NCBI GenBank assembly: GCA_037439645.1
Contig: JBBIVQ010000007.1
Span: 9,029 to 73,028 of the forward strand
Length of the DNA stretch: 64,000 bases
Direction of reading: 5' to 3'
From: Deltaproteobacteria bacterium
GTDB taxonomy: Bacteria > Desulfobacterota > Deferrimicrobia > Deferrimicrobiales > Deferrimicrobiaceae
Within the stretch, counting starts at the first letter, position 1. Each line of letters opens with the position of its first letter. The notes beneath the pieces are model-generated. The model was not told the origin of the DNA. It was given only the letters and a program-made list of their open reading frames with translations, and made no database searches. A program made the translations under genes and the position numbers. Shown here in pieces: positions 1-64,000 of this stretch.

Positions 1-510
1 CCCTTCCATGACCGGCATCGCCGCCTCGGGGCCGATGTCGCCGAGCCCCAGCACCGCCGTGCCGTCGGAAACGACCGCCACGGCGTTCCTGCGGATCGTC
101 AGGGAGAACGACTTCTTCACGTCCTTGTGGATCGCCATGCAGACGCGCGCGACGCCCGGCGTGTAGGCCATCGAGAGGTCGTTCCGGGTCTTCACCGGGA
201 TCTTGTTGTGAACCTCGATCTTGCCGCCGAGGTGCACCAGGAAGGTCCGGTCGGAAACGTTCACGACCTTGACCCCCGGGATCTGCTTCATGGCGTTGAT
301 GATCTCCTGCGCGTGATCGATCCCCCGTGCCCGCGCGGTGACGTCCCGGATGACCGTGCCTTTCCCATGGCCGGAGAGATCGACCGCCCCGATGTCGCCG
401 CCGGCGGCCCCGATCGCGGTGGTCACCTTGCCGAGCATCCCCACCTTGTTCTGGATCTCCAACCGCATCGTGATGCTGTAACTTTCGCTTGGAGAAAGCG
501 CCATGGCCAT
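1..510 (-). CDS. NAD(P)-dependent malic enzyme with N-terminal ACT domain; 5' partial, C-terminus lies beyond the window start
   Basis: Minus-strand translation from ATG at 510 reads [31 protein letters not shown]...[12 protein letters not shown]. The ACT-like N-domain is followed by the conserved malic-enzyme MAYTPGVA motif. GGAGG sits upstream of the start. Confidence 0.8.
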
Positions 511-601
511 CGATCCCTCCTCTGCAGGTTGGTGGTGCGGGCGCAAAGGCGTATTTTAGGCGGCCCGACCCGTGGATATCAAGGAAATAGGGGGTACACG
601 G

Positions 602-856
602 TCACCTTCCGGAGTCCCGGCGGTAGACCATCACGTCGAACCCCTGGACGTCCACCTCGAAGACGCACCCGCCGGAGACGCACGTGGTGAGGCCTCCCGT
701 TTCGTCCGCATCGGCCGCCGCGGTGAACGCCCCCTGGGCGGTGAGCGCGTCGATCATCTCCCGGACTTCGCGAAACGTCAGGTCCATCGCGGTGATGATG
801 TTGTAGACGCGCCCCTTGTGGAAGATCGGATATACGTCGAATTCGTCGCTCCCCAT
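602..856 (-). CDS. small hypothetical protein (84 aa)
   Basis: Minus-strand ORF MGSDEFDVYPIFHKGRVYNIITAMDLTFREVREMIDAL... with a strong GGGAGGAGGGAAGG RBS immediately upstream of ATG at 856. GC3-rich codon usage. No family recognised. Confidence 0.55.
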   Translation of the reverse strand: MGSDEFDVYPIFHKGRVYNIITAMDLTFREVREMIDALTAQGAFTAAADADETGGLTTCVSGGCVFEVDVQGFDVMVYRRDSGR

Positions 857-874
857 CCTTCCCTCCTCCCGTCG

Positions 875-2488
875 ATGCCAGTGTACCACGCGGGATTGAA
901 AGAACTTCCGCCGTCTGCTACCGTCAAGACATTCGCACCCCGCGGAGACCGGAGGGATCCCTTGCTCATCCAGGACATCCTCGAACACCACGCCCGCATC
1001 CATCCTTCCCGGATCGCCCTCATCGCGGGGAAGGAAGAGGTGACCTACCGGGAACTGCGCGACCGGGCCGGAGGATACGCCGCCGCGCTCCGATCGGCGG
1101 GGATCGGAAGCGGGGACCGCGTGGCGATCCTTGCCCAGAACTCCGTCCTCTACCTCGAGGCCCTGTTCGCGGTGACGCGGGCGGGAGCCGCCCTCGTTCC
1201 GCTGAACCACCTGATGATCGGCCGGGAACTGGTCGCCATCCTCGAGGACGCGGAAGTAAAGGCGCTCCTGTTCACCCGGGATTTCGGGGCCCGGGTCGAC
1301 GAGATCCGCGATTCACTGCCGGGGATCCCCTGCTTCGTGCGCATCGACGACTCCGCCCTGGCGGGCGGAACGGGAGTCGACGCGCCGGCCCCGTCGGCGC
1401 CGATCCTCGAGACGGACATCGCGCTGATCATCTACGATGGCGGAATATCGAGCCGGCCGCGGGGGGCGATGCTTTCCCACCGGAACCTGCTTGCCGCCTC
1501 CGCCTCCTCGGCGATCGAACTTTCCCTTTCGCGGAACGACGTTTTCCTGTCGTGCGCCCCTCTCCCCTTCCTCGGCGGGACAGGGAGGCTCTTCCGTTTC
1601 CTCTACGTGGGGGCGACCGTCGTCCTTCAGCCCGAATTCGACCCGGCAGAGGCGCTGCGGGCCATCGAACGCCGATCCGTCACGAGGGTGCTTCTCACTC
1701 CGACGATGATGGCGCAGATTCTCGCCTTCCCCTCCGCGGGGAGGTTCAACCTGTCCACCTTGAGGACCGTCCTGTACGGCGGCGCGGTGATTCCGCTGGA
1801 TCTGCTCAAGCGCGCCATCCGGTTCTTCCGGTGCGGCGTGGTCCAGTCTCACGGAACCGTGGAGTCCGCCGGCCTCCTGACGGTCCTGCACGAGGAGGAT
1901 CATTCGCTGGACGAGAGCACCCCCTACATGCGGAAACTCATGTCGATCGGAAAAGAGGCGATCGGGGTCGAGGTCCGCGTCGTCGACGAGACCGGTGGCG
2001 AGATCTCCCCGAACGGGGTGGGGGAGATCGTGGCCCGCGGGCCGAACGTTTTCGAAGGGTACCGGAACGACCCGGTCCTCACGGGAAAGATCCTGCGGAA
2101 CGGCTGGCTCCACACGGGGGACATCGCCTCCATCGACGAGGATGGGTACATCTACGTCGTCGACCGGAAACGGGACACGTTGACGATCGAGGGGATCTCG
2201 GTCTCCCCTCGCGAGATCGAGCACATCCTGTGCGAGCACCCCTGCGTGAAGGAGGCCGCCGTCGTGCCCCGCCCCGACTACACGATGGGCGAAGTGCCGG
2301 TCGCGGTGGTCGTGCCGCGGGAGGGAACGTCGGCGGATGCGGGGGATCTGCTGGCACACTGCCGGAGGAACATGGCGCCCTTCAAGGTGCCGCACGCGAT
2401 CGAGTTCGTGGAAACCTTACCACGGAACGCCCAGGGAAAGGTCCTGAAGGCGCGCCTTCGTGACGTCCAGGCCCGGCGTCCCCGCTGA
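875..2488 (+). CDS. AMP-dependent synthetase/ligase (acyl-CoA synthetase family)
   Basis: The first in-frame ATG not overlapped by the minus-strand small gene starts MPVYHAGLKELPP... Typical adenylate-forming enzyme regions are present (TYRELRDRAGGYAAAL, IIYDGGISSRPRGAMLSHRNL, YGGAVIPLD, WLHTGDIASIDEDGYIYVVDRKRD, GKVLKARLRD). Confidence 0.85.
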   Translation: MPVYHAGLKELPPSATVKTFAPRGDRRDPLLIQDILEHHARIHPSRIALIAGKEEVTYRELRDRAGGYAAALRSAGIGSGDRVAILAQNSVLYLEALFAVTRAGAALVPLNHLMIGRELVAILEDAEVKALLFTRDFGARVDEIRDSLPGIPCFVRIDDSALAGGTGVDAPAPSAPILETDIALIIYDGGISSRPRGAMLSHRNLLAASASSAIELSLSRNDVFLSCAPLPFLGGTGRLFRFLYVGATVVLQPEFDPAEALRAIERRSVTRVLLTPTMMAQILAFPSAGRFNLSTLRTVLYGGAVIPLDLLKRAIRFFRCGVVQSHGTVESAGLLTVLHEEDHSLDESTPYMRKLMSIGKEAIGVEVRVVDETGGEISPNGVGEIVARGPNVFEGYRNDPVLTGKILRNGWLHTGDIASIDEDGYIYVVDRKRDTLTIEGISVSPREIEHILCEHPCVKEAAVVPRPDYTMGEVPVAVVVPREGTSADAGDLLAHCRRNMAPFKVPHAIEFVETLPRNAQGKVLKARLRDVQARRPR

Positions 2489-3079
2489 TCACCCCGCGGG
2501 CTTTTCTCCTTCGCCGAACACTTCCGCGGTAAACGCCCAAAGCGTCGCCCCCTGCCGCCACGCCGAAACCGGCAGGCCGGCCTTCACGCACACCTGTTCG
2601 AGGAATTTCTCCCGGTCCCATCCCCATTCGACGGGGACCTGCGGCAGCAACAGCCCCCGTTTCCGGCCCTGCGACACCAGCAAACCGTGCCGGCCGACCT
2701 CGACGTCTTCGGGGCGGATGGGAAACAGTGGGGTGAGTACGGAGATCTCGACGCGCACGGAGCGGAGTTCGTCCGATGATACGGGAGGAAAGCGGGGATC
2801 CTCGGTGGCGGCTGCCACCGCGCACTCCTGGACGACCTTGAAGAGCGGAGCCACCGCCTCGGTGTACCCGATGCAACCGCGCAGGCGGCCGTTCTTCGTG
2901 AGGGTGACGAACGCGGCCCCCGGGGCGGCAAGCGTCCCCGCCGTTCCTTCCCCTTCCTCGGCGGGAACCTTCCCCGCGACGACGTAACCTTCCATCGCCC
3001 TGCGGGCGACCCCGAGAAGAGCGGCCCGCTGCGCATCGTCCAGATAACCTCCCGGGTCCGTCCGGGCGGTTTCCGTCAT
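2489..3079 (-). CDS. AMMECR1-domain protein
   Basis: Minus-strand ORF from ATG at 3079 (GGGGGAG RBS) starts MTETARTDPGGYLDDAQRAALL...GAAFVTLTKNGRLRGCIGY...GLLLPQV. This is the AMMECR1 signature (LRGCIG). Confidence 0.8.
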   Translation of the reverse strand: MTETARTDPGGYLDDAQRAALLGVARRAMEGYVVAGKVPAEEGEGTAGTLAAPGAAFVTLTKNGRLRGCIGYTEAVAPLFKVVQECAVAAATEDPRFPPVSSDELRSVRVEISVLTPLFPIRPEDVEVGRHGLLVSQGRKRGLLLPQVPVEWGWDREKFLEQVCVKAGLPVSAWRQGATLWAFTAEVFGEGEKPAG

Positions 3080-3098
3080 CGGGCCGTCTCCCCCGGGC

Positions 3099-4214
3099 TC
3101 AACCCGGTTGCGGCCGGTATTCCGCCGCGAACGTCCCCACGTTCCCTTCCGCCGGATCCATTTCACCCGGAACGACCATCTTCGATTGGCAAGCGAGGAA
3201 CGCGGGGACGATTTCCGGATCGAACTGGCTCCCGGAGCAGCGCCGGATCTCGGCGATCGCGTCCGCGACGGGAAGGGCCTTCCTGTACGCGCGCGTGGAG
3301 GTCATGGCGTCGAAGGTGTCGGCGACCGTCATGATGCGGGAGGCGAGAGGGATCGCCTTCCCGGCGAGACGGGACGGATACCCCTTCCCGTCGAACCGTT
3401 CGTGGTGGTGCAGGATCGCCGGCAGAAGCGGGTGGAAAAACGGGATCGGTTCGAGGATCCGCACGGCGGCCTCGGGGTGGCGGACGATCTCGGCGAATTC
3501 CTCCTCCGTGAGCCTCCCGGGTTTGTTCAGGACCGCCTCCCGGACGCCGATCTTCCCGAGGTCGTGAAGCACCGACGCCCGGTTCAGGTTTTCGAGCTCC
3601 TGCCCCGCCATCCCCAGTTCCTCGGCGATGGCGACGGAGTAGAGGGTGACGCGCTGCGAGTGGCCGCGCGTGTAGAAGTCCTTCGCCTCGAGCGCCTTGA
3701 TCATCGCGTCGATCGACCGGGCGTACATATGGTTGATGATGTCGGTCTGCTCCTTCACCTTCTTCTCGAGGTTCGCGCGGTAATCGCTCAGCTCCCGCTC
3801 CAGTTCCTTCTTCCGCAACGCGTTCTCGATGGTGATCAGCAGGACGTCGAAGTTGAACGGTTTCGTAATGTAGTCGCACGCCCCCATTTTGAGCGCATGG
3901 ACGGCGGTGTCGAGCTCGGCGTTGGCGGACATGACGATGCCTGCCGTACCCGGGGACCGCTTCCCCCACTCGCCGAGAAGCGCGATCCCGTCCATGACGG
4001 GCATCTTGATGTCGGTCAGGAGGACGTGGTATTGTCCACCCCCTTCGAGCATGGAGAGCGCCTCGTTCCCGTTCGATGCCTCGTCCACGGAATATCCCGC
4101 GATTCCGAGGCGTTCCCTCACGATGGATCGGAGGAATTCCTCGTCGTCGACCACCAGGATGCGTGCCCTGGAGGAGCGCTCCCCGATCCCCGGGGTCTGG
4201 ATTGCATGGCCCAT
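3099..4214 (-). CDS. response regulator: receiver domain fused to HD-GYP phosphodiesterase
   Basis: N-terminus ILVVDDEEFLR...LLTDIKMPVMDG is a REC domain. C-terminus has LHDLGKIGV...HHERFDGKGYP, the HD-GYP motif. The stop lies 20 nt upstream of the AMMECR1 start on the same strand. Confidence 0.85.
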   Translation of the reverse strand: MGHAIQTPGIGERSSRARILVVDDEEFLRSIVRERLGIAGYSVDEASNGNEALSMLEGGGQYHVLLTDIKMPVMDGIALLGEWGKRSPGTAGIVMSANAELDTAVHALKMGACDYITKPFNFDVLLITIENALRKKELERELSDYRANLEKKVKEQTDIINHMYARSIDAMIKALEAKDFYTRGHSQRVTLYSVAIAEELGMAGQELENLNRASVLHDLGKIGVREAVLNKPGRLTEEEFAEIVRHPEAAVRILEPIPFFHPLLPAILHHHERFDGKGYPSRLAGKAIPLASRIMTVADTFDAMTSTRAYRKALPVADAIAEIRRCSGSQFDPEIVPAFLACQSKMVVPGEMDPAEGNVGTFAAEYRPQPG

Positions 4215-4292
4215 GATCTGATTATCGGCTGCGAATCCTGAAAACTTTACCGAAGAAACGGATCGGGATTCCCCGAGGAGTGCCAGATGGGT

Positions 4293-5333
4293 TCATACGT
4301 TGAACCGGACGTGCAGGATGTCCCCGTCCTTGACGACGTACTCCTTCCCCTCGAGACGGAGTTTTCCTTCTGTCTTCGCCTTCGCCATCGAGCCGCACCG
4401 AAGGAAATCGTCCGAGGAGATCACCTCGGCCCGGATGAAGCCTTTCTCGAGGTCGGAGTGGATCTTCCCCGCCGCCGCCGGGGCGGCGCTCCCCTCCCGC
4501 ACGTTCCACGCGCGCACCTCGTCCTCCCCCACCGTCAGGAAGGAGATGTACCGGGTCGCCTCGAACGCCCCGCGGACGAGCTGGTCCCGGGCGGACCGCG
4601 CGATCCCCATCTCTTTCAGGAAGTCGGCCTGCTCGGACGGCGACAGCTGGGCGATCTCCTCCTCGACCTTCGCGCACAGGCGCACCATGGGGACCTTCGC
4701 GTCCGCCGCCGCCGACGTCACGGCGGGGGGCGGATCCGACGTCACCTCCCCCTCCCCGACGTTCAGGACGAGCAGGGTCGGGAGGCGGCTGATGAACCGG
4801 AACCCCGAGAGGACCCGTTCCTCCTCGGCCGACAGGTCGACGCTCCGGAGGGGAAGATCGCGCTCGAACGCCGCGATCGCCTTGTGCAGTGCGGTCCACT
4901 CCGCGTCCCGCTTCGCTTCCTTCGTCATCCGCTCGACCCGCTTCTGCGCGACGAGGTAGTCGGAGAGGACGATGGCGGAGGAGAGTTCGCGGAATTCCGC
5001 CGCGGGGTCGAGTCCGCCGGGAGGCGCCGGGTGGTAGTCGTCGGCGAAAGCCCGGACGACCAGCGCGAGAACCTCGACGTTCCGAAGCTCCGTCAGCGCC
5101 TGCGGGGCAAGAAGGTCCGTCTCCCCCGCGTCGATGTCGTGGAACGCGATCGAGATGTAGGTGGTCTTTTTCGGCCGGAAGATCTCCGCCATCCGGTCGA
5201 CCCGCTCGTCGGGGACCTTGATGGCGCACACCCCCGCGTTCTTCCCCGGGGCGCTCCCTTCCACGATGCCCGAAAGCGAACGGAACAGCGTGCTCTTCCC
5301 CGATCCCGTGTTTCCGAAGATGCCTACGTCCAC
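4293..5333 (-). CDS. ychF: ribosome-binding ATPase YchF (Obg-family GTPase)
   Basis: GTG start at 5333 with an AAGGAAGGGG RBS. Product starts MDVGIFGNTGSGKSTLFRSLSG (P-loop) and ends in a TGS-like domain (GKEYVVKDGDILHVRFNV). Confidence 0.9.
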   Translation of the reverse strand: MDVGIFGNTGSGKSTLFRSLSGIVEGSAPGKNAGVCAIKVPDERVDRMAEIFRPKKTTYISIAFHDIDAGETDLLAPQALTELRNVEVLALVVRAFADDYHPAPPGGLDPAAEFRELSSAIVLSDYLVAQKRVERMTKEAKRDAEWTALHKAIAAFERDLPLRSVDLSAEEERVLSGFRFISRLPTLLVLNVGEGEVTSDPPPAVTSAAADAKVPMVRLCAKVEEEIAQLSPSEQADFLKEMGIARSARDQLVRGAFEATRYISFLTVGEDEVRAWNVREGSAAPAAAGKIHSDLEKGFIRAEVISSDDFLRCGSMAKAKTEGKLRLEGKEYVVKDGDILHVRFNV

Positions 5334-5347
5334 CGTGCCGCCCCTTC

Positions 5348-5377
5348 CTTAGTGCACCCCTTCATGATTACGGTAAC
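5348..5377 (-). promoter_or_regulatory. conserved 30-nt upstream element GTTACCGTAATYATGAAGGGGTGYACTAAG (copy upstream of ychF)
   Basis: On the minus strand it reads GTTACCGTAATCATGAAGGGGTGCACTAAG, ending 14 nt before the ychF GTG start. A 28/30 identical copy lies upstream of the GNAT gene on the plus strand. Confidence 0.45.
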
Positions 5378-5515
5378 GTATCCGGACGCAGGGCGCAGCG
5401 GGGGGTTCCACGCAGCGGCGTCTGGAGCGCAGCGGAGACATGGAGGTCGGGAGCAAGCGGAGGCGCAGGCGAGGAGACCACGGACGGTCGACGAGCCGTA
5501 GCGGAGTGGAAGCCC

Positions 5516-5535
5516 CCCGCGAGCCCGGAGTCCTT
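5516..5535 (+). repeat. copy 1 of a 20-nt intergenic repeat CCCGCGAGCCCGGAGTCCTT
   Basis: Identical 20-mer at 5516-5535 and 15260-15279. A 15-nt core GCGAGCCCGGAGTCC recurs at 27359-27373. All three copies are intergenic and in the same orientation. Confidence 0.6.
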
Positions 5536-5584
5536 TACCGCCATGAGCACTTGTTGACGTATTTAGGAATTGAAGCACTCAGGG

Positions 5585-6199
5585 TCACTTGCGGCCCCAC
5601 TTGCCGTCGTCCGACTGGATCGCCCAACCGGCCTGTGCCTTCTCCCTCCACTGTTTCGAGAACACCCGCCGGACCTGCGGCACCTGCTCCGTTTTCAGGT
5701 TGAGGGCTTTGGAGACCTCTTCGTAGAGCTGTCTCCGCGCCGCATTGTCCGCGTCGACCAGCCTCTTCATGGCCGCCACCTGCTGCAATCCCAAACCGTC
5801 GGTCCCGCGGACCGAAAGGAACCCGTCCCTGTCGATTCCCACATGGCCTTGCCCGTAGAAGGGGAGCAGTTGACCGTGCCGCTGGCCGATCTGGTCCTTC
5901 AGCCCGCGGATGGCGGCGTTGCTGACGGTCGTCGCCTCTTCGGCGAAGGCGATCTCCGGGCCGGGTGCGACGATCCGGGCGATGGTCCGGAACACGCCCC
6001 GTTCGTTCGACGACCCGGGTTTTTGCGACGGCGGATCCTTCGGAGGCTCCTGCTTCTCCCGGTAAACGTCTTCGACGATCTTTTCCGCCGTCTTTTCCAC
6101 CTGGGCGGCCGGGAAATAGACGTTGACCGTGACGCAACCCGCGATGAACGCGAGGACCGTGGCCACGGAGAAGATTGCGGGATGAACCGGCCGTTTCAT
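5585..6199 (-). CDS. YdbL-like periplasmic lipoprotein (DUF1318 family)
   Basis: Lipoprotein signal VLAFIAGC. The C-terminal region LVDADNAARRQLYEEVSKALNLKTEQVPQVRRVFSKQW resembles the YdbL/DUF1318 family. It sits immediately downstream of the large YdbH-like gene. Confidence 0.65.
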   Translation of the reverse strand: MKRPVHPAIFSVATVLAFIAGCVTVNVYFPAAQVEKTAEKIVEDVYREKQEPPKDPPSQKPGSSNERGVFRTIARIVAPGPEIAFAEEATTVSNAAIRGLKDQIGQRHGQLLPFYGQGHVGIDRDGFLSVRGTDGLGLQQVAAMKRLVDADNAARRQLYEEVSKALNLKTEQVPQVRRVFSKQWREKAQAGWAIQSDDGKWGRK

Positions 6200-6236
6200 G
6201 CGATCTCCCTTCCTGCAACGGTTGTCGGGCGTTTCC

Positions 6237-9200
6237 TCACCGGGACCGTTCGCCGGTCACGCGCTTCGCGCGGTCCAGCATGTCCGAAAACCCGATCCGG
6301 TTGTCCGCGTTGGCGTTGACCACGTCGATCCCGGAGAAGAAGCGCCTCTTGACGAGATATTCTACACCGTCTTCGTGGATGAGGCCCCGGACGGCGAAGA
6401 CGTCGTTTTCGAGGCGGCATTCGAAACCGATCTTTTCGTAGGAAAATTCCCGGAAAATCTTCGTCATCAGGGAAACCCCGAGCCCGCTCAACCCGGATCC
6501 CGTGCCCACCAGGGAGATGGAGTTCACCGCCTTGAGGCTCACCGACTGCTTCACCCCTTTCACCGGTACGGACTCCATCTTCAGGTGAAACGCGACGGGC
6601 TGGCCGTAGGCGATCCGCATTCCCTTCAGCGTGCCGGAGAGTCGGCCGGTGACGCGGCCGACGCCCAAGGCGGCGGAGAAGCGTTCGAGGTCGAGGAGGG
6701 AGACTTCGATGTCGGCGCCGATCTCACGGCCGGGGGCGAAGGGCCGGTCCACCGCCACGCGGCGGACCTCCCACCGGCCGCCGAACAGGTCGCCGGTGAG
6801 CGCGCCGTCGGCGGTTCCCCGCTCCCGTTCGATGACGACGGGGTCCAGGATCCCCCCGAGGTGTCCCTCCAATGACGGATCTTTTCCTGCGAGACGCGCG
6901 AGATCGAGTCCGTCCAACCGCGCCGACATCCTGACACGGAACTTCGGAGAGAGCGGTTCGTCGACCTGGATTCGCCGCAGCGAGACGTTCGCGCCGAAGA
7001 CCGGCAGGTCGACTGTTCCCCCGAGGTAGAGGTGATTGGGCACCAGGACGGCCGGAACGTCGAACGGTCCCAGGATCCTTCCGTCCAGGAAAACCCGATC
7101 GAGCCGTATCCTGCCCCACTTCTCCGCGGCCGCCGGCCTCGGGCGCCCCGGGTTCGCGGCGCCGAGGGAATAAGCGATCGGCAGGTCGACGTCGAGCCCC
7201 GAAAGAAACGGGGGGTCGGTTCCCGTGCGGACCTCGCCCGAGCGCAAACGAAGTTCTCCGCTCAGAACGGCGGCGTTCCCGGAACCGGAGAACGAAAGGT
7301 CGATCCCGGCGGTCCCGTCCAGGTCCGCTTTTTCCATGGCGGGGTGCGAAGTCGACAAGGGATCCTTGAGGAAGGTCCGGAAGATCGGCCCGAGGCGGGC
7401 ATCGCGCACCGCGATCCGTCCCCTGTGGCTCCATCTTGCGCCTTCACGCCGGGCATTCCCGGAGAGGGTCAGGCGTCCGAATCCGTCCGAACCGCCCTCC
7501 AGGAGGAGGTCCGTGTACTCCCCGGGGGCCGGCCGGGTTCCCTCGACGTGAAGTGCCACGGGCGCCTTGCCGAAGTCGGCGTATACCGTGCCCCACAAGG
7601 TTTCCCCTTGACGAAGGGCCAGGTCGCCCTTGATCCGTGGACGAGGACCAAGGACCGCATCGAGCTGGATCCCGGCGCGAAGGTCCCGGCCCATCACGTC
7701 GCCGGAGGGAGAAGCGAAACCGAGACGGTCGAACGTGACCGCCGCCGTCATCCGCGGGCCGCCGGCCGCGGGATCGAGGAGAACGGCGACGTCGGCGGCG
7801 CCGGTGGGCGACCACGACGCAACGCCGGTTGCGCCGAGCGCACGGACCAGGGGAACCAGGGGCTCGACCGGCATCCGCTCGGCGGACATGCGTCCCCCGA
7901 CGCTTCCTCCGCGGAAGGAAAGGTCACCCGTCACGCGTCCCGCGACCTCCGAGCGGATCTCGATCGGCCCGACACGGAAGGCGTCGCCAAACGGTCCGGC
8001 GGATCCCCGAAGGTCCAGTTTCCCGATGGGCAACGGCCTTCCTTCATACAGCAGGTCCCCGGCCCCGACCGTCAATCCCCATCCGGGAAACGTGGGGTGG
8101 GAGGTCCTTCCTGCAAGCGGAACGTCGAAGCCGAACCGGCGCACGTCCAAGGGCCCCCGCTCGAATCGTCCGTATCCCTGGAGTCGCCCCGTCATGGGGA
8201 TCCTGCCGGCGGCCCACTCCGCCAACCGGCCTTTCAGGAGCAACGATCCCCCGATGCGACCGTCGAGTCCGGCCTCCCGATGGGAGATCGCCAGGTCCCG
8301 TGGGAGAAGGTTCACCTCCAGGACGCGATCCCTTCCGGGCGAGGAGAGGGCGAGGCGGAAGGGAAGACTCCCCTCCGGATCGACACCCGCGATGACGCCG
8401 GGCAGGACGGAATCCAGAAGAGGCTTCCACCGATCGATGTTTCGGATCGACCCGGCCGCCGTGACCGTGAGATCCTCCCATCCGGGTCCGCCGATCTTCC
8501 CGGCGGCGTGCAGAAGGCCTCCGACATCCAGCGTCCGCACCTCGATACGTGGATTCTTCCCGTCGAGGGTCGCCCCCGCCGTCGCGCCCAGCCGGATCGG
8601 ACCGACGCTCTTCCGCGGGCCTTCCGCAAGGCGCACCAGCGCATCCGGCATGAACAGGGTGAACGGGTCGGCCAGGAGGTCCGAACGGCTCACCTTCAAC
8701 GTCGCCCGGCCGATCATGCGGCCGGCAAGCCTGGGCAGGTCCAGGAGGACGTTCGCCGACGCCAGGTCGACTTCGAGCGAGGGGCCGCGAACCACCTTCC
8801 CTTGGGCCGAAAGCGTTCCGGCGGCGACGGTGGCGCCGTTTCGGCGAACGGCGAGTTCCGCGGAACCGTCGAGGCGGCGTATCCCCGCGCCCGAAGGGGT
8901 CATCCGCACCTGCAACCGGTCGGCCGCGAGTTCGCCCCGCGGGAACGCGATCCGGAGCCGGGATTCCGTCATCGAAAGATCTTCGACGTCGAACAGGCGG
9001 TTGAGCGGCGAAAGGTCCGGCGGGCCTTTCGTCTCCCCGGGACGCGGCCGCTCGAAGACCAGGCCGTTCGCTTCGACGTGCCGCAACCATGGGCCTCCGC
9101 CGAAGAGGCGGCCGGGGATCGGTTCGGCGCGAAGACGGTCCAGGCGCAGCAGGTCGCCTCCGGGTGCGGGCCAGGCGATCGAGAGGCCGGAAAGCGCGAT

Positions 9201-9389
9201 GGATGGCGGGTCCAGGGAAATTTCCAGCTTTGCGAGCGAGGCGCTTCCGCCTCTCGGGGTAAGTGCCCGACGCACCCAGGGGAGGGCCAGGTCGGGCCGT
9301 TTCGCGATCAACGCGAACGCGGATACGGCGAACACGATCAGCGCCGCCAGGCCCGCGGCGCACCGGATCGCCGCGCGTTTCACCGACAC
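6237..9389 (-). CDS. large membrane-anchored YdbH/AsmA-like protein (DctA-YdbH type)
   Basis: About 1050-aa minus-strand ORF. Proposed GTG start at 9389 (GGGGAG RBS) gives an N-terminal TM helix RAAIRCAAGLAALIVFAVSAFALIA. The protein is long, repetitive and Gly/Arg/Leu-rich, and is followed by the YdbL-like gene, as in the ydbH-ynbE-ydbL arrangement. Family assignment is by architecture and context only. Confidence 0.55.
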   Translation of the reverse strand: MSVKRAAIRCAAGLAALIVFAVSAFALIAKRPDLALPWVRRALTPRGGSASLAKLEISLDPPSIALSGLSIAWPAPGGDLLRLDRLRAEPIPGRLFGGGPWLRHVEANGLVFERPRPGETKGPPDLSPLNRLFDVEDLSMTESRLRIAFPRGELAADRLQVRMTPSGAGIRRLDGSAELAVRRNGATVAAGTLSAQGKVVRGPSLEVDLASANVLLDLPRLAGRMIGRATLKVSRSDLLADPFTLFMPDALVRLAEGPRKSVGPIRLGATAGATLDGKNPRIEVRTLDVGGLLHAAGKIGGPGWEDLTVTAAGSIRNIDRWKPLLDSVLPGVIAGVDPEGSLPFRLALSSPGRDRVLEVNLLPRDLAISHREAGLDGRIGGSLLLKGRLAEWAAGRIPMTGRLQGYGRFERGPLDVRRFGFDVPLAGRTSHPTFPGWGLTVGAGDLLYEGRPLPIGKLDLRGSAGPFGDAFRVGPIEIRSEVAGRVTGDLSFRGGSVGGRMSAERMPVEPLVPLVRALGATGVASWSPTGAADVAVLLDPAAGGPRMTAAVTFDRLGFASPSGDVMGRDLRAGIQLDAVLGPRPRIKGDLALRQGETLWGTVYADFGKAPVALHVEGTRPAPGEYTDLLLEGGSDGFGRLTLSGNARREGARWSHRGRIAVRDARLGPIFRTFLKDPLSTSHPAMEKADLDGTAGIDLSFSGSGNAAVLSGELRLRSGEVRTGTDPPFLSGLDVDLPIAYSLGAANPGRPRPAAAEKWGRIRLDRVFLDGRILGPFDVPAVLVPNHLYLGGTVDLPVFGANVSLRRIQVDEPLSPKFRVRMSARLDGLDLARLAGKDPSLEGHLGGILDPVVIERERGTADGALTGDLFGGRWEVRRVAVDRPFAPGREIGADIEVSLLDLERFSAALGVGRVTGRLSGTLKGMRIAYGQPVAFHLKMESVPVKGVKQSVSLKAVNSISLVGTGSGLSGLGVSLMTKIFREFSYEKIGFECRLENDVFAVRGLIHEDGVEYLVKRRFFSGIDVVNANADNRIGFSDMLDRAKRVTGERSR

Positions 9390-9438
9390 GGGATTTCTCC
9401 CCGGATCCCTTCCCGGCGAAAATGGCCTCTCATCGTTC

Positions 9439-10002
9439 TCACCGGGCCGTGAGGATGAGCGCGGTCTCGATCGTCGCGGCGATGACGAGAAGGGGGAAGA
9501 CGACGGCGAAGTACCTTCGGAACGCATGCTCGATGTGGAACCGGAGCATGGTTTCCTCCTTGCCGCGCATCCGTCGGAGGACCGTCACGCCGAGCCAAAG
9601 CCCGTACGAGGCCACGACGAGAAGCGCCGGGATCTCGAAAATCCCATGGGGCAACACCTTGAGGATCGCCTTCCCGTAACTTCCCGCTTCGGCGGCGTGG
9701 GTGTACAGCACTCCGAGAAAAAATCCGTTGGACGCGATGGAGAGGACGGGGAGGATCCCGACGAGAACTCCGGAGACGAGGATCAGGATCGAGCCCATCA
9801 CGTTGTGGACGAGGAGGAAGAAGAAGAGTCCGCCCCCGGAAAGACCGGCGTAGTTGTCGACGACCATTTCGTAAGCTTCCGTCGCCTGCTGCCGCACCGG
9901 TGCGGGTGCGGCGGTGCCGGCGAGAAAGGCGGCCGAGAAGAGCAGCGAGAGGAGAAGGATATACGGAGCGAGCCGCCTCTCGGGTGCGGGTAGAGGGATC
10001 AT
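9439..10002 (-). CDS. DUF95/SpoIIM-like integral membrane protein
   Basis: ATG at 10002 with a GGAGG RBS. Several predicted TM segments (YILLLSLLFSAAFLAG, FFFLLVHNVMGSILILVSGVLVGILPVL, FAVVFPLLVIAATIETALIL). Resembles stage II sporulation protein M/DUF95 membrane proteins. Confidence 0.55.
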   Translation of the reverse strand: MIPLPAPERRLAPYILLLSLLFSAAFLAGTAAPAPVRQQATEAYEMVVDNYAGLSGGGLFFFLLVHNVMGSILILVSGVLVGILPVLSIASNGFFLGVLYTHAAEAGSYGKAILKVLPHGIFEIPALLVVASYGLWLGVTVLRRMRGKEETMLRFHIEHAFRRYFAVVFPLLVIAATIETALILTAR

Positions 10003-10054
10003 TCGGCCTCCGAAGTCGTGTGGCCTGCGGAAACGTCCCGAACGGCGGCGAGCC

Positions 10055-11743
10055 TCATGGCTCGATGGGGGACCGGGAAAGAAACCCGTGATCCGTTTTC
10101 ATCGTCCCCAGGCTCTTGTCGTACCGCGTTTCCGCCATCAGTCTCCCCGACAGGAGGCCCGCCTGGAAGTCGAGGACGATCTCGTTCATGGAGATTTCAT
10201 AGTCCACGTCGAACAGTTTCCTGAAAAAGTACGTGTTCTTCCCCACGGAACTTCCGCAGCCGAAAATGCGGATCGGCCGATGTTCCGCGTCGGGGGCGGG
10301 CACTTTCCCCGCGATCGGGATATGTTTGTGGCCGTGAAGGATCGCCTTCACTCCGTGTGCGCCGCAGAATCGAAGGAATTCCCGCGCATCCGCCAACCCG
10401 TCCATATGCTCATAGGCGTAGCCGATGAACTTTCGCAAGGATGCCCCCAGCGTCTTTTTATGGAACCGGTGCATCTCCGGGTCGAGCCGGTGCAGTTGCA
10501 CGGGATGATGATGCAGCAGGGAGATCAGGGTCGTACGGGTCGTCCCCCCCGGGAGAAGGTTCAGCCGTTCCTCGATGGCACTGTATTGCTCCCCCGTGAT
10601 TTTTCCGCGCGCCATCCTTCCGCCGGCGGCGGAATTCCAGCAGAGAATCCCGACAGGATGCCCCGTGATCCACTCGATCCGGGGATGAACGGGGGGGAGA
10701 AGGGACGAGGATGCCGCGTGACTGCGCAATACTCCCTTCCCCCGGACGTCGTGATTTCCGGGGACCCAGATCGGATCCTGGCCTCCAGGCTGCAGTTCCT
10801 TCAAAAAATGATGGAAGTCGTTCGCGCAGATCACGTTGTTCTCGTCCGGCGTCTGCAGGATATCCCCGCTCAACAGAAATACGACGGAGGAATCGCCCCG
10901 GTTTCGTTCGAAATAATTTCTCAGGAGACCTTTCACCCTGACGATCCTCTCGATCGATTTCCTGCTTCCGATGTGGGTATCGCTCAAATGCAGCAAGGTC
11001 AGCCGGGTACCCCCATGGATCCGGCAGGAAGGGAATGCCTCCAGGTAATGACGCGTCAAGAGACCGCCCGGAGTATTCGCAAGATGGTTCACCCTTGAAA
11101 AAACCCATCGGATGGCATCTTCCGTCCTTTCCGCGGGGAGCGGAAAAAAGAGCGGTTCGTCGCTTTTTCGCCAGAGCAAGATTGCCGGCCAGCGGGTGGA
11201 TTTCGACAAGGCGGACTGGAAGGGAGGATATATATCCGTTATGGTGACGTCATTTTGAGTGGCTTTCTTCAAGTGAAGTATGAGATGCGGATCGGCATCG
11301 ACGGCACGCGACACTTTCGACAGGAATGCTTTCGATGTCAACAATTCGTCGACAGGGTGGAACTCCCGGAACCCGGACGGGATGAGGACCGCGGTCCACT
11401 CCCTTTTCGAAAATAGATCGCGCAGATCCATGACGATATCGTCGTACCGTTGGTGCGGACGTTCACGGACCGTGGTTCTCATGCGAGCCGCCGTTTCGGC
11501 GACCTTCGCCTGCGATTTCCCGTGAAAATACAACCCGTCGACGAGGTTCCCGAGGAACGCGATCAAGGTGTCCCTTACGAGCCCCGGATCGGCGATGCCG
11601 GGGATCCGGTTGCGCCTGTCCAGGACGTAGGATATCCAGTTGGCCGACTGCAGATTGAATCGTTCCGGCAAGCGCCTCTCCAGGTGGCGGTCTCCGTCCT
11701 CGGTCGGTGCATTCGGGTCATTCTGATCATACGATTTCTCCAC
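10055..11743 (-). CDS. metallophosphoesterase (calcineurin-like) with ~240-aa N-terminal domain of unknown function
   Basis: C-terminal half has phosphoesterase motifs LLHLSDTHIG, LSGDILQ, VPGNHD, GHKH. The N-terminal ~240 aa has no recognised family. The 5' part of the gene is visibly more AT-rich than its neighbours. Confidence 0.75.
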   Translation of the reverse strand: MEKSYDQNDPNAPTEDGDRHLERRLPERFNLQSANWISYVLDRRNRIPGIADPGLVRDTLIAFLGNLVDGLYFHGKSQAKVAETAARMRTTVRERPHQRYDDIVMDLRDLFSKREWTAVLIPSGFREFHPVDELLTSKAFLSKVSRAVDADPHLILHLKKATQNDVTITDIYPPFQSALSKSTRWPAILLWRKSDEPLFFPLPAERTEDAIRWVFSRVNHLANTPGGLLTRHYLEAFPSCRIHGGTRLTLLHLSDTHIGSRKSIERIVRVKGLLRNYFERNRGDSSVVFLLSGDILQTPDENNVICANDFHHFLKELQPGGQDPIWVPGNHDVRGKGVLRSHAASSSLLPPVHPRIEWITGHPVGILCWNSAAGGRMARGKITGEQYSAIEERLNLLPGGTTRTTLISLLHHHPVQLHRLDPEMHRFHKKTLGASLRKFIGYAYEHMDGLADAREFLRFCGAHGVKAILHGHKHIPIAGKVPAPDAEHRPIRIFGCGSSVGKNTYFFRKLFDVDYEISMNEIVLDFQAGLLSGRLMAETRYDKSLGTMKTDHGFLSRSPIEP

Positions 11744-11858
11744 CGTGAGAGGAACAGCTCCCGCCGCCGTGCGTGGAATCCCTCTCCCGGGATGAATGCC
11801 GCGCTGTTCACCGTTCCGGAAAATCGTGCATAATTATCCGTAAAGGGGGGGGCGATCC

Positions 11859-12464
11859 ATGCGAAAACGATCGGCGGTTCTCGCACTCTGTCTCGTGGTG
11901 GGGTTTTCCGGCTGCGGCTACAATGCGTTCCAACGGAACGACGAGTTGATCAAATCGAGTTGGTCCGAGGTACTGAACCAGTACCAGAGACGGGCGGACC
12001 TGATCCCGAACCTCGTGAACACGGTGAAGGGGTTCGCCGCGCAGGAAAAGGACGTGCTGTTGGGCGTCACGAACGCGCGCTCGAAGGTCGGAAGCATCCA
12101 GGCGACCCCGGAGCTGATCAACAGCCCCGAGGCGTTCGCGAAATTCCAGGCGGCCCAGGGGGAGTTGTCCGGGGCGCTCTCGAGGTTGCTGGTGGTGTCG
12201 GAAAATTACCCGCAGCTCAAATCCGACGCCAACTTCCGCGACCTCCAGGCGCAGCTCGAAGGCACCGAGAACCGGATCGCGGTCGCGCGCAACCGGTATA
12301 TCAAGGCGGTGCAGGAGTACAACGTGACGGTGCGCTCCTTCCCCTCCAACCTGACCGCAATGGCGTTCGGGTATAAAACCAAAGCCAACTTCACGGTGGA
12401 GAACGAGAAGGAGGTCTCCAAACCTCCAAAAGTCGATTTCGCGCCTGCGCCGGCCAAGCAGTAG
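11859..12464 (+). CDS. lemA: LemA family protein
   Basis: MRKRSAVLALCLVVGFSGCGYNAFQRNDELIKSSWSEVLNQYQRRADLIPNLVNTVKGFAAQEKDVL...NRYIKAVQEYNVTVRSFPSNLTAMAFGY is the canonical LemA sequence. RBS AAGGGGGGG. Confidence 0.85.
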   Translation: MRKRSAVLALCLVVGFSGCGYNAFQRNDELIKSSWSEVLNQYQRRADLIPNLVNTVKGFAAQEKDVLLGVTNARSKVGSIQATPELINSPEAFAKFQAAQGELSGALSRLLVVSENYPQLKSDANFRDLQAQLEGTENRIAVARNRYIKAVQEYNVTVRSFPSNLTAMAFGYKTKANFTVENEKEVSKPPKVDFAPAPAKQ

Positions 12465-12468
12465 AAAA

Positions 12469-13365
12469 TTGGCGGACCGGACCGGACAGGGGGCGGTGTG
12501 GAGGGCGGCAAGAGCGGCCACGGCGGTCATGGCGATCTTCTGGGCCGTCGCCGCTTGGGCCGAGGTCCCGGTCCCTCCTCCTGAAGGACGCGTCAACGAT
12601 CGGACTTCCACGCTATCCGCGGAGCAGATCGGTTCGCTGGAACAGACCTTGCGGTCGTTCGAAGCGAGGAAGGGGAGCCAGGTCGCGGTGTTGATCGTTC
12701 CCACCACCGCGCCCGAAACGATCGAACAGTACGCGTTGCGCGTGGCGGAGCGGTGGAAACCGGGGAGGAAAAACGTGGACGACGGGGCGCTTCTCGTCGT
12801 CGCGAAAGACGACAGGAAGATCCGGATCGAGGTGGGGTACGGACTGGAAGGCGCGCTCACCGACGCCGCCTGCAAGCGCATCATCGCCGAGGCCATCGTG
12901 CCGAGGTTCCGGCAGGGGGATCTGTACGGGGGGATCACGGCCGGCGTCGACCGGATGCTCCGCGTGATCGACGGAGAGGTGTTGCCGGTGCCCGATGGAC
13001 ATCGCCCCCGGGCGGGCCGCGGGTTCGGATTCCTTCTTCCCGCCATGTTGATCCTTGCGCTCGTGGTGGGGGGGGTGTTGCACGCCGTGCTCGGCAGATT
13101 CCCCGGCGCTCTCGTTACCGGCGGGGCCGTCTCCATCGTCTCCTGGATGCTGATCGGCGCGGTCTCCGCCGCCTTGATCGCGGGGGTGATCGCGTTCCTG
13201 TTCACCCTTTTGGGCGGCGGCATGGGGGGGCGCGGAATCGGTGGAGGGATGATCGGCGGGGGGTTCGGCGGCCGCGGGTTCGGCGGCGCGGGGGGATTCG
13301 GGGGCGGCGGTTTCAGCGGCGGCGGCGGGGGATTCGGCGGCGGAGGCGCGTCGGGGGAGTGGTGA
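12469..13365 (+). CDS. TPM-domain (YgcG-like) membrane protein with Gly-rich C-terminus
   Basis: Signal-like N-terminus (AVMAIFWAVAAWAEV), then a TPM phosphatase-type domain (RVNDRTSTLSAEQIGSLEQTL...QVAVLIVPTT...LLVVAKDDRKIRIEVGYGLEG), TM segments and a GGFGGGG tail. Sits in the usual lemA neighbourhood. The exact start is uncertain (TTG at 12469, GTG or ATG slightly downstream). Confidence 0.65.
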   Translation: MADRTGQGAVWRAARAATAVMAIFWAVAAWAEVPVPPPEGRVNDRTSTLSAEQIGSLEQTLRSFEARKGSQVAVLIVPTTAPETIEQYALRVAERWKPGRKNVDDGALLVVAKDDRKIRIEVGYGLEGALTDAACKRIIAEAIVPRFRQGDLYGGITAGVDRMLRVIDGEVLPVPDGHRPRAGRGFGFLLPAMLILALVVGGVLHAVLGRFPGALVTGGAVSIVSWMLIGAVSAALIAGVIAFLFTLLGGGMGGRGIGGGMIGGGFGGRGFGGAGGFGGGGFSGGGGGFGGGGASGEW

Positions 13366-13367
13366 CG

Positions 13368-13865
13368 ATGGACGTGAAACGGATCTCGAGGCACCTCCTT
13401 GCGACTCGATGGAAAGTCGCCCGCGCGTTTCCCGCCGGCGCCCTGGCGGCGATCGAACGGGCGATCGTGGCGAGCGAAGCGACCCACCACGGCGAAATCC
13501 GGTTCGCTGTGGAGGCCGCCCTGGACACGCATGCGCTGCTGCGTGGACAAACCGCGAGGGAACGCGCGATCGACGTTTTTTCGAGGTTGCGGATCTGGGA
13601 CACGGAATGCAACAACGGCGTGTTGATCTACCTCCTTCTCGCGGACCGGAATGTGGAGATCGTGGCCGATCGCGGGATCGACGCCCTGGTGGGTCCACGA
13701 GAATGGGAGCGGATCTGTCGGCGGATGGAAGACGCCTTTCGGCGGGGGGAGTTCGAGGAGGGCGTGGCCGGCGGGATTCATGAGATAACGGCGCATCTGG
13801 CGATGCACTTTCCTCCGGTCGCCGACGACCGGAACGAATTGCCGGATGAACCGGTGGTGCTGTAG
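13368..13865 (+). CDS. TPM-domain protein (second member of the lemA-TPM-TPM trio)
   Basis: ATG at 13368 overlaps the previous stop, with a GGGGGAG RBS. Product MDVKRISRHLLATRWKVARAFP...HHGEIRFAVEAAL...NGVLIYLLLADRNVEIVADRGI is TPM/DUF477-like. Confidence 0.65.
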   Translation: MDVKRISRHLLATRWKVARAFPAGALAAIERAIVASEATHHGEIRFAVEAALDTHALLRGQTARERAIDVFSRLRIWDTECNNGVLIYLLLADRNVEIVADRGIDALVGPREWERICRRMEDAFRRGEFEEGVAGGIHEITAHLAMHFPPVADDRNELPDEPVVL

Positions 13866-13932
13866 CGCGCCTCCGGGCATCGCCGGTGTCGCACGGGGAC
13901 CGCTCGATAATGGAAGGAGGTGGGAGCCGTCC

Positions 13933-15237
13933 ATGGGGAGTACGGGACCGATCCTGATCGTCGACGACGAAGTGAGCATCCGGAAATCGCTCGAGGGCGT
14001 ATTGGGCGACGAGGGATATTCCTGCGCTCTCGCGGACAACGGCGCCGCCGCGCTCGCCCTGCTTCCATCGCTGCATCCGTCCCTCGTGCTTCTCGACATC
14101 TGGATGCCGGGGATGGACGGGATCGAAACGCTCCGAAGGATGAAGGCCGCGCAACCCGGCGTTCCCGTGATCATGATGAGCGGCCACGCGACGATTTCCA
14201 CGGCCATCAAGGCGACCAGGTATGGCGCCTCCGATTTCATCGAAAAGCCTCTCGAAATCGACGTGGTGCTGAATGCCATCCGCCGGGCCATGGAGGCGCG
14301 GGAAGACGTGAAAAGGCCGGGCGACGGCGAACCCGCCGATCCGTCCGAATTCGGGCCGGCGAAAGGGACGCCGGAGCTGCGGCCGCTGGTCTTCCCGAAA
14401 CAGGAGATGCGTGGAGACCCCATGCCGCAACGGACGCTCTCCCGGAGCGCGGTTCTGTACGGCCAGGGCCTTCATTCAGGGAAAAAGAGCGGCCTGATCC
14501 TCGAACCGCTGGGTCCCGATTCGGGGATCCACTTCGTCGGCGTTTCCGACAACCGGGCGGTTCCGGCGCACCTCGATTTCGTCGAGTCGACCGGCTGGGC
14601 GACGACCCTCCGCCTCGGCACCACCCACGTCGCCACCATCGAACACGTCCTGTCCGCGCTCAACGCCTACGGGGTGAGCAACCTGCTCATCAAGTGCAAC
14701 GGCGAGGTTCCCGTTCTGGACGGATCCGCCGTCGAATTCTGCTCCCTCTTCGAGGAAGTGGGGTTCGAGAACCAGCGCGGGGAGTGGTACCGGATCGCGG
14801 TGAAGGAACCGGTACGGATCGACAGCGGAAAGGCGTCGATCCGGATCGAGCCGTGCGAGGCGTTCGAGATCGAGTACACCCTCGAATATCCGCCCCCGGT
14901 CGGGAAGCAGCACTTCGTCTTCCGGCTCGACGATCCCGCGACCTACCGGAAGGAGATCGCCCCCGCGAGAACCTTCGGGTTCGCCCGGGACATCGGGATG
15001 CTGCAACGCCAGGGGTTGGCCCTCGGCGGGCGGTTCGACAACTTCGTCCTCTTCGGGGACGAGGGGCCGATCAACGACGCCCTTCGGTTTCCCGACGAGC
15101 CGGTGCGCCACAAGATCATGGACATGATCGGGGATCTCTACCTGCTCGGACGCCGGTTGCAGGGGAGAGTGGTCGCCCACATGACGGGGCACACGCAAAA
15201 CATCGCCTTGCTGGAAAAGATAAGGAAATCGTTGTAA
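13933..15237 (+). CDS. lpxC: fusion protein: N-terminal response-regulator receiver domain + UDP-3-O-acyl-N-acetylglucosamine deacetylase (LpxC)
   Basis: ATG at 13933 (GGAAGGAGG RBS). Residues 1-120 form a REC domain: ILIVDDEVSIRKSLE, LVLLDIWMPGMDG, MMSGHATISTAIKATRYGASDFIEKP. The remainder is LpxC: RTLSRSAVLYGQGLHSGKKSGLILEP, HVATIEHVLSALNAYGVSNLLIKCNGEVPVLDGSA, FGFARDIGMLQRQGLALGG, HKIMDMIGDLYLLG, AHMTGHTQN. Confidence 0.8.
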   Translation: MGSTGPILIVDDEVSIRKSLEGVLGDEGYSCALADNGAAALALLPSLHPSLVLLDIWMPGMDGIETLRRMKAAQPGVPVIMMSGHATISTAIKATRYGASDFIEKPLEIDVVLNAIRRAMEAREDVKRPGDGEPADPSEFGPAKGTPELRPLVFPKQEMRGDPMPQRTLSRSAVLYGQGLHSGKKSGLILEPLGPDSGIHFVGVSDNRAVPAHLDFVESTGWATTLRLGTTHVATIEHVLSALNAYGVSNLLIKCNGEVPVLDGSAVEFCSLFEEVGFENQRGEWYRIAVKEPVRIDSGKASIRIEPCEAFEIEYTLEYPPPVGKQHFVFRLDDPATYRKEIAPARTFGFARDIGMLQRQGLALGGRFDNFVLFGDEGPINDALRFPDEPVRHKIMDMIGDLYLLGRRLQGRVVAHMTGHTQNIALLEKIRKSL

Positions 15238-15239
15238 AT

Positions 15240-15256
15240 CCCGCCGGGCGGGGAAA
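15240..15256. terminator. short GC hairpin in convergent lpxC/mpg intergenic region (possible bidirectional terminator)
   Basis: CCCGC-CGG-GCGGG stem-loop sits 3 nt after the lpxC stop. On the opposite strand it is followed by ATTTAC. No strong U-tract. Confidence 0.3.
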
Positions 15257-15259
15257 GGG

Positions 15260-15279
15260 CCCGCGAGCCCGGAGTCCTT
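15260..15279 (+). repeat. copy 2 of the 20-nt intergenic repeat
   Basis: See copy 1. Located just after the lpxC-fusion terminator hairpin. Confidence 0.6.
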
Positions 15280-15317
15280 CTTCGCGTCGATTGCCGCCGA
15301 ATCGATGAAACGCGGTA

Positions 15318-15890
15318 TCAAGGGCGCGAGACGAAGGGGTTTCCGTGCACGTAGAACCGCAGGAGCCTTCGCGCCCACCGCCCGGCGTAGCCGACGCCGA
15401 CGCGGGGACGCCTGACGATCCTCGGCGATTCCGCACCGGGCGGATCCGCGATGAAGAAATCGCCGCTCGTCAAGTCGCGTCCGTTGAGACGGCGGTCGAT
15501 CCGCATCGCCTTGCAGAGACGCCCGGGGCCCCGCGTGGACCCTTCGATGTTTCTCACCGGCTCCACGGCCCGGATCAGTACGGCGGAGGCGTGACCGTCC
15601 CGCTCGGTCACGGCGTTCATGCAGAAGTGCATCCCGTACACCATATAGACATAGGCGTGTCCGGGCGGGCCGAACATGACCCGGGTCCGCGCGGTGAGCC
15701 CCCGTGAAGAGTGGGAGGCGAGGTCGTGGGGGCCGAGGTACGCCTCCACTTCCACGATCCGTCCGATCCGCTCGACGCCGCCCGACACGTGGACGAGGTG
15801 TTTCCCGAGGAGATCCATCGCGACATCGACGGTGTCCCGATCGTAAAACGTCCTCGGCAGTGGATCCGGCAGGAGGGGAACCGCCGACAC
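15318..15890 (-). CDS. DNA-3-methyladenine glycosylase (Mpg/AAG family)
   Basis: FYDRDTVDVAMDLLGKHLVHVSGGVERIGRIVEVEAYLGPHDLASHSSRGLTARTRVMFGPPGHAYVYMVYGMHFCMNAV matches the AAG/Mpg family. Confidence 0.85.
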   Translation of the reverse strand: MSAVPLLPDPLPRTFYDRDTVDVAMDLLGKHLVHVSGGVERIGRIVEVEAYLGPHDLASHSSRGLTARTRVMFGPPGHAYVYMVYGMHFCMNAVTERDGHASAVLIRAVEPVRNIEGSTRGPGRLCKAMRIDRRLNGRDLTSGDFFIADPPGAESPRIVRRPRVGVGYAGRWARRLLRFYVHGNPFVSRP

Positions 15891-15896
15891 GAGGGA

Positions 15897-16679
15897 TTAT
15901 CCCTTTCCGATTCCGCGGACGAACTCCGCCATCGCCGACAAGGTCCGTTCGCGCTGCTCGCGATGCGGAGTGTGCCCGCACCGCGCGAGGATGCGGCGCC
16001 GCACCGTTCCGCCGCACCCCCGTTCGATCGCTTCGACCTGGCGGAGGGTCCCGTACGGATCGTCTTCGCCCTGCAACACGAGCACGGGTACCTTCACGCC
16101 GGGAAGCCGATCCTCGATGTTCCAGGCGAGGAACCCCGGATCGAGCCACGCCCGGTTCCATCCCCAGAAGGCGCAATCGACGTTTGTGCCGTGGTACCGC
16201 TCGAGTTTCGCCCTCAGGTCGGAGCGCAGGTACTCGTCGCGCGCCTTGCCGATGGATCGGACGGTGATCTCTTCGCAAAAGACGTGCGGCGCCTCGAGCA
16301 GCAGGCCGCGGATCCGCGGACGGGAGCGCGGCGTGGAAGCGTGGAGGAGGGCGATCGAGCCGCCGTCGCTGTGCCCGACGAGAAAGGCCTCGCGGACGCC
16401 CGCCGCATCGAGAATGTCCGGAAGGGCGGCGAATCCCTCGTCGTGCATGTAGGAGAGCGGCCGCGGAAGATCGACGGGATCGGAACCGCCGTATCCGGCG
16501 CGGCTGAAGACGAGCGCGCCGCATCCCGTTTCACGGGCGAGCGCCACGGGGAAATCGCGCCACGTAGCGGCGCACCCGATCCCGTCGTGGAGAAAGGCGA
16601 GCGTGGGCGCGATGCCCGGACCGGGCCCGTGCCAGTCAAACTCGATCCGGCGTCCGCCGGCCTGCATCGTCTCCATCAT
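15897..16679 (-). CDS. alpha/beta-fold hydrolase
   Basis: LAFLHDGIG...FLVGHSDGGSIAL (nucleophile elbow GHSDG)...VLVLQGEDDPYG...CGHTPH. Confidence 0.75.
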   Translation of the reverse strand: MMETMQAGGRRIEFDWHGPGPGIAPTLAFLHDGIGCAATWRDFPVALARETGCGALVFSRAGYGGSDPVDLPRPLSYMHDEGFAALPDILDAAGVREAFLVGHSDGGSIALLHASTPRSRPRIRGLLLEAPHVFCEEITVRSIGKARDEYLRSDLRAKLERYHGTNVDCAFWGWNRAWLDPGFLAWNIEDRLPGVKVPVLVLQGEDDPYGTLRQVEAIERGCGGTVRRRILARCGHTPHREQRERTLSAMAEFVRGIGKG

Positions 16680-16774
16680 CCCTCCGGCGGTGGTTCGATC
16701 GGTCGCCGGGTAGAAGTTCTATCACATGGACGGGAGAAGAGGGTGACGGTCGTGATAAATCGGCGTTTCCGGGA

Positions 16775-17236
16775 TTATTGCGATACGTGTTCCCCGGCCT
16801 TCACGGCGAAATGGGTCCCCCGGATGCCGATGGTCGCCGTCGGGGTTTCGAAACGTGCTCTTTCCGGCGCGAGTTTTCCGATCAGGCCGGAGAGGTACGC
16901 CATGGTCCCCTTGGTGAAGCGGACCAGGAGGGAGAATTTCCCCTCGGCGGGAGAAAAGAGGAATTCCCGGACGGTAAAACTGCTCGACGGACCGAGGGAG
17001 AGGGAGGAATTGTCCCGCAGGAGGATTCCAAGCGTTCCGTCGGGACCGGTGACGAGGGTATCTCCCTCGTGAAGCGTTGTTCCCTCCGGTGCAGGCAGGA
17101 CGTTCCCCCCGCGGACGACCGTGGCGTAGCCGGCGGAGTTTCGTACAACGCCGATGGTAGCGTTGGACCCGCCGAATGCGATCATCGGGATCGATACGCT
17201 TGCCAGGAGCATCGCAACGGAGATCAGGCGCTTCAT
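16775..17236 (-). CDS. secreted FecR-domain-like protein (paralog of 26763..27227)
   Basis: ATG at 17236 with a GGGGGGG RBS. Signal peptide MKRLISVAMLLASVSIPMIAFG. Shares the long block KGTMAYLSGLIGKLAPERARFETPTATIGIRGTHFAV with the second copy. FecR-type fold inferred from pattern, not certain. Confidence 0.6.
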   Translation of the reverse strand: MKRLISVAMLLASVSIPMIAFGGSNATIGVVRNSAGYATVVRGGNVLPAPEGTTLHEGDTLVTGPDGTLGILLRDNSSLSLGPSSSFTVREFLFSPAEGKFSLLVRFTKGTMAYLSGLIGKLAPERARFETPTATIGIRGTHFAVKAGEHVSQ

Positions 17237-17541
17237 GGTTTCCCCCCCTTGGCCGATTTCATATGGGAAAATCGTGCCAAACGGAACGAGCCCCGATACC
17301 GTATCCGAAACAAGGGGTTGCCGACGATGGATCAACGGCGGGAGAGACAATTTCCGGCAGCGGCGCCGGTTCGCCGAAGAAATGTGCCGAAAAACGTCAC
17401 ATCGACGAACCCCGGGAGAACCCCCGGCGCGGTCGATCCGTGAGATCGGCCTCGACGGAGATGGCCATTTCGTATACGATATGCGCATTTTCCCCACGGA
17501 CGATGCGGAAGGTTTCGAAACCATCTCCCCTGGAGGCGCGA

Positions 17542-18570
17542 ATGAAATCGAAATCGGTGTTGCCTGCACTCCTGCCGGCCCTGTTCCTCTCCCTGGCCGT
17601 CTTTCCCGGGACGGCACGGTCCGCGGGGACGATCACGCTCCGGTACGCCAATTTCCCGCCCGCCTCCACCTTCCCCTGCGTCCAGATGGAACGTTGGGCG
17701 AAGGAAGTCGAACAGCGGACCCACGGAAAAGTGAAGGTCGAAACCTTCCCGGGGGGGACCCTTCTCGCGGCCAAGAACATCTTCGACGGCGTCGTTTCCG
17801 GGATGGCCGACATCGGGAACTTCGCGATGAGTTACCAGCCGGGACGGTTCCCCGTATCCGAGGCCGTGGACCTTCCGATGGGGTTCACGAGCGCGCGCGC
17901 CGCGAGCCTCACCCTGTTCGACCTGGTCGAGAAATACAAGCCGAAGGAGTTCGCGCAAGTCAAGGTCCTCACCCTCTTTACCTGCCCTCCCACCAACTTC
18001 ATGACGAAGGCGCCGGTCAAATCGCTCGCCGACCTCAAGGGGATGGAGCTGCGGGTCGCCGGCACGAACGCCGAGGTCGTCAAGCGGCTCGGCGGGATCC
18101 CCGTCGCGATGCCGCAGTCCGAGACGCCCGAGGCGATCCAGAAGGGGGTCGTCAAGGGGATGGTCTCCTCGATGGAGATCCTCAAGGACTTCAAGTTCGC
18201 GGCGTACACGCCGTACGCCACGGTGGCGAACCTCCCCGTCGTTTCGTTCGCCGTCGTGATGAACAAGGCGAAGTGGGATTCCCTGCCGGCGGACGTGAAG
18301 GACGTCCTCGAACGGATGCGGCGGGAACAGGCGGAGTGGACCGGGAAGTACGTGGATGACCACGTGACCGAGGCGCTCGCCTGGTCGAAGGCGAACTATC
18401 GGCACCAGGTCTTCCAGCTTCCGGCGGAGGACCACGACAAGGTCGTCTCCCTCCTGAAACCGATGACGGACGAATACGTAAAACGGACCGCGGCCCTCGG
18501 ATTGCCCGCCGGGCGGATCGTCGCCGACACCCTTGCATTGAAGAAAAAACACGAGCAGAAGCACCGGTAG
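17542..18570 (+). CDS. dctP: TRAP transporter substrate-binding protein
   Basis: ATG at 17542 (GGAGG RBS). Signal peptide MKSKSVLPALLPALFLSLAVFPGTARSA. DctP-family body (TLRYANFPPASTFPCVQMERWAKEVEQRTHGKVKVETFPGGTLL...). Confidence 0.85.
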   Translation: MKSKSVLPALLPALFLSLAVFPGTARSAGTITLRYANFPPASTFPCVQMERWAKEVEQRTHGKVKVETFPGGTLLAAKNIFDGVVSGMADIGNFAMSYQPGRFPVSEAVDLPMGFTSARAASLTLFDLVEKYKPKEFAQVKVLTLFTCPPTNFMTKAPVKSLADLKGMELRVAGTNAEVVKRLGGIPVAMPQSETPEAIQKGVVKGMVSSMEILKDFKFAAYTPYATVANLPVVSFAVVMNKAKWDSLPADVKDVLERMRREQAEWTGKYVDDHVTEALAWSKANYRHQVFQLPAEDHDKVVSLLKPMTDEYVKRTAALGLPAGRIVADTLALKKKHEQKHR

Positions 18571-18582
18571 CCGGCGTTCCCG

Positions 18583-19068
18583 ATGGGACTGGAACGCCTT
18601 TCCGAACTGCTTCGCAGGGGGATGATGATCGCCGGGGGCGTCTCGCTCCTGGCGCTCACCCTGCTGGCGACGACGAACGTCGCGTTGAGGGTCTTCCGGG
18701 TTCCGGTGAGCGGGACGTACGAGGTCGTCTCCTTCCTCGGCGCGATCGTCACCGCGGGCGCGCTCGGCTACACCCAGAAACGGAAGGATCATATCGTCGT
18801 CGACATCCTGTCGGACAGGTTTCCGGCTCCCGTAAAGCGCGTTCTCGACCGGGTGAACTTCGCGATCACCTTCGTCTTCTTCGCCATCGTTTCCTGGCAG
18901 ACCTTCGTTTACGGGAAACGGCTGATATCGACGGGCGAAGTGTCCGAAACCTTGAAGATCGCCTTCTCCCCGTTCGTGTTCCTCGTCGGTTTCGGGTTCG
19001 CCGTCCTTGCGCTGACGATCCTTCTCGACCTGGTCGAATCGGTCTGGACCCCCGCGGAGAGGAAATGA
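18583..19068 (+). CDS. dctQ: TRAP transporter small permease
   Basis: 161-aa protein with 4 TM helices, overlapping the dctM start by 4 nt. Confidence 0.8.
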   Translation: MGLERLSELLRRGMMIAGGVSLLALTLLATTNVALRVFRVPVSGTYEVVSFLGAIVTAGALGYTQKRKDHIVVDILSDRFPAPVKRVLDRVNFAITFVFFAIVSWQTFVYGKRLISTGEVSETLKIAFSPFVFLVGFGFAVLALTILLDLVESVWTPAERK

Positions 19069-20369
19069 GCGGGCCGATCGTCGGCGTGTACGGGATCGCC
19101 GCCATGTTTTTCATCCTGTTCGTACTCCGTGTCCCCGCCGCCTTCACCATGGCGCTGGTCGGGTTCGTCGGGATCGCCCGGGTGATCTCCTTCGACGCCG
19201 CTTTCGCGATCGTCGGCACGGAGATGTGGAACATCTTTTCCAGCTACGGACTGACGGTCATCCCGCTGTTCATCCTGGTCGGCGAGATCGTCCATTACGC
19301 CGGGTACAACTTCAGCCTCTACGACGCCACCTACAAATGGTTCGGGCATTTCCGCGGCGGGCTCGCGATGACGACGATCATGGCGTCGGCCGCCTTCTCG
19401 GCCATCTCCGGCTCCAACACGGCGACGGCGGCCACGATGAGCGCCGTCGCCATTCCCGCGATGAAGGAGTACGGATATCACCCGATGATGAACGCCGGGT
19501 CGGTCGCCGCCGGGGCGACGCTCGGCGTCCTCATCCCCCCCTCCATCGTGCTCGTCGTGTACGGTTTGTACACGGGGCAGTCGATCGGAAAACTCTTTTT
19601 CGGGAACATCATACCGAGCGCGATCCTGACCGTCGCCATCCTCGGGACGGTCGCCTGGATCTGCCGCCTTCATCCCGGCTGGGGACCGGCCGGGCCGAGG
19701 TTCGGCTGGAAAGAGCGGATGAAGGCGCTGCCCGCGGCGATCGACATCCTCGCTCTCTTCGGGATCATCATGTACGCCCTCTTCACGGGGGTCGTCACCG
19801 CGACGGAAGCCGCCGCCGCAAGCTGTTTCCTCGGGTACGCGATCTGCCTCGCCCGCCGCAAGCTCACGTGGAAGAAATTCGTCGACTCGATGACCGACAC
19901 GCTCCGCATCTCCTGCATGGTCTTCATGATCGTCGCCGGGGCGGTGATCTTCGCGCGGTTCCTCACGCTCACCCGCCTGCCGTTCGCGGCCGCGGAGTGG
20001 ATCCAGACCCTCGCGTTGCCGAAATGGATGGTGCTCTGGGTGATCCTGCTCTGCTACATCATCGGCGGGTGCGTCATGGACGCCCTCGCGTTCCTGCTCG
20101 TCTCCCTCCCGATCTTCTATCCCCTGGTCGTCCAGCTGGGGTACGACCCGATCTGGTTCGGGCAGGTGATCACCATCGTGACGACGATGGGCTCCATCAT
20201 GCCGCCCATCGGCATCTGCTGCTACGTCGTGTCCGGCATGTCAGGGATCCCGCTGGGGACCGTCTTCCGCGGCGCCTTCTACTACATGCCGTCGTACGTC
20301 GTCTCGATCGTCGTCCTCATGATATCGCCGTACTGGACCGTCCTCGTCCTGTCGGATCTCGTGAAATAG
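19065..20369 (+). CDS. dctM: TRAP transporter large permease
   Basis: 434-aa polytopic membrane protein of the DctM family (GYNFSLYDATYKWFGHFRGGLAMTTIMASAAFSAISGSNTAT...). Confidence 0.85.
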   Translation: MSGPIVGVYGIAAMFFILFVLRVPAAFTMALVGFVGIARVISFDAAFAIVGTEMWNIFSSYGLTVIPLFILVGEIVHYAGYNFSLYDATYKWFGHFRGGLAMTTIMASAAFSAISGSNTATAATMSAVAIPAMKEYGYHPMMNAGSVAAGATLGVLIPPSIVLVVYGLYTGQSIGKLFFGNIIPSAILTVAILGTVAWICRLHPGWGPAGPRFGWKERMKALPAAIDILALFGIIMYALFTGVVTATEAAAASCFLGYAICLARRKLTWKKFVDSMTDTLRISCMVFMIVAGAVIFARFLTLTRLPFAAAEWIQTLALPKWMVLWVILLCYIIGGCVMDALAFLLVSLPIFYPLVVQLGYDPIWFGQVITIVTTMGSIMPPIGICCYVVSGMSGIPLGTVFRGAFYYMPSYVVSIVVLMISPYWTVLVLSDLVK

Positions 20370-20388
20370 GCCGGCGGGAGGTCCTATC

Positions 20389-22218
20389 GTGAGCGGCCGC
20401 ATCCTGATGCAGGGGAACGACGCGATCGCGCGCGGACTGGTCGAGGCCGGCTGCGCGGTCGCCGCCTCCTACCCGGGAACGCCCGCCTCGGAGATCCTCT
20501 CGTCGATCGACCGGTGGCGGAAGCGGTCCGGATCGACGATGCACGTCGAATGGGCGGTGAACGAGAAGGTCGCGTTCGAGATCGCGTACACGGCCGGCAT
20601 CTCCGGCCTGCGCGCCGCGGTCGCCATGAAGCAGGTGGGGTTGAACGTCGCTTCCGACCCGTTCCTGAGCGCGGCATACCTCGGCGTGACCGGCGGGTTC
20701 CTGGTCGTCAGCGCCGACGACCCCGGTCCCCACTCCTCGCAGACGGAGCAGGACAGCCGCCTGCTGGCGATGATGGCGAAGGTCCCGGTCCTCGACCCCT
20801 CCTCCCCATCGCAGGCGATGGCGCTGGCTGGGGCGGGGTTCGAACTCTCGGAGGCGTTCGGAGTTCCCGTCATGCTGCGGCCGACGACGCGCGTCTGCCA
20901 CGCGAGCCAGGACGTCGATGCGCCCCCGTTCCATCCGCCGGCGCGGGAGGCCCGGTTCGTGAAGGATCCGGCCCGGTGGGCGGCGACCCCGGCGTTCCGC
21001 AGGAAGCTGCACGACCTCCTCGCGGGGAAAATCGCGGAAATCGGTTCCTGGACGGCAACCGCCCCGATACGGGTGAATCCGGGCGGTAAGCCCGCAAAAG
21101 CCGTGGTGGCATCGGGAGTCGCCTTCGCCCACGCAAGGGAGCTGTTCGGAGAGCTCGGGCTCACCGACCGGATCGCGCTCTACCAGGTGATCCAGCCGTA
21201 CCCGCTGCACGCGGCGTTCGTCGAGCATCTTCTCGATTCGTACCCCGGGATCCTCGTACTCGAGGAGTCCGCGCCGGTGATCGAGATGCAGATCGCCGAC
21301 CGGCGCCGGGTGCGGGGGCGAATGAACGGCACGGTTCCGGGAACGGGGGAGCTTCTCCCCGAAATCATCGAGCGGCTCCTCTCCCGGTTCGCCGGTCTTC
21401 CGGTTCCGGACGGGGCGCTCCCACCGCAGGGGGGCGGACGACGACCGACCTTGTGCCCGGGATGCGCGCACCGGTCGGCCTTCTACGCCATCCGGAAGGC
21501 GGTCCCCCGCGGTATCTACCCGAGCGACATCGGCTGCTACACGCTGGGGATCAATCTCGGCGCCGTCGATACGGTTCTCTGCATGGGGGCGGCGGTGAGC
21601 CAGGCGGCCGGTTTCGACTACGCCCACCGGCTCTCGGGGAAGCAGGTGGACATCGTCGCGACGATCGGCGACTCCACCTTCTACCACGCCGGGATCCCGC
21701 CCCTGATCGACGCCGTCGTCCAGGGAGCGCGGTTCGTTCTCGTCATCCTCGACAACGGGACGACGGCGATGACCGGGAACCAGCCGACGCCGGGGTCCGG
21801 GATCGGCGCGGGAGGGGAGACCACCGCGGCGGTCGACATGGAGGGGCTCGTGCGGGCCTGCGGCGTCCGGTTCTGCCGCGTGGCGAACCCCGATCGCATC
21901 CCGGAATTCGTCTCCCTTCTCAAGGAGGCGGTTGCACGCTCCCGGGAGGAAGGGGTAGCGGTGGTGATCGCCCGGCAGCCGTGCGCCATGGTCACGCTCG
22001 CCGCCCGGGGGAAGGAGCCGGGAGCGGTCGTGATCGCCGCGGAGTGCAACGGGTGCCGGCATTGCGTGGACCGGTTCGAATGCCCGGCCCTGGTTTTCGA
22101 CGAGGCGGGAAACCGGGTCCGGGTCGACGAGATGATCTGCACCGGCTGCGGCGTGTGCGTCCACGTCTGCCCGGTGGGCGCGATCCGGCGGGAATCGGCC
22201 GGGGAGAGGCGTGCATGA
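20389..22218 (+). CDS. iorA: indolepyruvate:ferredoxin oxidoreductase alpha subunit
   Basis: MSGRILMQGNDAIARGLVEAGCAVAASYPGTPASEI is the IorA N-terminus. A TPP-binding region GDSTFYHAGIPPLIDAV and C-terminal Cys clusters CNGCRHCVDRFECP...CTGCGVCVHVCP are present. Confidence 0.85.
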   Translation: MSGRILMQGNDAIARGLVEAGCAVAASYPGTPASEILSSIDRWRKRSGSTMHVEWAVNEKVAFEIAYTAGISGLRAAVAMKQVGLNVASDPFLSAAYLGVTGGFLVVSADDPGPHSSQTEQDSRLLAMMAKVPVLDPSSPSQAMALAGAGFELSEAFGVPVMLRPTTRVCHASQDVDAPPFHPPAREARFVKDPARWAATPAFRRKLHDLLAGKIAEIGSWTATAPIRVNPGGKPAKAVVASGVAFAHARELFGELGLTDRIALYQVIQPYPLHAAFVEHLLDSYPGILVLEESAPVIEMQIADRRRVRGRMNGTVPGTGELLPEIIERLLSRFAGLPVPDGALPPQGGGRRPTLCPGCAHRSAFYAIRKAVPRGIYPSDIGCYTLGINLGAVDTVLCMGAAVSQAAGFDYAHRLSGKQVDIVATIGDSTFYHAGIPPLIDAVVQGARFVLVILDNGTTAMTGNQPTPGSGIGAGGETTAAVDMEGLVRACGVRFCRVANPDRIPEFVSLLKEAVARSREEGVAVVIARQPCAMVTLAARGKEPGAVVIAAECNGCRHCVDRFECPALVFDEAGNRVRVDEMICTGCGVCVHVCPVGAIRRESAGERRA

Positions 22219-22793
22219 ACTCCGGCATCGGGAAGCCGCCTCTCTTGCGACGGCAGGTGGTCCTGTCCGGCGTCGGGGGGCAGGGGATCCTGTTCCTCTC
22301 CCGACTCCTGGCCGAGGCGGCGATCGCCGGCGGATTTCCGGTGCTCACCTCGGAAACCCACGGGATGGCGCAGCGCGGCGGGGTGGTCGTTTCCCACCTG
22401 AAGGTTGGGGAGTTCGAGAGCCCTCTCGTCCGCGCGGGCCGCGCGGATCTGCTCCTCGTCCTCAAGGAGGAGAACGTTCCCCTTCACCTGGGATTCCTCT
22501 CCGATGGCGGCGCCCTGGTCGTCAACGCGGCGGATCCGGTCGACGCGGGTCCCCGCAATGTCGCGCACACGATCGATGCCGATGCTCTCGCCGTCGCGGC
22601 CGGAATGCCGCACGCGGTCAACCTCGTCCTGCTCGGGTTCGCGCTCGCGCGCCTGGGCGGGAGCGCGGCGGGCGGTATCTTCTGCGGCGCGGGGGAGATC
22701 CGGGACGCGCTCTCCCGGCGCCACGGGGGAACCGGAAGCCGGCTCGCCGCTTCGTTCGCGGCCCTCGATCTCGGGATCGCACATGGAACGTGA
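22215..22793 (+). CDS. iorB: indolepyruvate:ferredoxin oxidoreductase beta subunit
   Basis: ATG overlaps the iorA stop (ATGA). LSGVGGQGILFLSRLLAEAAIAGGFPVLTSETHGMAQRGG is the pyruvate/ketoisovalerate oxidoreductase gamma-type fold typical of IorB. Confidence 0.8.
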   Translation: MNSGIGKPPLLRRQVVLSGVGGQGILFLSRLLAEAAIAGGFPVLTSETHGMAQRGGVVVSHLKVGEFESPLVRAGRADLLLVLKEENVPLHLGFLSDGGALVVNAADPVDAGPRNVAHTIDADALAVAAGMPHAVNLVLLGFALARLGGSAAGGIFCGAGEIRDALSRRHGGTGSRLAASFAALDLGIAHGT

Positions 22794-22808
22794 AAAGGAG
22801 TTCTCCCC

Positions 22809-24101
22809 ATGCTGAAACGGTTTCCCCCGAAATACCGGACGGACCGCGAGATGCTTGATCTTCAACTCGATGGTCTGCGTTGGACCGTCGAACACGCCTG
22901 GAACGGATCCCCTTTTTACCGGAAGCGTCTCGATGACGCCGGTGTGTCCCCCGCCTCGATCCGGTCGCTCGCGGACCTCGGGCGGATCCCCTTCACGACG
23001 GCGGACGATCTCCGGGAGGGATACCCCTATCCCCTGCGAGCCGTTCCGATGCGGGACATCGTCCGGATCCACTCTTCCTCGGGAACGACGGGGAAGCGGA
23101 AGATCCTCTGCTACACGCGGAAAGACATCGACGACTGGCGGGACATGTTCGGCCGGTGCTACGAGATGGCGGGGCTCACCCGCGAGGATCGGGTGCAGAT
23201 CTGCGTGGGGTACGGTCTATGGACGGCGGGGGCGGGATTCCAGTCGGGGGCGGAGCGGTTCGGGGCGATGGCGATCCCCTCCGGGCCCGGGAATCTCGAA
23301 CTCCAGTGCAATTTTCTCATCGATCTCGAGACGACCGTGCTCTGTTGCACCGCCTCGATGGGGCTTCTGGTGGCGGAGGAGGTGCACGCTCGCGGTCTGC
23401 GGGGGCGCCTCCGGCTGAAAAAGGTGATCCTCGGGGCCGAGCGGACGAGCCAGGCGATGCTTCAGACGATCCGGGACCTGCTTGGGGTCGAGGAGGTGTA
23501 CGACATCCCCGGGTTGACCGAACTGTACGGCCCCGGGACCGGCCTTTCCTGCCGGCACAACGCCGGGATCCACTACTGGTCGGACTACTACATCCTCGAG
23601 ATCCTCGACCCTTCGTCGCTCCTGCCGGTGGCGCCTGGAGAGATCGGTGAAATGGTCTACACGACGCTGCGCAAGGAGGCGTCGCCGCTCCTCCGGTACC
23701 GTTCCCGCGACCTGACCCGCCTGATCGATGGGCCGTGTCCGTGCGGATGCATCCTTCCTCGGCACGACCGGATCCTCGGCCGTTCCGACGATATGGTCGT
23801 TTTCAGGGGGGTGAACGTGTATCCCGGGCAGATCGACGAGGTCCTCTCGCGGACCGGAGGGGTCGGGAGCGAGTACCAGGTACTCCTCGACCGGAAACCC
23901 GACGGGAAGGATTACATGACCGTCAAGGTGGAAACGGCCGCGGGCCCCTCCGGGATCGACACGGCGCCGGTCGCCCGCGTCGTCGCGTCCGAGATCAAGC
24001 GGAACCTGATGGTCTCCTGCGCGGTCGAGCTGATCCCGTACGGGACCCTCCCGCGCTCCGAGCGCAAGACGAAGAGGATCTTCGACAACCGCCCCGTCTG
24101 A
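22809..24101 (+). CDS. paaK: phenylacetate--CoA ligase family protein
   Basis: LDGLRWTVEHAWNGSPFYRKRLDDAGV...IPFTTADDLREGYPY...IHSSSGTTGKRKILCYTRKDIDDW matches PaaK/coenzyme F390 synthetase-type adenylating enzymes. Confidence 0.85.
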   Translation: MLKRFPPKYRTDREMLDLQLDGLRWTVEHAWNGSPFYRKRLDDAGVSPASIRSLADLGRIPFTTADDLREGYPYPLRAVPMRDIVRIHSSSGTTGKRKILCYTRKDIDDWRDMFGRCYEMAGLTREDRVQICVGYGLWTAGAGFQSGAERFGAMAIPSGPGNLELQCNFLIDLETTVLCCTASMGLLVAEEVHARGLRGRLRLKKVILGAERTSQAMLQTIRDLLGVEEVYDIPGLTELYGPGTGLSCRHNAGIHYWSDYYILEILDPSSLLPVAPGEIGEMVYTTLRKEASPLLRYRSRDLTRLIDGPCPCGCILPRHDRILGRSDDMVVFRGVNVYPGQIDEVLSRTGGVGSEYQVLLDRKPDGKDYMTVKVETAAGPSGIDTAPVARVVASEIKRNLMVSCAVELIPYGTLPRSERKTKRIFDNRPV

Positions 24102-24106
24102 TCGGG

Positions 24107-26110
24107 TCACGCTCCCGGCGGCAATTCCGGCTCCACCCCGGCGCCGGCGAAGCGCGCGGCGATCTCGCGGAACTTCCCGTTCACCTCCAGGAACGCGTTC
24201 CTGGAGGCGGGATCGAAGTACGTTCCCCGCCGTTCGCCCATGGCGCGCACCGCATCCTCGTGGGACAGGGCAGGCTTGTAGACGCGGGGAGAGATGATCG
24301 CGTCGTAGGCGTCCGCAACGGCCATCAACCGGCCCGCGAGCGGGATCGCTTCTCCCCGCAGTCCGTTCGGGTACCCTGTTCCGTCCCACCGCTCGTGGTG
24401 GTTGAGGACGAGATCGTCGGCGATCTGGAAAAACGCGTCCTCCCCCATCATCCGTTTCGCCAGCCGGATCGTCTCGGATCCGTACAGCGTGTGCCGTTTC
24501 ATCTCCTCGTACTCCTCCTCCGTCAAACGGTCCGGTTTCAGGAGGATCCGGTCGCGCACGCCGACCTTCCCGATGTCGTGGAGCGGAGCGAGGCGGAAGA
24601 GGAGATCTACGGTGGCGTCGTCCAGCCGGTTCCGGTACGCCGGTTGCGACTGCATGCGTCCGGCGAGGACCCGGATGTAATGACGCGTCCGCTGGATGTG
24701 CCCCCCGGTTTCGTGGTGCCGGGTCTCGGTCAGCGCGGCGAGGCTCTGGATGATGGCGTCCTGGGTGAGGGCGAGTTTGCGTGTCCGTTCCCGGACCTCC
24801 CGGTCGGCCATGACGAAGCGCATGGAGGCGAGCGCGGCGAAAACCACCGCGAGCGTGGCGACCGGAAGAAGCGGAGGGAGGAAGATCCGTTTGTAGGCGA
24901 GGAGCGCCCAGGAGCCGAGCCAGATCGCCGCCGCGAACGGCACGATCATGGCGAGCCCCCAGGCGGCGCTGGAGCGCGCAAGGAGCGCGGTCAAAAGAAA
25001 TCCGGGAAACAGGACGAGGAGGAGTTTCACCACCCTCGACCATCGCGGCGCGGCGATCGGGTCCCCCGACAGAAGGTTGGAGAGGACGTTCGCGTGGATT
25101 TCCACGCCGGGCTGGGCGGCGTCGAGCGGAGTGGTGCGGATCTCCTTGAGACCGGCGGCGGTGGTGCCGAGAAGGACGAATTTCGATCTCAACCGGGACG
25201 GGTCCGGCAAACCCTCGAGAACGGCGGCGGCGGATAGATGGGGAAACGTGCGGTGAGGGCCGCGGAAGTTGACGAGCAGGTTGCCGTGACGATCGAGGGG
25301 AATCCGTTCTCCGCCGAGCCGGATCGCCTCGATCCCGTCGGAATTCGTCTCGAGGACGGTCCCGACGCCGCGGGCACGAAGGAACAGGGCGAGGGCGAGG
25401 GTCGGGTAGTGGTTCCCCCCGTGCCGGATCACGAGGGGGATGCGGCGCACGACTCCGTCCGGATCCGGGGTGACGTTGAAAAAACCGGAGGAGCCGGCCG
25501 CTCTCGCCAGCGCCGCCAGGTTGCAGACGACCCCGGGGGAGTCGAACAGGCCGTCGGCGTGGCCCGCACCCCCGTCCGCATGGATCGCCGCGCGAAGCGG
25601 GTGGAGCACGCAGGCCGCTCCCCGCGTCGACTCGAAGTCGAACTGGTACCCGAGGACGAAGGGGCCGCCGTCAAGGGCCTTCGCAAGGGTTCGGTCGGTG
25701 TCGAGCGCCTCCGGTGGAAATTCCGCGGGGTCGATCTTCGCGCCGATGTCCCGCAGGATCTCTCCGGAGAGGGTCGAAAGCGACGTCCGGTCGGGTTCCG
25801 CGAACACCATGTCCAGTCCCACCGCGGCCGCGCCGCCCTCCCGGATGCGTTCGAGGAGCCGGGCGACCCGGTACCGCGGCCAGGGCCACTGACCGAGACG
25901 TTCGAGGCTCGACTCGTCGAGATCGACGATCACGATCGACCCGTCCGCCGGACGATGGGGAGAGGAGCGGAGAAAGGAGTCGTAGATCTTCCCCTCGATG
26001 GAAACCGCCAGCGGCGGGGACCAGACGCAGAGAGCCCCGCCGAGAAGGGTGAGGGCTACGCCCGCAAGGGTCGTCGGGAGGGGGAGTCGGCGCTCCGGGT
26101 TTCTCGACAC
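24107..26110 (-). CDS. CHASE2 sensor domain fused to HD-GYP phosphodiesterase
   Basis: Proposed GTG start at 26110, directly after the OmpA-like stop. N-terminal TM, then a periplasmic CHASE2-like region (VIVDLDESSLERLGQWPWPR...GFFNVTPDPDGVVRRIPLV) and TM helices. C-terminal HD-GYP (LHDIGKVGV...HHERWDGTGYP). The long upstream extension in the ORF track overlaps two real genes and is rejected. Confidence 0.75.
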   Translation of the reverse strand: MSRNPERRLPLPTTLAGVALTLLGGALCVWSPPLAVSIEGKIYDSFLRSSPHRPADGSIVIVDLDESSLERLGQWPWPRYRVARLLERIREGGAAAVGLDMVFAEPDRTSLSTLSGEILRDIGAKIDPAEFPPEALDTDRTLAKALDGGPFVLGYQFDFESTRGAACVLHPLRAAIHADGGAGHADGLFDSPGVVCNLAALARAAGSSGFFNVTPDPDGVVRRIPLVIRHGGNHYPTLALALFLRARGVGTVLETNSDGIEAIRLGGERIPLDRHGNLLVNFRGPHRTFPHLSAAAVLEGLPDPSRLRSKFVLLGTTAAGLKEIRTTPLDAAQPGVEIHANVLSNLLSGDPIAAPRWSRVVKLLLVLFPGFLLTALLARSSAAWGLAMIVPFAAAIWLGSWALLAYKRIFLPPLLPVATLAVVFAALASMRFVMADREVRERTRKLALTQDAIIQSLAALTETRHHETGGHIQRTRHYIRVLAGRMQSQPAYRNRLDDATVDLLFRLAPLHDIGKVGVRDRILLKPDRLTEEEYEEMKRHTLYGSETIRLAKRMMGEDAFFQIADDLVLNHHERWDGTGYPNGLRGEAIPLAGRLMAVADAYDAIISPRVYKPALSHEDAVRAMGERRGTYFDPASRNAFLEVNGKFREIAARFAGAGVEPELPPGA

Positions 26111-26115
26111 GCGGG

Positions 26116-26766
26116 TTACCGGATCGTGATCTCGACCCGGCGGTTCCGGGGCTCCGGGACCTGGTCGCCGGTGGGGATGAGCGGGTTGTCCTTCCCGTGG
26201 GACGTGATGTCGAGAATCGAGCGATCGACGCCGCTCTTTTCGAGGATCGACGCCACCGCCTTTGCGCGCTTCAGGGAGAGGGCGTAGTTGTACTCCTTCT
26301 TCCCGACCGTGTCGGTGTGCCCCACCACGCTGATGTCCACCGGCGGGCGGTCCCGGATCGCCTGCACCACCTGTTTCAAGGATGCCTTCGACTCCCGCGT
26401 CAGGTCGGCCGAATCGTGCTCGAAATGGAGGATGTAGCGCAACGGGGGCTTCGGCAGAACCGCGAGGGCCGGGCCCGCCATCGCCTGCACCTCCGGCATG
26501 GGCATCAACGCGGGGGGCCCGGGAGCGGACCCCGCCTCCACCGTCACCGTTTCCCCGGGGCGATCCAGGCGGCGCTCCACCCCGCCGGCCGTCACTACGA
26601 TCGCGCCGGTCTTCCCCTGGTCGTCCGGAAGGAGGACGATGACGTCGCGTGCCGCCGGGGGCCCCGGCTTCAAGGGAGCGGCGCAGGAGGCGGCAAGGAA
26701 CAGGATCGGAATCGAAAGAGCGATCATCCGGCCGATCCCCGGGATCCGGTACGGAAACGCCCTCAT
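26116..26766 (-). CDS. OmpA-family peptidoglycan-associated (lipo)protein
   Basis: Signal/lipobox-like MIALSIPILFLAASC. C-terminal OmpA_C-like domain (ISVVGHTDTVGKKEYNYALSLKRAKAVASILEKSGVDRSILDITSHGKDNPL...RRVEI). The start ATGA-overlaps the upstream FecR-like gene. Confidence 0.75.
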   Translation of the reverse strand: MRAFPYRIPGIGRMIALSIPILFLAASCAAPLKPGPPAARDVIVLLPDDQGKTGAIVVTAGGVERRLDRPGETVTVEAGSAPGPPALMPMPEVQAMAGPALAVLPKPPLRYILHFEHDSADLTRESKASLKQVVQAIRDRPPVDISVVGHTDTVGKKEYNYALSLKRAKAVASILEKSGVDRSILDITSHGKDNPLIPTGDQVPEPRNRRVEITIR

Positions 26767-27227
26767 CGGGGAACCGCCTCCGCAACGGATACGGCGAAGC
26801 GGGTTCCCCGGATGCCGATCGTCGCGGTGGGGGTCTCGAAGCGCGCGTTTTCGGGTGCCAGTTTTCCGATCCATCCCGAGAGGTACGCCATCGTCCCCCG
26901 GGTGATGCGTGCCACCAGGGCGAATTTCCCCTCCGAGGGAGAAAACCGGAAGGTGCGGAGAAGCAGTCGGCTTTCCGGTCCGACGGAGAGGGAGGAGTCG
27001 TCGTGGAGGATGATGCCGATCGAACCGCCTCGGCCGGTGACGAGGGCATCGCCGGCCAGGAGCTTCAATCCGGGTTTGGCCGGGAGCGATTCCTTCCCGC
27101 GCGCCACGGCGGCGTCGCCGGACGCGGATCGCACAACGCCGACCGTTTCCCCGGCGCCCGCGGGACCGGGAACTGCAAGGAGGCAGAGTGCGTACACCAG
27201 AAGCGCGGCAGTCGGAACGTGCCCCAA
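26763..27227 (-). CDS. secreted FecR-domain-like protein (paralog of 16775..17236)
   Basis: TTG start at 27227 preceded by a GAGGGGGG RBS. Signal peptide ...TAALLVYALCLLAVPGPAGAG. Shares KGTMAYLSGWIGKLAPENARFETPTATIGIRGTRFAV with the paralog. Confidence 0.6.
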   Translation of the reverse strand: MGHVPTAALLVYALCLLAVPGPAGAGETVGVVRSASGDAAVARGKESLPAKPGLKLLAGDALVTGRGGSIGIILHDDSSLSVGPESRLLLRTFRFSPSEGKFALVARITRGTMAYLSGWIGKLAPENARFETPTATIGIRGTRFAVSVAEAVPR

Positions 27228-27358
27228 TTTCCACCCCCCTCGAAGGATTCCGTTCGATTTCTCCCCTTCAGTTATACCCTTCCCCACCCTGAACGTGTCA
27301 ATCATCCGGTATCGATCGCTGAGCCACGAGGTCGGGAAACTCCGGAAAACCCTTGAGG

Positions 27359-27373
27359 GCGAGCCCGGAGTCC
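27359..27373 (+). repeat. copy 3 (15-nt core) of the intergenic repeat
   Basis: GCGAGCCCGGAGTCC lies in the divergent FecR-like/GNAT intergenic region. It is preceded by the inverted ACTCCGG...CCGGAGT. Confidence 0.55.
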
Positions 27374-27387
27374 CATGGGCATCAATT

Positions 27388-27417
27388 GTTACCGTAATTA
27401 TGAAGGGGTGTACTAAG
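27388..27417 (+). promoter_or_regulatory. conserved 30-nt upstream element (copy upstream of GNAT gene)
   Basis: GTTACCGTAATTATGAAGGGGTGTACTAAG sits 46 nt upstream of the GNAT ATG. It contains a TAATTAT -10-like heptamer. Confidence 0.45.
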
Positions 27418-27462
27418 ATTGGAGAAAATGGAAGGCGATCGAAAAGGGAGGTTCCGGGAACG

Positions 27463-27924
27463 ATGGCCGATCATCTCGTGAAATTGTACGAATTGGAGAT
27501 TCTCCCCGCGGAATTGCCCGGAGTGACGATCCGCAGGCCGATGCCGCATGAAATGACGGCGGTTCGACGGTGGGTCGTCCGGACGTTCGGTGAAGGGTGG
27601 GGGGATGAATTCGAATGCAGTTTCAAGTCGTTTCCCGTAACTTCCTTCATCGCCGTCAGGGGCGACGCCGTCGTCGGTTTCGCGGTGTATGATGTGACAT
27701 CCCGGGGATACTTCGGACCGACCGGCGTCCTCGAGTCCGAACGGGGAAAGGGGATCGGGAAAGAACTTCTTTTCCGGTCGATGCTCGGGCTTCGGGAACT
27801 GGGGTACGCGTACGCGATCGTAGGGGGGGCGGGGCCCGTAGATTACTATCGGAAAATGCTGGGGGCCATCCCGATACCCGGTTCGGAACCGGGGGCGTAT
27901 CCGGTCCGGAGAATCAAGGAGTAA
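27463..27924 (+). CDS. GNAT family N-acetyltransferase
   Basis: 153 aa, ATG at 27463 (GGGAGG RBS). Acetyl-CoA binding region VLESERGKGIGKELL. Confidence 0.75.
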   Translation: MADHLVKLYELEILPAELPGVTIRRPMPHEMTAVRRWVVRTFGEGWGDEFECSFKSFPVTSFIAVRGDAVVGFAVYDVTSRGYFGPTGVLESERGKGIGKELLFRSMLGLRELGYAYAIVGGAGPVDYYRKMLGAIPIPGSEPGAYPVRRIKE

Positions 27925-27949
27925 CAACGTTTTATCCTTGCATCCGCCC

Positions 27950-27980
27950 TTGACAGCCTCTTCTCCATAAATGGTAGAGT
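27950..27980 (+). promoter_or_regulatory. candidate sigma70-type promoter upstream of the T6SS locus
   Basis: TTGACA (27950-27955) and TAGAGT (27975-27980) are separated by a slightly long 19-nt spacer, with a TG dinucleotide (27972-27973) giving an extended -10 form. Located in the gap between the GNAT stop and the first T6SS-associated ORF. Confidence 0.3.
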
Positions 27981-28015
27981 ATTCGAATGGATCGAGCCGG
28001 GCACGGGATCCGCCG

Positions 28016-30274
28016 ATGAGCGAAGGAGGCCACGGATTCTCCCTTCTTCCCCTCCTGGAGGGGGGCCGGGGATCGTTCCGTCTCCGGTTCATGCCCGCCT
28101 CGAAGGATATCGATTCCAACGAACCCACCTCCTTTCCGTTTCTCCTGATATCGGATTCCGATCCCGTCGCCCGTATCGTCGCCGCCCGGGTCGAATCCCC
28201 GTGCGGGGAGCGCATCGCGTCCCTGTTCCTCGTCGTCCAGAAAGACGACTACCGGGTCGACCCGGAGTCGTTCCACCCCGTGACGAACCCGGAGGTAGAG
28301 GGCGCATGGCAACGCGCAGAGGCGGCGTACCGCCGGTTCGACGATCCGTCCCGGCCGCGTTTTTTCCGGGAGTGGGCGGGCGCGGAAGGGGGATCTTCCA
28401 CCTTCGCGCCGCTTTTTCACTGCAGGGAAAAAGGCGGATATTTCCATCCGCCGTGTCCCCGGTGCGGCCGTTCCCTTGACCTTTGCGACGACGATGCGGT
28501 GCTCGCCGCCGCCGGCCTTCCGCTCTACTCGGGGTCGCTCCGGAGGCACCTGTACTGCCGCTCCTGTTCCGCGCATCACGGGGGGATCTTCTACGCGGCC
28601 GACGTCGGAAGCGGGGCTCCGGCCCTTCTTCGGGACCGGATCAGCCTCGTCCGCGATCTCGGAAACATGGGGGCCGCACCTTCCCCCGAAACGGGGTTTC
28701 CCTGTTCCGCGTGCGAGGATCGCGAGGAATGTTTCGGACCCTCCTTGAAGTCGTTGGGCCGGATCGTCCCCTTTTCCTTCTACCCGTTCCACGCGTTCGC
28801 CTTCGACGCCATGTCGTTGTGCGCTCCCGATTTTCTCGCACTCCTTTCCGGGGCCGGTGCGGACACGCTCGCGAAACGGCTGGATTCGGCCGGGGAGCGC
28901 GGAAGGGCGCGGCTGGTTCGAGCGGCGGGGGAGGCGTCTTCGCTCCTGTTCGATCGCGGGGAACGGAAGTTCCTCGAGATCCTCTACCTGAAACTCGCCT
29001 TTCTCGCGGATCTTGCCGGCGCCGTTCCGGCCGGGGAAAAGTTGACGGGGCCGCTGGGCGCTCATCCGTCGGTCGACCGTGCATGGGTGACCCTCGGCCC
29101 CGCACGGGGTCACCTTCCCCGGTACTGGAATTTCCGGACGGACGTCCTGGAGATCGGGCGATTCGCAGGGGCGGATGCGTCGGGCACGGTGTCCCACGCC
29201 TCCCCGGACCTTCTCTTTCTCGGGGTCGCATGGTTCGAAGCGTTGCTCGCCAATGCGAAACAGGACGGAAGAGTCTTGCGGAGCGCGCTGTCCGAGCGCC
29301 TCCGGAACCGTGCGCAGGCGAAAGATGCGACATCGTTCGGAGCGCGGGATCCGGGGTCCCCGTTCCATCCGGGGAACCTGTTCTTCGAACCCGAGGCCGA
29401 TCCTTTATCCGAAGGATCTGCGGATTTATGGGACGGTGTCCTTGCGGCGGGTTGGTCGATCCTTCGGGCCGGGGTGGGCGGGGAGAACGGATCCGGATGG
29501 GAATCGATCCGTGCGGAGATCCGGTCGTTGGCGAGGCGGGTGCGCGATCGCCTGTTCGGAGACGTGGCCCCGATTGCCCCGTCGCGTACCATGGTTCGGC
29601 CGGAGACCGCCGGGCCCCCGGCGGAAGCGTCGCCGGCCCCCCCCGCCACCGGTGCGGATGAAGCGGATGCGGCGGTCGCGGGAATCCTCGACGCGATTCT
29701 CCGGAAATGGACGACGGATGCGCCGGTGCCGGAAACCTTCCCCGCGGCACAGCCGAAACCGGAGCCGGCTCGGCCGCGTCCCGCCGCGCCGCCCAGCGAC
29801 GATTTCATGGTCAAGACCGTAGTGCTCGGTGATCCGCATGCCGCCGCGCGGCCGCCCGGAACCCCTTCGATCGCGGCGGATGCGTTGCCGACGTCCCGTG
29901 GGCCGGCGGAAATCCCTTCGCCGCGGTCCGAAGAGACGATCGAAAAAACGATGATCCTCCGCCCCTTGCGTTCGCCGGACGGGACCTCCGCCTCTCCCGA
30001 CGAATCGATCGAAAAAACCGTGATCCTCCGTGCAGGAACCACGGCGCCGCCGCCGATGAACGGGCCCGCTCCGCCCGTGGCGCCTCCGCCGGCGGACGAT
30101 TTCCTCGACCGGACCGTCATTCTCGGTCCGGGGAAATCGGGAATCGTCCCCCCTTCGCCTGCGAAGACGAACGCGCCGGTCCCCCCGGCGGCGGATGAGC
30201 CGGTCGACCTCGAAAAAACGGTGATCATCAAGGCGCCCAAAGACGCCGGAACCCTTCGGAGACACGGACGATGA
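28016..30274 (+). CDS. T6SS-associated hypothetical protein with Cys-cluster (zinc-ribbon-like) region and C-terminal proline-rich spaced repeats
   Basis: GC3-rich ORF continuous to 30274. Cys cluster CPRCGRSLDLCDD...CRSCSAHHGG...CSACEDREEC. Five repeats of a [DE]x[IL][ED][KR]T[VM]I[LI] unit (DFMVKTVVLG, ETIEKTMILR, ESIEKTVILR, DFLDRTVILG, DLEKTVIIKA) separated by Pro/Ala-rich linkers. Start uncertain: the 27971 ATG coincides with the putative -10, and the first downstream in-frame ATG is 28016. Confidence 0.5.
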   Translation: MSEGGHGFSLLPLLEGGRGSFRLRFMPASKDIDSNEPTSFPFLLISDSDPVARIVAARVESPCGERIASLFLVVQKDDYRVDPESFHPVTNPEVEGAWQRAEAAYRRFDDPSRPRFFREWAGAEGGSSTFAPLFHCREKGGYFHPPCPRCGRSLDLCDDDAVLAAAGLPLYSGSLRRHLYCRSCSAHHGGIFYAADVGSGAPALLRDRISLVRDLGNMGAAPSPETGFPCSACEDREECFGPSLKSLGRIVPFSFYPFHAFAFDAMSLCAPDFLALLSGAGADTLAKRLDSAGERGRARLVRAAGEASSLLFDRGERKFLEILYLKLAFLADLAGAVPAGEKLTGPLGAHPSVDRAWVTLGPARGHLPRYWNFRTDVLEIGRFAGADASGTVSHASPDLLFLGVAWFEALLANAKQDGRVLRSALSERLRNRAQAKDATSFGARDPGSPFHPGNLFFEPEADPLSEGSADLWDGVLAAGWSILRAGVGGENGSGWESIRAEIRSLARRVRDRLFGDVAPIAPSRTMVRPETAGPPAEASPAPPATGADEADAAVAGILDAILRKWTTDAPVPETFPAAQPKPEPARPRPAAPPSDDFMVKTVVLGDPHAAARPPGTPSIAADALPTSRGPAEIPSPRSEETIEKTMILRPLRSPDGTSASPDESIEKTVILRAGTTAPPPMNGPAPPVAPPPADDFLDRTVILGPGKSGIVPPSPAKTNAPVPPAADEPVDLEKTVIIKAPKDAGTLRRHGR

Positions 30275-31023
30275 ACTCCCCGGCGTCCATCTCCGGACTG
30301 GCGGAACTCGTCCGCGATGCGTACCGGTCCGACCCTGCCGGCGCACCCGCGCGGATCGAGAGGATCCTCTCCGCGAAGCTTGGGGGGATGACGGCGGAGG
30401 AAAAGATCGCGGCGGTGCGGGAGGTCCGCCGGCGTTGCGGGGCCTCCGCCGACGTGACCGGAGGGGATTCCGGGACGAACGGCGGGCGAGAGTGGGCCCG
30501 GCTGGCGGCGCTATTGCTCGGGGACCGCGTCGACGTCGCGAATCTTCCCCCGCGGGAACTGTCGGCAAAGCTGGCGGCCTCGCTCAACACCGTGTTCGAT
30601 TCACTGAACGCGACGGTCGGCGGGATCAACGCGACACTCCTCGGGAAGAAGGAAGAGCTCGAGACGATCCGCCTCATCATCGGATCGGACCTCGGAGGCA
30701 GAAAATCTTCCGGCACCTTGCAGGAGTACCTGGACCGGATCCGGGAGGCGTTCGGCATCGCCCACGGGGCGTTCCAGGAGGCGGCGGAGAGGAAGACCGG
30801 GGAACTCCTCGACGAGTTGTCCCCGGAAAACATCGCGTCCAAAGCCGAAGGGGGCCTCAAGTTCGGTCCCATGCGGAAAGCCGAGCTCTGGGACATCTAC
30901 GGGGAGCGGTTCCGGGCCGTACGGAAGGCGCTCGAATCGGGGAGGCTCCGCGAATCGATGTTGCGGGAATTCGAGAGGTGCTGCCAGAGAATGTACAAGA
31001 CGGGGGGAAAGGGGAAACCATGA
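30271..31023 (+). CDS. T6SS-associated hypothetical protein (250 aa)
   Basis: ATG at 30271 overlaps the previous stop (ATGA). The stop overlaps the tssJ start, indicating translational coupling into the T6SS operon. No recognised domain. Confidence 0.5.
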   Translation: MNSPASISGLAELVRDAYRSDPAGAPARIERILSAKLGGMTAEEKIAAVREVRRRCGASADVTGGDSGTNGGREWARLAALLLGDRVDVANLPPRELSAKLAASLNTVFDSLNATVGGINATLLGKKEELETIRLIIGSDLGGRKSSGTLQEYLDRIREAFGIAHGAFQEAAERKTGELLDELSPENIASKAEGGLKFGPMRKAELWDIYGERFRAVRKALESGRLRESMLREFERCCQRMYKTGGKGKP

Positions 31024-31565
31024 GACGCGCACTCCATCTGTTCGCCTGCGGCATCGTCGTTCCGCTCCTGCTCGCTTCCTGCGCCGGAGGTTCTTCCTCC
31101 GGGGGCGGTGCGGGGGGCGCCGCCGGTTCCGGGGTCTACGACTACGAAAAGGACGCGATCACCCTCAGCCTGAAGGGGGATGCGAAGCTCAACCTGTTCG
31201 AGAAAAGACCGCACACGCTGCTGGTATGCGTGTATCAGCTCCGGGATCCGAACGCGCTCAACCAGGTCCTTCAGGACGCGGAAGACGTGACGAAGCTGCT
31301 CGAGTGCGGGCGCTTCGACCCGAGCATCGTGAACACGAAGAAGTTCATCCTTCAGCCCGGCAAAGAGGTCACCGAGGCGCTCGACCGCGCGGAAGGCGCG
31401 CGCTACCTCGGGATCGTGGCGGGGTACTACAACCTCGACAAGCAGCGCGCATCGAGGATCCTTCCCGTCCCGGTCGCCGGCATGTTCGGAAAGAAGGCGG
31501 CCCGGATGAATATCGAAGTCATCCTCGGTCCGGACGAGATCCAGGCGGTAAAGGAGAGGAAATGA
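31020..31565 (+). CDS. tssJ: type VI secretion system lipoprotein TssJ
   Basis: Lipoprotein signal LLLASCAG. TssJ-type LLVCVYQLRDPNALNQV signature. Sized 181 aa and located immediately upstream of tssK-tssL-tssM. Confidence 0.75.
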   Translation: MRRALHLFACGIVVPLLLASCAGGSSSGGGAGGAAGSGVYDYEKDAITLSLKGDAKLNLFEKRPHTLLVCVYQLRDPNALNQVLQDAEDVTKLLECGRFDPSIVNTKKFILQPGKEVTEALDRAEGARYLGIVAGYYNLDKQRASRILPVPVAGMFGKKAARMNIEVILGPDEIQAVKERK

Positions 31566-32953
31566 CCGTCCACCGCCCTCTATTCTGGCACCAGGGGCTC
31601 TTTCTCCAGCCCCAGCATTTCCAGCTCCGCGATCTGTCGGATGAGGTGCCGCACGAACCGTATCGCCGGTATCTCGAACCGCATTTCTGGGGCGCCGGAA
31701 GCATCGAGATCCGGAAAGCGGCGCTCGGGACGCGATCGTTCGGGCTGGCGCAGGGGAGTTTCCTCTTCCCCGACGGCACCTGGGTCGAGTATCCGGGGAA
31801 CGCGCTGGTCGAGGCACGCCCATTCGAGGAAGCGTGGGTCGAGGGAGGGAAGAGTTTCCCGGTGTACGTCGGGATCCGGAAATGGAACGACGCCGGGGAG
31901 AACGTCACCGTGCTCAGCCGTCTCGCGGGCATGTCGGAGGTGACGACGCGTTTCGTCGCTTCCGCCGATCCCGAGGAGGCCAGGGACCTGCACGCGGGCG
32001 GTCCCGCGGGAAAGGTGAAGCGGCTGCACCATCTCCTCAAGATATTCTGGGAATCGGAACGGGAGCAACTCGGGGATTATCTGCTGATCCCGGTGGCGCA
32101 GCTCGACCGGATGGGCGAGGAGATCCTCGCGTCCGAGAAGTTCGCCCCGCCGGTCCTCGCGGTCGCCGCATCCGATCCCCTGTTCAAGCTGGTGCGGGAG
32201 GTCCGCGACCAGCTCGCCGCCCGAAGCCGGCAGCTCGAGGAGTACAAGCGGCAGAGGGGGATCCAGACGGCGGAATTCGGTTCGCGGGACATGGTGTACC
32301 TGCTGGCCCTGCGCTCCCTCAACCGGTACGTCCCCGCCCTCTACCACGTGACCGAGGCCGGGCAGGTCCACCCGTGGGCCGTCTACGGGGCGCTCCGGCA
32401 GTTGATCGGGGAGCTCTCCTCCTTCTCGGAAGGCGTGTCGGTCCTCGGCGAGGCGCCCGACGGCACGCGGCTGCTCCCCCCCTACGACCACCTGAACCTC
32501 TACCGCTGCTTCCTCGCCGCCCAGGCCCTCGTCTCGCAGCTGCTCGACGAGATCACGGCCGGCCCGGAGCACGTGATGCGCCTCCTGTACGACGGCACCT
32601 ACTATGCGGCGGAACTTGCCCCCGCGGTATTCGAGGGGAGGAACCGGTTCTACCTCGTCCTACGGACGCAGGAGGACCCGAAGGCGGTACTCGAGACGAT
32701 CGAGACGGCGGCGAAGCTCGGATCGAGGGAGAGCCTTCCCCTTCTCATCGCCCGGGCCCTGCCGGGAGTCGCGCTCGAGCACCTGCCCGTTCCGCCGCAG
32801 GAGCTTCCCCGGCGGGCGAACTCCCTCTACTTCGCCGTGGACCATCACGGGGAACAGTGGGCGGGAGTGGAGAAGGGACGCAACCTCGCTTTCTACTGGG
32901 ACGACGCGCCGGAAGACCTCGAGGCCGAACTCATGGTCGTAGGGAGATCGTGA
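31562..32953 (+). CDS. tssK: type VI secretion system baseplate protein TssK
   Basis: N-terminus MTVHRPLFWHQGLFLQPQHFQ is the hallmark TssK/ImpJ start. AAGGAGAGG RBS. Confidence 0.9.
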   Translation: MTVHRPLFWHQGLFLQPQHFQLRDLSDEVPHEPYRRYLEPHFWGAGSIEIRKAALGTRSFGLAQGSFLFPDGTWVEYPGNALVEARPFEEAWVEGGKSFPVYVGIRKWNDAGENVTVLSRLAGMSEVTTRFVASADPEEARDLHAGGPAGKVKRLHHLLKIFWESEREQLGDYLLIPVAQLDRMGEEILASEKFAPPVLAVAASDPLFKLVREVRDQLAARSRQLEEYKRQRGIQTAEFGSRDMVYLLALRSLNRYVPALYHVTEAGQVHPWAVYGALRQLIGELSSFSEGVSVLGEAPDGTRLLPPYDHLNLYRCFLAAQALVSQLLDEITAGPEHVMRLLYDGTYYAAELAPAVFEGRNRFYLVLRTQEDPKAVLETIETAAKLGSRESLPLLIARALPGVALEHLPVPPQELPRRANSLYFAVDHHGEQWAGVEKGRNLAFYWDDAPEDLEAELMVVGRS

Positions 32954-32955
32954 CG

Positions 32956-33636
32956 ATGCATCTGACCGATTGCTTCATGGAGCTCATGGCGTACGTGGTC
33001 TACTTCCAGCGGACGTCGCAGAAGCGGCAGCCGCCCTTCGAGCAGGTGAAGGCCGACGTGACCCGCCTTCTCTCGCAGAGCGAGGCGCTCTCCCGGAAGG
33101 GGGAGGTTTCCCGCGAGGAGTTCGACACGGCGCGGTTCGCCGTGTGCGCCTGGGTCGACGAGGCGATCCTCAGCTCGCCGTGGACCCACCGGACCCTCTG
33201 GCAGCGGGAGCAGCTCCAGCGGATCCTGTACAACACGACGGAGGCGGGGGAGGAGTTCTTCGACCGGATGAACGCCCTCGGCTTCCACCAGAGGGAGGCC
33301 CGCGAGGTCTACTACCTCTGCCTCACCCTCGGGTTCATGGGCCGTCACTGCCACGCGGGGGACGACTTCCTGCTCGCACAGCTGAAATCGTCCAACCTCC
33401 AGGTGCTGCTCGGGAGCTCCGCCGGGATCCCTTCCCTCGAACGCGCGGAGCTCTTTCCGGAAGGGTATCCGGCCGAGGCGCCCGTGGCGGCCAAGGCGCA
33501 GCCGAAGTCGGGTTTCTCCCTGTTCACGGCCCTCTGCATCGCCGCGCCGATCGTCCTGTTCGGCGTCCTGTTCCTGATCTACCGTTTTTCCCTGAGCGGG
33601 CTCGGGGATAATCTCTTGAGGACGGTGCCGTACTAA
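32956..33636 (+). CDS. tssL: type VI secretion system membrane protein TssL (DotU family), without peptidoglycan-binding extension
   Basis: 226 aa. DotU-like cytoplasmic domain (FAVCAWVDEAILSSPW...YYLCLTLGFMG) plus a single C-terminal TM (FTALCIAAPIVLFGVLFLIY). No OmpA/PG-binding domain follows the TM. Confidence 0.85.
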   Translation: MHLTDCFMELMAYVVYFQRTSQKRQPPFEQVKADVTRLLSQSEALSRKGEVSREEFDTARFAVCAWVDEAILSSPWTHRTLWQREQLQRILYNTTEAGEEFFDRMNALGFHQREAREVYYLCLTLGFMGRHCHAGDDFLLAQLKSSNLQVLLGSSAGIPSLERAELFPEGYPAEAPVAAKAQPKSGFSLFTALCIAAPIVLFGVLFLIYRFSLSGLGDNLLRTVPY

Positions 33637-36600
33637 ATGGGCGATACGATGATCAAGACGTTGAAGATCGTTCTCCTGGTGGCCGCCGCGATCCTGCTCG
33701 TCCTGCTCCTGTTCGGGATCGCCCTGGCCGTGAACCTTCCGTGGTGGATGGGGTTCGTCTTCGCGGGCCTGTGCGCGGCGCTGGCGACGGGGGCGGTGCT
33801 CCTCCGGAAAATCCAGGCGCGGCGGAAGGAGCAGACGTTCGTCCAGCAGGTCATCGCGCAGGACGAGGCCCGGATCCAGACGATGTCCGCCAGGGAGCAG
33901 ACGCAGGAGAAGGAGCTCCAGGAACGGTGGAAGGAGGCGATCGCCTCCTTGCAGGGATCCCACCTGCGCAAGCAGGGGAACCCGCTCTATGTCCTTCCCT
34001 GGTACATGGTGATCGGGGAGAGCGGCTCCGGGAAAACGACCTCGATCGGCAGCGCGAAGCTCTCCACCTTCTCGGACGTCAACCGCGTGTCCGGCATCTC
34101 CGGGACACGGAACTGCGACTGGTGGTTCTTCGAGCAGGCGATCCTTCTCGACACGGCGGGGCGCTACGCGATGCCGGTCGACCAGGGAAAGGACAAGGAA
34201 GAGTGGCAGCAGTTCCTGAACCTGCTGGTCAAGTACCGGAAGAAGGAGCCGATCCACGGCCTGATCGTGACGGTCGCGGCCGACAAGATGATCGAGTCGA
34301 CGCCCGAGGCGATGGCGGAGGACGGCAAGGCCATCCGCTCCCGGATCGACGAGCTGATGCGGGTCCTCGGTGCGAAGTTCCCCGTCTACGTCCTCGTCAC
34401 CAAGTGCGACCTGGTCCAGGGGATGACGCAGTTCTGCGAGCGGCTCCCCGAGACCGGCCTCGACCAGTCGATGGGATACGTGGACCAGGGTCTCTCGCTC
34501 GACGTGACGACCTTCCTCGACCGGGCGATGAACACCCTCTCCGAGCGGCTGCGGAACCTTCGCCTGATCCTGCTCCACTCGGGCGGTTCGGGCGGGACGG
34601 AGCCCGGGCTTCTCCTCTTCCCCGAGGAGTTCGGCAACCTGCGGCGCGGCCTCGAACCGTTCATGAAGGCCGCGTTCCTCGCGAACCCGTACCAGGAGAC
34701 GCCGATCCTTCGAGGCATCTTCTTCAGCAGCGGCCGGCAGGAGGGGAGCCCCTACTCCCACTTCCTCAATTCCCTCGGGCTGGTCGGGGAGAGGGACATC
34801 CTCCCCGGCACGAACCGCGGCCTCTTCCTGCACGACTTCTATTCGAAAGTCCTGCCGCGGGACAAGGGTCTCTTCGCCCCGACGAAGCGCGCGCTCGAAT
34901 GGCAGAGCCTCACGCGGAATCTCGGGTTGACCACCTGGGTGCTCGTCGGGATCGTCGTCTGCGGGCTGATGAGCTTCTCCTTCGTGAAGAACCTCCGGAC
35001 GGTCCGCGAGGCCTCCCACGAATTCGCCAAGTCCCCGCCGCTCCAGAGGGACCTGCTGGCGGACATGATCGTGATGGACCGGTTCGGGCAGTCGATCCTG
35101 AAGGTCGAGAAGAGCAACCAGGGGTGGTGGACTCCGCGGTTCGGACTCACCGAGAGCATCCGTGTCGAAGAAGCGCTGAAAGCGAAATATTGCAAACAGT
35201 TCCGCGAAGGGTTCCTCACGGACTTCGACCGGAAACTGGCGGCGGAGATGTCCTCCGTCTCCGCATCCACGCCGGACGGGACGGCGGCGCAATACATCGA
35301 CCATCTCGTTCGGAGGATCAACCTCCTGAAGGCGCGACTCGGGGGCCAGGGGCTCGAGACGATCACGAAGTTGCCGCAGCCGGCGTACCTCGCCTTCCTC
35401 TCTTCCGGAGGACAGGACGTCGCGCCGGACATCCGGAAGAAGTTCGGCTCCCTCTACTTCTACTACCTGTCATGGCGGACGGACACCTCCGACATCAACC
35501 AGGAGGTGGGGATCCTCCAGGGGTGGCTCCGGCACGTCCTCGCGACCCGGGGGTCGAATTTCCAGTGGATCGTCGTCTGGGCCGAGAAGCAGAGCGGTTC
35601 CCCTCCCGTGTCGCTCAAGGAGTTCTGGGGCGGTTCGCAGGCGATCCAGGGGGAACGGACGATCTCCCCCGCCTTCACCAGGAAGGGGAAGGAGCAGGTC
35701 GATTCCTTCGTCGGAGAGATCGAGACGGCGGTCGCGGATCCCGTCGCCATGGCCGGCCAGAAGGCGGCCCTCGGGAGGTGGTACCCGCAGGCGTGCCTGT
35801 CGGCGTGGGGGCAGTTCGCGGCCGGATTCCAACGTGGAGCGGATACCCTGAAGGGGCAAAAGGAGTGGCAGGCGGCCGCGGCGCGGGCGGCGACCGACCA
35901 GGGGCCGCACCTGGCGTTCGTGGCGAGGATCGCGTCGGAGCTGGAGTTCCTCGGCGAGGAGGAGAATCTTCCCGCCTGGTTTCAGCAGGCGTACCAGTAC
36001 CAGTCGATCCGGACGCAGGCGCAGGCGGCGGGGATGGCTGCGAAGGCGACCGAGAGCGGAAAGAAGCTGTTGGCGAGGATCGAGCGGACGTTCGGCAAGG
36101 GGACGGAAGGGTCCTCGGCGGCCCTGGCCGCGCAGAAAACCTGGCAGGAGTACCTCGCTTCCCTGACCGCCGTCGTCCAGGCATCCGCTTCCCGGGCGGC
36201 GGCGTTCCAGCTCGCTTCGCAGACGTTCGGCGAAGACCCCGCCGGCGGGAAGTCCCCCTTCTACGCCGGCCTGGGAGCGGCGGCCCGGCTCAAGGCCGCC
36301 GTCGGCGGGAATCGTCCCGTGGACGAGGTCGTGTCGAAGTTGATCACGGGGCCGTTCGATTTCCTCTGGACGTATGTCCGCAATGAGACCGGCTGCCAGA
36401 TGCAGGCGACGTGGGAGCAGACCGTCCTGGCGGAATCCCAGGGTGCGACCGGGTTCCAGGCTTCGCAACTCCTGCTCGGTCCGGAAGGGCTGGTCTGGAA
36501 ATTCGTGAAGGGACCCGCCGCGCCGTTCCTGACGCGCACGTTGAAGGGGTACGGAGGGAAGGACGCCCTCGGGGCGAAGATCCCGTTCGTCCCGGAATTC

Positions 36601-37110
36601 TACGGGTTCCTCTCGAAAGGCGCGTCGGTGGCCGTCGCCTCCGCGGCGGCGGGCGGCGGGAAGTCCGGGCCGTCCGGTGTCTCCGTCAAGGGGCTTCCGA
36701 CGGACGCGAATCCCGAGGCGCGCGTCAAGCCGCATGGAACGCGCCTCGAGCTGCAGTGCGCGTCCGGTCCCCAGGCGCTGGTCAACCTGAACTACCCGGT
36801 GACCAAGGTGTTCAACTGGTCCCCCGAGACGTGCACCGACGTCGTGTTGCAGATCAGCGTGGGGAACCTGGTGCTGAAAAAGGCGTACCCGGGAGACCAC
36901 GGATTTCCGGCGTTCCTCCAGGATTTCCCCGGCGGGCAGCACACCTTCCAGGCGGCGCAATTTCCTGCGGAGAGGGCCGCGCTGGAGCAGATGGGGATCA
37001 AATATATCCGGGTGAGTTTCCGGTTCAGCGGAGAGAAAGGGGTGGTCGGAGCCGCGAAAGCCGCCCCGGGAACCGCGCCGCGAACCGTCGCCGCATGCTG
37101 GTCCCCGTAG
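33637..37110 (+). CDS. tssM: type VI secretion system membrane protein TssM (IcmF family)
   Basis: 1157 aa. N-terminal TMs and a Walker A motif (WYMVIGESGSGKTT). Large periplasmic C-terminal region. Confidence 0.9.
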   Translation: MGDTMIKTLKIVLLVAAAILLVLLLFGIALAVNLPWWMGFVFAGLCAALATGAVLLRKIQARRKEQTFVQQVIAQDEARIQTMSAREQTQEKELQERWKEAIASLQGSHLRKQGNPLYVLPWYMVIGESGSGKTTSIGSAKLSTFSDVNRVSGISGTRNCDWWFFEQAILLDTAGRYAMPVDQGKDKEEWQQFLNLLVKYRKKEPIHGLIVTVAADKMIESTPEAMAEDGKAIRSRIDELMRVLGAKFPVYVLVTKCDLVQGMTQFCERLPETGLDQSMGYVDQGLSLDVTTFLDRAMNTLSERLRNLRLILLHSGGSGGTEPGLLLFPEEFGNLRRGLEPFMKAAFLANPYQETPILRGIFFSSGRQEGSPYSHFLNSLGLVGERDILPGTNRGLFLHDFYSKVLPRDKGLFAPTKRALEWQSLTRNLGLTTWVLVGIVVCGLMSFSFVKNLRTVREASHEFAKSPPLQRDLLADMIVMDRFGQSILKVEKSNQGWWTPRFGLTESIRVEEALKAKYCKQFREGFLTDFDRKLAAEMSSVSASTPDGTAAQYIDHLVRRINLLKARLGGQGLETITKLPQPAYLAFLSSGGQDVAPDIRKKFGSLYFYYLSWRTDTSDINQEVGILQGWLRHVLATRGSNFQWIVVWAEKQSGSPPVSLKEFWGGSQAIQGERTISPAFTRKGKEQVDSFVGEIETAVADPVAMAGQKAALGRWYPQACLSAWGQFAAGFQRGADTLKGQKEWQAAAARAATDQGPHLAFVARIASELEFLGEEENLPAWFQQAYQYQSIRTQAQAAGMAAKATESGKKLLARIERTFGKGTEGSSAALAAQKTWQEYLASLTAVVQASASRAAAFQLASQTFGEDPAGGKSPFYAGLGAAARLKAAVGGNRPVDEVVSKLITGPFDFLWTYVRNETGCQMQATWEQTVLAESQGATGFQASQLLLGPEGLVWKFVKGPAAPFLTRTLKGYGGKDALGAKIPFVPEFYGFLSKGASVAVASAAAGGGKSGPSGVSVKGLPTDANPEARVKPHGTRLELQCASGPQALVNLNYPVTKVFNWSPETCTDVVLQISVGNLVLKKAYPGDHGFPAFLQDFPGGQHTFQAAQFPAERAALEQMGIKYIRVSFRFSGEKGVVGAAKAAPGTAPRTVAACWSP

Positions 37111-37895
37111 ACGCGGAAGGCGGCTGGAAGTTCGCCGCGTTCGGGAAACACCCCGGGGAGAAGGATTACATCCGCCTGGGGAGCGCGACGCCGTTGCTGG
37201 AAGGGATCGCGGAGTGGGTCGAAAAGGGATACGCGGGGATCGATGGGAAGAGGAGGGGGATGGCGGAAGCGGTGTCGTGGCGGTTCTGGACGAAGGGGAT
37301 CGGCCCCGAGGGACTTGTCTGCGGGGTCGTGCGGGATAGCGGCGACCGTCTCGGGAGGCCGTACCCGCTTCTCGTCCTCGGGACCGGGGCCTTGGCGGAC
37401 TGGGAAGGGAACTGGGATCTGCTACCGTACGCCTGCCTGACGGTATGGCAGAGGATGGAATACGCGGGAGCCCAGCGGTACGAGGAGATCGGACGATTCG
37501 AATCGGCGATCCGCGGACTGCACCCCCCAACCGCGACGTGGTCGGATTTTTCCGCCCGCAGGGAACGCGAAGCGGGTGCGATGGGAGCCCGTTCCGGAAC
37601 GGGCTCGACCGGGAAAGCGGTGCGTCGGGAGGGGGAAGAACCGGCCCCGGAAGAGACGTTCCGGTTCATCCGTATCGACGGGGGGGACGGGCACGACCCT
37701 TTCCCGGCGGCGGTCGATCGGCAGTACCGCCTTCGGCGCGATTGCGCCGATGTCCCGAACGCCGTCTTTTTCGGCGGGACGATGTCGCGGACGTACCTCG
37801 GCGTTTTCCGTAGACCCGTCGCGGCGGCCGATTTCGCACGGATCTGGAACGTGACGGAGGCGGAGGAAGGATCGTTGGAGCGGGGGGCGAACTGA
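37095..37895 (+). CDS. tagF: type VI secretion-associated protein TagF (ImpM/DUF2094 family)
   Basis: MLVPVDAEGGWKFAAFGKHPGEKDYIRLG...GRPYPLLVLG fits the TagF N-terminal pattern. Overlaps the tssM 3' end by 16 nt. The stop overlaps the tssA start. Confidence 0.7.
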   Translation: MLVPVDAEGGWKFAAFGKHPGEKDYIRLGSATPLLEGIAEWVEKGYAGIDGKRRGMAEAVSWRFWTKGIGPEGLVCGVVRDSGDRLGRPYPLLVLGTGALADWEGNWDLLPYACLTVWQRMEYAGAQRYEEIGRFESAIRGLHPPTATWSDFSARREREAGAMGARSGTGSTGKAVRREGEEPAPEETFRFIRIDGGDGHDPFPAAVDRQYRLRRDCADVPNAVFFGGTMSRTYLGVFRRPVAAADFARIWNVTEAEEGSLERGAN

Positions 37896-39454
37896 TGGAA
37901 CTCGCGGATCTCGGAAAGCAGCCGATCCGTCCCGAACAGCCGGCGGGAGACGACGTCCGGTACGATCCGATGTACGAGGAACTCCAGGCGGAGGTCGACA
38001 AGCCGCCTTCGGCGGCGGGGGGGACCGACTGGGAGAAGGTCGCGAAGATCTCCGCGGAGATCCTTTCGACGAAGTCGAAGGACCTCCTCGTCGCCTCGTA
38101 TCTCGCGATCGCCCTGATCCAGACGAAGAAGTTCGAAGGCGTCGAGATCGGATGCGGGATCTACCGGGACCTCATCGAGGGTCACTGGGATGCTCTCTTC
38201 CCGGCGAAAGCGCGCATGCGGGGACGAATCGCCGCGATCCAGTGGTGGGCCGAGAAGGCCGAGGGCGTCCTCGAACATCTGCCGAAAGGACCGTACGCAG
38301 AGGCGCGGATCAATGCGCTGAACGGGAACCTCCGGGAGGTCGATCGACTTCTCGCGGAGTACCTGGAGGATGCGCCCTCGATTCGCCCGCTCCTCGATTT
38401 CGCGGGCTCTCTCGAGGCGATCACCCCTCCGCCGGAACCGAAGGCCCCCGAACCGAAGCCGGTCTCCGCGCCTTCGCGGCCCCCGGAGGGGAGTACCGGG
38501 ACACCGGGCGCGGAGCCGTCCGTCCCGCGGGCGGAGGAGGGTCCCGTCGAGGTCACCTCCCCCGAGACGGCGCAGTCGGTCCTCGGAAAGGCGCTGGGAG
38601 ACCTTGCCCGCGTGGCCGATTATTACCGGGAGGAGAGCTTGTCGAACGCGGCGGCGTTCCGTCTGGCCCGGGTGGCGGCGTGGAGCGCGGTGGAATCCCT
38701 CCCGCCTTCGGAGGACGGACGGACGAATCTACCCGCGCCGTACGCGGCCGATACTCTCCGCGGGCTTCTCGAAGCGGGGCAGGACGAAGCCCTCGCGAGG
38801 GCCGCGGAACAGAATCTCATAGAGAACGTCGTCTGGCTGGACCTGAACTTCTGGTCCTCGGAAGCGTTGGATCGCATGGGGGAAGGGTATGAATCCGCGG
38901 CCGAGGCGATCCGCCAGGAGACCGCGCACCTGCTGCGCCGCCTCCCCGGCCTTGAGGAGCTGAAATTCGACGACGGCACCCCGTTCGCCGCGGACGAAAC
39001 CCGCGCGTGGCTCAAAGGATTGTCGGCGGGCGCCGGAGGAGCGGGGGGAGGGTCCGGAGCCGCCGCCGCGGACCCGTCCGCGAAGGGGGTCCGCCAGGCC
39101 CGCGAACTGGTCGCCGAGGGCCGGGTCGCGGAGGCGGCCCGGAGGGTGCAGCAGGGGCTGCGCGGGGGCGCGTCGCGGAAAGACGCGTTCCACTGGAGGA
39201 TCGCACTCTGCGCTCTTCTCGTCGAGACGTCCGAAGCGCGCCACGCGTTGCCGCACATCGAGGAGATCCTGAAGGAGATCGACCACTTCCGACTCGAGGA
39301 GTTCGATCCCGAGCTCGCATTGAAGGGGCTGAAGGCCGCCTGGGCCGCATTCCGGGCCAACGAGGGCCTCGTGCCGGAGGAGAGGCTGGTGGAGATCCAG
39401 GGGCGGATCGCGAGGGTGGACGTATCCGCGGCGATGTCCCTCGGAGGCGAATAA
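37895..39454 (+). CDS. tssA: type VI secretion system protein TssA (ImpA N-terminal domain)
   Basis: MELADLGKQPIRPEQPAGDDVRYDPMYEELQAEVDK...DWEKVAKISAEILSTKSKDLLVASYLAIALIQ is an ImpA_N domain. Confidence 0.85.
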   Translation: MELADLGKQPIRPEQPAGDDVRYDPMYEELQAEVDKPPSAAGGTDWEKVAKISAEILSTKSKDLLVASYLAIALIQTKKFEGVEIGCGIYRDLIEGHWDALFPAKARMRGRIAAIQWWAEKAEGVLEHLPKGPYAEARINALNGNLREVDRLLAEYLEDAPSIRPLLDFAGSLEAITPPPEPKAPEPKPVSAPSRPPEGSTGTPGAEPSVPRAEEGPVEVTSPETAQSVLGKALGDLARVADYYREESLSNAAAFRLARVAAWSAVESLPPSEDGRTNLPAPYAADTLRGLLEAGQDEALARAAEQNLIENVVWLDLNFWSSEALDRMGEGYESAAEAIRQETAHLLRRLPGLEELKFDDGTPFAADETRAWLKGLSAGAGGAGGGSGAAAADPSAKGVRQARELVAEGRVAEAARRVQQGLRGGASRKDAFHWRIALCALLVETSEARHALPHIEEILKEIDHFRLEEFDPELALKGLKAAWAAFRANEGLVPEERLVEIQGRIARVDVSAAMSLGGE

Positions 39455-39539
39455 GGCGTTGAAATGCACCTCGATGAAAGGAGGCGGCGCAGGTTCGGGA
39501 ACCGCGTATCACGGATAAATCCTGATGAAGGAGGTTCGT

Positions 39540-40025
39540 ATGGCGAAGGAAGGAACGGTTGCTCCGCGGGAACGGGTCAACATCACGTACCGCCCGGCGA
39601 CGGGCGACGCGAAGGAGGACGTCGAGCTTCCGCTCAAACTCCTGGTGATGGGAGATTTCACGGGAGCCCCCGACGACCGGCCGCTGGAGAAACGGGAGCC
39701 GGTGAACATCGACAAGGACAACTTCGACGACGTCCTGAAGGCCCAGAAGCTCGGTCTCAACATCAACGTGCCCAACCGGTTGTCCGGGAAGGAAGGCGAC
39801 GAGATGAGCGTCAAGCTCAACATCGCGTCGATGAAGGATTTCGGCCCGGAGTCGGTGGCCGAACAGGTCCCCGAGCTCAAGAAGCTCCTCGAGCTGCGCG
39901 AGGCCGTAAAGTCCTTGAAGAGCCCGTTGTCGAACGTCCCCGAGTTCCGGAAGAAGATCCAGGAACTCGTGAAGGACGAATCCGCCCGGAAGCAGTTGCT
40001 CAAAGAAGTCGGGATCGAGGAATAG
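39540..40025 (+). CDS. tssB: type VI secretion system contractile sheath small subunit TssB
   Basis: AAGGAGG RBS, ATG at 39540. MAKEGTVAPRERVNITYRPATGDAKEDVELPLKLLVMGDFTG is canonical TssB/VipA. Confidence 0.9.
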   Translation: MAKEGTVAPRERVNITYRPATGDAKEDVELPLKLLVMGDFTGAPDDRPLEKREPVNIDKDNFDDVLKAQKLGLNINVPNRLSGKEGDEMSVKLNIASMKDFGPESVAEQVPELKKLLELREAVKSLKSPLSNVPEFRKKIQELVKDESARKQLLKEVGIEE

Positions 40026-40035
40026 GAGGCCATCG

Positions 40036-41520
40036 ATGGCGACAGAAAAGGAAAAGGGCAGGCAGGCGGATGTGCAGGTAGCGGAAGGGGCGTCGCTCCT
40101 CGACGAGATCGTCCAGGCGACGAAGATCAGTCCGCAGGACGAGGCGTACTCGATCGCCCGCCGCGGCGTCGAGGCGTTCCTCCACCAGATTCTCGAACCG
40201 GGGAAGGAGGCCGCGAAGATCTCGGGGGCCGTCCTCGACCAGATGGTCGCCGAGGTCGACAAGAAGCTCTCCCTCCAGATCGACGCGATCATGCACGCCG
40301 CGGAGTTCAAGAGTCTCGAGTCGGCGTGGCGCTCCATGAAATACCTCGTGGACAAGACCGATTTCCGCGAGAACATCAAGGTCGAGCTCCTGAACGTGAG
40401 CAAGGAGAACCTTCTCGAGGACTTCGAGGACTCCCCCGAGGTGGTCAAGTCCGGCCTTTACAAGATCGCCTACACCGCCGAGTTCGGACAGTTCGGCGGC
40501 CAGCCGTACGGCGCGATGGTCGCGAATTACGAGTTCGGCCCGGGGCCGCAGGACGTCAAGCTCCTCCAGTACGCCGCGAGCGTCGCCGCGATGTCCCACG
40601 CGCCCTTCATCGCCTCCGCCGGTCCCGGTTTCTTCGGGCTGACCGACATTTCGAACCTTCCGAACCTGAAGGACCTCAAGTCGATCTTCGAAAGCCCGCA
40701 ATACACGAAGTGGCGGTCGTTCCGCGAGAGCGAGGACGCCCGCTACGTGGCGCTCACCATGCCGCGGTTTCTCCTGCGGCTCCCGTACGGGCCCGAGACG
40801 GTGCCCGTCAAGAAGTTCAACTACCAGGAGGACGTCTCCCAGGGCCATGATCTTTACACCTGGGGAAACGCCGCGTTCGCCTTCGCCTCGCGCCTCACCG
40901 ACAGCTTCGCGAAGTACCGGTGGTGCGCCAACATCATCGGGCCCGCCGGCGGCGGGGCGGTCGAGGATCTTCCCCTACACCAGTTCCAGTCCATGGGCGC
41001 GACGCAGACGAAGATCCCGACGGAAGTCCTCGTCTCCGAGCGGCGGGAGTTCGAGCTCGCGGAGGAAGGGTTCATCGCCCTGACGATGCGCAAGGGGAGC
41101 GACAACGCCGCCTTCTTCTCCGCGAACTCCGTCCAGAAGCCGAAGTTCTTCGGGATCAGCAAGGCAGGGAAGGAGGCGGAGCTCAACTACAAGCTCGGCA
41201 TGCAGCTTCCGTACATGTTCGTCATCAACCGCCTTGCGCACTACCTCAAGGTGCTCCAGAGGGAGAACATCGGGACGTGGAAAGACCGCATGGAACTGCA
41301 GACGGAGCTCAACACCTGGATCGGCCAGTACGTGTCCGACATGGAGGCCCCTTCGGCCGCCGCCCGGAGCCGCCGCCCGCTCAAGATGGCCGAGGTCACG
41401 GTGGACGAGGTCGCCGGGGAGCCGGGCTGGTACCGGGTCGGCCTTAAGGTCCGCCCGCACTTCAAGTTCATGGGGGCGTTCTTCACCCTCTCGCTCGTCG
41501 GTAAGCTGGACAAGCAGTGA
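40036..41520 (+). CDS. tssC: type VI secretion system contractile sheath large subunit TssC
   Basis: 494 aa. TssC/VipB-type sequence throughout (AIMHAAEFKSLESAWRSMKYLV, PRFLLRLPYG, ...). Confidence 0.95.
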   Translation: MATEKEKGRQADVQVAEGASLLDEIVQATKISPQDEAYSIARRGVEAFLHQILEPGKEAAKISGAVLDQMVAEVDKKLSLQIDAIMHAAEFKSLESAWRSMKYLVDKTDFRENIKVELLNVSKENLLEDFEDSPEVVKSGLYKIAYTAEFGQFGGQPYGAMVANYEFGPGPQDVKLLQYAASVAAMSHAPFIASAGPGFFGLTDISNLPNLKDLKSIFESPQYTKWRSFRESEDARYVALTMPRFLLRLPYGPETVPVKKFNYQEDVSQGHDLYTWGNAAFAFASRLTDSFAKYRWCANIIGPAGGGAVEDLPLHQFQSMGATQTKIPTEVLVSERREFELAEEGFIALTMRKGSDNAAFFSANSVQKPKFFGISKAGKEAELNYKLGMQLPYMFVINRLAHYLKVLQRENIGTWKDRMELQTELNTWIGQYVSDMEAPSAAARSRRPLKMAEVTVDEVAGEPGWYRVGLKVRPHFKFMGAFFTLSLVGKLDKQ

Positions 41521-41552
41521 CAACCACCAAAAAGGAACCGGAGGGATAGGCC

Positions 41553-42056
41553 ATGGCATTGAACGCTTACCTGAGTATGAAAGGACAGAAAACTGGAGAC
41601 GTCAAGGGGTCGGTCACGCAGAAGGGCCGTGAAGGCAAGATGATGGTCATCGCATACGAGCACGACATCGTGACCCCCCGGGATCCCGCCTCGGGGCTCC
41701 CGACGGGGAAGCGGCAGCACAAGCCGCTCATGATCCTGAAGGAGGTCGACAAGGCCACGCCCCTTCTCTACAACATTCTGGTCAACAACGAGAACATCCC
41801 GACATGGAAGCTCGAGTTCTGGACGCCCCAGATCAAGGCGGCGACGGGGGTCGGGAGCGAGGTCCAGCACTTCACGATCGAGCTCCAGAACGCCAATATC
41901 TGCCAGATCCAGCAGTACATGCTTAACAACAAGGACCCCGAGTTCATGAAATACGCGACAAGCGAGAGGGTCTACTTCACGTACCAGAAGATCACGTGGA
42001 CCTGGGTCGACGGCGGTATTACCGCCGAGGACGATTGGGAGACGCCGAACGCGTGA
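41553..42056 (+). CDS. hcp: type VI secretion system tube protein Hcp
   Basis: 167 aa. MALNAYLSMKGQKTGDVKGSVTQKGREGKMMVIAYEHDIVTPRD is a typical Hcp N-terminus. Confidence 0.9.
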   Translation: MALNAYLSMKGQKTGDVKGSVTQKGREGKMMVIAYEHDIVTPRDPASGLPTGKRQHKPLMILKEVDKATPLLYNILVNNENIPTWKLEFWTPQIKAATGVGSEVQHFTIELQNANICQIQQYMLNNKDPEFMKYATSERVYFTYQKITWTWVDGGITAEDDWETPNA

Positions 42057-42080
42057 TCGCCTGATCGACAGGGTCGCGGC

Positions 42081-42497
42081 ATGAAGGAAGAACGGCTTCT
42101 GGAACGGGTGAGAAACTGCGAGAGGGACTCCGCGCGGCGCGGCGTTGAGGATCCGCAGAGGATCAGCGATTCGGTCCTCGAGCATCTAAGGCGGATCCTC
42201 AACACGCGCCAGGGGTGCGTCCCGATCGCCGACGACTACGGCGTCCCGGAGTTCACGGAGTACCTCCACCTCGGCGCGGAGGTGTACCGGGAACTCGAGA
42301 AGGTTCTCCGGACCACCATCCAGAAGTACGAGCCCCGCCTCAAGGGGGTGCGGGTCACCTTCATCCCGGAGGAGGAGGATCGCCTCGCCCTCCAGCTGCA
42401 GTTCCACGTCGTCGCGAAGCTGGCGAGCGATCCCCGGCTCCAGGTCCAGTTCCAGACGTCGATCGACGGCAACGGCCAGATCCGCATGAAGGATTGA
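42081..42497 (+). CDS. tssE: type VI secretion system baseplate protein TssE (gp25-like)
   Basis: 138 aa. SVLEHLRRILNTRQGCVPIADDYGVPEF is a gp25/GPW lysozyme-like motif. Confidence 0.85.
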   Translation: MKEERLLERVRNCERDSARRGVEDPQRISDSVLEHLRRILNTRQGCVPIADDYGVPEFTEYLHLGAEVYRELEKVLRTTIQKYEPRLKGVRVTFIPEEEDRLALQLQFHVVAKLASDPRLQVQFQTSIDGNGQIRMKD

Positions 42498-42525
42498 GAC
42501 GAACAGGGAAGGATACGGCGAGCGG

Positions 42526-44259
42526 ATGTTCAACAGGTATTACCAGCAGGAGCTGAACGCCCTCCGGGAGCTCGGGTCGGAGTTCTCGCGGATGCACCCG
42601 GCCCTCGCCCCGATGCTCAGCGGTCCGGCCTCCGATCCGGACGTCGAGCGTCTCCTCGAAGGGGTCGCGTTCCTCACGGGGCTTTTGCGGCAGAAGCTCG
42701 ACGACGAGTTCCCGGAGATCGTCCACAGCCTGACGAACCTCCTTTGGCCGCACTACCTGAAACCGATCCCCTCCACCACGATGGTCGCGTTTTCGCCGAA
42801 AGCCACGTTGAAGCAGACCACCCGGATCCCCGCGGGGATCCACCTGGCGTCGGTACCGATCGGCGGGACTTCGTGCATCTACCGGACAACCTCCGACGTC
42901 GAGATGCACCCGCTTGCCCTGCTCGACGCATCCTTTCAGCAGATTTCCGGGAGACCGCCGGAGATCAAGCTCCTGTTCGAGCTTTCCGGGCTGAAGCTCG
43001 ACGCGTGGAGACCGGAGTCGCTCCGGTTGTACCTCGCCGGGGAATATTCCGCCGCGACCGACCTGTACCTGGCGTTGTGCAGGCACCTGCGCGGGGTCGT
43101 CCTTTCACCCGTGGGAAAGGGCGCCCCGGCGTCGCTGGAGCCGGAGTGCCTGAAACCGGGCGGATTCGGGGACGATGAGCCCCTCTTCCGATATCCGCAC
43201 CGCTCCTTCTCCGGGTACCGGATCCTGCAGGAGTATTTCCTCGCCCCGGAGAAATTCCTCTTCGTCGACCTTACCGGGTTGGATCGGTGGGAGAAGCGGG
43301 GAGAGGGGAACCGGTTCGAGGTCCGGTTCGAACTGGGGGATTTTCCGTTTCCGCCGCCGCGCGTGCGGAAGGAAAGCATCGCCCTTCACGTCACGCCGGC
43401 GGTGAACCTGTTCGCCCACGAGGCGGATCCGATCCTGCTGGATCATCGCCAGTCCGCCTACCTTGTCCGTCCCTCGGGGGGAAACTCCGCCGATCTCCAG
43501 GTCTACTCGGTCGATCGCGTCGCGGGCTTCGTGCAGGGAACGGCGCAGGAGCGCCCGTACGCGCCGTTCGAGGCGTTCAATCCCGAGCTCCGGGAGGTGG
43601 CGAGCTACCACACGATGCTGCGGGCCTCTCCGGCGGGGAAGGGGCAGGACGTCTACCTCGAGGTCGCCTACCCCCCGCAGGCGGGGACACCGGTGACCGA
43701 AACGCTTTCGATCCGACTGACCTGCACGAACGGCTCCCTCGCGGACAGCCTCAAGGCGGGGGACATCCGGATGGCGACGGCGGATTCGCCCGAGTACGCG
43801 GAGTTCACGAACCTCACCCAGCCTACGCCCGGCGCGGTGCCGGGCCTGGAGGGGAAGATCCTGTGGCGGCTCGTGTCCCATCTCGGATTGAACTACCGGT
43901 CCCTTGGCAGCAAGGAAAACCTGAAGGCGATCCTCGACCTGTACCTGCTGTCGGAGGGGCGGGACCGGGCGGTCACCCAGGCGAACCGGAAACGGATCGA
44001 CGGGATCCAGGAGGTGGAATCCGCCGGTGCGGACCGGATCGTCTCCGGCACGCCGATCCGCGGGCAGGAGTTCCTCCTCTCCCTCCGGCAGGACCACTAC
44101 GCGGGCCCCGGCGACCTGTTCCTCTTCGGCTGCGTTCTCGATCACTTTCTCGGCTGTTACGCCTCGATCAACCATTTCACCCGCACCACCGTGCGAGAGG
44201 TGATGAAGGGAGACGTGTACCGATGGCCGGCCCGGATCGGAAAACGGCTCTTGATCTGA
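42526..44259 (+). CDS. tssF: type VI secretion system baseplate protein TssF
   Basis: MFNRYYQQELNALRELGSEFSRMHPALAPML is the canonical TssF N-terminus. 577 aa. Confidence 0.9.
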   Translation: MFNRYYQQELNALRELGSEFSRMHPALAPMLSGPASDPDVERLLEGVAFLTGLLRQKLDDEFPEIVHSLTNLLWPHYLKPIPSTTMVAFSPKATLKQTTRIPAGIHLASVPIGGTSCIYRTTSDVEMHPLALLDASFQQISGRPPEIKLLFELSGLKLDAWRPESLRLYLAGEYSAATDLYLALCRHLRGVVLSPVGKGAPASLEPECLKPGGFGDDEPLFRYPHRSFSGYRILQEYFLAPEKFLFVDLTGLDRWEKRGEGNRFEVRFELGDFPFPPPRVRKESIALHVTPAVNLFAHEADPILLDHRQSAYLVRPSGGNSADLQVYSVDRVAGFVQGTAQERPYAPFEAFNPELREVASYHTMLRASPAGKGQDVYLEVAYPPQAGTPVTETLSIRLTCTNGSLADSLKAGDIRMATADSPEYAEFTNLTQPTPGAVPGLEGKILWRLVSHLGLNYRSLGSKENLKAILDLYLLSEGRDRAVTQANRKRIDGIQEVESAGADRIVSGTPIRGQEFLLSLRQDHYAGPGDLFLFGCVLDHFLGCYASINHFTRTTVREVMKGDVYRWPARIGKRLLI

Positions 44260-45251
44260 AGCTCGACCTTCTGAAGCAGGGGCACGGGTTCTCCTTCTTC
44301 CAGGCGCTGCGGCTCCTGCGCCGGTGCGGCGGCGCCGGCGAAGAATCCCCCGGGGAGCGGGAGGGCGCGGGGATGGATCTTCGGATCCGCCCGGACCTTT
44401 CCCTCGGGTTCCCGGCGTCCGATGTCGCCCGGATCGAGGAGACCCCGGCGGGGCCCGCAGGCTGCCGGGTGACGGTCTCCTTCCTCGGACTCTACGGCGC
44501 ATCGTCCCCCCTCCCCACGTTCTACACCGAGGACCTGATCGACGAGCAGCTCGCCGATGCGACGACGACCCGCGACTTCCTCGACATCTTCCATCACCGG
44601 ATCTATCTTCTCCTCTTCCGCTGCTGGTCGAAATACCGTCCGTTCGTCAAGGTCGTCGAGGAGGAGTCTCCGGAGGATATCGAGAAGCTGTTCTGCCTGA
44701 TGGGACTCGGCGAGACGGAGCTGCGAAGGGTCGCCGGGGGCCCGTACGGCCTTCTGCGCTACCTCGGCCTGTTCACGCAGCATCCGCGCTCCGCGGCGGG
44801 GCTCGAGGGGATGCTTCGGGACGCCCTCGGGGGTCCCCCGGTCGAACTCATCCCCTGCATGCTCCGGAAGGCGCGGATCCCGCCGGACCAGAGGGCCGTT
44901 CTCGGGGAGACCGGAGGGTCGCTCGGCGAGGACTGTTTCCTCGGTGACGAAATCGACGATCGGATGGGCAAGTTCCGGATCCGGATCGGCCCCCTCGACG
45001 CAGACCGGTTCGACTCCCTCCTCCCGGGAAGACCTTCGCACCACCGTGTGGCGGCGATGATCGACCTGTACCTCACGGACCCTCTCGAATTCGATCTGGA
45101 ACTCGTCCTCGCGGGAGGGGAAGCGACGACCGCATGTCTGGGAGGGGATCGCTGGTCGGCACTCGGGCTCGACACCTGGTCGTTCTCGGGGGAGATGCTT
45201 GACGAAGCGGGGGTCGCATTCCCTCCGCAACCCCTTACGGAGGTCGCGTAG
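44223..45251 (+). CDS. tssG: type VI secretion system baseplate protein TssG
   Basis: Overlaps the tssF 3' end. GHGFSFFQALRLLRR...TVSFLGLYGASSPLPTFYTEDLI is TssG-typical. Confidence 0.85.
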   Translation: MAGPDRKTALDLKLDLLKQGHGFSFFQALRLLRRCGGAGEESPGEREGAGMDLRIRPDLSLGFPASDVARIEETPAGPAGCRVTVSFLGLYGASSPLPTFYTEDLIDEQLADATTTRDFLDIFHHRIYLLLFRCWSKYRPFVKVVEEESPEDIEKLFCLMGLGETELRRVAGGPYGLLRYLGLFTQHPRSAAGLEGMLRDALGGPPVELIPCMLRKARIPPDQRAVLGETGGSLGEDCFLGDEIDDRMGKFRIRIGPLDADRFDSLLPGRPSHHRVAAMIDLYLTDPLEFDLELVLAGGEATTACLGGDRWSALGLDTWSFSGEMLDEAGVAFPPQPLTEVA

Positions 45252-47897
45252 ATGATCACCGTCGATATCAAGACTCTCATTTCCCGGCTGGGTCCGTTCT
45301 GCACGAGAGCGCTGGAAGGGGCGGCCGGCCTGTGCGTCGGGAGGAGCCACTACGAGGTCACGGTCGAGCATCTCCTCGTGAAGTTCCTCGAGGAGCCGCA
45401 ATCCGACATCCCCCTCGTTCTTCGGCAGTTCAACCTCGACGCAGGCCAGGTGCGGCAGGCGGTCGAGCAGTGCATCGAAGGATTCCGGACCGGGAACGCC
45501 GGGAAGCCGGTCTTCTCTCCCACACTCCTCGAATGGATCCAGGAGGGATGGCTGATCGCATCGGTCGATCTCTCGGAGACGCGGATCCGGTCCGGGGCGC
45601 TGCTGCTCGCGCTCCTCGCCCGTCCGATCCAGTTCGGGACGGGGAAATACACGGACCTGCTTCAGGAGATCGGACGCGAGAATCTCCTGGCGCAGTTCGG
45701 GACGGTCGCGAAGGCGTCGATGGAAACGCCGTCGGCCGACGAACGGCAGAAGATGCGGGAAGGGTCGGCGCCCGCCGGCGACGGCAACGCGATCGCGCGA
45801 TTCTGCACGGACTTTACAGCGAAGGCGAAAGCGGGAGAGATCGACCCGGTCTTCGGGCGCGACCGGGAGATCCACCAGATGATCGACATCCTCGCGCGGC
45901 GCAGGAAGAACAACCCGATCGTCGTGGGGGAAGCCGGCGTCGGCAAGACCGCGGTGGTCGAGGGGCTCGCGCTGCGGGTGGTGGAAGGGGACGTGCCGGA
46001 CCTGCTGAAGGACGTCGCGATTCTCGGGTTGGACATGGGCCTCCTCCAGGCGGGAGCCGGCGTCAAGGGGGAGTTCGAGAACCGGTTGAAGGGGGTGATC
46101 AACGAGATCAAGGCGTCTCCCAGGCCGATCATCCTGTTCATCGACGAGGCGCACACCCTGATCGGGGCCGGCGGCCCGGCGGGCGGGGGCGACGCCGCGA
46201 ACCTGCTGAAGCCGGCCCTTGCCCGGGGGGAGTTGCGGACGGTCGCGGCGACGACCTGGTCCGAGTACAAGAAGTATTTCGAAAAGGACCCGGCGCTGGC
46301 CCGCCGTTTCCAGCTCGTGAAGCTGGACGAGCCGTCGGTGGAAACGGCGGTGCTGATCCTGCGCGGCGTCAAGGACAAGTACGAGAAGGCGCACGGCGTC
46401 GTGATCCGGGACGACGCGGTGGTTTCGGCCGCCGAGCTTTCCAGCCGCTACATCTCCGGGCGGCAGCTCCCCGACAAGGCGGTGGACCTGCTCGACACCA
46501 GCGCTGCGCGCGTCAAGATCTCCCTCTCCGCCAAGCCGGACGTGATCGAGGACCGCGAGCGCGCGGTGCAGGCCCTCGAGCGGCAGAAAACGGCGATCGA
46601 GCGGGACAAGGTCCACGGGATCGCCGTCGACGAGGAGAAGCTCGCCGTGACGATCGCGAAGATCGCGGAGGAGAAGGCCGGGATCGACGCCCTCATCGCG
46701 CGTTGGAAGAGGGAGCAGGAGGCCGTCCGGCTCGTCCTCGATCTGCGGAAGGAGATCTACGAACTGTCGACCGGTGATGGAACGGAGGCGAGGCGGGGCG
46801 AGCTCCAGGGGAGGTTCGACGCGGCATCGCTGGATCTCGAGGCGGCGCGGGAAGGGTCACCGCTCCTGCGCATCGAGGTCGACCCGGACGTCGTCTCGAA
46901 GGTCGTCTCCGACTGGACCGGTGTGCCCCTCGGGAAGATGCTCCAGGACGAGGCCGACAGCGTCGTGCGGCTCGAGGAGAACCTGAAGAAGCGGATCAAG
47001 GGGCAGGACGAGGGAATCACCGTGATCGGCGAGGGGCTCCGGTCCTCCAAGGCCGGGCTCGCCGATCCGCACCAGCCGATGGGGGTCTTCCTGCTGGTGG
47101 GCCCCAGCGGCGTCGGCAAGACCGAGACCGGGCTCGCGGTGGCGGATCTCCTCTTCGGCGGCGACCGGTTCATGGTCACCATCAACATGAGCGAATTCCA
47201 GGAAAAACACACGCTGAGCCGGCTGATCGGCTCTCCACCGGGGTATGTCGGGTACGGTGAGGGAGGAGTATTGACGGAGGCCGTTCGACAGCGGCCGTAC
47301 TCCGTCGTCCTGCTCGACGAGGTCGAGAAGGCGGACCTCGACGTCATGAACCTCTTCTACCAGGTCTTCGACAAGGGGATGCTCTCCGACGGCGAGGGGC
47401 GCGTCATCGATTTCCGGAACACGGTGCTCTTCCTGACCAGCAACCTCGCGACCGACGTGATCACCCAACTCTGCGCGAACGGGGCCCGTCCGCCGCTCGA
47501 AACGGTCATGGCCGCGATCCGCCCCGTCCTCAGCCACCATTTCAAGCCCGCGCTTCTCGCCCGAATGAACATCGTCCCGTTCTATACGCTGGACGCGAAA
47601 TACATGGGTGACATCGTCCGGTTGAAGCTCGACCGGCTGGCGGCCCGGATGGCGGAGAACAACAAGATCCGGTTCGTCTACGCTCCCGAGGTCGTCGAGC
47701 GGATCGCGGCGCGCTGCACCGAGGTCGAGACGGGAGCCAGGAACATCGATCACATCCTGCGGGGGACGGTCCTTCCGCAGATGTCGAGGGAGTTGCTGGG
47801 ACGGATGGGACGTGGGTCCCTTCCTTCCGAGGTTCGCCTCTGCGTGACGGAAGACGGTTCGTTCCGGGTCGATTTCGGGGAGCCGGGGATCGCGTGA
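45252..47897 (+). CDS. clpV: type VI secretion system ATPase ClpV (TssH)
   Basis: 881 aa, two AAA+ modules (GEAGVGKT..., GPSGVGKTE...). ClpV-type N-domain. Confidence 0.95.
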   Translation: MITVDIKTLISRLGPFCTRALEGAAGLCVGRSHYEVTVEHLLVKFLEEPQSDIPLVLRQFNLDAGQVRQAVEQCIEGFRTGNAGKPVFSPTLLEWIQEGWLIASVDLSETRIRSGALLLALLARPIQFGTGKYTDLLQEIGRENLLAQFGTVAKASMETPSADERQKMREGSAPAGDGNAIARFCTDFTAKAKAGEIDPVFGRDREIHQMIDILARRRKNNPIVVGEAGVGKTAVVEGLALRVVEGDVPDLLKDVAILGLDMGLLQAGAGVKGEFENRLKGVINEIKASPRPIILFIDEAHTLIGAGGPAGGGDAANLLKPALARGELRTVAATTWSEYKKYFEKDPALARRFQLVKLDEPSVETAVLILRGVKDKYEKAHGVVIRDDAVVSAAELSSRYISGRQLPDKAVDLLDTSAARVKISLSAKPDVIEDRERAVQALERQKTAIERDKVHGIAVDEEKLAVTIAKIAEEKAGIDALIARWKREQEAVRLVLDLRKEIYELSTGDGTEARRGELQGRFDAASLDLEAAREGSPLLRIEVDPDVVSKVVSDWTGVPLGKMLQDEADSVVRLEENLKKRIKGQDEGITVIGEGLRSSKAGLADPHQPMGVFLLVGPSGVGKTETGLAVADLLFGGDRFMVTINMSEFQEKHTLSRLIGSPPGYVGYGEGGVLTEAVRQRPYSVVLLDEVEKADLDVMNLFYQVFDKGMLSDGEGRVIDFRNTVLFLTSNLATDVITQLCANGARPPLETVMAAIRPVLSHHFKPALLARMNIVPFYTLDAKYMGDIVRLKLDRLAARMAENNKIRFVYAPEVVERIAARCTEVETGARNIDHILRGTVLPQMSRELLGRMGRGSLPSEVRLCVTEDGSFRVDFGEPGIA

Positions 47898-47931
47898 TGG
47901 CGAAGGACCGGACCGCCCGGGGGGTCGAAGG

Positions 47932-50202
47932 ATGGCGCTGACCCGGTTGCGCGGGAACGACGCCCGGTATCTGTTCGAGATCTCCGGGGTGAAGGCGGAG
48001 CTTCTGGTGTCGCGGTTCGACCTGTCGGAGGGGGTGTCGGTCCCGTACGAGCTGGCGGTGGAGCTGGCGTGCGAGGACGAGGTGAAGATGGACGACGCGT
48101 TGGGGAAGGAGGGGTTCCTGACGCTGACGGGGGACGGCGGCGACCGGATCGTTCACGGGGTGGTGGACCGGTTCGAGCACATCGGGAACCGGGGCCGGTT
48201 CGGGCTGTACCGGGCGCGCGTGGTTCCGTACCTGCAGTGGCTGTCGCTGGAGCGGGACTGCCGGATCTTCCAGAACAAGAGCGTTCCCGACATCGTGAAG
48301 CAGGTTCTGCAGGATTCGGGGCTTCCGGCGGACCGGTTCGACTTCCGCCTGCAGGGCAGCTACGCGCCGGTGGAGTATTGCGTTCAGTACCGGGAGACGG
48401 ACCTGGACTTCGTGTCGCGGCTTCTGGAGGAGGAGGGGATCTTCTACTTCTTCGAGCACAGCGACGCGAAGCACCTGCTGGTGTTCGCGGACGGTACGGT
48501 GGCGTACAAGGAGATCGCGGGGGAGAGCGGCGTGACGTACAACTTCTCGCAGGGGCTGGCGCCGAAGGAGGAGTGCGTGTACCGGTTCTCCTTCTCGCGG
48601 CAGGCCCGTTCCGGGAAGGTGACGCGCCGGGACTACAACTTCGAGAAGCCGGGCCTGGACCTGACGAAGGACGAGCAGGCGAAGGTCTTCGAGAAGCGCG
48701 AGGTGTACGACTACCCGGGGCGGTACATGGAGCCGGACCGGGGGAAGCATCTGTCGAAGGTGCGTCTCGAGGAGTCGATGACGTATTACGAGGCGGCGGA
48801 GGGGGAGAGCACGTGCGTGCGGCTGGTTCCCGGGTTCAAGTTCTCGCTGTCGGACCACGACCGCGGGGAGTACAACCGGGAGTACTTTCTGACGAGGCTG
48901 GTCACGCGCGGCGAGCAGCCGCAGGCGTTGCAGGAGGCGTCGGGGTCCGGGAGCGCCGGCTTCAGTTACTCGGGGCGTTTCACGGCGATTCCGGCGTCGG
49001 TTCCGTTCCGCCCGGCGCGGGTGACGCCGAAGCCGGTGGTGGAGGGGATCCAGACGGCGACGGTGACGGGTCCGGGCGGGGAGGAGATCTACACGGACAA
49101 GTACGGGCGCGTGAAGGTCCATTTCCACTGGGACCGGACGGGGGGCCGGGACGAGAAGAGCTCGTGCTGGATCCGGGTGTCGTCGACGTTCGCCGGCGGT
49201 CAGTACGGGTCGATCTTCACTCCGCGGATCGGGCAGGAGGTGGTGGTCGATTTCCTGGAGGGGGACCCGGACCGTCCGCTGATCACGGGGAGCGTGTACA
49301 ACGCGGAGCAGATGCCGCCGTACGATCTGCCGGGGGAGAAGACGAAGAGCACGACGAAGACGAACAGTTCGCTCGGCGGGAAGGGGTTCAACGAGATCCG
49401 GTTCGAGGACAAGAAGGGGGAGGAGCAGATCTTCGTCCACGGGGAGAAGGACGCGGACATCCGGATCAAGAACGACCGTCGGGAGTGGGTGGGGAACGAC
49501 CGCCACCTGGTGGTGGCGCGGGACCAGGTGGAGAAGGTGGAGCGGGACCGTCACGCGGAGGTGGTCCGGGACGAGGTGGTGAAGGTGGGGCAGGACCGCC
49601 ACGTCACGGTGGTGGGAAAGGAGGCGGTCGCCGTCCAGGGATCCCACTCCTTCAACGTCACCGGGACGGTCGTCGAGGTGTTCGGAGGCAGCTGTTGTGA
49701 ACTGGTCAGCAACGAGAACTACGTCAAGGCGATGAGCGTCGTGATCGAAGGGATGACGGGGCTCACCCTCAAGGTGGGGAAGAACTTCATCACGATCAAC
49801 AGCGCGGGAGTGTTCATCTCCGGGACGCTGATCAATCTGAATAGCGGCGGGTCGGCGCTGGAGGGAAAGGGCGCGAAGGCCGTTCCCCCGTCGGTGCCTC
49901 TCGCGGCGGCGATCGCCGCGAATACCGTGGCGGGGAAGGATACGACGTACGGAGACAAGCCGACTCACAAGGAGGCGGCGGAGGACGAGGACGAAGAGGA
50001 GAAATCGTGGGTCGAGATCGAGCTGGTCGACGAGAACGGGGAGCCCGTTCCCGGCGAGCGGTACCGCGTGGAGACCCCCGACGGGAAGGTTGCGGAGGGT
50101 ACCCTCGATGAGAAGGGGTTCGCGCGGATCAACCGGGTGAAGCCGGGGAACTGCAAGGTCACCTTCCCGAAGCTCGACAAGGACGCCTGGGAGAAGGCGT
50201 GA
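47932..50202 (+). CDS. vgrG: type VI secretion system spike protein VgrG with ~80-aa C-terminal extension
   Basis: gp27/gp5-like regions (FFEHSD..., DRPLITGSVYNAEQMPPY, repeated SGG/valine-rich beta-helix). The C-terminal extension SWVEIELVDENGEPVPGERYRVETPDGKVAEGTLDEKGFARINRVKPGNCKVTF resembles a small beta-sandwich domain. Confidence 0.9.
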   Translation: MALTRLRGNDARYLFEISGVKAELLVSRFDLSEGVSVPYELAVELACEDEVKMDDALGKEGFLTLTGDGGDRIVHGVVDRFEHIGNRGRFGLYRARVVPYLQWLSLERDCRIFQNKSVPDIVKQVLQDSGLPADRFDFRLQGSYAPVEYCVQYRETDLDFVSRLLEEEGIFYFFEHSDAKHLLVFADGTVAYKEIAGESGVTYNFSQGLAPKEECVYRFSFSRQARSGKVTRRDYNFEKPGLDLTKDEQAKVFEKREVYDYPGRYMEPDRGKHLSKVRLEESMTYYEAAEGESTCVRLVPGFKFSLSDHDRGEYNREYFLTRLVTRGEQPQALQEASGSGSAGFSYSGRFTAIPASVPFRPARVTPKPVVEGIQTATVTGPGGEEIYTDKYGRVKVHFHWDRTGGRDEKSSCWIRVSSTFAGGQYGSIFTPRIGQEVVVDFLEGDPDRPLITGSVYNAEQMPPYDLPGEKTKSTTKTNSSLGGKGFNEIRFEDKKGEEQIFVHGEKDADIRIKNDRREWVGNDRHLVVARDQVEKVERDRHAEVVRDEVVKVGQDRHVTVVGKEAVAVQGSHSFNVTGTVVEVFGGSCCELVSNENYVKAMSVVIEGMTGLTLKVGKNFITINSAGVFISGTLINLNSGGSALEGKGAKAVPPSVPLAAAIAANTVAGKDTTYGDKPTHKEAAEDEDEEEKSWVEIELVDENGEPVPGERYRVETPDGKVAEGTLDEKGFARINRVKPGNCKVTFPKLDKDAWEKA

Positions 50203-50912
50203 TGTGCGCGGCCGGTTCCAAACCGAAGCCCCGCCCGGTTCCGCCCGCGAAGCCCGTAGGGGACGAAGGATACGAGGTGAAGGCGGGCGAGTGCCTCAAC
50301 GTCATCGCCGACCGTTTCGGCTTCTTCTCCAAGACCCTCTGGAACCATCCGAAAAACGAACGGCTGAAAACCGAGCGGAAAGACCCCAACGTCCTTTTGC
50401 CCGGCGACCGGGTCTTCATTCCCGAGAAGAGTCCGCGGGAAGAGTCGGCCGCAACGGAGCAGAGGCAACGCTTCCGGCGCAAGGGCGTCCCCTCCCGGAT
50501 GAAGATACGCCTCCAGCAGTGCGGGACCGCGGAGCCGTACGCGAACAAGCGGTACGTCCTGGACGTCGACGGGAAACTGTCGGACGGAACGGTGGACGGC
50601 GCCGGGAACGTCGATCTTCCGATCCCGCCCGGCACGAGGAAAGCCGTTCTGACCGTGGGAGAGGGGGAGGCGAAGGAAAGCTTCGCCCTCGATTTCGGCG
50701 CGCTCGATCCGCCCGATTCGATCCGCGGAGCGCAGCAGCGGCTTCGGAACCTCGGGTTCCTTTCCGGCGAGCCGGAGGAGAAGTGGAGTCCCGCCAGCGA
50801 GTCCGCGCTTTTCCGATTCCAGGCCCAGCACGTCGTGACGGGCGACGAGGAACCTTCGGGGGTCTTCGACGAGAAGACGAAGGAGAAGCTCAAGGCGCTT
50901 CACGAATGCTGA
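50202..50912 (+). CDS. LysM + beta-sandwich + peptidoglycan-binding (PG_binding_1-like) protein, paralog A
   Basis: Start overlaps the vgrG stop. LysM-like YEVKAGECLNVIADRFG...LLPGDRVFIP. C-terminal RGAQQRLRNLGFLSGEPEEKWSPASESALFRFQAQH resembles PG_binding_1. No signal peptide. Confidence 0.7.
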   Translation: MCAAGSKPKPRPVPPAKPVGDEGYEVKAGECLNVIADRFGFFSKTLWNHPKNERLKTERKDPNVLLPGDRVFIPEKSPREESAATEQRQRFRRKGVPSRMKIRLQQCGTAEPYANKRYVLDVDGKLSDGTVDGAGNVDLPIPPGTRKAVLTVGEGEAKESFALDFGALDPPDSIRGAQQRLRNLGFLSGEPEEKWSPASESALFRFQAQHVVTGDEEPSGVFDEKTKEKLKALHEC

Positions 50913-50951
50913 AGCGGCGAACGTACAACAAAGCACGGATCTGAGGGGAAG

Positions 50952-53900
50952 ATGGCCGATTCGAAATTCACGGTGTCGCAGAGGGCGGACCAGTCGGGGG
51001 TGAACCTCCTGGACAAACGCCCTCCCCTGAAGATCGTCCAGGTCCATTTCCACCATCGGTACTACAGCGGGAAGACGCCGCGGCTCTTTCCCCATCCTTC
51101 GAACAGGATTGCGATCCATTGGCTGGAAAAGGAACTTTTCCCGAAAGGCGACGCCGACAGGGACGGCGGTTCGTCCGACTTCCATTTCGTCTGCAGCCCG
51201 GTCACGCAGCATGCGGAAAAGGCCGGACTCTGGGTGAGCATGATCAACGCGAGCGAGATCCCCGACGGGTTGTACATACTGGAGGTCCCGTTCCAAAGGA
51301 CGATCCCGGGAGGGGGGTCCGAAGAGAAGACCTTCTGCCAGATGGTCCGTATCCGGGCGAAAGTGCTGGCCGTCGGCCCGGACGGAGTTCCGTTCGGCCC
51401 GGATTCCCGCACCGAGCCCGTGGCCTGCGACTGGTTCGCGGGGGACGGGGTGAGCCTCGAGGAGTCGCTGTACAACCTCTTCGCGTACAGGTACGAGGAC
51501 AGCATCGGAGTCCTCCTTGCGGAAGACATGAAGAAGGTCGCGGAGGGTGGAGAGCCCGAGTCGGGGTTCAAGACGTTCCTCGGCGTCGCGGACACGTTCA
51601 AGGAAGCGGCCGCCGGCCTGATCGGCCTCGTGAAGCTCGATTTCGGCTGGTACAAGACCGTCAAGAAGGTCGACTCCTACATGAAGGGGAAGGGGGCGCC
51701 GTCCGTCCTGCGTCTTTTCGAGAAATCGGCGCTCGGGAAGTCGGCGCTGAAGTGGTCGGACGGGAAGATCAAGCAGAACGCGATCGGGATGCTGGTCGAC
51801 AAGGAGGGGAGACAGGTCAAGGAAGTCGACACCCTCCGGAAACTCGAGTACGTCTTCGGCAAACGCGCGAAGGCGGTGGACCACGCCCTGGAAAAACCGC
51901 GCGACCGGTTGAAGGGGTTGAGCGTATCCGAGGTCGGCGAGATCGCTGGCTCCATCGTCGATCTCCTGGGGAACGCGGTCGACGCGTACGAGGTGATGGA
52001 CGGCTTCGTCAAGGCGGACGCCGCCCGGATGGATTTCATGCAGCACCTAACCCGGATGGTCGCCACCAGGACGCGGGAGATGGAGTGGGAGATCGGATAC
52101 GCCGGGGCCGGTTCGGAGGAGCGGAGGAAGTTGCGGGACCGCGCCGCCGCGCCGCCGTGGGAGCGTCACGGCTTCTTCGTGCGCGGGGATCTGACCGCGC
52201 TGGAAGCGTTGAAGATGAAGACCGATCACGCCGCCGGGGAGGCGCATCTCGCCGCCGCGAAATTCACGCTGAAGATGTCGGCGTCCGCCTACGGGATCTC
52301 CGGGCTGGGAGCCGTCGTCGGGGAGAAAGCGGAGAAGGCGTACGAGACGGCGAAATCGGTCGCCTCCTTCGTCGACAAGAACCTCGGTTCGAACGACATC
52401 GAGCGCTGGGTGAAGGAACTTGAAACCCTCTGGCACGACGAAATGGCGTACGCGTCGAACAACAACGAGATCCTTCACCGGTTCATCGGGATGCACCCGC
52501 CCTATACGGAGCGACAGACGATCGCGATGCAGTTCCTGATGCGTGCGAAGGTCCTGTACGGATTGAAGCGGCTGATCGCGATGTGCGGCCCGGCGGTCGA
52601 CAAGGACCGATACGCTTCCGTGATCTCGATGAAGGCGTACATGAAGGACAAGAACGACTGGCTGATCCGGGCCGGCAATTTCCACAAGAACGTGGACGCC
52701 CTGGGGATCAAGGAGTATATCCGCGATTTCTGTCTCGCGGACCGGTTCTGGGTGCGGAAGTCGCACGCCCACCACGACTGGATCCACCACTTCGTCCAAC
52801 TGGATCACGGCGATGCGGAGTACCGCGACGAAGTCCTCCGGAAGAAGGATCCCGGGGACGACAAGTTGTGGTTCGAGGTCGACTTCCAGCGGTACTGGCC
52901 GATCCACTTCATGGACATCGAGGACGTGCACAAGTTCTGCGAGCGGTTTTCGAACGACTGGTCCCCGCTCAAGAGCAAGGACGTGGAACGATGCTACCTT
53001 CAGCGCGGCGAGGCGAAGTGGAGCCCGATCCCGGGATCCGGCGACCGGGCGCTCGAGATCACCCGCTGGGTCGATCTCGCGGACGGCGAGGTGATCGACA
53101 GCGAGACGCCCGTCCGCGCGGTGATGATCTTTTCGGGGACGGCCAGGGTGGCCACCGGGGTCCCGGTGCGGTTCCAGGTCGAGCGGACCGACGGATTCAA
53201 CGTGCCGGGCCCCGCCTACAACACCATCGCCCGCCCCTGCTCGAAGGAGGACGGGGAAGCGATCGGCGTCGAGAAGGGACGCTACGTGGCGATCCTCGAC
53301 TTCACATACTCCTACCGGAAGAAGCAGGCGAAGAATTTTCCGGAGGAACCCGCGAAGATCTACCACGGCATCAAGCCGATGGTCGAGAGCATCGCCTGGG
53401 CGGACGTGGTGAAGGCGACCGAGCTCGCGAAATTCTCCGCCGACTGGCTCTACCACAAGGTCAGTCCGCAGGAGATGACGATGGCGGTCCGGTACGCGGT
53501 CGGAGACGGAAACGTCGCCGGCTACGCGGAAAAGAAGGGCAGGATCTTCTCGACCACGACGGAGATCCGGATGGTGCCCGACGCGGTCGCCCCGCACAAC
53601 GTTGCGGAAAAGGAGATGTTCCACGAACGGAACGAGGCGAAGTTCGGCGACCGTGAATTCCTCCAGCGGTTATGCGCGGAAGCTCCGCCTCCGAAAATGA
53701 AGTTACCTGAGGTGCAGAAAGCGCTCATCCAGTACCTCCGCGGAGAGACCTGGGAAAACCTTTCCGAAAAGACGGTCCTCCAGTATACGGACGCGGTACG
53801 GGTCATCGTCTTCGTGGACGACCTGCTGGACGGCGTTCCGCTTACCGTTCGCTTCGAGCGGACGGACCAGGGCGTCGACGGCCCGTTCTACACTTCCACC

Positions 53901-54452
53901 GTGATCGAGCCCCTGAGGAAGTACGGGTTCCCGGGAAAACTCGGGTACGTGATCTGTCCCTATTATCATTACGCGGTTTGGGACGAAAACATGAGAACCG
54001 GGAAGTTGTCTTTCTACAACGACGGGAACCCGATCTTCGCCGTCAAACCGGTGTGCAAGGTGAGCACCTCCTCGGAATGGATCAACAAGAGCGGATCCAG
54101 GTACCCGACCTACTGGAAGGGGTATACGTTCAAGATCCAGTTCAACCTCGGGACGAACAATCCGAACCCGGGGATCCTGGGGTGGGGCTGGAAAAGCATC
54201 GGGCCGGACGGGATCCGCACCATCCCGTACGATATTCCCTTCGATCTGGAGGGAAGCACGTACACCTCCGAAGCGAGGGATTTCGTCGCCGAGGGGATCA
54301 TCGGCGTCCATTCGAACGACGTCTACGAGTCGAAGCGGCTTTGCACGACGCGCCTGGTCATCGAGAAGAAAGGAAACATCGAAAGGACGAAGATGCTGTC
54401 CAGATTCTTTTCGTATCCGAACTACGCGGATATGACGACGTACTCGTACTGA
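50952..54452 (+). CDS. large orphan protein (1166 aa) between VgrG and PAAR; candidate T6SS cargo effector
   Basis: Single uninterrupted ORF with a GAGGGGAAG RBS. No recognisable domain or repeats. Contains a His-rich stretch (RKSHAHHDWIHHFVQLDHGD). By eye the codon composition is more AT-rich than the core T6SS genes. Confidence 0.6.
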   Translation: MADSKFTVSQRADQSGVNLLDKRPPLKIVQVHFHHRYYSGKTPRLFPHPSNRIAIHWLEKELFPKGDADRDGGSSDFHFVCSPVTQHAEKAGLWVSMINASEIPDGLYILEVPFQRTIPGGGSEEKTFCQMVRIRAKVLAVGPDGVPFGPDSRTEPVACDWFAGDGVSLEESLYNLFAYRYEDSIGVLLAEDMKKVAEGGEPESGFKTFLGVADTFKEAAAGLIGLVKLDFGWYKTVKKVDSYMKGKGAPSVLRLFEKSALGKSALKWSDGKIKQNAIGMLVDKEGRQVKEVDTLRKLEYVFGKRAKAVDHALEKPRDRLKGLSVSEVGEIAGSIVDLLGNAVDAYEVMDGFVKADAARMDFMQHLTRMVATRTREMEWEIGYAGAGSEERRKLRDRAAAPPWERHGFFVRGDLTALEALKMKTDHAAGEAHLAAAKFTLKMSASAYGISGLGAVVGEKAEKAYETAKSVASFVDKNLGSNDIERWVKELETLWHDEMAYASNNNEILHRFIGMHPPYTERQTIAMQFLMRAKVLYGLKRLIAMCGPAVDKDRYASVISMKAYMKDKNDWLIRAGNFHKNVDALGIKEYIRDFCLADRFWVRKSHAHHDWIHHFVQLDHGDAEYRDEVLRKKDPGDDKLWFEVDFQRYWPIHFMDIEDVHKFCERFSNDWSPLKSKDVERCYLQRGEAKWSPIPGSGDRALEITRWVDLADGEVIDSETPVRAVMIFSGTARVATGVPVRFQVERTDGFNVPGPAYNTIARPCSKEDGEAIGVEKGRYVAILDFTYSYRKKQAKNFPEEPAKIYHGIKPMVESIAWADVVKATELAKFSADWLYHKVSPQEMTMAVRYAVGDGNVAGYAEKKGRIFSTTTEIRMVPDAVAPHNVAEKEMFHERNEAKFGDREFLQRLCAEAPPPKMKLPEVQKALIQYLRGETWENLSEKTVLQYTDAVRVIVFVDDLLDGVPLTVRFERTDQGVDGPFYTSTVIEPLRKYGFPGKLGYVICPYYHYAVWDENMRTGKLSFYNDGNPIFAVKPVCKVSTSSEWINKSGSRYPTYWKGYTFKIQFNLGTNNPNPGILGWGWKSIGPDGIRTIPYDIPFDLEGSTYTSEARDFVAEGIIGVHSNDVYESKRLCTTRLVIEKKGNIERTKMLSRFFSYPNYADMTTYSY

Positions 54453-54467
54453 AAAGGAGGCGTATAA

Positions 54468-54788
54468 ATGCCGCCGCAGGCGAGAATCGGAGACTTGTCG
54501 CAATGCCCGGCCGATTTCCACGGGACGCTGGCGTGCCCTCGACAGGTGATCGGACCGGCGATCCAGGGGTCGCCCGACGTCCTCGTGAACTTCCTTCCTG
54601 CCGTCCGGGTGGGGGACATGGGGATCCACGCGGCGTGCTGCGGTCCCAACACGTGGAAGGCGGCGATGGGGAGCAAGACCGTCTTCATCAACGGCATGCC
54701 CGCGCACCGGCTGGGGGACATGGATCAGCATTGCGGCGGCGTCGGGACGATGGTCGGGGGGAGCCCGAACGTTTTCACGGGCGGGTGA
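54468..54788 (+). CDS. PAAR-domain protein (T6SS spike tip)
   Basis: AAGGAGG RBS. 106 aa with PAAR-like motifs (PAVRVGDM..., PAHRLGDMDQHCGG). Confidence 0.85.
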   Translation: MPPQARIGDLSQCPADFHGTLACPRQVIGPAIQGSPDVLVNFLPAVRVGDMGIHAACCGPNTWKAAMGSKTVFINGMPAHRLGDMDQHCGGVGTMVGGSPNVFTGG

Positions 54789-54819
54789 TCTTCTCCGCGC
54801 GGGAACGGGGAGCGTATCC

Positions 54820-55449
54820 GTGCCAAGCAGACACAAGGTCCGACAGGGAGAGGACGTTTCCGGCATCGCCGCGGAATACGGCGTACCGGTGAAGAAGGTG
54901 GTCGACCACCCCGACAACGCGTCGCTGAAAAGCGAGCGGAAGGGGCTCACGATCCTTCGCCCCGGGGACGTCGTCGTGGTTCCGGACCGGGAGGACCGCG
55001 AAGAGACCGCGGGGACGGGGCAGAAGACCCGCTTCCGGAGAAAGTCGGGGACGACGATGCTCCGGCTCAAACTGCTCGACGACGATTTCCGGCCGCGGGC
55101 GAACGTCAAGTACAAGCTCGTCGTCGGGGGAAAGACGTCGGAGGGGTCGACCGACGGCTCCGGAATGCTGAAGGAGCCGGTACCGCCCGGTGCGGCGCAG
55201 GGGCACCTGATCCTGGACGGGAAGGACGTTCTCCCCCTCTCGTTCGCCGCCCTCGATCCGGCCGATTCCCTGAGCGGGGTCCGTCAAAGGCTGTCCAACC
55301 TTGGTTTCGCCGCGGGGGACGGCGACGGCCCGATGGACGGGAAGACGCGGGGAGCGCTCCGGCGCTTCCAGAAAACGCACGGGCTGAACGAAACGGGTGA
55401 TGCGGATGCCGCGACGAAGGCGAAACTCGAGGAAGTCCACGGCACCTGA
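54820..55449 (+). CDS. LysM + beta-sandwich + peptidoglycan-binding protein, paralog B
   Basis: GTG start with a GGGGAG RBS. Same architecture as 50202..50912 (HKVRQGEDVSGIAAEYG...LRPGDVVVVP, then GVRQRLSNLGFAAGDGDGPMDGKTRGALRRFQKTHGL). Confidence 0.7.
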   Translation: MPSRHKVRQGEDVSGIAAEYGVPVKKVVDHPDNASLKSERKGLTILRPGDVVVVPDREDREETAGTGQKTRFRRKSGTTMLRLKLLDDDFRPRANVKYKLVVGGKTSEGSTDGSGMLKEPVPPGAAQGHLILDGKDVLPLSFAALDPADSLSGVRQRLSNLGFAAGDGDGPMDGKTRGALRRFQKTHGLNETGDADAATKAKLEEVHGT

Positions 55450-55467
55450 GGCGTCACGGGAGGTCTC

Positions 55468-55980
55468 TTGGCGGGCGGGCACGCGGTTCCGAGGAGGGGG
55501 GAGGGGGAGGGCGGAAACGCGGCGGTACGCCTGCGGGAGATCCGGGTGTACTTCCAGAAGTTCCCCGGCACGGCGGCCGGCGCCGGTATCGATCATCTGG
55601 AATATTCGGTGACCGTCGGCGACGCGCCGCCCGTCCAGGGGCGGACGGGGAGCGACGGGATGATCGCGATATCGCTCGCTCCGGGCGCCACCGCGACCTT
55701 GCGGGTCCTTGGAACCGAGTACGCGCTCAGCCTGATGGATGAATTGTTCCCGATCGAGGAGATGCGGGGGGTGCAGCAGCGCCTGGAGATGCTGGGATAC
55801 TTCTCCGGGCCCCTGAAGGGGGACGACGCGCGCGCGGACACCTACGTGAACCCCGACGTTGCGACGGAACGGGCGATCCTCGATTTCCAGGCGGACAACG
55901 GCCTGTTCGCCGATGCGCAGTTCGGTTCGACGTCTTCAAGAACGCTGAAGAACGTGGTGCGGAGCGCAAGGGGGGAGTGA
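55468..55980 (+). CDS. beta-sandwich + peptidoglycan-binding protein, paralog C (no LysM)
   Basis: Middle and C-terminal parts align with paralogs A and B (GVQQRLEMLGYFSGPLKGDDARADTYVNPDVATERAILDFQADNGL). Start uncertain (TTG at 55468 after GGGAGG). Confidence 0.5.
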   Translation: MAGGHAVPRRGEGEGGNAAVRLREIRVYFQKFPGTAAGAGIDHLEYSVTVGDAPPVQGRTGSDGMIAISLAPGATATLRVLGTEYALSLMDELFPIEEMRGVQQRLEMLGYFSGPLKGDDARADTYVNPDVATERAILDFQADNGLFADAQFGSTSSRTLKNVVRSARGE

Positions 55981-55990
55981 GGAAGGAAGG

Positions 55991-57184
55991 ATGTTCCTGT
56001 TTCCGGTCCATAAATGGATGAGGGTCGTGCCGGTCCGGTTCCAACGGGCGCCAGACGCGGACGATCCTTCCGTGGAGAGCGGACCGCCGGATGCGAACGC
56101 CCCGGATCCCGACGACCGCGGGTTCCTCCCGGCCGACCAGGGGTGCGCGGTTCTGCCGGTGGGGATCGACGAATCGCTGGACGAGACGCGTCACCCGGAG
56201 ACGCGCGTCCGGTTGATCCGTCAGAACATGGAAGAGGCCGGGGTCCTCCATGTGGTCTCCTCCGTCCCGGACCGACTGGAGGTCACCGTCCCCGCCCCCG
56301 GCGCCGCCCTGCCCTCCGCCCGGAGGATGATGGTCAAGTTCAAGGCGAAATCCGCGGGGGAGGCGTACCTCGAGGTCCGGTTCGGTTCGGCGGAGGGGCC
56401 GGTCATCCACCGCCTCCGCGTGGTCGTAAGCCCACCGCGGGACGTGCGTCTCGCGGCGCACGTTCCGACGGTCAACGGGGCGGCGGTCAACGATCCCTCG
56501 GGGGACCCGGGGGCCGTCGTGCCGTCCCGATCCTTCCGGAGCGACGACGAGATCCTCGGATTGATCGAGGAGGTCAACCAGATCTACTTCCCGTACGGGA
56601 TCCGGTTCATCCCGGAGCCCGTGATCGACCGGGCCGGCGTCCTGGATTTCAGGCACCAGGGGTTCATACACGTCCTGACCGGCGAATTCAATCGGACCAC
56701 GGCCCTGAACCGGGTCGCCGGGGCCGTGAACATGTATTTCGTCCCCCAGATCCAGTTCGCCGATACGACGATCGTGAACCACTGGGGAGGGGCGGCCAAC
56801 AGTTCGCGGGGAGCCCCCCGGACATTCGGCTCGATCATCGCGGACGTGGCGGTCGGGGGGCAGACGGTTTCCCACGAACTCGGGCATGTCCTGAACCTCG
56901 TGAAAGACAGGGCGTATCAGCACGTGAACACGAGGATGGATCCGGCCCACCCCGGGAGCGGAAGGAACGTCCGGGACGACATCGTCTCCCGCCGGCGCCT
57001 GATGTGGGCATACACTGATTTTCTTCATATTGACGGGATGGGATACCGTGACGATGTCGGATACGACATCGGAAACCCCGGATGCATGTTGACCGTAAAG
57101 AACATCGACGGCGACCCGACGGACGACGAGATGGCGGAAGTGATGCGGAACGCGGCGCGGCTCGCCGCCCCGCCCAGGCCGTGA
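55991..57184 (+). CDS. HExxH zinc metallopeptidase; candidate T6SS effector
   Basis: 397 aa. VSHELGHVLNL zinc-binding motif. No signal peptide. Sits in the cargo region after the PAAR and PG-binding genes. Confidence 0.65.
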   Translation: MFLFPVHKWMRVVPVRFQRAPDADDPSVESGPPDANAPDPDDRGFLPADQGCAVLPVGIDESLDETRHPETRVRLIRQNMEEAGVLHVVSSVPDRLEVTVPAPGAALPSARRMMVKFKAKSAGEAYLEVRFGSAEGPVIHRLRVVVSPPRDVRLAAHVPTVNGAAVNDPSGDPGAVVPSRSFRSDDEILGLIEEVNQIYFPYGIRFIPEPVIDRAGVLDFRHQGFIHVLTGEFNRTTALNRVAGAVNMYFVPQIQFADTTIVNHWGGAANSSRGAPRTFGSIIADVAVGGQTVSHELGHVLNLVKDRAYQHVNTRMDPAHPGSGRNVRDDIVSRRRLMWAYTDFLHIDGMGYRDDVGYDIGNPGCMLTVKNIDGDPTDDEMAEVMRNAARLAAPPRP

Positions 57185-58065
57185 AAAGGAACGTATTACG
57201 CGCACTGTTCGCGGTCGGCTGGGTGGTCCTGTCGCTCGCGGCCGCGAATTGCCACGGAATCGAAAAAGAATCCGGCAGGCTTCACAAGCCGGCCGGGGAG
57301 GAAACGGGGATGAGCGCACAGGCGGAGTTGGAACGCCTTCTCGCGGATGGGGATTTTCGGGCGGTCGAGGCGGCCGCCGCGATGGGCGATGCCGCTGCTC
57401 CCGCCCTTCGAAAGGGCGCGGGGATGCCGGGGTACCGGTCGCGACAGGTCGCGATGGCGTGCGCCGGGAAGATCGGAGGGGACGTCGCGGGGGAGATCCT
57501 CGCCCTCGGGTTGAAGGACGGGAACGTCAACGTGCGGGTGACCGCGGCGGGGCAGCTGTCCGTGAATCCCCCCGAATACGCGAAGGATGCGGTCCTTTCG
57601 ACGCTGGTCCGAAGCACCGAGACGGATGTCCGGGAGATGCTCGCGTATTCCGCGGGGTATTTCCCCGGAGAACGGACAATCGCCGTCCTTCGATCGGTCG
57701 CTTCCGGAAAAGAGGTCCTGGCCTCGAACGCAAGGTTGGCGCTGGCACGGCTGGGAGACCCGGCAGGCAGGGATGCCGTCCTGAACGACCTCGCCTCTCC
57801 CGATCCGCTGGTCCGGTACGATACCTTGGGCGGCTTGCGGTACGTGAACGACCCGTCGCTGGCGGATCGCGTCAAGCCCCTGCTGCTCGATACGAAGGAG
57901 GCGCAGGCGATCGGCCCGGGAGGCGGGTGGAGGCATCGCCGGGTTTGCGACCAGGCGGTCGACACGCTGGTGTATCTGTTGAAACTGAAGGTCCCGTTTC
58001 CGACGGGCGAGGAAACGATCTACACCGAGGAACAGTTGCTCCACGTTCGGGACCTGACCCGGTAA
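57181..58065 (+). CDS. periplasmic HEAT/PBS-lyase-repeat protein; candidate immunity protein
   Basis: GTG start overlapping the peptidase stop. Signal peptide VKRNVLRALFAVGWVVLSLAAANCHG. Repeats of the form LALGLKDGNVNVRVTAA and DPLVRYDTLGGL. Confidence 0.55.
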   Translation: MKRNVLRALFAVGWVVLSLAAANCHGIEKESGRLHKPAGEETGMSAQAELERLLADGDFRAVEAAAAMGDAAAPALRKGAGMPGYRSRQVAMACAGKIGGDVAGEILALGLKDGNVNVRVTAAGQLSVNPPEYAKDAVLSTLVRSTETDVREMLAYSAGYFPGERTIAVLRSVASGKEVLASNARLALARLGDPAGRDAVLNDLASPDPLVRYDTLGGLRYVNDPSLADRVKPLLLDTKEAQAIGPGGGWRHRRVCDQAVDTLVYLLKLKVPFPTGEETIYTEEQLLHVRDLTR

Positions 58066-58072
58066 ACGCACG

Positions 58073-58939
58073 ATGCCCTGGCCCCCGAACGACATGTTCG
58101 TCCAGTTGGCCAAGATGAATTTCGTCGCCAAGGGGATCAAGCTCCCGGTCGATTGGAAAGAGATGACGGACAAGATCACCGATCCTTCGAACCGTGCGGG
58201 GCGCGACATGTACCCCGAGGCGTTCAAGCCCCACGAACGGACGGTTCCGCCGAATTCTCCCATGAACCTGTTCCGTGAAGCGACCGCGAACAAGTACCAT
58301 GTCGGAACGGCGAAGGAGATAGGGGAACAGTACGCGAAGTTCATCGAGGGGATCTGTGGAGCGATCTCCTCGGCCATCGGCCAGTGGTTGAGCGCCGCCA
58401 CGGTCGTCGGCGTGAACATCGTCGGGCCGGTCGGCATTCTTCACCCGGGCTGCGTGGTCGGTCCGCCGCTCATCCCCCTGATCCTTTCGTCCGCTCCCAA
58501 GGCGACCCCGATGGAACTGAAGTTTTCGATGGCCGTCGCGAACGCGCTCGGGACGATGTGGCTCCCGTGGCACATCGGCCTGGCCGGCGTCATCATGTAC
58601 CCCGCCTTCGCCGCGGTGCCTGCGCCGGTGGCGCCTCCGATGCCGAACGTCCCCGTCCCGCTCGTCGCGTGCGCCTCTCCGGGCGAGGCGGGACTCTCTC
58701 CGTCGACGCTGAAAGCGCTGATGGATGCGAACCTCGCCGACCCGACCGCGCTGCACGCATCGGACCTGTTCGACGCGATTTCGAAGGCGTTCAACACGGT
58801 GTTCCTGATGTTCAAGGGGACGACCCTGGTGAAAAACGTGATCGGCACGGGGCCGGTTCCCACGTTCGCGCCTCCGGTCGTTCCGGTCGGTCCCGTCCTG
58901 GGCGGGATCGGGAACGGCCCACCCGGGTGCCTCTCCTGA
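58073..58939 (+). CDS. hypothetical protein (288 aa) in T6SS cargo region
   Basis: GC3-rich ORF with no recognised domain. Hydrophobic central segments (VVGVNIVGPVGILHPGCVVGPPLIPLIL). Confidence 0.45.
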   Translation: MPWPPNDMFVQLAKMNFVAKGIKLPVDWKEMTDKITDPSNRAGRDMYPEAFKPHERTVPPNSPMNLFREATANKYHVGTAKEIGEQYAKFIEGICGAISSAIGQWLSAATVVGVNIVGPVGILHPGCVVGPPLIPLILSSAPKATPMELKFSMAVANALGTMWLPWHIGLAGVIMYPAFAAVPAPVAPPMPNVPVPLVACASPGEAGLSPSTLKALMDANLADPTALHASDLFDAISKAFNTVFLMFKGTTLVKNVIGTGPVPTFAPPVVPVGPVLGGIGNGPPGCLS

Positions 58940-58963
58940 CATGGCAGGCGCGGAGGAAAGACC

Positions 58964-59995
58964 TTGAAGATCGGGAACGAGACTCCCTTCGAAGCGGAGG
59001 CGCTTCCGTTCCTCGATGGGGAAGGGAAGCCGTTCCTGACGGTCGTCGTGAAGGGGACGTTCGCGATCGTTCCCGAAGGCGTCGCCGCGGTGGACGGCGC
59101 GCAGATCCCGATCCTGTACGGGGACGAACACACCGACCCGGAAAAGGGAGGGAGCCCGAAGTTCGAGGCGGACACGGCCCCGTTCAAACCGAGGGCCGAT
59201 GTTCTCCTGGTCGGCAAGGCGCACGCGCCGGGGGGGAAACCGGTGCGTTGGCTGGACGCCGGGCTTCGCGTCGGGGCGTTGCAAAAGGTCGTTCGCGTCT
59301 TCGGGGATCGCGCGTGGATCTCCGGAGCGGGGAAATTATCCGCTCCCGTGTTCACCGATCCGGAGCCGTTCACGGAGATGCCGCTGGTCTACGAGAGGGC
59401 GTTCGGCGGGATAGATGCGGAGTCCGGCGGATTCTGCGCGGAGAACCCGGTCGGATGCGGTTTCTATACGAGGAAATCGCCTGCCAGGATCGACGGGGCG
59501 CCGCTTCCGAACATCGAGCACGCATCCAGGCCGATCCGTTCCTGGACCGACCATCCGGGACCTGCGGGGTTCGGCTGCGTCGCGAAGGGATGGGCTCCGC
59601 GGGTCCGCCATTCGGGAACATACGACGAGACGTGGGAGAGGGAGCGATCCCCACTCCCTCCGGCCGACTTCCGGTACGACTTCTACAACGCCGCTCCCCC
59701 CGAACTCCAGGTAGAAGGGTATCTCCGGGGGGACGAGGAGATCCTCCTGCTGAACCTCGAGAAGGACGGAAAAGTCCGTTTCCGGTTGCCGGGGATCGCA
59801 CCGGCGGCCACCATCGAAAAGACGGAGCGTTGGAGCGGACCGTCGTGGAACGAGCCGGCGCCCATGCGCCTCGACACCCTTTGTCTCCTGCCGGAAGAGG
59901 GGCGATTATTCCTCGTGTGGCGGGGACGCTGTCCCCTGGCGGACCTCTCCGCTCTGGAGGTGGAGACCGTGCGCGTCGTCGCGGCAATTCCATGA
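58964..59995 (+). CDS. DUF2169-family protein (T6SS adaptor-associated family)
   Basis: TTG start after a GGAGGAAAG RBS. MKIGNETPFEAEALPFLDGEGKPFLTVVVKGTFAI is the characteristic DUF2169 N-terminus, a family found next to vgrG/PAAR cargo genes. Confidence 0.7.
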   Translation: MKIGNETPFEAEALPFLDGEGKPFLTVVVKGTFAIVPEGVAAVDGAQIPILYGDEHTDPEKGGSPKFEADTAPFKPRADVLLVGKAHAPGGKPVRWLDAGLRVGALQKVVRVFGDRAWISGAGKLSAPVFTDPEPFTEMPLVYERAFGGIDAESGGFCAENPVGCGFYTRKSPARIDGAPLPNIEHASRPIRSWTDHPGPAGFGCVAKGWAPRVRHSGTYDETWERERSPLPPADFRYDFYNAAPPELQVEGYLRGDEEILLLNLEKDGKVRFRLPGIAPAATIEKTERWSGPSWNEPAPMRLDTLCLLPEEGRLFLVWRGRCPLADLSALEVETVRVVAAIP

Positions 59996-60011
59996 CACGA
60001 AGGGAGTCCGC

Positions 60012-60791
60012 ATGAGGACGATCTGGTTGACCTCTCTCGGCCGGTCCGAGGAAAACGTGAAGAAGGTGGTTGCCCTCCTGAAGCCGTACGGTGTCCCGGT
60101 CCAGGGCCATTTCTGGGTCGATGACCTGCCGAAGATCGCCTGGATGGCCCCCCGCGAGGAGATGATCAAGTCCGACGTGGCCGCCTGGGTGATCCTCGCC
60201 ACGGCGGAGACGTTCGCTGCCCCCTCGGTGCGTCGCGGTCTTTCCCTCCTTGCGATCACGGTGCAGGCGAAAAAGGGGCTTTCGTTCCCCATCGTTCTTC
60301 TCGCGGAGGGTGGGGGAGCGCCGCCCGCGCCGCCGTTTCCCACGCCGCTCGCGGGAGCGGAAATCCTGTCGGCGGCGGACCCGGGGCTGGCGGCGAAGAT
60401 CGTCGCGATGCTCCACACACCGCGCAAGGACCCGGCGGCGGAATACCGGATCGACGTGTACGGGAGCACGCATATCGGTCTCTGGTTCGAGGTGGGTCCC
60501 CGGGTCGGCCGGTGGGATGGTGCGATGTTCGGCGTCGCCGGAAGCGAGATCCTCTTCCACGGGAGCGGGCCGATGGAGATGCTCCCGGCGCAATGCACTC
60601 TCGAATGGCCGGTGAAGGGGATGAAACTCTCCCACGGTGACCGGGAGTACGAGGCGTGGGGTGTCCGGAACGGGTTCGAATCCCGCAGTTCGTATTTCGT
60701 GAAGGTCAAGGAGTGCCCCGAGTCGGTCCTCTTCGGTCCCTTTCCCGCGGAGGGGGAGGCCGCCGATTTGTACGTGGTCGCGCTAACCTGA
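60012..60791 (+). CDS. hypothetical protein (259 aa)
   Basis: MRTIWLTSLGRSEENVKKVVALLKPYGVPVQGHFWVDD... has a Rossmann-like/TIR-like N-terminal feel, but there is no confident assignment. Confidence 0.45.
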   Translation: MRTIWLTSLGRSEENVKKVVALLKPYGVPVQGHFWVDDLPKIAWMAPREEMIKSDVAAWVILATAETFAAPSVRRGLSLLAITVQAKKGLSFPIVLLAEGGGAPPAPPFPTPLAGAEILSAADPGLAAKIVAMLHTPRKDPAAEYRIDVYGSTHIGLWFEVGPRVGRWDGAMFGVAGSEILFHGSGPMEMLPAQCTLEWPVKGMKLSHGDREYEAWGVRNGFESRSSYFVKVKECPESVLFGPFPAEGEAADLYVVALT

Positions 60792-60870
60792 TGAACGCGA
60801 AGGGCAATTTGTATTGGCGGACGGGATATGGTATCCAAGTAGGGAAAAACCACGCCAGGAAGGACGACCG

Positions 60871-61635
60871 ATGAACCCGGATGCGATCGCCAGGAAAAAC
60901 CTCGACAACGCCGAGTTCGTGCAACTTCGTCGCGCGACCGACAAGATCGCGTCCTTCCTGAACAAGCGCCTGTCGGGCCACCTCGATGTCCTGAAATCCC
61001 TCTTCATCGCGCGTGCGCTTCTCGGTTCGTACGTCAAAAGCGCTTCGATGGAGGACGTGCCGGTATCCGACAAAGCGTTCGCCGACCTTCAGGAACGGTT
61101 CGCGGCGGTTTGCGAGAAGCCGTTCGGTCTCCCGAGGAAGCTCCAGACGCCCCTGCCTCCGATCGCGACCCAGATCGACGCGTCCCCCTTTCGGTATTCG
61201 CTCGCGATCCCCGGGGAGGCGAAACCGGTTGTCGTCTCCTCACCGACCCGATGGGTCCTGTCGTACCGGGGGGAGTGCCCGCTTTCGCGGATCCGTTCGA
61301 TGGTCGCGGGAACCGAGTCCCGCGTTCCCGACGAGATGCGGCAAGGATTGCTCAACCATATCGCGTTGGTGGTCTACCTGAAATATTTCCCGACGGTGGG
61401 GCAGCTCCTCTCGGACCTGCGGTACAGCGTGGAAGTCGAAACCTTGCCGGACCTCGGAGGGCTCCCGGTGGTGATCCTCACCGCGCCGCTTCCCACGTTC
61501 CTGCCTGCGGACGATTTCATACAGCAAGTCACCCAGCTCTCGGGGATCGCCGCGTTCCAGGAGATCATCGACCGCGAGGCGATCGATCGGATCCCCGATC
61601 TGTTGAAGGATTCGCTCCGCAACCTCCTCTCCTGA
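60871..61635 (+). CDS. hypothetical protein (254 aa)
   Basis: ATG at 60871 with an AGGAAGGA RBS. No recognised domain. Confidence 0.45.
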   Translation: MNPDAIARKNLDNAEFVQLRRATDKIASFLNKRLSGHLDVLKSLFIARALLGSYVKSASMEDVPVSDKAFADLQERFAAVCEKPFGLPRKLQTPLPPIATQIDASPFRYSLAIPGEAKPVVVSSPTRWVLSYRGECPLSRIRSMVAGTESRVPDEMRQGLLNHIALVVYLKYFPTVGQLLSDLRYSVEVETLPDLGGLPVVILTAPLPTFLPADDFIQQVTQLSGIAAFQEIIDREAIDRIPDLLKDSLRNLLS

Positions 61636-61691
61636 TAAGATGGCGTTGCGGTACGTGCCGTCCCTGATCACACCGTAGGGAAGAAGGGAAC

Positions 61692-63491
61692 ATGCCCAAT
61701 TTCCAGCCGACCCGATTCGGGAAATATCTCCTCCTCGAAAAACTCGCGACGGGCGGGATGGCCCAGTTGTACCGGGCGAAGATCATCGGCGTCGAGGGGT
61801 TCGAGAAGTTCATCGCCATCAAGCAGATCCTTCCCCATCTCGCCCACGAGGAGGAGCTGATCACCTCCTTCATCGACGAGGCGAAGCTGGCCGCCCTCCT
61901 GAACCACCAGAACATCGTGCAGATCTACGATTTCGGCTCCATGGAAAATTCGTACTTCATCACGATGGAGTTTCTTCACGGGAAGGACCTTCGCGGAGTC
62001 AATGCGAAGGCGAAAGAGAAGGGGATCCCGATCAGCCTCGAAAATTCGCTGTTCCTGATCTCCAAGGTGTGCGCCGGGCTCGATTACGCCCACAAGCTGA
62101 AGGATTTCCAGGGGAAATCCCTGAACATCATCCACCGGGACATCTCCCCCCAGAACGTCTTCCTCACCTACCAGGGGGACGTCAAGATCGTGGACTTCGG
62201 GATCGCCAAGGCGGCGAGTCAGAGCACGATCACCCAGGTCGGGATGATCAAGGGGAAGGTCGCGTACATGTCGCCGGAGCAGGCGGCGGGGAAAGTGATC
62301 GACCACCGGTCCGACATCTTCGCCACGGGGATCCTCCTCTATGAACTGGTCGCGGGCGGCCGCATGTTCAAGGGGGACGACACCCTCCAGATCCTGTCGA
62401 AGGTCCGGGATGCCGATTTCACTCCGCTCGGGACGTTGAAGGGCGGGCTTCCCGAAAAATTGTACGACATCGTCGAGAAGGCGCTCGCCAAGGAGCCGGA
62501 AAACCGGTACCAGTCGTGCGGCGACATGCAGGCCGATATCGAAGAGTGCATCTTCCGGCTCAACTTGAGGCCTTCCGGTCGCACCCTGGCCGACTACCTC
62601 GGGTTGCTGTTTGCCGAAGAGATCGAGGCGGAAGGGAAACGGATGGCCGACACCGCGGAGGCGGGGGCGGTGAGCGACCGGGCCCGCGACGCGGAAGCGG
62701 AGCGACGGGCGGCAGCCGTCCCTTCGGCGCCGCCTCCTCCCGCCGACAGGTCGGAGACGCCACCCCCGTCTCCGCCGAAGCCCGCGCGAAATACCGCGAC
62801 TGCGTCGAGCGAACCTGCCAAGGGCGGGAAAAAAGGAATTTTCGCCGCCGTCGCGGGGGTGGCCGTAGCCGCTCTTCTCGCCGGCGGATACCTGCTGACG
62901 GGGAAGGGAAAGGAGACGGCCGGCACGGCCGCGACGGCAACGGCAACGGCGACGAGCCCTTCGGCTGCGGTCCCGGCGGTCCCCTCGTCTCCCCCTCCCG
63001 CCGCGGCGAAGGCGGCACCCGCGCCGTCACCGTCCGCGGAAGCGTCGGAACTTGTGCGGAAAGGCACGGGACTCGTCGAGTCGAACCCGGCGGAGGCGAA
63101 GTCCATCCTCCTGCAGGCGATCGCGAAGGATCCGCGGAGCGTCCAGGGACATTTCCAGCTCGGACACGCCTACGTGAAGATGAAAGAGTACCCGGAAGCG
63201 CTCGCCGCTTACGCGAAGGCGGGCGAGGTCGACCCGAAGTTCGCGGACGCCTTCTTCAATATGGGCTACGTTCACGCCGTCCGGAAGGAGTACGCCAAGG
63301 CGGAGGGGATGTACGAGAAGGTGGTCGCGCTCTCCCCCATGTACCTTGACGAAGCGTTGTACAACCTCGGGATGATCCAGGAAAAGATCGGAAAGCGGAA
63401 GGAGAGTCTCCGGAACATCGAGAAGGCTCTGTCGATCAATCCCGGAAACGAACCGGCGAGGAAAGCCCTCGCCAGGTTGAAGGGGAAATAG
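61692..63491 (+). CDS. Ser/Thr protein kinase with C-terminal TPR repeats
   Basis: Hanks-type kinase: GKYLLLEKLATGGMAQLYRA, AIKQI, HRDISPQNVFL, DFGIAKA, SPEQ. Then a Pro/Ala-rich linker, a TM segment and TPR repeats (AYAKAGEVDPKFADAFFNMGYVH...). Confidence 0.85.
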   Translation: MPNFQPTRFGKYLLLEKLATGGMAQLYRAKIIGVEGFEKFIAIKQILPHLAHEEELITSFIDEAKLAALLNHQNIVQIYDFGSMENSYFITMEFLHGKDLRGVNAKAKEKGIPISLENSLFLISKVCAGLDYAHKLKDFQGKSLNIIHRDISPQNVFLTYQGDVKIVDFGIAKAASQSTITQVGMIKGKVAYMSPEQAAGKVIDHRSDIFATGILLYELVAGGRMFKGDDTLQILSKVRDADFTPLGTLKGGLPEKLYDIVEKALAKEPENRYQSCGDMQADIEECIFRLNLRPSGRTLADYLGLLFAEEIEAEGKRMADTAEAGAVSDRARDAEAERRAAAVPSAPPPPADRSETPPPSPPKPARNTATASSEPAKGGKKGIFAAVAGVAVAALLAGGYLLTGKGKETAGTAATATATATSPSAAVPAVPSSPPPAAAKAAPAPSPSAEASELVRKGTGLVESNPAEAKSILLQAIAKDPRSVQGHFQLGHAYVKMKEYPEALAAYAKAGEVDPKFADAFFNMGYVHAVRKEYAKAEGMYEKVVALSPMYLDEALYNLGMIQEKIGKRKESLRNIEKALSINPGNEPARKALARLKGK

Positions 63492-63494
63492 GCG

Positions 63495-64000
63495 ATGACA
63501 GGCGCGCGCTGCGGAGACCCGCTCCGTTTCATGAACATCGTCATTTTATCGGGGGGGATCGCCCTGTGGTCTTGCCTCGGCTGTGCGGCGAAGAAAGCCG
63601 ATATTCCACCCCCCTCTCCCTCGTCACAGCCCCAGGTGCGGCCGGAATCGCCGGGAGCCGTTCCGCCACCGGCCGTTCCGGGGCAGTCCCCGGCGTACAG
63701 GGGAAGCGCGCCCGGTGGGTCGCCGCCCCCTGCGGAAAGGGGCGTCGGGCAGCAGCCGGTGGATCTACGTTCGGGGCCCATGCTCGTTCACAAGGTCAGG
63801 TACCCGGGAGAGTCGGTTTCCATCATTGCCGGTTGGTACACCGGCGAGATCGATAACTGGAAGATCCTTGCGGAAGTGAACCCGGGCATCAATCCGAATG
63901 TGATACATGAAGGAATGGTGATCAACATACCGGAATCCATCTTGAAAAAGAGGGATCCGATGACGAAAGAATACGTGGACAGTTTCTATCCGAAGTTGAA
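63495..64000 (+). CDS. LysM-domain lipoprotein, 3' partial (continues beyond window end)
   Basis: Signal/lipoprotein-like IVILSGGIALWSCLGC, Pro-rich linker, then LysM (HKVRYPGESVSIIAGWYTGEIDNWKILAEVNPGINPNVIHEGMVINIP). Confidence 0.55.
   Translation, partial: MTGARCGDPLRFMNIVILSGGIALWSCLGCAAKKADIPPPSPSSQPQVRPESPGAVPPPAVPGQSPAYRGSAPGGSPPPAERGVGQQPVDLRSGPMLVHKVRYPGESVSIIAGWYTGEIDNWKILAEVNPGINPNVIHEGMVINIPESILKKRDPMTKEYVDSFYPKL

What the first reader, a model, noticed from the sequence alone, without database searches (positions are those of the whole stretch)
10055..11743. Lower-GC gene: unknown N-domain fused to a calcineurin-like phosphoesterase
The 5' ~700 nt of this gene and its upstream region are visibly more AT-rich than the surrounding ~68% GC DNA (runs such as TATATATCCGTTATGGTGACGTCATTTTGAGTGG). 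This suggests horizontal acquisition. The product couples a ~240-aa domain of unknown function to a complete metallophosphoesterase catalytic core. Such fusions occur among nucleotide second-messenger phosphodiesterases and phage-defence-related nucleases. It sits next to a DUF95 membrane protein.
Basis: partly seen in the sequence, partly recalled or inferred. Interest (0 to 1): 0.5.

Follow-up and report, generated by a model that had tools for sequence, protein, structure and literature searches.

The report
Thioredoxin-like domain fused to nucleotide phosphoesterase
This low-GC gene encodes an uncharacterised two-domain enzyme, a cysteine-less thioredoxin-like domain joined to a metal-dependent phosphoesterase whose closest studied relative is a newly validated anti-phage effector. 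It is an old, inherited resident of this bacterial lineage, not a recent import.

Summary
The gene is real. It lies on the minus strand at 10055-11671 and encodes 538 aa from a TTG start.

**Composition.** It is the lowest-GC gene-sized segment of the window (0.58 against 0.65). Its synonymous codon usage is the most atypical of 28 genes.

**Not recent transfer.**
- About 25 species of Candidatus Deferrimicrobiaceae carry orthologs at 66-77% identity.
- Ortholog divergence tracks that of the flanking genes, and dN/dS is about 0.2.
- All orthologs share the GC deficit.
- There is no tRNA, integrase or flanking repeat.

**The protein.**
- The C-terminal domain is a complete metallophosphoesterase. 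Its fold is closest to nucleotide phosphodiesterases and pyrophosphatases.
- By profile comparison it is closest to the Calcineurin-CE domain of the anti-phage protein DS-9A/MisA (E 1e-18, against 2e-10 for CpdA).
- The N-domain matches no library family. It is predicted to be a helical bundle plus a thioredoxin fold without CxxC.

**The wider family.** It is rare, scattered across phyla, usually AT-skewed relative to its host, and has no conserved partner gene.

**Best reading (moderate confidence).** It is a regulated nucleotide hydrolase that works like MisA. A housekeeping cyclic-nucleotide phosphodiesterase is nearly as likely. It is not a member of DS-9/Metis.

The parts
10055..11671 (-). 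Gene for the 538-aa two-domain protein. Start TTG at 11671-11669, stop TGA at 10057-10055. The mechanical ORF extends to a GTG at 11743.
   Evidence: ORF list and translation. Most orthologs start two residues before ERFNLQ and are 537-539 aa long. The TTG is in frame at that position.
11675..11681 (-). Shine-Dalgarno-like GGAGAGG, 3 nt upstream of the TTG start.
   Evidence: Read directly from the sequence.
11408..11671 (-). N-terminal helical sub-domain (aa 1-88, four helices). It carries the conserved RFxLxxANW motif.
   Evidence: AlphaFold models with pLDDT 86-88. Family alignment.
11072..11407 (-). Thioredoxin-fold sub-domain (aa 89-200). Order of elements: strand 92-97, helices 102-123, strand 129-132, helix 149-156, strands 163-168 and 174-177, helix 183-194. 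It has no CxxC motif.
11186..11191 (-). Codons for W161-P162, nearly invariant (W161) and invariant (P162) across the family. By position this is the cis-proline loop that precedes strand 3 of a thioredoxin fold.
   Evidence: Conservation counts: W in 28 of 30, P in 30 of 30. The assignment to the cis-Pro loop is inferred from the model's topology.
10058..11011 (-). Metallophosphoesterase domain (aa 221-538), Calcineurin-CE-like.
10967..10987 (-). Motif I, LSDTHIG (D231, H233).
   Evidence: D in 30 of 30, H in 27 of 30.
10847..10870 (-). Motif II, SGDILQTP (D270). The second acidic residue is Q273 in this clade and D in most of the family.
10748..10759 (-). Motif III, GNHD (N306, H307).
10631..10642 (-). 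Conserved CWNS (N346, S347), followed by G..MARGKI. In the profile alignments this aligns with the (L)NS...G motif of PUA-Cal and with LDTS...G of Rv0805.
10502..10513 (-). Motif IV, HHHP (H387-H389).
10322..10336 (-). Motif V, HGHKH (H446, H448, H450).
9439..10002 (-). Downstream neighbour: a SpoIIM/DUF95 membrane protein, 52 nt after the stop and on the same strand. Listed as context, not shown to be a functional partner.
   Evidence: Pfam PF01944, E 1e-25. Where this gene is adjacent in the other genomes of the clade it is on the opposite strand.
11859..12464 (+). Upstream neighbour, transcribed divergently: a LemA lipoprotein gene followed by a TPM-domain gene. Context only.
   Evidence: Pfam PF04011 and PF04536.

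Best explanation
The gene encodes a cytosolic two-domain enzyme.

**Shown**
- The C-terminal 320 aa are a complete binuclear metallophosphoesterase.
- This domain belongs to the nucleotide phosphodiesterase/pyrophosphatase branch of the superfamily.
- Its closest studied relative is the Calcineurin-CE domain of the anti-phage protein DS-9A/MisA/PUA-Cal.
- The N-terminal 220 aa form a family-specific module: a helical bundle plus a thioredoxin fold with no redox cysteines.

**Inferred**
- The enzyme hydrolyses a phosphoanhydride or phosphodiester bond of a nucleotide. Candidates are NAD+ or ADP-ribose-type pyrophosphates, (d)NDPs or cyclic NMPs.
- The N-domain gates this activity by binding a ligand or partner at the conserved face of the thioredoxin fold (P98-S99-G100, W161-P162, F175).
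- It therefore works like MisA, with a different sensor and without the HAD partner.

**Evolution (shown)**
- The wider family behaves like an accessory, horizontally spread gene.
- In Candidatus Deferrimicrobiaceae it is an old, vertically inherited gene under purifying selection, and it keeps atypical codon usage.
- It is not a recent acquisition.
For: **Catalytic core and fold**
- All five metallophosphoesterase motifs are present and are conserved in 27 of 30 diverse relatives.
- The structure model has pLDDT 86 and pTM 0.90.

**Relation to DS-9A/MisA**
- DS9_1_antiphage is the best NCBIfam hit for the window protein and for 8 distant relatives (54-73 bits).
- hhalign of the family against genuine PUA-Cal proteins gives probability 99.1% and E 1e-18 over the whole phosphoesterase domain. 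Of those four proteins, two were scanned and one scores 530 bits on NF053862, above its cut-off.
- With single-sequence targets, E is 1.1e-16 for PUA-Cal and 2.1e-10 for E. coli CpdA.
- MisA cleaves NAD+ into NMN and AMP when its N-terminal sensor binds m6dAMP (10.1101/2025.11.05.686725). PUA-Cal converts dADP to dAMP (10.64898/2026.01.15.699771).

**N-domain**
- The two-domain architecture is conserved from aa 4 to about 515 at 25-36% identity across phyla.
- A split two-gene version lies on a conjugative Bradyrhizobium plasmid.

**Accessory behaviour of the family**
- Only 394 clusters at 50% identity were found among 1.84 billion representatives.
- The gene is lower in GC than its flanks in 56 of 64 loci.
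- Among 150 neighbours of distant relatives are integrases, IS elements, TIR/bSEFIR, ZacA/ZacB, Stk2 and DRT reverse transcriptases.

**Vertical descent in this clade:**
Against: **No activity or binding data**
- No activity was measured and no ligand is known.
- The interface between the domains could not be inspected.

**No support from defence libraries or local context**
- PADLOC gives only a chance-level hit (E 0.008).
- The window context is housekeeping: YchF, RR-HD-GYP, DUF1318, SpoIIM, LemA, TPM, RR-LpxC and a DNA glycosylase.
- No HAD gene or other conserved partner was found.

**The family is not clearly a conflict system**
- The N-domain was seen only with this phosphoesterase. It was not found attached to other effector domains, as sensors of conflict systems usually are.
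- The gene is stable, under purifying selection (dN/dS 0.17-0.36) and syntenic within sub-clades.
- In Erysipelotrichaceae it sits in a conserved asnS-flanked context with host-like GC.
- Defence-type neighbours of distant relatives are a small minority, and the enrichment was not tested statistically.

**Housekeeping enzymes are comparably close**
- Rv0805 matches the family profile at E 1e-12.
Confidence: 0.45

Rival explanations
1. A housekeeping nucleotide phosphodiesterase of the class III type (CpdA/Icc/Rv0805/Lmo2642-like). It would clear cAMP/cGMP or 2',3'-cNMPs. The N-domain would serve only for oligomerisation, localisation or allosteric control, with no role in conflict with phages.
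For: - Rv0805 matches the family profile at E 1e-12 from motif I to motif IV.
- CpdA gives hhalign probability 96.8%.
- The gene is vertically inherited, under purifying selection and syntenic within sub-clades.
- The window context is housekeeping, and an RR-HD-GYP signalling gene lies nearby.
- In Erysipelotrichaceae the context is conserved and the GC is host-like.
Against: - The profile match to the anti-phage Calcineurin-CE domain is six orders of magnitude better than to CpdA.
- The NCBIfam CpdA model gives only 26.7 bits against a cut-off of 225.
- The family is rare and patchy across phyla, and is AT-skewed in 56 of 64 loci. That is unusual for a housekeeping enzyme.
- Catalytically degenerate members exist.
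Confidence: 0.33
2. One reading: a recently acquired foreign gene, a small genomic island inserted between the LemA and SpoIIM genes.
For: - It is the lowest-GC segment of the window and has the most atypical codon usage.
- Its position and orientation relative to LemA, SpoIIM and the 1096-aa gene differ from those in related genomes.
- In some distant hosts, such as Streptomyces, Jatrophihabitans and Polyangiales, the gene is 16-18 GC points below its flanks.
Against: - Orthologs occur in 24 related loci from about 23 species genomes, and their identity tracks that of the flanking genes.
- dS is equal to or above that of the flanks in 9 pairs.
- All orthologs share the same GC deficit.
- There is no tRNA, integrase or flanking repeat.
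- Nothing similar was found in the phage collection.
Confidence: 0.04
3. An SbcD/Mre11-type nuclease acting on DNA ends or hairpins.
For: - The N-terminal half of the phosphoesterase domain (motifs I-III) matches Thermotoga Mre11/SbcD at E 2e-12 with the family profile.
- TIGR00619 sbcd gives weak hits.
- A DUF2779 nuclease-like gene is adjacent in two related genomes.
Against: - The matches stop after motif III.
- The sbcd model gives 18 bits against a cut-off of 77.65.
- No SbcC/Rad50-like partner was recognised in the window or among the neighbours.
Confidence: 0.06
4. LpxH-type UDP-2,3-diacylglucosamine pyrophosphatase of lipid A synthesis, as JGI labels many orthologs.
For: - The source names given to orthologs.
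- An LpxC gene lies 2 kb away.
Against: - The window protein does not match the NCBIfam LpxH or LpxG models at E<=0.01.
- The family occurs in Gram-positive Erysipelotrichaceae, Lachnospiraceae and Streptomyces, which make no lipid A (the last point is established knowledge).
Confidence: 0.01

Closest known systems
DS-9A / MisA / PUA-Cal: the PUA-Calcineurin-CE phosphoesterase of the DS-9, type I Metis or PUA-Cal-HAD anti-phage system (NCBIfam NF053862)
   Same: - The layout is the same: an N-terminal non-catalytic module of about 200 aa, then a C-terminal metallophosphoesterase of about 320 aa.
- The phosphoesterase domains are homologous over their whole length (hhalign 99.1%, E 1e-18).
- Both carry the (L)NS...G and G(S/C)GS(S/T)G motifs.
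- It is the best NCBIfam hit for every family member tested.
   Different: - The N-domain is a helical bundle plus thioredoxin fold, not a PUA-like domain. It has no VWWGWW motif, and the N-domains do not align.
- No HAD partner gene is present.
- The score of 54 bits is far below the family cut-off of 420.
- The phosphoesterase domain has shorter inserts between motifs III and IV.
- The chromosomal context is housekeeping and the gene is inherited vertically.
Class III cyclic-nucleotide phosphodiesterases and relatives (Rv0805/Icc, CpdA, Lmo2642, GpdQ, ADPRibase-Mn)
   Same: - The sequence profile matches Rv0805 from motif I to motif IV (E 1e-12).
   Different: - These enzymes lack the 220-aa N-terminal module.
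- The profile match to CpdA is weaker than to PUA-Cal.
- NCBIfam CpdA gives 26.7 bits against a cut-off of 225.
Redox-inactive thioredoxin-fold domains (PDI b/b' domains, calsequestrin, Dim1-like proteins)
   Same: - The same beta-alpha-beta-alpha-beta-beta-alpha topology, with a conserved proline before strand 3.
- No CxxC motif.
   Different: - Only the fold resembles; sequence identity is 4-14%.
- An extra four-helix N-terminal bundle is present.
- It is fused to a phosphoesterase, and nothing shows that it binds peptides.

Membership tests
Metallophosphoesterase superfamily (calcineurin-like, Pfam PF00149) | Pfam model score above the gathering threshold. | tested here: met
   41.5 bits against 21.5, aa 249-476 of the 562-aa ORF.
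Metallophosphoesterase superfamily (calcineurin-like, Pfam PF00149) | The five metal-binding and catalytic motifs: DxH, GD, GNH(D/E), H, GHxH. | tested here: met
   LSDTHIG, SGDILQ, GNHD, HHHP and HGHKH are all present. They are conserved in 27 of 30 relatives.
Metallophosphoesterase superfamily (calcineurin-like, Pfam PF00149) | The layered beta-sandwich fold of the superfamily. | tested here: met
   [not shown]
DS-9A / MisA / PUA-Cal (NCBIfam NF053862 equivalog) | Score at or above the curated cut-off of 420 bits. | tested here: not met
   54.3 bits. A genuine member found in IMG/VR scores 530 bits.
DS-9A / MisA / PUA-Cal (NCBIfam NF053862 equivalog) | N-terminal PUA-like sensor with the tryptophan-rich VWWGWWxK motif and the TPxYY motif. 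| tested here: not met
   The N-domain is a helical bundle plus thioredoxin fold. The hhalign alignment starts only at family position 184. No such motifs occur in the sequence.
DS-9A / MisA / PUA-Cal (NCBIfam NF053862 equivalog) | Adjacent HAD-family phosphatase gene (DS-9B/MisB). | tested here: not met
   The neighbours in the window are SpoIIM and LemA. No HAD family appears among the 25 most frequent Pfam families of the 150 neighbours of distant relatives.
DS-9A / MisA / PUA-Cal (NCBIfam NF053862 equivalog) | Ligand-triggered hydrolysis of NAD+ (to NMN and AMP) or of dADP, and protection against phage. | not testable with these tools
   This needs biochemistry and phage assays.
Calcineurin-CE clade of metallophosphoesterases (Nicastro et al. 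2023, as cited in 10.64898/2026.01.15.699771) | The phosphoesterase domain is closer to validated Calcineurin-CE domains than to other metallophosphoesterase families. | tested here: met
   hhalign E 1.1e-16 to a PUA-Cal protein against 2.1e-10 to CpdA, with single-sequence targets. DS9_1 is the top NCBIfam hit for 9 of 9 members. Caveat: Rv0805 and Lmo2642 are comparably close by fold.
Calcineurin-CE clade of metallophosphoesterases (Nicastro et al. 2023, as cited in 10.64898/2026.01.15.699771) | The clade's own diagnostic residues, as defined in the primary paper. | not tested
   The primary paper (PMC10681802) is not held. Only the metal ligands and one conserved Asn (N367 of PUA-Cal) are named in the preprint. 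By the profile alignment the family's N346 lies in the equivalent NS motif.
Calcineurin-CE clade of metallophosphoesterases (Nicastro et al. 2023, as cited in 10.64898/2026.01.15.699771) | Occurrence in the effector position of conflict or defence systems. | tested here: inconclusive
   The window context is housekeeping and there is no conserved partner. Some distant relatives lie next to integrases, TIR/bSEFIR, ZacA/ZacB, Stk2 or DRT genes. Enrichment was not quantified.
Class III cNMP phosphodiesterase (CpdA/Icc) | NCBIfam PRK11148 score at or above 225 bits. | tested here: not met
   26.7 bits.
SbcD/Mre11 nuclease | The family model's threshold, together with a Rad50/SbcC partner. | tested here: not met
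   TIGR00619 gives 18.1 bits against 77.65. The matches end after motif III. No SbcC-like neighbour was found.
LpxH | A match to the LpxH models and the LpxH-type fold. | tested here: not met
   [not shown]
Thioredoxin (redox-active) | A CxxC active-site motif at the N-terminus of helix 1. | tested here: not met
   That position reads PSGF in this protein. There is no CxxC anywhere in the N-domain, and the family consensus there is PSG.
Recently acquired genomic island | Atypical composition, together with mobility marks and absence from related genomes. | tested here: not met
   The composition is atypical. However, there is no tRNA, no meaningful flanking repeat and no integrase, and orthologs occur throughout the clade.

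The most novel reading that the evidence does not exclude
The family is an undescribed single-protein immune or stress sensor. A redox-dead thioredoxin-fold module would sense a small molecule or a phage protein. It would then release a Calcineurin-CE-type hydrolase that depletes NAD+ or nucleotides.

In Candidatus Deferrimicrobiota this effector would have been fixed as a near-core chromosomal gene. Its persistently rare codon usage would serve to keep a potentially toxic enzyme at a low level.
Probability: 0.25. Interest if true: 0.65.

Novelty: new variant of a known kind. Interest (0 to 1): 0.38.

Why it matters
Calcineurin-CE phosphoesterases were shown only in 2025-2026 to be anti-phage effectors that destroy NAD+ or dNDPs when an attached PUA sensor binds m6dAMP.

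This family carries the same kind of catalytic domain behind a different, unannotated N-terminal module. If that module is a sensor, it points to a new trigger for nucleotide-depletion immunity, and it would be testable with one gene.

If the enzyme is instead housekeeping, it shows that the closest relatives of a defence effector also serve ordinary physiology. That would caution against calling defence genes from domain similarity and low GC alone.

The case also shows that a strong GC and codon anomaly can persist in a gene inherited vertically across a whole family of bacteria.

Tried and rejected
**Searches that found nothing useful**
- PADLOC on the protein and four long neighbouring ORFs gave only PDC-S60 at E 0.008, which I treat as chance.
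- tblastn of the protein against 50,697 phage records found no match.
- blastn of the Citrobacter relative against all complete E. coli genomes found no match.
- Pfam on 24 N-domains at E<=5 gave only scattered single hits.
- The promoter and terminator scan showed nothing informative for the minus strand.
- The tRNA and repeat searches for island borders were negative.
- Literature searches for a thioredoxin-like plus metallophosphoesterase defence protein found nothing relevant.

**Search for a conserved partner gene**
- I clustered ORFs within 6 kb in 81 loci.
- I found none outside lineage-specific synteny.
- SpoIIM, the 1096-aa gene with DUF1318, and DUF2779 recur only within the clade, in changing order and orientation.

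**Resources that were unavailable**
- The afdb50 fold library was not on the machine. I therefore could not ask whether the N-domain fold occurs in other architectures.
- The primary Calcineurin-CE paper is not held.
- The exact window protein has no contig on record and no source name.

**Annotation rejected**
- The JGI labels 'LpxH' and 'CpdA' on orthologs are generic transfers.

**Idea considered and dropped**
- A small 61-62 aa ORF is called downstream in four related contigs.
- It overlaps the end of the next gene and has no counterpart in the window.
Full report
**1. The observation**

The window has 65.3% GC. The ORF named in the finding is on the minus strand, 10055..11743, 562 aa from a GTG.

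Composition:
- The ORF has GC 0.580 and GC3 0.725. Twenty-six other likely genes of the window average 0.651+-0.024 and 0.846+-0.037.
- In a scan with gene-sized windows, 10201-11900 is the lowest of 75 positions.
- The dip covers the whole gene, with its minimum at 10800-11550.

I separated amino-acid content from codon choice. With the window's own codon usage, this protein would be expected at 0.632 GC (z = -0.95). The observed value is 0.053 lower (z = -3.5). Its synonymous-codon likelihood is the lowest of 28 genes. The composition anomaly is therefore real and lies mostly in codon usage.

Start codon:
- Most orthologs begin two residues before the conserved ERFNLQ and are 537-539 aa long.
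- The window has an in-frame TTG there (11671), preceded by GGAGAGG.
- I take 10055-11671, 538 aa, as the gene. Residue numbers below use this numbering.

**2. What the protein is**

C-terminal domain:
- Pfam finds only Metallophos, in the C-terminal part.
- All five metallophosphoesterase motifs are present: LSDTHIG, SGDILQ, GNHD, HHHP, HGHKH.
- An AlphaFold model built on a 30-sequence alignment is confident (pLDDT 86, pTM 0.90).
- The family profile matches Rv0805 at E 1e-12 from motif I to motif IV. It matches the first three motifs of Thermotoga Mre11 at E 2e-12.

N-terminal 220 residues:
- They match nothing in Pfam, NCBIfam or PADLOC.
- A separate model of this part (pLDDT 88) has four helices followed by a beta-alpha-beta-alpha-beta-beta-alpha unit.
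- There is no CxxC. The position where thioredoxins carry it reads PSG.
- The most conserved residues of the domain are R84, W92, P98, W161-P162 and F175.
- From the topology, W161-P162 is the cis-proline loop. P98-S99-G100 is the start of helix 1. Together they form the face that thioredoxin-fold proteins use to bind substrates. This last step is inference from the fold, not a result.

**3. Relatives**

Close relatives:
- More than 120 database clusters are 71-82% identical over the full length. All come from metagenome-assembled 'Deltaproteobacteria' or Candidatus Deferrimicrobiaceae.

Distant relatives:
- A search of 1.84 billion cluster representatives found 394 clusters at E<=0.001. After the close clade, identity drops at once to 35% or less.
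- Many of these relatives still align from residue 4 to about 515. The two-domain architecture is therefore old.
- Species-representative genomes place these relatives in Acidobacteriota, Planctomycetota, Verrucomicrobiota, Alpha- and Betaproteobacteria, Bacteroidota/Ignavibacteriota, several Firmicutes families, Actinomycetota, Myxococcota and one Citrobacter.
- Three of the thirty aligned members have lost catalytic residues.
- A conjugative Bradyrhizobium plasmid carries the two domains as separate adjacent genes.
- No phage record and no complete E. coli genome holds a relative.
- Among the 150 best representatives I saw the N-domain only with this phosphoesterase or as short fragments, never on another effector.

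**4. Is it foreign?**

Twenty-four loci from about 23 species genomes of the close clade were compared with the window.

Evidence for vertical descent:
- Identity of the gene tracks identity of the flanking genes. The means are 81% and 78% over 80 locus pairs. The window itself is the outlier lineage for both.
- In nine closer pairs dN/dS is 0.10-0.36, 0.17-0.36 for the eight full-length comparisons, as for the flanking genes. dS is equal to or above that of the flanks. There is thus no sign of recent exchange.
- Gene order is kept within sub-clades. Examples are RND transporter-gene-small gene, or 1096-aa gene-DUF1318-x-gene-SpoIIM. It differs between sub-clades. This is what is expected when flanking proteins are only about 60% identical.

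The window's own arrangement:
- The order LemA<- gene-> SpoIIM-> 1096-aa-> is unique among the loci seen.
- SpoIIM is adjacent in several other genomes, but on the opposite strand.
- There is no tRNA within 25 kb, no flanking repeat and no integrase.
- The surrounding genes are ordinary chromosomal ones.

The GC deficit is shared:
- All 24 close loci with enough flank to measure, the window included, are 3-10 GC points below their flanks.
- 32 of 40 distant loci are below their flanks too, by 16-18 points in Streptomyces, Jatrophihabitans and a Polyangiales genome.
- The Erysipelotrichaceae copies lie in a conserved asnS-flanked context and match their hosts.

Conclusion. On the scale of phyla the family spreads horizontally. 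In this lineage the gene is an old resident. Why it has not taken on the host's codon usage is not explained. Selection for poor translation of a potentially harmful enzyme is one possibility.

**5. Closest studied relative**

- For the window protein and for eight distant relatives, the best NCBIfam model is DS9_1_antiphage (54-73 bits). This is well above CpdA, SbcD or LpxH models but far below its cut-off of 420.
- DS-9 is a two-gene system validated against phage, and its metallophosphatase is essential (PMC13092281).
- Two preprints describe the same system. One calls it type I Metis: MisA has an N-terminal PUA-like sensor for m6dAMP and cleaves NAD+ into NMN and AMP (10.1101/2025.11.05.686725). 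The other calls it PUA-Cal-HAD: its 'Calcineurin-CE' domain converts dADP to dAMP within a filament (10.64898/2026.01.15.699771).
- I recovered PUA-Cal proteins from IMG/VR contigs by their VWWGWW motif. Of the two scanned, one scores 530 bits on NF053862, above the cut-off, and the other 403, just below it.
- Profile-profile comparison of the family with four such proteins gives probability 99.1% and E 1e-18 over 263 columns. These columns cover the phosphoesterase domain and the helix before it. The N-domains do not align.
- With single-sequence targets the match to PUA-Cal (E 1.1e-16, score 128) is better than to E. coli CpdA (E 2.1e-10, score 78).
- No HAD gene accompanies the family.

**6. 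How it most likely works**

Shown: a complete binuclear metallophosphoesterase of the nucleotide-directed branch, fused to a conserved non-catalytic module.

Inferred:
- It hydrolyses a nucleotide phosphoanhydride or phosphodiester.
- The N-domain controls this, in the manner of MisA but with another input.

The physiological role is open.
- For a conflict-type role: the homology to a validated effector, the rarity and patchiness of the family, the general AT skew, the plasmid copy and some defence or mobile neighbours.
- For a housekeeping role: stable inheritance, purifying selection, ordinary neighbourhoods here and in Erysipelotrichaceae, the exclusive pairing of the N-domain with this enzyme, and the comparably close fold of cNMP phosphodiesterases.
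- I put about 0.45 on the regulated, MisA-like nucleotide hydrolase and about 0.33 on a housekeeping cyclic-nucleotide phosphodiesterase. Nuclease, LpxH and recent-island readings take small remainders.

**7. Novelty and verdict**

The protein belongs to the metallophosphoesterase superfamily and resembles Calcineurin-CE enzymes. It fails the tests for membership of DS-9A/MisA: score, PUA domain and HAD partner.

The combination with a thioredoxin-fold module is not covered by the Pfam, NCBIfam or PADLOC libraries searched here, nor by the held literature. I could not read the primary Calcineurin-CE survey, which may already list it.

I rate it a new variant of a known kind. It is of moderate interest as a one-gene lead, and it corrects the horizontal-transfer reading.

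Noticed in passing
window 13846-15237 (+): One ORF joins a response-regulator receiver domain (aa 36-145) to a full LpxC deacetylase (aa 195-459). This suggests phosphorylation control of the committed step of lipid A synthesis.
   Followed up: no
window 6237-9527 (-) and 5585-6256 (-): A 1096-aa ORF has coding-like composition but no Pfam, NCBIfam or PADLOC match. A DUF1318 (YdbL-like) gene follows it. The pair is conserved in six genomes of the clade and often lies near the phosphoesterase gene, but in varying order.
   Followed up: partly
window 3099-4292 (-): A receiver domain fused to an HD-GYP (HD_5) domain, a probable c-di-GMP phosphodiesterase, lies 6 kb from the finding.
   Followed up: no
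loci L008 (8001-9608) and L029 (8001-9608): The orthologs in two related genomes are broken into two and three ORFs. These may be pseudogenes or assembly errors of the MAGs.
   Followed up: partly
proteins P0162, P0163, P0195 (alignment A2): Three full-length family members have lost several metal-binding residues (for example GVTD for GNHD, and no GHxH). They keep the N-domain motifs and so look like catalytically dead paralogs.
   Followed up: partly
locus L087, 9010-10801 (Bradyrhizobium barranii plasmid pB323S2c): On a conjugative plasmid the family is annotated as two adjacent genes: a 199-aa 'hypothetical protein' (the N-domain) and a 365-aa metallophosphoesterase. A group II intron reverse transcriptase lies nearby.
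   Followed up: partly
locus L001, 11874-17311: In one related genome the gene is followed by DUF2779 (also adjacent in L005), a Schlafen-group-3 helicase and a MazG-like gene. This looks like a defence-type cluster.
   Followed up: no
loci L026 and L028: One MAG (MFD00822.bin.2.130) holds two copies on two contigs, 93% identical and with flanks 96% identical. A mixture of two strains in the bin is more likely than a duplication.
   Followed up: no
window 27001-28000, 41001-42000, 52701-54400: Other, milder GC dips (0.60-0.61) occur in the window. I did not examine them.
   Followed up: no

Follow-up and report, generated by a model that had tools for sequence, protein, structure and literature searches.

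A conserved gene fusion joins an NtrX-type receiver domain to the lipid A enzyme LpxC

Lipid A synthesis for the outer membrane is controlled at LpxC, an enzyme that is also a leading target for antibiotics. How it is regulated is known mainly from a few Proteobacteria, where proteolysis or the binding of a partner protein is responsible. In a 64-kb stretch of deltaproteobacterial DNA (the window, 64,000 nucleotides, analysed here as a whole), an LpxC domain is preceded in the same reading frame by a receiver domain of the two-component type. This locus raises the question of whether the two domains form one genuine protein, where the receiver came from and whether it controls the enzyme. A conserved covalent fusion to a receiver predicts a different solution to the regulation of LpxC, namely direct control that depends on phosphorylation.

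One gene for a receiver domain and a complete LpxC

The gene lies on the plus strand at 13933-15237 and encodes 434 amino acids followed by a TAA stop codon (15235-15237), with both Pfam domains in one frame. The plus-strand open reading frame extends over 13846-15237. A longer start at 13846 was dropped in favour of the ATG at 13933, because the latter has a Shine-Dalgarno site and yields the modal length among more than 100 homologs. The sequence upstream of this ATG is AAGGAGGTG; the Shine-Dalgarno motif GGAGGTG, read from the sequence at 13915-13921 (plus strand, GGAGG core at 13915-13919), ends 11 nt 5' of the start codon. GC3 is 0.84 in the plus frame of the gene and the codon bias is uniform along it; the long minus-strand open reading frames that overlap the gene are by-products of high G+C.

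The preliminary description of this locus had proposed a one-gene fusion of a receiver domain with LpxC, and this is confirmed by the single 434-residue frame, in which both domains score above the curated cutoffs. An assembly or frameshift artefact fusing a separate response-regulator gene to lpxC has a negligible probability, and is refuted by the range of independent assemblies that carry the fusion. A second NCBI assembly (GCA_037445515.1) contains a protein that is 100% identical, and each of the 120 best homologs (77-100% identity, drawn from JGI, ENA, NCBI and Logan assemblies) has both Pfam domains in one protein. The best 120 matches of a second, separate search are likewise all fused, and more than 240 protein clusters at 90% identity (JGI, ENA, NCBI and Logan) carry both domains. 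The uniform codon bias also speaks against an artefact. The sole apparent split member that was looked at (P0168) was rejected as a stand-alone member of the fused clade: in its assembly the neighbouring kinase gene is also fragmented, consistent with frameshifts there.

The receiver domain (aa 5-123, 13945-14301, plus strand) is assigned to the NtrX type by Pfam, NCBIfam and PDB matches. It matches Response_reg (PF00072) over aa 7-116 with an E value of 7e-32 and 110 bits against a cutoff of 30; its best NCBIfam receiver match is NtrX (NF051870, 124.9 bits, over the receiver portion only), and its best PDB receiver matches are the Brucella NtrX structures 4d6x and 5m7n. The preliminary description had also read the receiver residues as intact, and a check of the codons bears this out. 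The acid pocket D11/D12 (13963-13968) is followed by E13, and the phospho-acceptor D55 (14095-14097) lies in the motif LLDIWMP; S83 (14179-14181), F102 (14236-14238) and K105 (14245-14247) complete the set, all on the plus strand. The domain thus has everything expected of a CheY-like receiver: the profile match, the Asp pair, the phospho-acceptor Asp, the Ser/Thr, the switch Phe/Tyr and the Lys.

The LpxC domain (aa 163-434, 14419-15234, plus strand) is complete and begins at the native N-terminal QRTL motif. It matches PF03331 over aa 166-430 (E value 1e-82, 277.8 bits against a cutoff of 27), reaches 231.5 bits against the cutoff of 187.25 for the NCBIfam lpxC equivalog TIGR00325, and matches the LpxC structures from Pseudomonas aeruginosa, E. 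coli and Aquifex with E values of 4e-47 to 8e-41. Alignment to the solved P. aeruginosa LpxC places the catalytic E237 at 14641-14643, the zinc ligands H238, H393 and D397 at 14644-14646, 15109-15111 and 15121-15123, T347/F348 at 14971-14976 and the general acid H420 at 15190-15192 (all plus strand); K394 and D401 are also present. The His, His, Asp zinc ligands and the catalytic Glu and His of LpxC are therefore all in place; the corresponding E. coli residues are H79, H238 and D242 for zinc and E78 and H265 for catalysis. In each of 66 fused proteins the nine LpxC residues listed above are either invariant or replaced conservatively, and H238, H393, D397, E237 and H420 do not vary in any of them. 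By its profile matches and catalytic residues the protein is a complete LpxC, with predicted deacetylase activity.

Between the two domains lies a Pro/Gly/Glu-rich linker (aa 124-162, 14302-14418, plus strand), identified as flexible from an AF2 model and from its low conservation; it sits where long-form relatives of the protein have AAA+ and HTH modules. Its identity among close homologs is 39%, compared with 84-88% for the receiver and LpxC domains, its length varies, and it is gap-rich in the family alignment. The ratio dN/dS is 0.56-0.73 in the linker, 0.14-0.24 in the receiver and 0.10-0.15 in LpxC; the receiver evolves under purifying selection. In the AF2 model both domains are folded confidently (pLDDT about 80-94 for the receiver) around a disordered linker (pLDDT below 50 for aa 124-145). 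This model contains no confident packing of the receiver against LpxC and offers no structural route by which allostery could act; because the pTM of 0.68 and the disordered linker give no interface, a structural mechanism cannot be read from it. With its nearly neutral evolution and variable length, the linker looks more like a tether than like a rigid connector for allostery.

Descent from NtrX and genomic setting

All fused LpxC domains fall into one clade, separate from the roughly 60 best stand-alone LpxCs, in a tree that included 43 full-length fused clusters (short, intermediate and long) among the 150 best representatives at 50% identity; additional matches among these 150 are fragments of fused proteins. 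The clade is reported from at least five phyla, and Deferrimicrobiota, Desulfobacterota-type 'Deltaproteobacteria', Binatota, Acidobacteriota and Nitrospirota/Nitrospinota are named. A search for a cultured host found the fusion in metagenome-assembled genomes only. Some members of the clade appear to stand alone. Two of these (P0153 and P0175) retain residual HTH or receiver sequence at their N-termini and were set aside as truncated calls, and a third (P0129) begins with Val inside the linker and may be truncated. Another apparent stand-alone member, P0196, has its initial Met where the native N-terminus of LpxC lies. A supposed fusion in Acidobacteriaceae (L062) is actually a NarL-type regulator gene adjoining an ordinary lpxC.

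About 15 of the clusters are long forms, in which the receiver is followed by Sigma54_activat, AAA_lid, in part HTH_8, and LpxC, and which bear the JGI name NtrX. Their genes follow immediately on those for DUF4390 and NtrY, in DUF4390-ntrY-ntrX::lpxC operons. The AAA+ module of the long forms is catalytically decayed: it lacks GAFTGA, and none of the 15 retains the Walker B Glu. HTH_8 is kept in about nine of the 15 and the HTH is lost in about six. In both domains, some of the short and intermediate forms have long forms as their nearest neighbours (P0145-P0138, 73/66%; P0135-P0136, 83/76%), and the same holds for L009 and L018. Since the short forms nest among long NtrX::LpxC proteins, the window protein is an NtrX::LpxC in reduced form, and the clade as a whole has a single origin followed by domain loss. 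Judging from these relationships, the clade probably began with a (DUF4390-)ntrY-ntrX operon in which lpxC became joined to the 3' end of ntrX, and the AAA+ and HTH modules appear to have been deleted independently at least three or four times, leaving receiver, linker and LpxC. The window protein itself has a receiver most similar to NtrX; it has neither AAA+ nor HTH_8, scores 124.9 bits against the NtrX cutoff of 600 and is not encoded beside ntrY. With AAA+ and HTH missing and a score below the cutoff, it is a derivative of NtrX and not a member of that family.

Upstream of the fused gene, lemA (11859-12464) and two TPM-domain genes (12469-13365 and 13368-13865), all assigned by Pfam, lie on the same plus strand, with gaps of 4, 2 and 67 bp from lemA through to the fused gene. 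The four genes are probably co-transcribed, with a putative functional link. A sigma70 scan gave a sole promoter-like site, 5' of lemA at 11807-11834, and no terminator was detected by scanning between the TPM gene and the fused gene. Matches to a sigma54 promoter (TGGCAC-N5-TTGC, up to two mismatches) numbered 29 against 31 expected, with none in 13866-13932. The lemA-TPM-TPM block also stands beside or near the fused gene in four Deferrimicrobium relatives (L006, L087, L089 and L090).

A kinase for the receiver was sought in the window and in relatives. Pfam scans of about 50 open reading frames and phmmer searches of six-frame open reading frames found no histidine kinase (NtrY_N and HisKA included) in the window. 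Among the matches listed from species-representative genomes, ntrY is immediately upstream of the short fused gene, on the same strand, at 10 of 23 loci (L007, L008, L010, L012, L016, L018, L019, L023, L024 and L034); it does not adjoin the gene at the Deferrimicrobium and Acidobacteriota loci examined. In some Deferrimicrobium relatives, a PAS kinase and a sigma54-type regulator, part of a PBP-like/kinase/sigma54-regulator module, adjoin the fused gene instead. For the family, the adjacency of ntrY at these short-form loci thus points to a candidate for the cognate kinase whose identification the preliminary description had called for; the window itself contains none.

Predicted control of LpxC and alternative readings

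We consider it rather probable that a membrane sensor kinase phosphorylates the receiver and thereby sets LpxC output post-translationally. Most likely, a kinase of NtrY type, as the ancestry suggests, phosphorylates D55 and switches LpxC after translation, although we infer both the phosphotransfer and its effect on LpxC; in the Deferrimicrobium lineage, this role may fall to the PAS kinase of the nearby module. Phosphorylation would alter the alpha4-beta5-alpha5 face of the receiver and change LpxC output via the flexible linker, the likeliest route being an intramolecular inhibition that is relieved or imposed, as in CheB, or a changed oligomeric state or stability. As for direction, our weak guess is that phosphorylation would activate LpxC. 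An envelope signal would then set lipid A flux post-translationally, in place of the enterobacterial proteolysis by FtsH/LapB. A wider reading, which we put forward tentatively and somewhat doubt, is that in lineages of at least five phyla the fused protein is the sole LpxC and replaces the FtsH/LapB circuit, with lipid A and envelope homeostasis as the ancestral core of NtrYX function.

Of 66 divergent fused proteins (32-60% identity), all have S/T83, 65 have K105 and 64 have D55; D12 is likewise retained in 64-66. The phospho-acceptor is lost, with LpxC intact, in P0145 (D55N) and in P0150 (D12N, D55S and K105Q), so that in some lineages LpxC works although its receiver is dead. It is improbable that the receiver is a mere leftover or a structural, docking or localisation module, for example one tethering LpxC to NtrY at the membrane, with no phospho-regulation at all. 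The clear decay of the AAA+ and HTH of the ancestral NtrX would agree with such a reading, as would the loss of D55 in 2/66, the lack of a nearby kinase in this lineage and the model without a confident interface; yet a mere tether needs no full phosphorylation site, the receiver is constrained nearly as strongly as the enzyme domain while the linker drifts, and it has outlasted the independent AAA+ and HTH deletions. Lower still in probability is a reversal of the signal, in which LpxC would sense pathway intermediates and the receiver would modulate NtrY and other response regulators, or serve them as a phosphate sink, so that the protein reports lipid A flux to a transcriptional circuit. 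Apart from LpxC, the short forms contain no output, DNA-binding or otherwise, and a pure sensor would not need catalysis, for which the full machinery is conserved; these points outweigh, in our judgement, the HTH_8 kept in long-form clusters, the kinase and sigma54-type regulator adjoining the gene in Deferrimicrobium relatives and the regulation of lpxC by a regulator of sigma54 class in Desulfovibrio vulgaris.

The fused protein might also be an accessory second LpxC, used only under certain conditions, its receiver tuning a supplementary flux or a deacetylation outside lipid A while a stand-alone LpxC does the housekeeping. The searches of the window found this copy of lpxC only and no other gene of the Raetz pathway, and the fused clade is distinct from all stand-alone LpxCs compared; both would be compatible with an accessory role. 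We nevertheless hold it to be unlikely. The protein scores above the lpxC equivalog cutoff and its catalytic residues are invariant, the gene's neighbours in relatives are housekeeping genes (rbfA-truB-purA, recN, murI and ATP synthase genes), and a 1.09-Mb record that is described as a chromosome (L009) still carries the fusion. The lineages with dead receivers keep LpxC intact. The absence of a stand-alone LpxC from fusion-bearing taxa among the matches listed (80 genome loci, narrow motifs), including a 3.83-Mb Binatia chromosome, points weakly in the same direction. Phosphorylation-dependent control of LpxC by the NtrX-derived receiver remains the reading that we prefer.

Comparison with known systems

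A fusion of LpxC with a receiver or with NtrX is undescribed in the literature searched, which included a review of lipid A regulation from 2025 and a paper on the NtrYX family from 2026, and the MBNT15/Deferrimicrobium genome paper makes no mention of LPS genes. The preliminary description did not recognise direct phospho-relay control as a described mechanism, and this is supported, with the limit that two-component control of lpxC is known at the level of transcription, where it is exerted by NtrYX (Rhodobacter, Caulobacter) and by DVU2934 (D. vulgaris); only the direct coupling at the protein level is new. In R. sphaeroides that has lost NtrYX, lpxC mRNA is 8.8-fold higher (PMC7240162), a review links NtrYX to lpxC (PMC12444477), and the D. 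vulgaris response regulator of the sigma54 family targets lpxC only (PMC3333781). The NtrX descent and the frequent adjacency of NtrY make the fusion a 'Rosetta stone' that independently ties NtrYX to lipid A synthesis, in agreement with the alphaproteobacterial transcriptomic findings, and it could help to reveal what NtrY senses.

The window protein shares its type of receiver with NtrX of the NtrY-NtrX systems of Brucella, Rhodobacter and Caulobacter (PlrSR in Bordetella), and its long-form relatives have the NtrX layout minus GAFTGA, after DUF4390 and NtrY. A connection of NtrYX with the cell envelope and with expression of lpxC is likewise known. It differs from NtrX in that LpxC is its sole output and no ntrY adjoins it; having neither AAA+ nor HTH, it cannot be a transcription factor. 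Like CheB, the REC-GGDEF proteins PleD and WspR, and the REC-HD-GYP protein RpfG, it is a single chain in which a flexible linker connects a receiver to a catalytic domain. The working analogy is CheB, whose active site is blocked by the receiver until the latter is phosphorylated. Unlike these regulators, the fused protein has an NtrX origin and carries a zinc deacetylase of essential biosynthesis, not a signalling enzyme, and no docking interface is predicted for it.

Stand-alone LpxC is controlled by FtsH/LapB(YciM)/YejM proteolysis in E. coli and by MurA binding in P. aeruginosa. The fused enzyme has the same fold and catalytic residues; it differs by its N-terminal receiver, and its control is predicted to be by phosphorylation. 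In E. coli LpxC the C-terminal tail is the FtsH degron. The fused chain ends right at the catalytic domain, as in Aquifex LpxC, with no C-terminal tail, and therefore lacks a degron of the E. coli type; species whose LpxC has no FtsH degron are discussed in a review (PMC12444477). Another natural LpxC fusion, LpxC-FabZ (PRK13188), is the second-best NCBIfam match at 188 bits, but its partner is a C-terminal metabolic FabZ, and the window protein has no FabZ and lies far below the cutoff of 465. A parallel in regulation exists with DVU2931-DVU2934 of D. vulgaris, as a kinase and a sigma54-type regulator stand beside the fused gene in Deferrimicrobium relatives. In that system, as with NtrYX and ChvGI in alphaproteobacteria, the control acts at the promoter, whereas here the receiver is a covalent part of the enzyme.

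A receiver–LpxC fusion gene

The gene REC-lpxC (13933–15237, +) encodes a protein of 434 residues and ends in a TAA stop codon (15235–15237); the open reading frame spans 13846–15237 (+), and AAGGAGGTG stands before the ATG at 13933. Pfam places a receiver domain (REC) at residues 7–116 (E = 7e-32) and an LpxC domain at residues 166–430 (E = 1e-82), and the protein scores 231.5 bits against the NCBIfam lpxC equivalog TIGR00325, above the cutoff of 187. The solved LpxC structures from P. aeruginosa, E. coli and Aquifex align full-length with the LpxC part (E = 4e-47 to 8e-41), and the EH, TFGF, HKxxDxxGD and GH motifs are all present in this alignment. The receiver carries D11, D12, E13, the phospho-acceptor D55 (within LLDIWMP), S83, F102 and K105. 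Since both domains and these residues are present, the preliminary description of a single gene joining LpxC to a receiver with an intact pocket and phospho-acceptor holds in the sequence. In an AlphaFold2 model (41-sequence alignment) both domains are folded (pLDDT ~80–97) and residues 124–145 are disordered; with a pTM of 0.68, REC is not confidently packed against LpxC.

A frameshift artefact, raised in the preliminary description together with a check of orthologs, is countered by a 100% identical protein with the same neighbour genes in NCBI assembly GCA_037445515.1, and by the best 120 matches in a 5.8-billion-protein collection, all of which contain both Pfam domains. These matches (77–100% identity, mostly 434 residues) come from JGI, ENA, NCBI and Logan, and their named hosts are Candidatus Deferrimicrobium or Deferrimicrobiaceae, phylum Candidatus Deferrimicrobiota.

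Of the receiver residues, S/T83 is present in all 66 fused proteins compared, D12 and K105 in 65 each and D55 in 64; E237, H238, H393, K394, D397, D401 and H420 of LpxC are present in all 66. Between the window gene and three orthologs (~80% identity), dN/dS was 0.14–0.24 for REC, 0.56–0.73 for the linker and 0.10–0.15 for LpxC; mean identities to 119 close homologs were 84, 39 and 88%, respectively. At the sequence level, selection evidently acts on both REC and LpxC. Two fused proteins have pseudo-receivers beside a wholly intact LpxC domain: P0145 (D55N) and P0150 (D11E, D12N, D55S, K105Q and a broken Walker A).

Spread of the fusion and its origin from NtrX

Across 1.84 billion representatives clustered at 50% identity, a wider search recovered three fused forms: complete short REC–LpxC proteins (412–461 residues, 32–60% identity); ~15 clusters of long forms (650–736 residues) with REC, Sigma54_activat, AAA_lid_14, in some cases HTH_8, and LpxC, annotated by JGI as NtrX; and intermediates, either REC–HTH_8–LpxC (P0135, P0137) or REC–long linker–LpxC (P0124). 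Species-representative genomes contain at least 23 short and at least nine long fused loci, in records with labels that may be imprecise where the genome is metagenome-assembled (Binatia, Thermoanaerobaculia, Holophagae, Terriglobia, Thermodesulfovibrionia, Nitrospinota, Desulfomonile, Syntrophobacteraceae and 'Deltaproteobacteria'). In a further protein search seeded with one fused genome locus, the best 120 matches were all fused, with uncultured hosts throughout.

The LpxC-domain tree (neighbour-joining, without support values) took in 20 short sequences, the window protein among them, of which 19 were aligned in the short-form alignment. The fused forms make up a single clade, apart from the ~60 best-scoring stand-alone LpxCs, and within it long forms are intermixed with short and intermediate ones. 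Several of the latter have a long form as nearest relative by both REC and LpxC: P0145 with P0138 (LpxC 73%, REC 66%), P0135 with P0136 (83%, 76%), L009 with P0125 and L018 with P0130. This interspersion, with long-form nearest relatives in both domains, argues that fusion happened once and that AAA+ and HTH were later lost independently at least three to four times. Scored by alignment to an E. coli NtrC segment, GAFTGA occurs in none of the 15 long forms and the Walker B Glu is missing from all 15; several have a degenerate Walker A, and HTH_8 is missing from ~6. The AAA+ module of the long forms is, judged by these motifs, decayed. REC and LpxC are retained throughout.

Candidate kinases and neighbouring loci

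For the cognate kinase that the preliminary description proposed to identify, relatives offer a candidate: in 10 of the 23 short-form loci listed (L007, L008, L010, L012, L016, L018, L019, L023, L024, L034), the gene directly upstream, in the same orientation, is ntrY. No histidine kinase gene was found within the 64-kb window. None of those 10 loci has a separate ntrX adjoining ntrY, and REC-LpxC therefore fills the NtrX slot. The operon of the long form P0283 reads DUF4390–NtrY–NtrX::LpxC, its NtrY having NtrY_N, HAMP, PAS, HisKA and HATPase_c domains; according to a recent proposal, NtrYX-family systems have a DUF4390 protein as their third component (PMC13001219). No ntrY adjoins REC-lpxC in the Acidobacteriota or Deferrimicrobium-lineage loci examined. 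Deferrimicrobium relatives have instead a module encoding PBP_like_2 together with a PAS histidine kinase and a sigma54-type regulator, directly downstream of REC-lpxC in L006 (11385–15141) and L089 (9374–13091) and 7 kb upstream in L087 (1–1494) and L088; HicB-like, hypothetical and single-REC genes follow it. The module, missing from the window and from L090, may be a counterpart of the D. vulgaris DVU2931–2934 system targeting lpxC.

Some unfused loci were also recorded. A Bryobacterales chromosome (L067) has a canonical ntrY–ntrX pair (1234–4622, −) and, ~4 kb away, an ordinary stand-alone lpxC (8519–9331, +); of the ~48 stand-alone loci among the matches listed, it alone has NtrY within 10 kb, and this proximity may be chance or a vestige of ancestral linkage. 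In an Acidobacteriaceae locus (L062, 9839–11853), a NarL/FixJ-type response regulator gene is immediately 5' of a standard lpxC.

Elsewhere in the window, two HD-GYP-type proteins (3099–4214, −; 24107–27049, −) comprise a REC–HD-GYP response regulator and a CHASE2–HD-GYP membrane sensor; the D. vulgaris lpxC-regulating operon includes a REC–HD-GYP gene (PMC3333781). A complete-looking T6SS cluster (27971–50202, and downstream to ~60000) encodes FHA-like, TssK/VasE, TssM/IcmF, TssA, TssB, TssC, Hcp, TssE, TssF, ClpV and VgrG proteins; beyond this core are two peptidoglycan-binding proteins, a 1166-residue ORF with no Pfam match (50952–54452), DUF2169 and, at the end of the region, a Ser/Thr protein kinase–TPR repeat fusion (61692–63491, +). 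The G+C content dips to 0.584 at 10001–12000, over a metallophosphoesterase gene (10055–11743, −), versus ~0.65–0.68 elsewhere. At 5585–9527 (−), a DUF1318 (YdbL-like) gene adjoins a 1096-residue ORF with no Pfam match, a layout resembling ydbH–ynbE–ydbL, the outer-membrane lipid-transport operon of E. coli; if the resemblance holds, REC-lpxC would have another locus for envelope lipids within a few kb.

Proposed role and control of the fused enzyme

The window contains no second, stand-alone lpxC. Because the REC-lpxC genes of relatives are embedded among core genes, one is in a 1.09-Mb chromosome record, and the dead-receiver lineages P0145 and P0150 retain a perfect LpxC, indirect hints favour a housekeeping role, and an accessory LpxC paralogue is the less likely reading. 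A decayed LpxC-like fragment (~97 residues, RHK to RCR) found 1 kb 3' of REC-lpxC in a Thermoanaerobaculia locus (L014, 4383–4673) looks from its sequence like a degenerate partial duplication. That the receiver is vestigial, as it might be in P0145 and P0150, seems improbable for a family in which D55 is so widely kept, and signalling in reverse, from the LpxC side to the receiver and kinase circuit, is a very distant prospect.

The preferred reading is an LpxC under receiver control. An apparently live, NtrX-derived receiver is covalently joined to a complete LpxC with intact catalytic residues. An NtrY-type kinase would phosphorylate D55, with the neighbouring PAS kinase as a possible alternative phosphodonor in the Deferrimicrobium lineage, and phosphorylation would alter LpxC output post-translationally, in either direction. 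The nearest working analogy is CheB, whose receiver obstructs the catalytic domain as long as it is not phosphorylated; altered dimerisation or protein stability could serve instead.

The searched full-text literature contained no description of a receiver–LpxC or NtrX–LpxC fusion, and the preliminary description did not recognise the mechanism as a described one either. A review from 2025 on how lipid A is regulated (PMC12444477) uses none of the terms 'fusion', 'receiver' and 'response regulator', a 2026 NtrYX-family paper mentions neither lipid A, lipopolysaccharide nor deacetylase, and databases annotate the fused proteins as plain LpxC or NtrX. Enzyme-output response regulators and transcriptional two-component control of lpxC are already known; LpxC as a fused receiver output, and its NtrX origin, appear undescribed.

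In E. coli LpxC the C-terminal tail is the FtsH degron, whereas the window protein stops just past the catalytic domain and thus lacks such a tail. Species without an LpxC degron have been treated previously (PMC12444477). When ntrYX is deleted from R. sphaeroides, lpxC mRNA rises 8.8-fold and LPS increases (PMC7240162), NtrYX represses lpxC in Caulobacter (PMC12444477), and lpxC is the sole target of the D. vulgaris regulator DVU2934 (PMC3333781); a kinase-to-LpxC reading of the fusion fits this literature.

Follow-up and report, generated by a model that had tools for sequence, protein, structure and literature searches.

The window analysed here is a stretch of 64,000 nucleotides with roughly 66% GC from a Deltaproteobacteria bacterium, and it contains a T6SS gene cluster. 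In a first-pass annotation of this DNA, two uncharacterised genes with translational coupling to tssJ were proposed at 28016-31023. Both genes are real and are encoded on the plus strand as ORF1 and ORF2 (Table 1), with GC3 values of 0.76 and 0.84, respectively, which are typical for genes of this window. The longest possible ORF1 reading frame starts at position 27971. The start at 28016 used in the first-pass annotation, which corresponds to Met16, is preferred, since it agrees with the 97%-identical 752-aa homologue P0001 and with the N-termini of all homologues. The stop codon of ORF1 and the start codon of ORF2 overlap in an ATGA sequence at 30271-30274, and an identical overlap connects ORF2 to tssJ at 31020-31023, as expected for the proposed coupling. 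All homologues are annotated as 'hypothetical', and ORF1 belongs to no Pfam or NCBIfam family, so that the genes were rightly called uncharacterised. Neither a signal peptide nor a transmembrane segment was identified in ORF1 or ORF2; on this basis, and because of its zinc-ribbon-type Cys motifs, ORF1 is predicted to be a soluble, cytoplasmic protein.

Table 1. Features of the ORF1/ORF2 region and of the T6SS cluster in the window.
Feature	Coordinates	Strand	Remarks
ORF1 CDS	28016..30274	+	752 aa from Met16
ORF1 globular region (residues 1-517)	28016..29566	+	predicted protein-kinase-like fold, probably pseudokinase
Cys-rich insert, C136 to C239	28421..28732	+	two putative zinc-ribbon knuckles and CxxCx5C group
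Disordered Pro/Ala-rich C-terminal tail (residues 518-752)	29567..30271	+	five Thr motifs and one conserved helix
Conserved amphipathic helix at tail start (residues 546-567)	29651..29716	+	DAAVAGILDAILRKW
Thr motif 1 (Thr601)	29798..29827	+	SDDFMVKTVVL
Thr motif 2 (Thr645)	29930..29959	+	EETIEKTMIL
Thr motif 3 (Thr668)	29999..30028	+	DESIEKTVIL
Thr motif 4 (Thr700)	30095..30124	+	DDFLDRTVIL
Thr motif 5 (Thr735)	30200..30229	+	PVDLEKTVII
ORF2 CDS	30271..31023	+	250 aa, predicted all-helical, FHA-less TagH/Fha-like
ORF2 part matching T6SS FHA protein C-terminal domain (residues 167-235)	30769..30975	+	PF20232
tssJ	31020..31565	+	Pfam match, start codon
tssK	31562..32953	+	Pfam match, start codon
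tssL	32956..33636	+	Pfam match, start codon
tssM	33637..37110	+	Pfam match, start codon
tagF	37095..37895	+	Pfam match, start codon
Hanks-type Ser/Thr kinase, distal end of T6SS cluster	61692..63491	+	Pfam Pkinase E 1.3e-37, TPR

Relatives have been identified in 221 species-level genomes, among others from Desulfobacterota, Nitrospirota, anammox Planctomycetota and Methylomirabilis. Among the 80 best species-level loci, ORF1 is followed by ORF2 in 79, the exception being a contig end, and tssJ and tssK come next wherever the sequence continues. The order ORF1-ORF2-tssJ-tssK-tssL-tssM-tagF was found in these 80 loci where the sequence extends, and likewise in L001-L008 and L095, with tssM being followed by tagF in every locus that reaches far enough. 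Co-occurrence with tssJKLM, the check suggested in the first-pass annotation, thus identified ORF1 and ORF2 as strictly T6SS-linked. ORF1 is the founding member of an undescribed T6SS-linked family, and together with ORF2 it forms a conserved, previously undescribed T6SS accessory pair. In the window, the genes for the membrane complex and the baseplate link, which always follow the pair, occupy 31020..37895.

Lineage-specific proteins of unknown function are common in T6SS clusters and ORF1 has no family assignment, so that one of the two proteins might be regarded as a secreted effector, an immunity protein or a cargo adaptor instead of a machine component or regulator. This is barely credible. 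Genes for T6SS effectors and immunity proteins are variable and are located near vgrG or PAAR, whereas the pair opens the tssJKLM-tagF operon in 79 of 80 species from several phyla, and a position as fixed as this is the behaviour of a machine component. Moreover, no toxin domain was found in ORF1 or ORF2, both are devoid of secretion signals and membrane segments as described above, and ORF2 appears to be homologous to the C-terminal domain of TagH.

At 50% identity, the ORF2 family falls into 272 clusters, nearly all with a length of about 250 aa. The statement that neither protein matches the standard T6SS accessory proteins holds for ORF1, but not for ORF2, which matches PF20232 (T6SS_FHA_C) with 26.1 bits, above the gathering score of 23.7 (E 8.9e-6). 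The match spans model positions 103-174 of 180, hence the C-terminal half only, and was obtained for 36 of 38 ORF2 relatives at E<=0.01 (best 1.1e-7). To TIGR03354, ORF2 was aligned at the C-terminal end only (model positions 341-413 of 420, E 0.009). The AlphaFold2 model of ORF2 is all-alpha, with a mean pLDDT of 72. In addition, ORF2 occupies the gene position of fha, directly upstream of tssJ-tssK-tssL-tssM-tagF. For P. aeruginosa, the order by locus tags is PA0081 fha1 ... PA0076 tagF, PA0075 pppA and PA0074 ppkA, and for A. tumefaciens it is Atu4335 fha ... Atu4331 tagF-pppA and Atu4330 ppkA. PA0077-PA0080 presumably belong to this canonical order in P. aeruginosa.

Fha is a known partner of TagF. 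Canonical TagH begins with an FHA domain and ends in a C-terminal domain; between them lies a disordered linker, on which a regulatory phospho-Thr is located in P. aeruginosa. An FHA domain was detected neither in ORF1 nor in ORF2 at E<=1 (Pfam, NCBIfam), nor in 38 ORF2 relatives and 30 ORF1 relatives, and the canonical FHA-bearing TagH is absent among the 272 matches of the ORF2-family profile search. The kinship of ORF2 and TagH suggested by the profile matches is remote.

The C-terminal tail of ORF1 had been described as carrying five regularly spaced EKTVIL-type units. All five are present, in the form [DE][DE]x[LI]x[KR]T[VM][IV][LI]; their spacing, however, is irregular, with distances of 44, 23, 32 and 35 residues. 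The Thr motif was identified in 78 of 79 complete homologues in 1-8 copies (five here), with acidic-x-[LI]-x-[KE]-T-[VM]-[IV]-[LI] as the family consensus. At position +3, Leu is present in 254 and Ile in 40 of 313 motifs (Leu or Ile in 294). By chance, a mean of 0.08 motifs of Thr plus three aliphatic residues is expected per shuffled tail, and none of 100,000 composition-preserving shuffles of the 185-aa tail reached five. Across 72 relatives, 317 of the 328 aliphatic triplets in the tail (97%) are preceded by Thr and only 2 by Ser, while the globular part of roughly 550 aa contains 0-1 such motif. Family-wide, the tail is composed of 17.5% Pro and 13.5% Ala, and its predicted pLDDT stays below 50 everywhere but in the helix at residues 546-567. 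In the first-pass annotation, low-complexity disorder of the repeat region without conserved periodicity was to count against the proposal. Disorder is indeed predicted, but not low-complexity noise: across phyla, the Thr motif itself shows strong conservation and the linkers do not, which is the signature of short linear motifs, so that disorder does not speak against the repeat.

The preference for Thr over Ser and the Leu or Ile at +3 would fit FHA ligands, for which the 'pT+3 rule' includes a class pTxxI/V (PMC6468809). In A. tumefaciens TssL, the peptide DLPpTVVEI is phosphorylated by PpkA and bound by Fha, and it is the sole mapped FHA ligand of a T6SS (PMC3953482). The pattern of the ORF1 motifs suggests that they are probably phospho-sites or FHA ligands as well.

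Alternatively, the motifs might be constitutive, unphosphorylated docking motifs, each adding a beta-strand to a partner in the manner of a TonB box. TssK, the cytoplasmic domain of TssM or TssL, TagF and ORF2 would be candidate partners, and the tail would act as a multivalent tether which clusters copies of T6SS components and nucleates the membrane complex or the baseplate. TonB boxes of transporters and colicins are [DE]-T-triple-aliphatic strand motifs in a disordered segment, with consensus sequences of the ETVIV / DTIVVTA type, and the ORF1 motifs appear to share with them the short Thr-aliphatic strand motif in disorder, the three successive aliphatic residues favouring a strand. Docking would also agree with the presence of the motif in nearly all homologues, when kinase, FHA or PP2C genes are near only 11 of 57 loci. 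Further, the copy number is variable and expands by recent tandem duplication (P0256 contains six perfect repeats), which fits an avidity device. Yet in a strand motif Thr should often be exchanged for Val or Ile, which is at odds with its near-invariance before the triplets, and with acidic residues at -6 to -4 and a hydrophobic one at +3, the motifs match the logic of kinase substrates and FHA ligands. In addition, AlphaFold2 docked none of the Thr motifs onto the globular domain of ORF1 itself. Constitutive docking is thus considered unlikely, though worth keeping in view. A TonB box proper was rejected: TonB boxes work in the periplasm on the C-terminal domain of TonB, ORF1 is predicted to be cytoplasmic, and the cluster is devoid of TonB-like genes.

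A connection between the ORF1 tail and ORF2 is suggested by gene fusions. For P0228 (546 aa, found in two assemblies), a single open reading frame directly before tssJ encodes the helix, nine Thr motifs and, fused to them, the ORF2 domain, and no gene for a kinase-like domain was identified in the 6 kb upstream of it. P0208 and P0256 are similar fusions, and the counterpart of helix 546-567 is found at the N-terminus of these tail-plus-ORF2 proteins. The kinase-like part is missing in one such lineage, and by these fusions the ORF1 tail appears to belong functionally with the ORF2 domain.

A candidate kinase for the phosphorylation of the tail is encoded at the distal end of the T6SS cluster. 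The protein encoded at 61692-63491 contains intact VAIK, HRD and DFG motifs, followed by a Pro-rich linker, one transmembrane segment and TPR repeats, and is over its full length 52% identical to a kinase encoded beside an ORF1-like gene in L005. In the close relative L011, the gene for the corresponding kinase is followed by genes for a double-FHA protein and a PP2C, and this distal neighbourhood of kinase, double-FHA protein and PP2C recurs in the window, in L011 and in L010. The upstream sequence is long enough in 57 loci, and in 10 of them a gene for a Pkinase or for a double-FHA protein is located less than 1.5 kb upstream of ORF1, three of these 10 also containing a PP2C gene; kinase, FHA and PP2C genes are absent from the visible upstream flank in 46 of the 57, the distal ends of most clusters being out of view. 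The kinase family is very large (5079 matches at E<=1e-60) and is also present away from any T6SS, for example in L009, so that the adjacency could be partly incidental. By sequence, the kinase is a candidate PpkA analogue.

For the globular part of ORF1, a bilobal protein-kinase fold was obtained in the predicted structure. Foldseek matches of this structure to kinases are weak (best E 0.02), and profile-profile comparison of ORF1 with kinases was not significant, with hhalign probabilities below 1% both for PknB and for a kinase alignment. No kinase-family HMM, including Pkinase, matched ORF1 or 30 relatives even at E<=1, and none of the 78 ORF1 homologues found contains a Pfam domain. Since the fold was derived from a predicted structure with weak Foldseek and non-significant profile matches, the mapping of catalytic positions is approximate. 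With this mapping, K76 (Lys or Arg in 65 of 72 sequences) is the putative beta3 Lys, D354 (acidic in 69 of 72) lies in the expected catalytic-loop/DFG region, and N372 (Asn in 65 of 72) takes the putative position of the DFG Asp; E95 is acidic in 65 of 72 sequences. Possible DFG equivalents are a WNF motif (N372) or DIG (D379), while neither a conserved Gly-rich loop nor an HRD motif is present in the 72-sequence alignment, again as far as the approximate mapping allows. On balance, a pseudokinase which has lost the canonical catalytic signature is favoured; with D354 and N372 conserved, atypical catalysis would still be conceivable.

ORF1 could accordingly be imagined as an active, atypical kinase-fold enzyme, a self-contained PpkA plus substrate, with its own tail or ORF2 as the target of phosphorylation, AMPylation or a similar modification in cis. 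The predicted fold, the conserved polar residues K76, E95, D354 and N372 near expected catalytic positions and a Thr-rich tail on the same polypeptide would agree with this. The failure of 30 members to match any kinase HMM, the missing Gly-rich loop and HRD and the Asn in place of the DFG Asp are difficult to reconcile with activity, the canonical kinase often encoded directly beside ORF1 would be redundant, and the P0228 lineage manages without the kinase-like domain altogether. An active ORF1 is therefore judged to be rather improbable.

The kinase-like domain of ORF1 is interrupted by a Cys-rich insert, in which the CPRCG...CRSC...CSACEDREEC segment of the first-pass annotation was recovered. 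From the order of the predicted secondary-structure elements, the insert would follow the putative alphaC helix of the kinase fold and precede its beta4 strand. Its nine Cys residues (C136, C147, C150, C157, C181, C184, C230, C233 and C239) are all invariant in an alignment of 30 sequences; in the alignment of 72, seven of them remain invariant, and conservation is at least 90% for C184 and C233. At least nine Cys residues are present in the insert of 77 of 79 complete species-level homologues. C147-P-R-C150-G and C181-R-S-C184 form CxxC knuckles about 30 residues apart, as in a zinc ribbon, with weak HMM matches (Lar_restr_allev in 8 of 30 members, best E 0.0084), and a putative zinc-binding segment with two zinc-ribbon knuckles is suggested.

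Nine invariant Cys residues are more than one zinc ribbon needs, five of them, including the CxxCx5C group, being additional to the CPxCG/CxxC pair. The cluster might thus be a redox or metal sensor, an Fe-S centre or a redox-sensitive zinc site, which gates T6SS assembly in response to oxygen or redox state, with the tail and ORF2 as output. According to the record titles, the hosts belong to sulfate reducers, syntrophs, anammox bacteria, Methylomirabilis and Thermodesulfovibrio, which are anaerobic or microaerophilic lineages. No Fe-S family HMM matched, however, two structural zinc sites would explain the number of Cys residues equally well, and the taxonomic restriction may simply reflect phylogeny, which makes a sensor very unlikely.

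Taken together, we propose that ORF1 and ORF2 are the Fha/TagH counterpart of this T6SS lineage, split into two coupled proteins and rewired as an assembly switch, a proposal for which we consider the scales to stand about level. It agrees with the regulatory or membrane-complex accessory role that had been suggested for the pair from its place at the operon head. ORF2 would supply the TagH C-terminal domain at the fha position, the ORF1 tail would take the role of the disordered linker, and the zinc-binding pseudokinase domain would stand in for the FHA domain, possibly serving the kinase or the membrane complex as a docking or allosteric module. In the cytoplasm, both proteins would associate into a complex at TssJLM, the membrane complex. 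A cluster-linked Hanks kinase, here the one encoded at 61692-63491, may phosphorylate the invariant Thr in the motifs of the tail, and the resulting pT-x-x-[L/I] sites may be read by a separate tandem-FHA protein, which would generate a multivalent, switch-like trigger of assembly. The PP2C phosphatase would reset this switch, and TagF may repress it.

A bolder version would place ORF1 in a new class of T6SS organisers. Here, a kinase-fold domain that is catalytically atypical, or gated by redox state or metal through the Cys cluster, would control its own multivalent Thr-motif tail, and once modified, the tail would act with the FHA-less, TagH-like ORF2 to nucleate the membrane complex by avidity or condensate-like interactions. 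This would represent an Fha-type switch without FHA on the scaffold, specific to T6SSs from anaerobic phyla, among them those of anammox bacteria and Methylomirabilis; we regard it as a long shot.

If the split-switch proposal is correct, the parts by which Fha/TagH promotes T6SS assembly, and with them the role of its C-terminal domain, are naturally separated in this lineage. The C-terminal domain would be present alone in ORF2, the linker as an array in which the copies of one motif can be counted, an FHA reader, if there is one, on another protein, and the N-terminal module would be exchanged for a pseudokinase or be absent. This offers a direct route to asking for the job of each part. 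In a 2025 preprint, 22% of tagF clusters were scored as 'lacking Fha', and ORF1 and ORF2 could help to explain how TagF acts in such clusters. The pair also defines an uncharacterised family from 221 species-level genomes with no Pfam model and all members named 'hypothetical', which can serve as a marker of a T6SS subtype in environmentally important anaerobes.

Compared to TagH/Fha (Fha1 PA0081, ImpI, VCA0112; TIGR03354; PF00498 and PF20232), the pair shares the PF20232-type C-terminal domain, present in ORF2, the gene position of ORF2 directly upstream of tssJ/tssK-tssL-tssM-tagF, the co-conserved tagF, and a Thr-bearing disordered segment followed by this domain, which form one protein in some relatives. 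In contrast to TagH/Fha, neither protein has an FHA domain, the unit is divided between two genes with translational coupling, a predicted kinase-fold and zinc-binding domain forms the N-terminal module, and ORF2 has a helical N-terminal part of its own of roughly 160 aa. Further, the linker contains 1-8 copies of a defined motif, compared to one mapped phospho-site in TagH/Fha. The TssL site of A. tumefaciens is also an acidic-L-x-T-V-V peptide in a cytoplasmic tail of a T6SS protein, in a logic matching D-x-L-x-[KE]-T-V-[IV]-L of ORF1; TssL, however, has a single site with Glu at +3, whereas ORF1 offers several candidate sites with Leu or Ile at +3 on a dedicated accessory protein.

From PpkA/TagE and PknB-like kinases, ORF1 differs by the lack of a Pkinase HMM match, of a conserved Gly-rich loop or HRD and of a transmembrane segment or periplasmic sensor domain, by the Asn at the probable DFG Asp position, and by a Cys-rich insert of roughly 110-140 aa; the PpkA analogue proper, with the arrangement Pkinase-TM-TPR, would be the separate gene at 61692-63491. 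For type VIIb secretion, EssB/YukC has been described as a dead kinase fold which serves as a structural or regulatory hub in a system that also uses FHA domains (bioRxiv 10.1101/2020.05.09.085852). As a kinase-fold protein inside a secretion machine it resembles ORF1 by analogy only; it belongs to a different secretion system, is membrane-anchored and has neither a zinc ribbon nor a Thr-motif tail. On the basis of the predicted fold, ORF1 would be a second example of a kinase-fold protein built into a secretion machine, after EssB/YukC of the T7SSb.

ORF1, which encodes a protein of about 750 residues, and ORF2, which encodes a protein of 250 residues, directly precede a complete T6SS(i) cluster. 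The stop codon of ORF1 and the start codon of ORF2 share an ATGA at 30271-30274 and, as already described in the first-pass annotation, the stop of ORF2 overlaps the start of tssJ, likewise through a common ATGA (31020-31023). In both reading frames, GC at third codon positions is biased as in real genes (the window has about 66% GC), and a transmembrane segment was identified in neither product. A strict scan for sigma-70 promoters and terminators in the region 27300-28200 gave no match; its spacer limit of 16-18 nt left uncalled a site at 27953-27990 (+), consisting of TTGACA, a 19-nt spacer and TAGAGT, which lies across the upstream in-frame ATG at 27971. Since the site overlaps this ATG, the Met codon at 28016 would be favoured as the true start.

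Features of the gene pair and the T6SS cluster (positions in the window)
Feature	Position	Strand	Remark
ORF1, longest form	27971-30274	+	open reading frame
ORF1, supported form, 752 aa	28016 (Met16)-30274	+	start backed by homologues
ORF2, 250 aa	30271-31023	+	open reading frame
tssJ	31020-31565	+	
tssK	31562-32953	+	
tssL	32956-33636	+	
tssM	33637-37110	+	
tagF	37095-37895	+	
tssA	37895-39454		
tssB	39525-40025		
tssC	40036-41520		
hcp	41553-42056		
tssE	42081-42497		
tssF	42526-44259		
tssG	end at 45251		
clpV	45252-47897		
vgrG	47932-50202		
PAAR	54468-54788		
DUF2169	58964-59995		
Hanks Ser/Thr kinase	61692-63491	+	canonical, VAIK, HRD and DFG intact; last gene of the window, distal end of the T6SS cluster

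Divergent from the head of the T6SS cluster, the region 24107-27305 (-) codes for a FecR-domain protein, an OmpA-family protein and a protein with CHASE2 and HD-GYP domains (c-di-GMP phosphodiesterase type). These genes are not conserved beside ORF1 in the other loci examined and may represent a second regulatory input. Farther upstream, 13846-15237 (+) encodes LpxC (the UDP-3-O-acyl-GlcNAc deacetylase, which catalyses the committed step in lipid A synthesis) with a response-regulator receiver domain at its N-terminus, an unusual fusion, and 6237-9527 (-) is an ORF of 1096 aa that has the codon bias of a gene and matches no Pfam family. On the 3' side of vgrG, the region 50199-54452 (+) codes for a PG_binding_1 protein and a 1166-aa protein (50952-54452) without a Pfam match, and two more small PG_binding_1 proteins (54820-55980, +) follow the PAAR protein; together, these genes are probably a peptidoglycan-targeting effector/immunity set.

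Homologues of ORF1 were identified by a word-indexed search (78 proteins, all annotated 'hypothetical'), and a pattern scan with one genome per species revealed relatives in 221 genomes. They are present in many Desulfobacterota (Desulfobacterales, Syntrophobacteraceae, Smithella, Geobacter, Syntrophorhabdales and a Deferrimicrobium-like group), in Nitrospirota, Thermodesulfovibrio, Candidatus Methylomirabilis, Deferribacteres and Bacteriovoracaceae, and in Candidatus Brocadia and other anammox Planctomycetia. Among the 80 best loci, ORF1 is followed by ORF2 in 79, the lone exception being cut at a contig end, and the ORF2 match usually starts -10 to +60 nt from the stop of ORF1. Co-occurrence with tssJKLM, proposed earlier as a check, was found for tssJ in 75, for tssK in 76 and for tssM in 56 of these 80 loci, with tagF present in 51; the shortfall of tssM and tagF coincides, where checked, with loci ending at a contig end or at the flank limit. 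The order ORF1-ORF2-tss also occurs in nine more loci with precomputed Pfam annotation. By these 80 and nine loci, homologues are clearly not widespread outside T6SS loci. Very probably, the pair is an accessory module dedicated to the T6SS and built as described here. An effector or immunity role was rejected on the basis of the invariant operon position. An ORF1-like and ORF2-like pair is also present on a 2.7-kb contig binned as 'Candidatus Nanoarchaeia archaeon' (L089, DATEUW010000003.1), which almost certainly reflects misbinning rather than an archaeal T6SS.

It had been stated initially that neither protein matches the standard T6SS accessory proteins, Fha among them. For ORF2 this had to be revised, since residues 167-235 match PF20232, the C-terminal domain of T6SS FHA proteins, with 26.1 bits at a gathering score of 23.7. 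The same residues gave a weak match to the NCBIfam family TIGR03354 (TagH), and PF20232 was matched by 36 of 38 diverse ORF2 relatives, with no other family recurring. ORF2 thus has the C-terminal domain and the gene position of TagH, but lacks the FHA domain by which TagH is defined. At 50% identity, the compact ORF2 family falls into 272 clusters, and the length is about 250 aa in nearly all of them. ORF2 is predicted to consist of helices only (pLDDT 72), and no informative structural neighbours of the model were found in the PDB. A search of 1.84 billion representatives with an ORF2-profile HMM did not reach canonical FHA-bearing TagH, and no TagH gene was listed in the annotated plasmid regions around TssK/TagF tblastn matches from Burkholderia, Pantoea and Thioclava. 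By sequence comparison, the ORF2 family appears to be related to canonical TagH only remotely. Three ORF2-like proteins of about 367-370 aa (P0223, P0293 and P0302) each contain three stretches matching the ORF2 profile; P0223 owes its greater length to an N-terminal helical module of about 60 aa, of which it has three copies and ORF2 one.

The ORF2-profile search also identified three metagenomic proteins in which an ORF1-type tail and the ORF2 domain are joined in a single reading frame, the tails consisting of an 'ILxxIxxKW' helix and 3-9 Thr motifs. One of them, P0228 (546 aa, with the same length in two assemblies), is encoded on a 69.9-kb contig directly 5' of tssJ-K-L-M-tagF-impE-tssA, and the 6 kb upstream contain no gene for a kinase-like domain. 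In the window, the polypeptide break is located after the tail and not before it. Because the fusions join the tail and the ORF2 domain, the core unit comprises the disordered Thr-motif region and the TagH-C-like domain. This core unit is TagH minus the FHA domain, and the kinase-fold, putatively zinc-binding domain is an added, dispensable module.

For this added module, the AlphaFold2 model of ORF1 (72 sequences) is confident over residues 1-517, and the best Foldseek matches were nearly all kinases, with weak E-values. No Pfam or NCBIfam family was matched by ORF1 and 30 relatives, apart from weak zinc-ribbon matches, and PDB chains searched with the ORF1 and ORF2 family profiles gave nothing meaningful. 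The hhalign comparisons of the ORF1 family with PknB and with a 50-sequence kinase alignment were not significant; within such a non-significant comparison, residues 397-413 (PDLLFLGVAWFEALLAN) were suggestively paired with the kinase alphaF helix. Column counts in the ORF1 family revealed that the Gly-rich loop is not conserved and that the HRD motif is absent, while S-x-D354-R-x-W357-V, L-P-x-[YF]-W371-N372-F373-[RK], K/R76 and an acidic residue at position 95 are conserved and D379-I-G is conserved in part. The modelled kinase-fold region is read as a pseudokinase with an approximate mapping of the catalytic residues; alternatively, it may carry out an atypical catalysis. The putative pseudokinase is similar to the catalytic domain of the Ser/Thr kinase PpkA in its predicted fold, but is not a member of that family by sequence, nor, as far as it can be mapped, by its catalytic signature.

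The Cys-rich segment noticed in the first-pass annotation was substantiated: C136, C147, C150, C157, C181, C184, C230, C233 and C239 are invariant in a 30-sequence alignment with identities as low as 27%. In 72 sequences, each of the nine is invariant or at least 90% conserved, and 77 of 79 complete homologues contain at least nine Cys in the insert. The segment (residues 136-239) starts with the classic CPxCG...CxxC knuckles of a ribbon and, by the predicted order of secondary structure, would be inserted at the putative alphaC helix/beta4 junction.

Residues 518-752 of ORF1 are disordered (AlphaFold2 pLDDT <50), except for a conserved helix at 546-567. The five C-terminal units of the first-pass annotation, with Thr at residues 601, 645, 668, 700 and 735, are real and non-random, since shuffled tails contained a mean of 0.08 motifs and five were reached in 0 of 100,000 trials. 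The regular spacing described at the same time was not found: the distances are 44, 23, 32 and 35 residues in ORF1, and across the family they vary from 11 to 137 residues around a median of 34. The sequence logo of the family reads [DE][DE]x[LI]x[KE]-T-[VM]-[IV]-[LI]-[GRSK]-[PA], and 78 of 79 complete homologues contain 1-8 tail motifs, compared to 0-1 in the globular part of about 550 residues. In the protein P0256, the ORF2-like part is preceded by six perfect 35-aa tandem repeats that each contain LSKTVVLS; this shows growth of the motif copy number through recent tandem duplication.

The FHA 'pT+3' rule includes a class pTxxI/V (PMC6468809), and the only mapped T6SS FHA ligand is DLPpTVVEI of A. 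tumefaciens TssL (PMC3953482), to which the ORF1 motif is similar. With its obligatory Thr, acidic residues upstream and Leu/Ile at +3, the tail motif fits this class. As the main rival, the Thr motifs would be constitutive strand-docking elements, TonB-box-like and serving avidity. In the tails of 72 ORF1 relatives, the residue before the aliphatic triplet is Thr in 317 of 328 cases and Ser in 2, and this strict preference for Thr over Val, Ile and Ser argues mildly against strand docking. A TonB-box array as such was rejected for the tail because of its inferred location.

The kinase at the distal end of the cluster combines its kinase motifs with a linker rich in Pro, a single transmembrane segment and TPR repeats, and therefore has a PpkA-like architecture. 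Genes for FHA or PP2C proteins are absent from the window. In locus L011, on the same contig as the ORF1 homologue P0026, the gene of the orthologous kinase (81% identity) precedes a short gene and genes for a nucleotide cyclase, a polysaccharide deacetylase, a TPR protein, a two-FHA protein and a PP2C, so that FHA and PP2C genes are expected just past the 3' end of the window. The kinase-to-PP2C module also ends the T6SS cluster of a Syntrophorhabdales contig (L010), and in L005 a kinase (52% identical) and a PP2C are encoded directly upstream of the ORF1-like gene. Upstream sequence of 3 kb or more was available for 57 ORF1 loci. In 10 of these, a gene with a Pkinase domain or two FHA domains lies less than 1.5 kb 5' of ORF1, and three of the 10 have a PP2C as well (neighbours were Pfam-confirmed for a sample). 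A two-FHA gene lies directly upstream in the same orientation in Desulfuromonadales and Geobacter loci (L031, L071 and L086; gaps of 82-203 nt measured in L031 and L086), and a kinase-domain-only protein of about 300 aa takes this position in loci of the Eth-SRB1 type (L018, L023, L025, L028 and L032). The association with phospho-signalling genes is recurrent in varied arrangements and is not universal in the visible flanks. The kinase in the window may be a coincidental neighbour, as its family is very large and the module also occurs without a T6SS (L009).

Since the tail motif fits the pT+3 rule and resembles the TssL ligand, it is proposed that ORF1 and ORF2 would together form a two-part equivalent of Fha on the cytoplasmic side of TssJLM. 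The results above establish anatomy, conservation, predicted fold and gene neighbourhoods; every interaction and the phosphorylation in the following model are inferred. The ORF1 tail would be phosphorylated by the cluster-linked Hanks kinase and read by the tandem-FHA protein, a bivalent reader of a multivalent ligand, and the switch would be reset by the PP2C. The known partner of TagF is Fha (PMC5995506), and TagF would oppose the ORF1/ORF2 switch, while the pseudokinase domain might serve as a docking or allosteric module. Functional equivalence of the pair to Fha is somewhat favoured, the specific reading of a phosphorylated tail by FHA is tentative, and the combined statement with all its parts has about an even chance of being correct.

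The ORF1/ORF2 family was not found to be described in open-access papers and bioRxiv, and the system is classed as a probable Fha/TPP-type post-translational switch built on an undescribed protein family. In classical clusters of the threonine phosphorylation pathway (TPP), the order by locus tags is fha before tssJ/K-L-M, then tagF, pppA and ppkA, and it is the position of fha that ORF2 occupies. As a precedent, EssB/YukC, the pseudokinase of T7SSb, comes closest.
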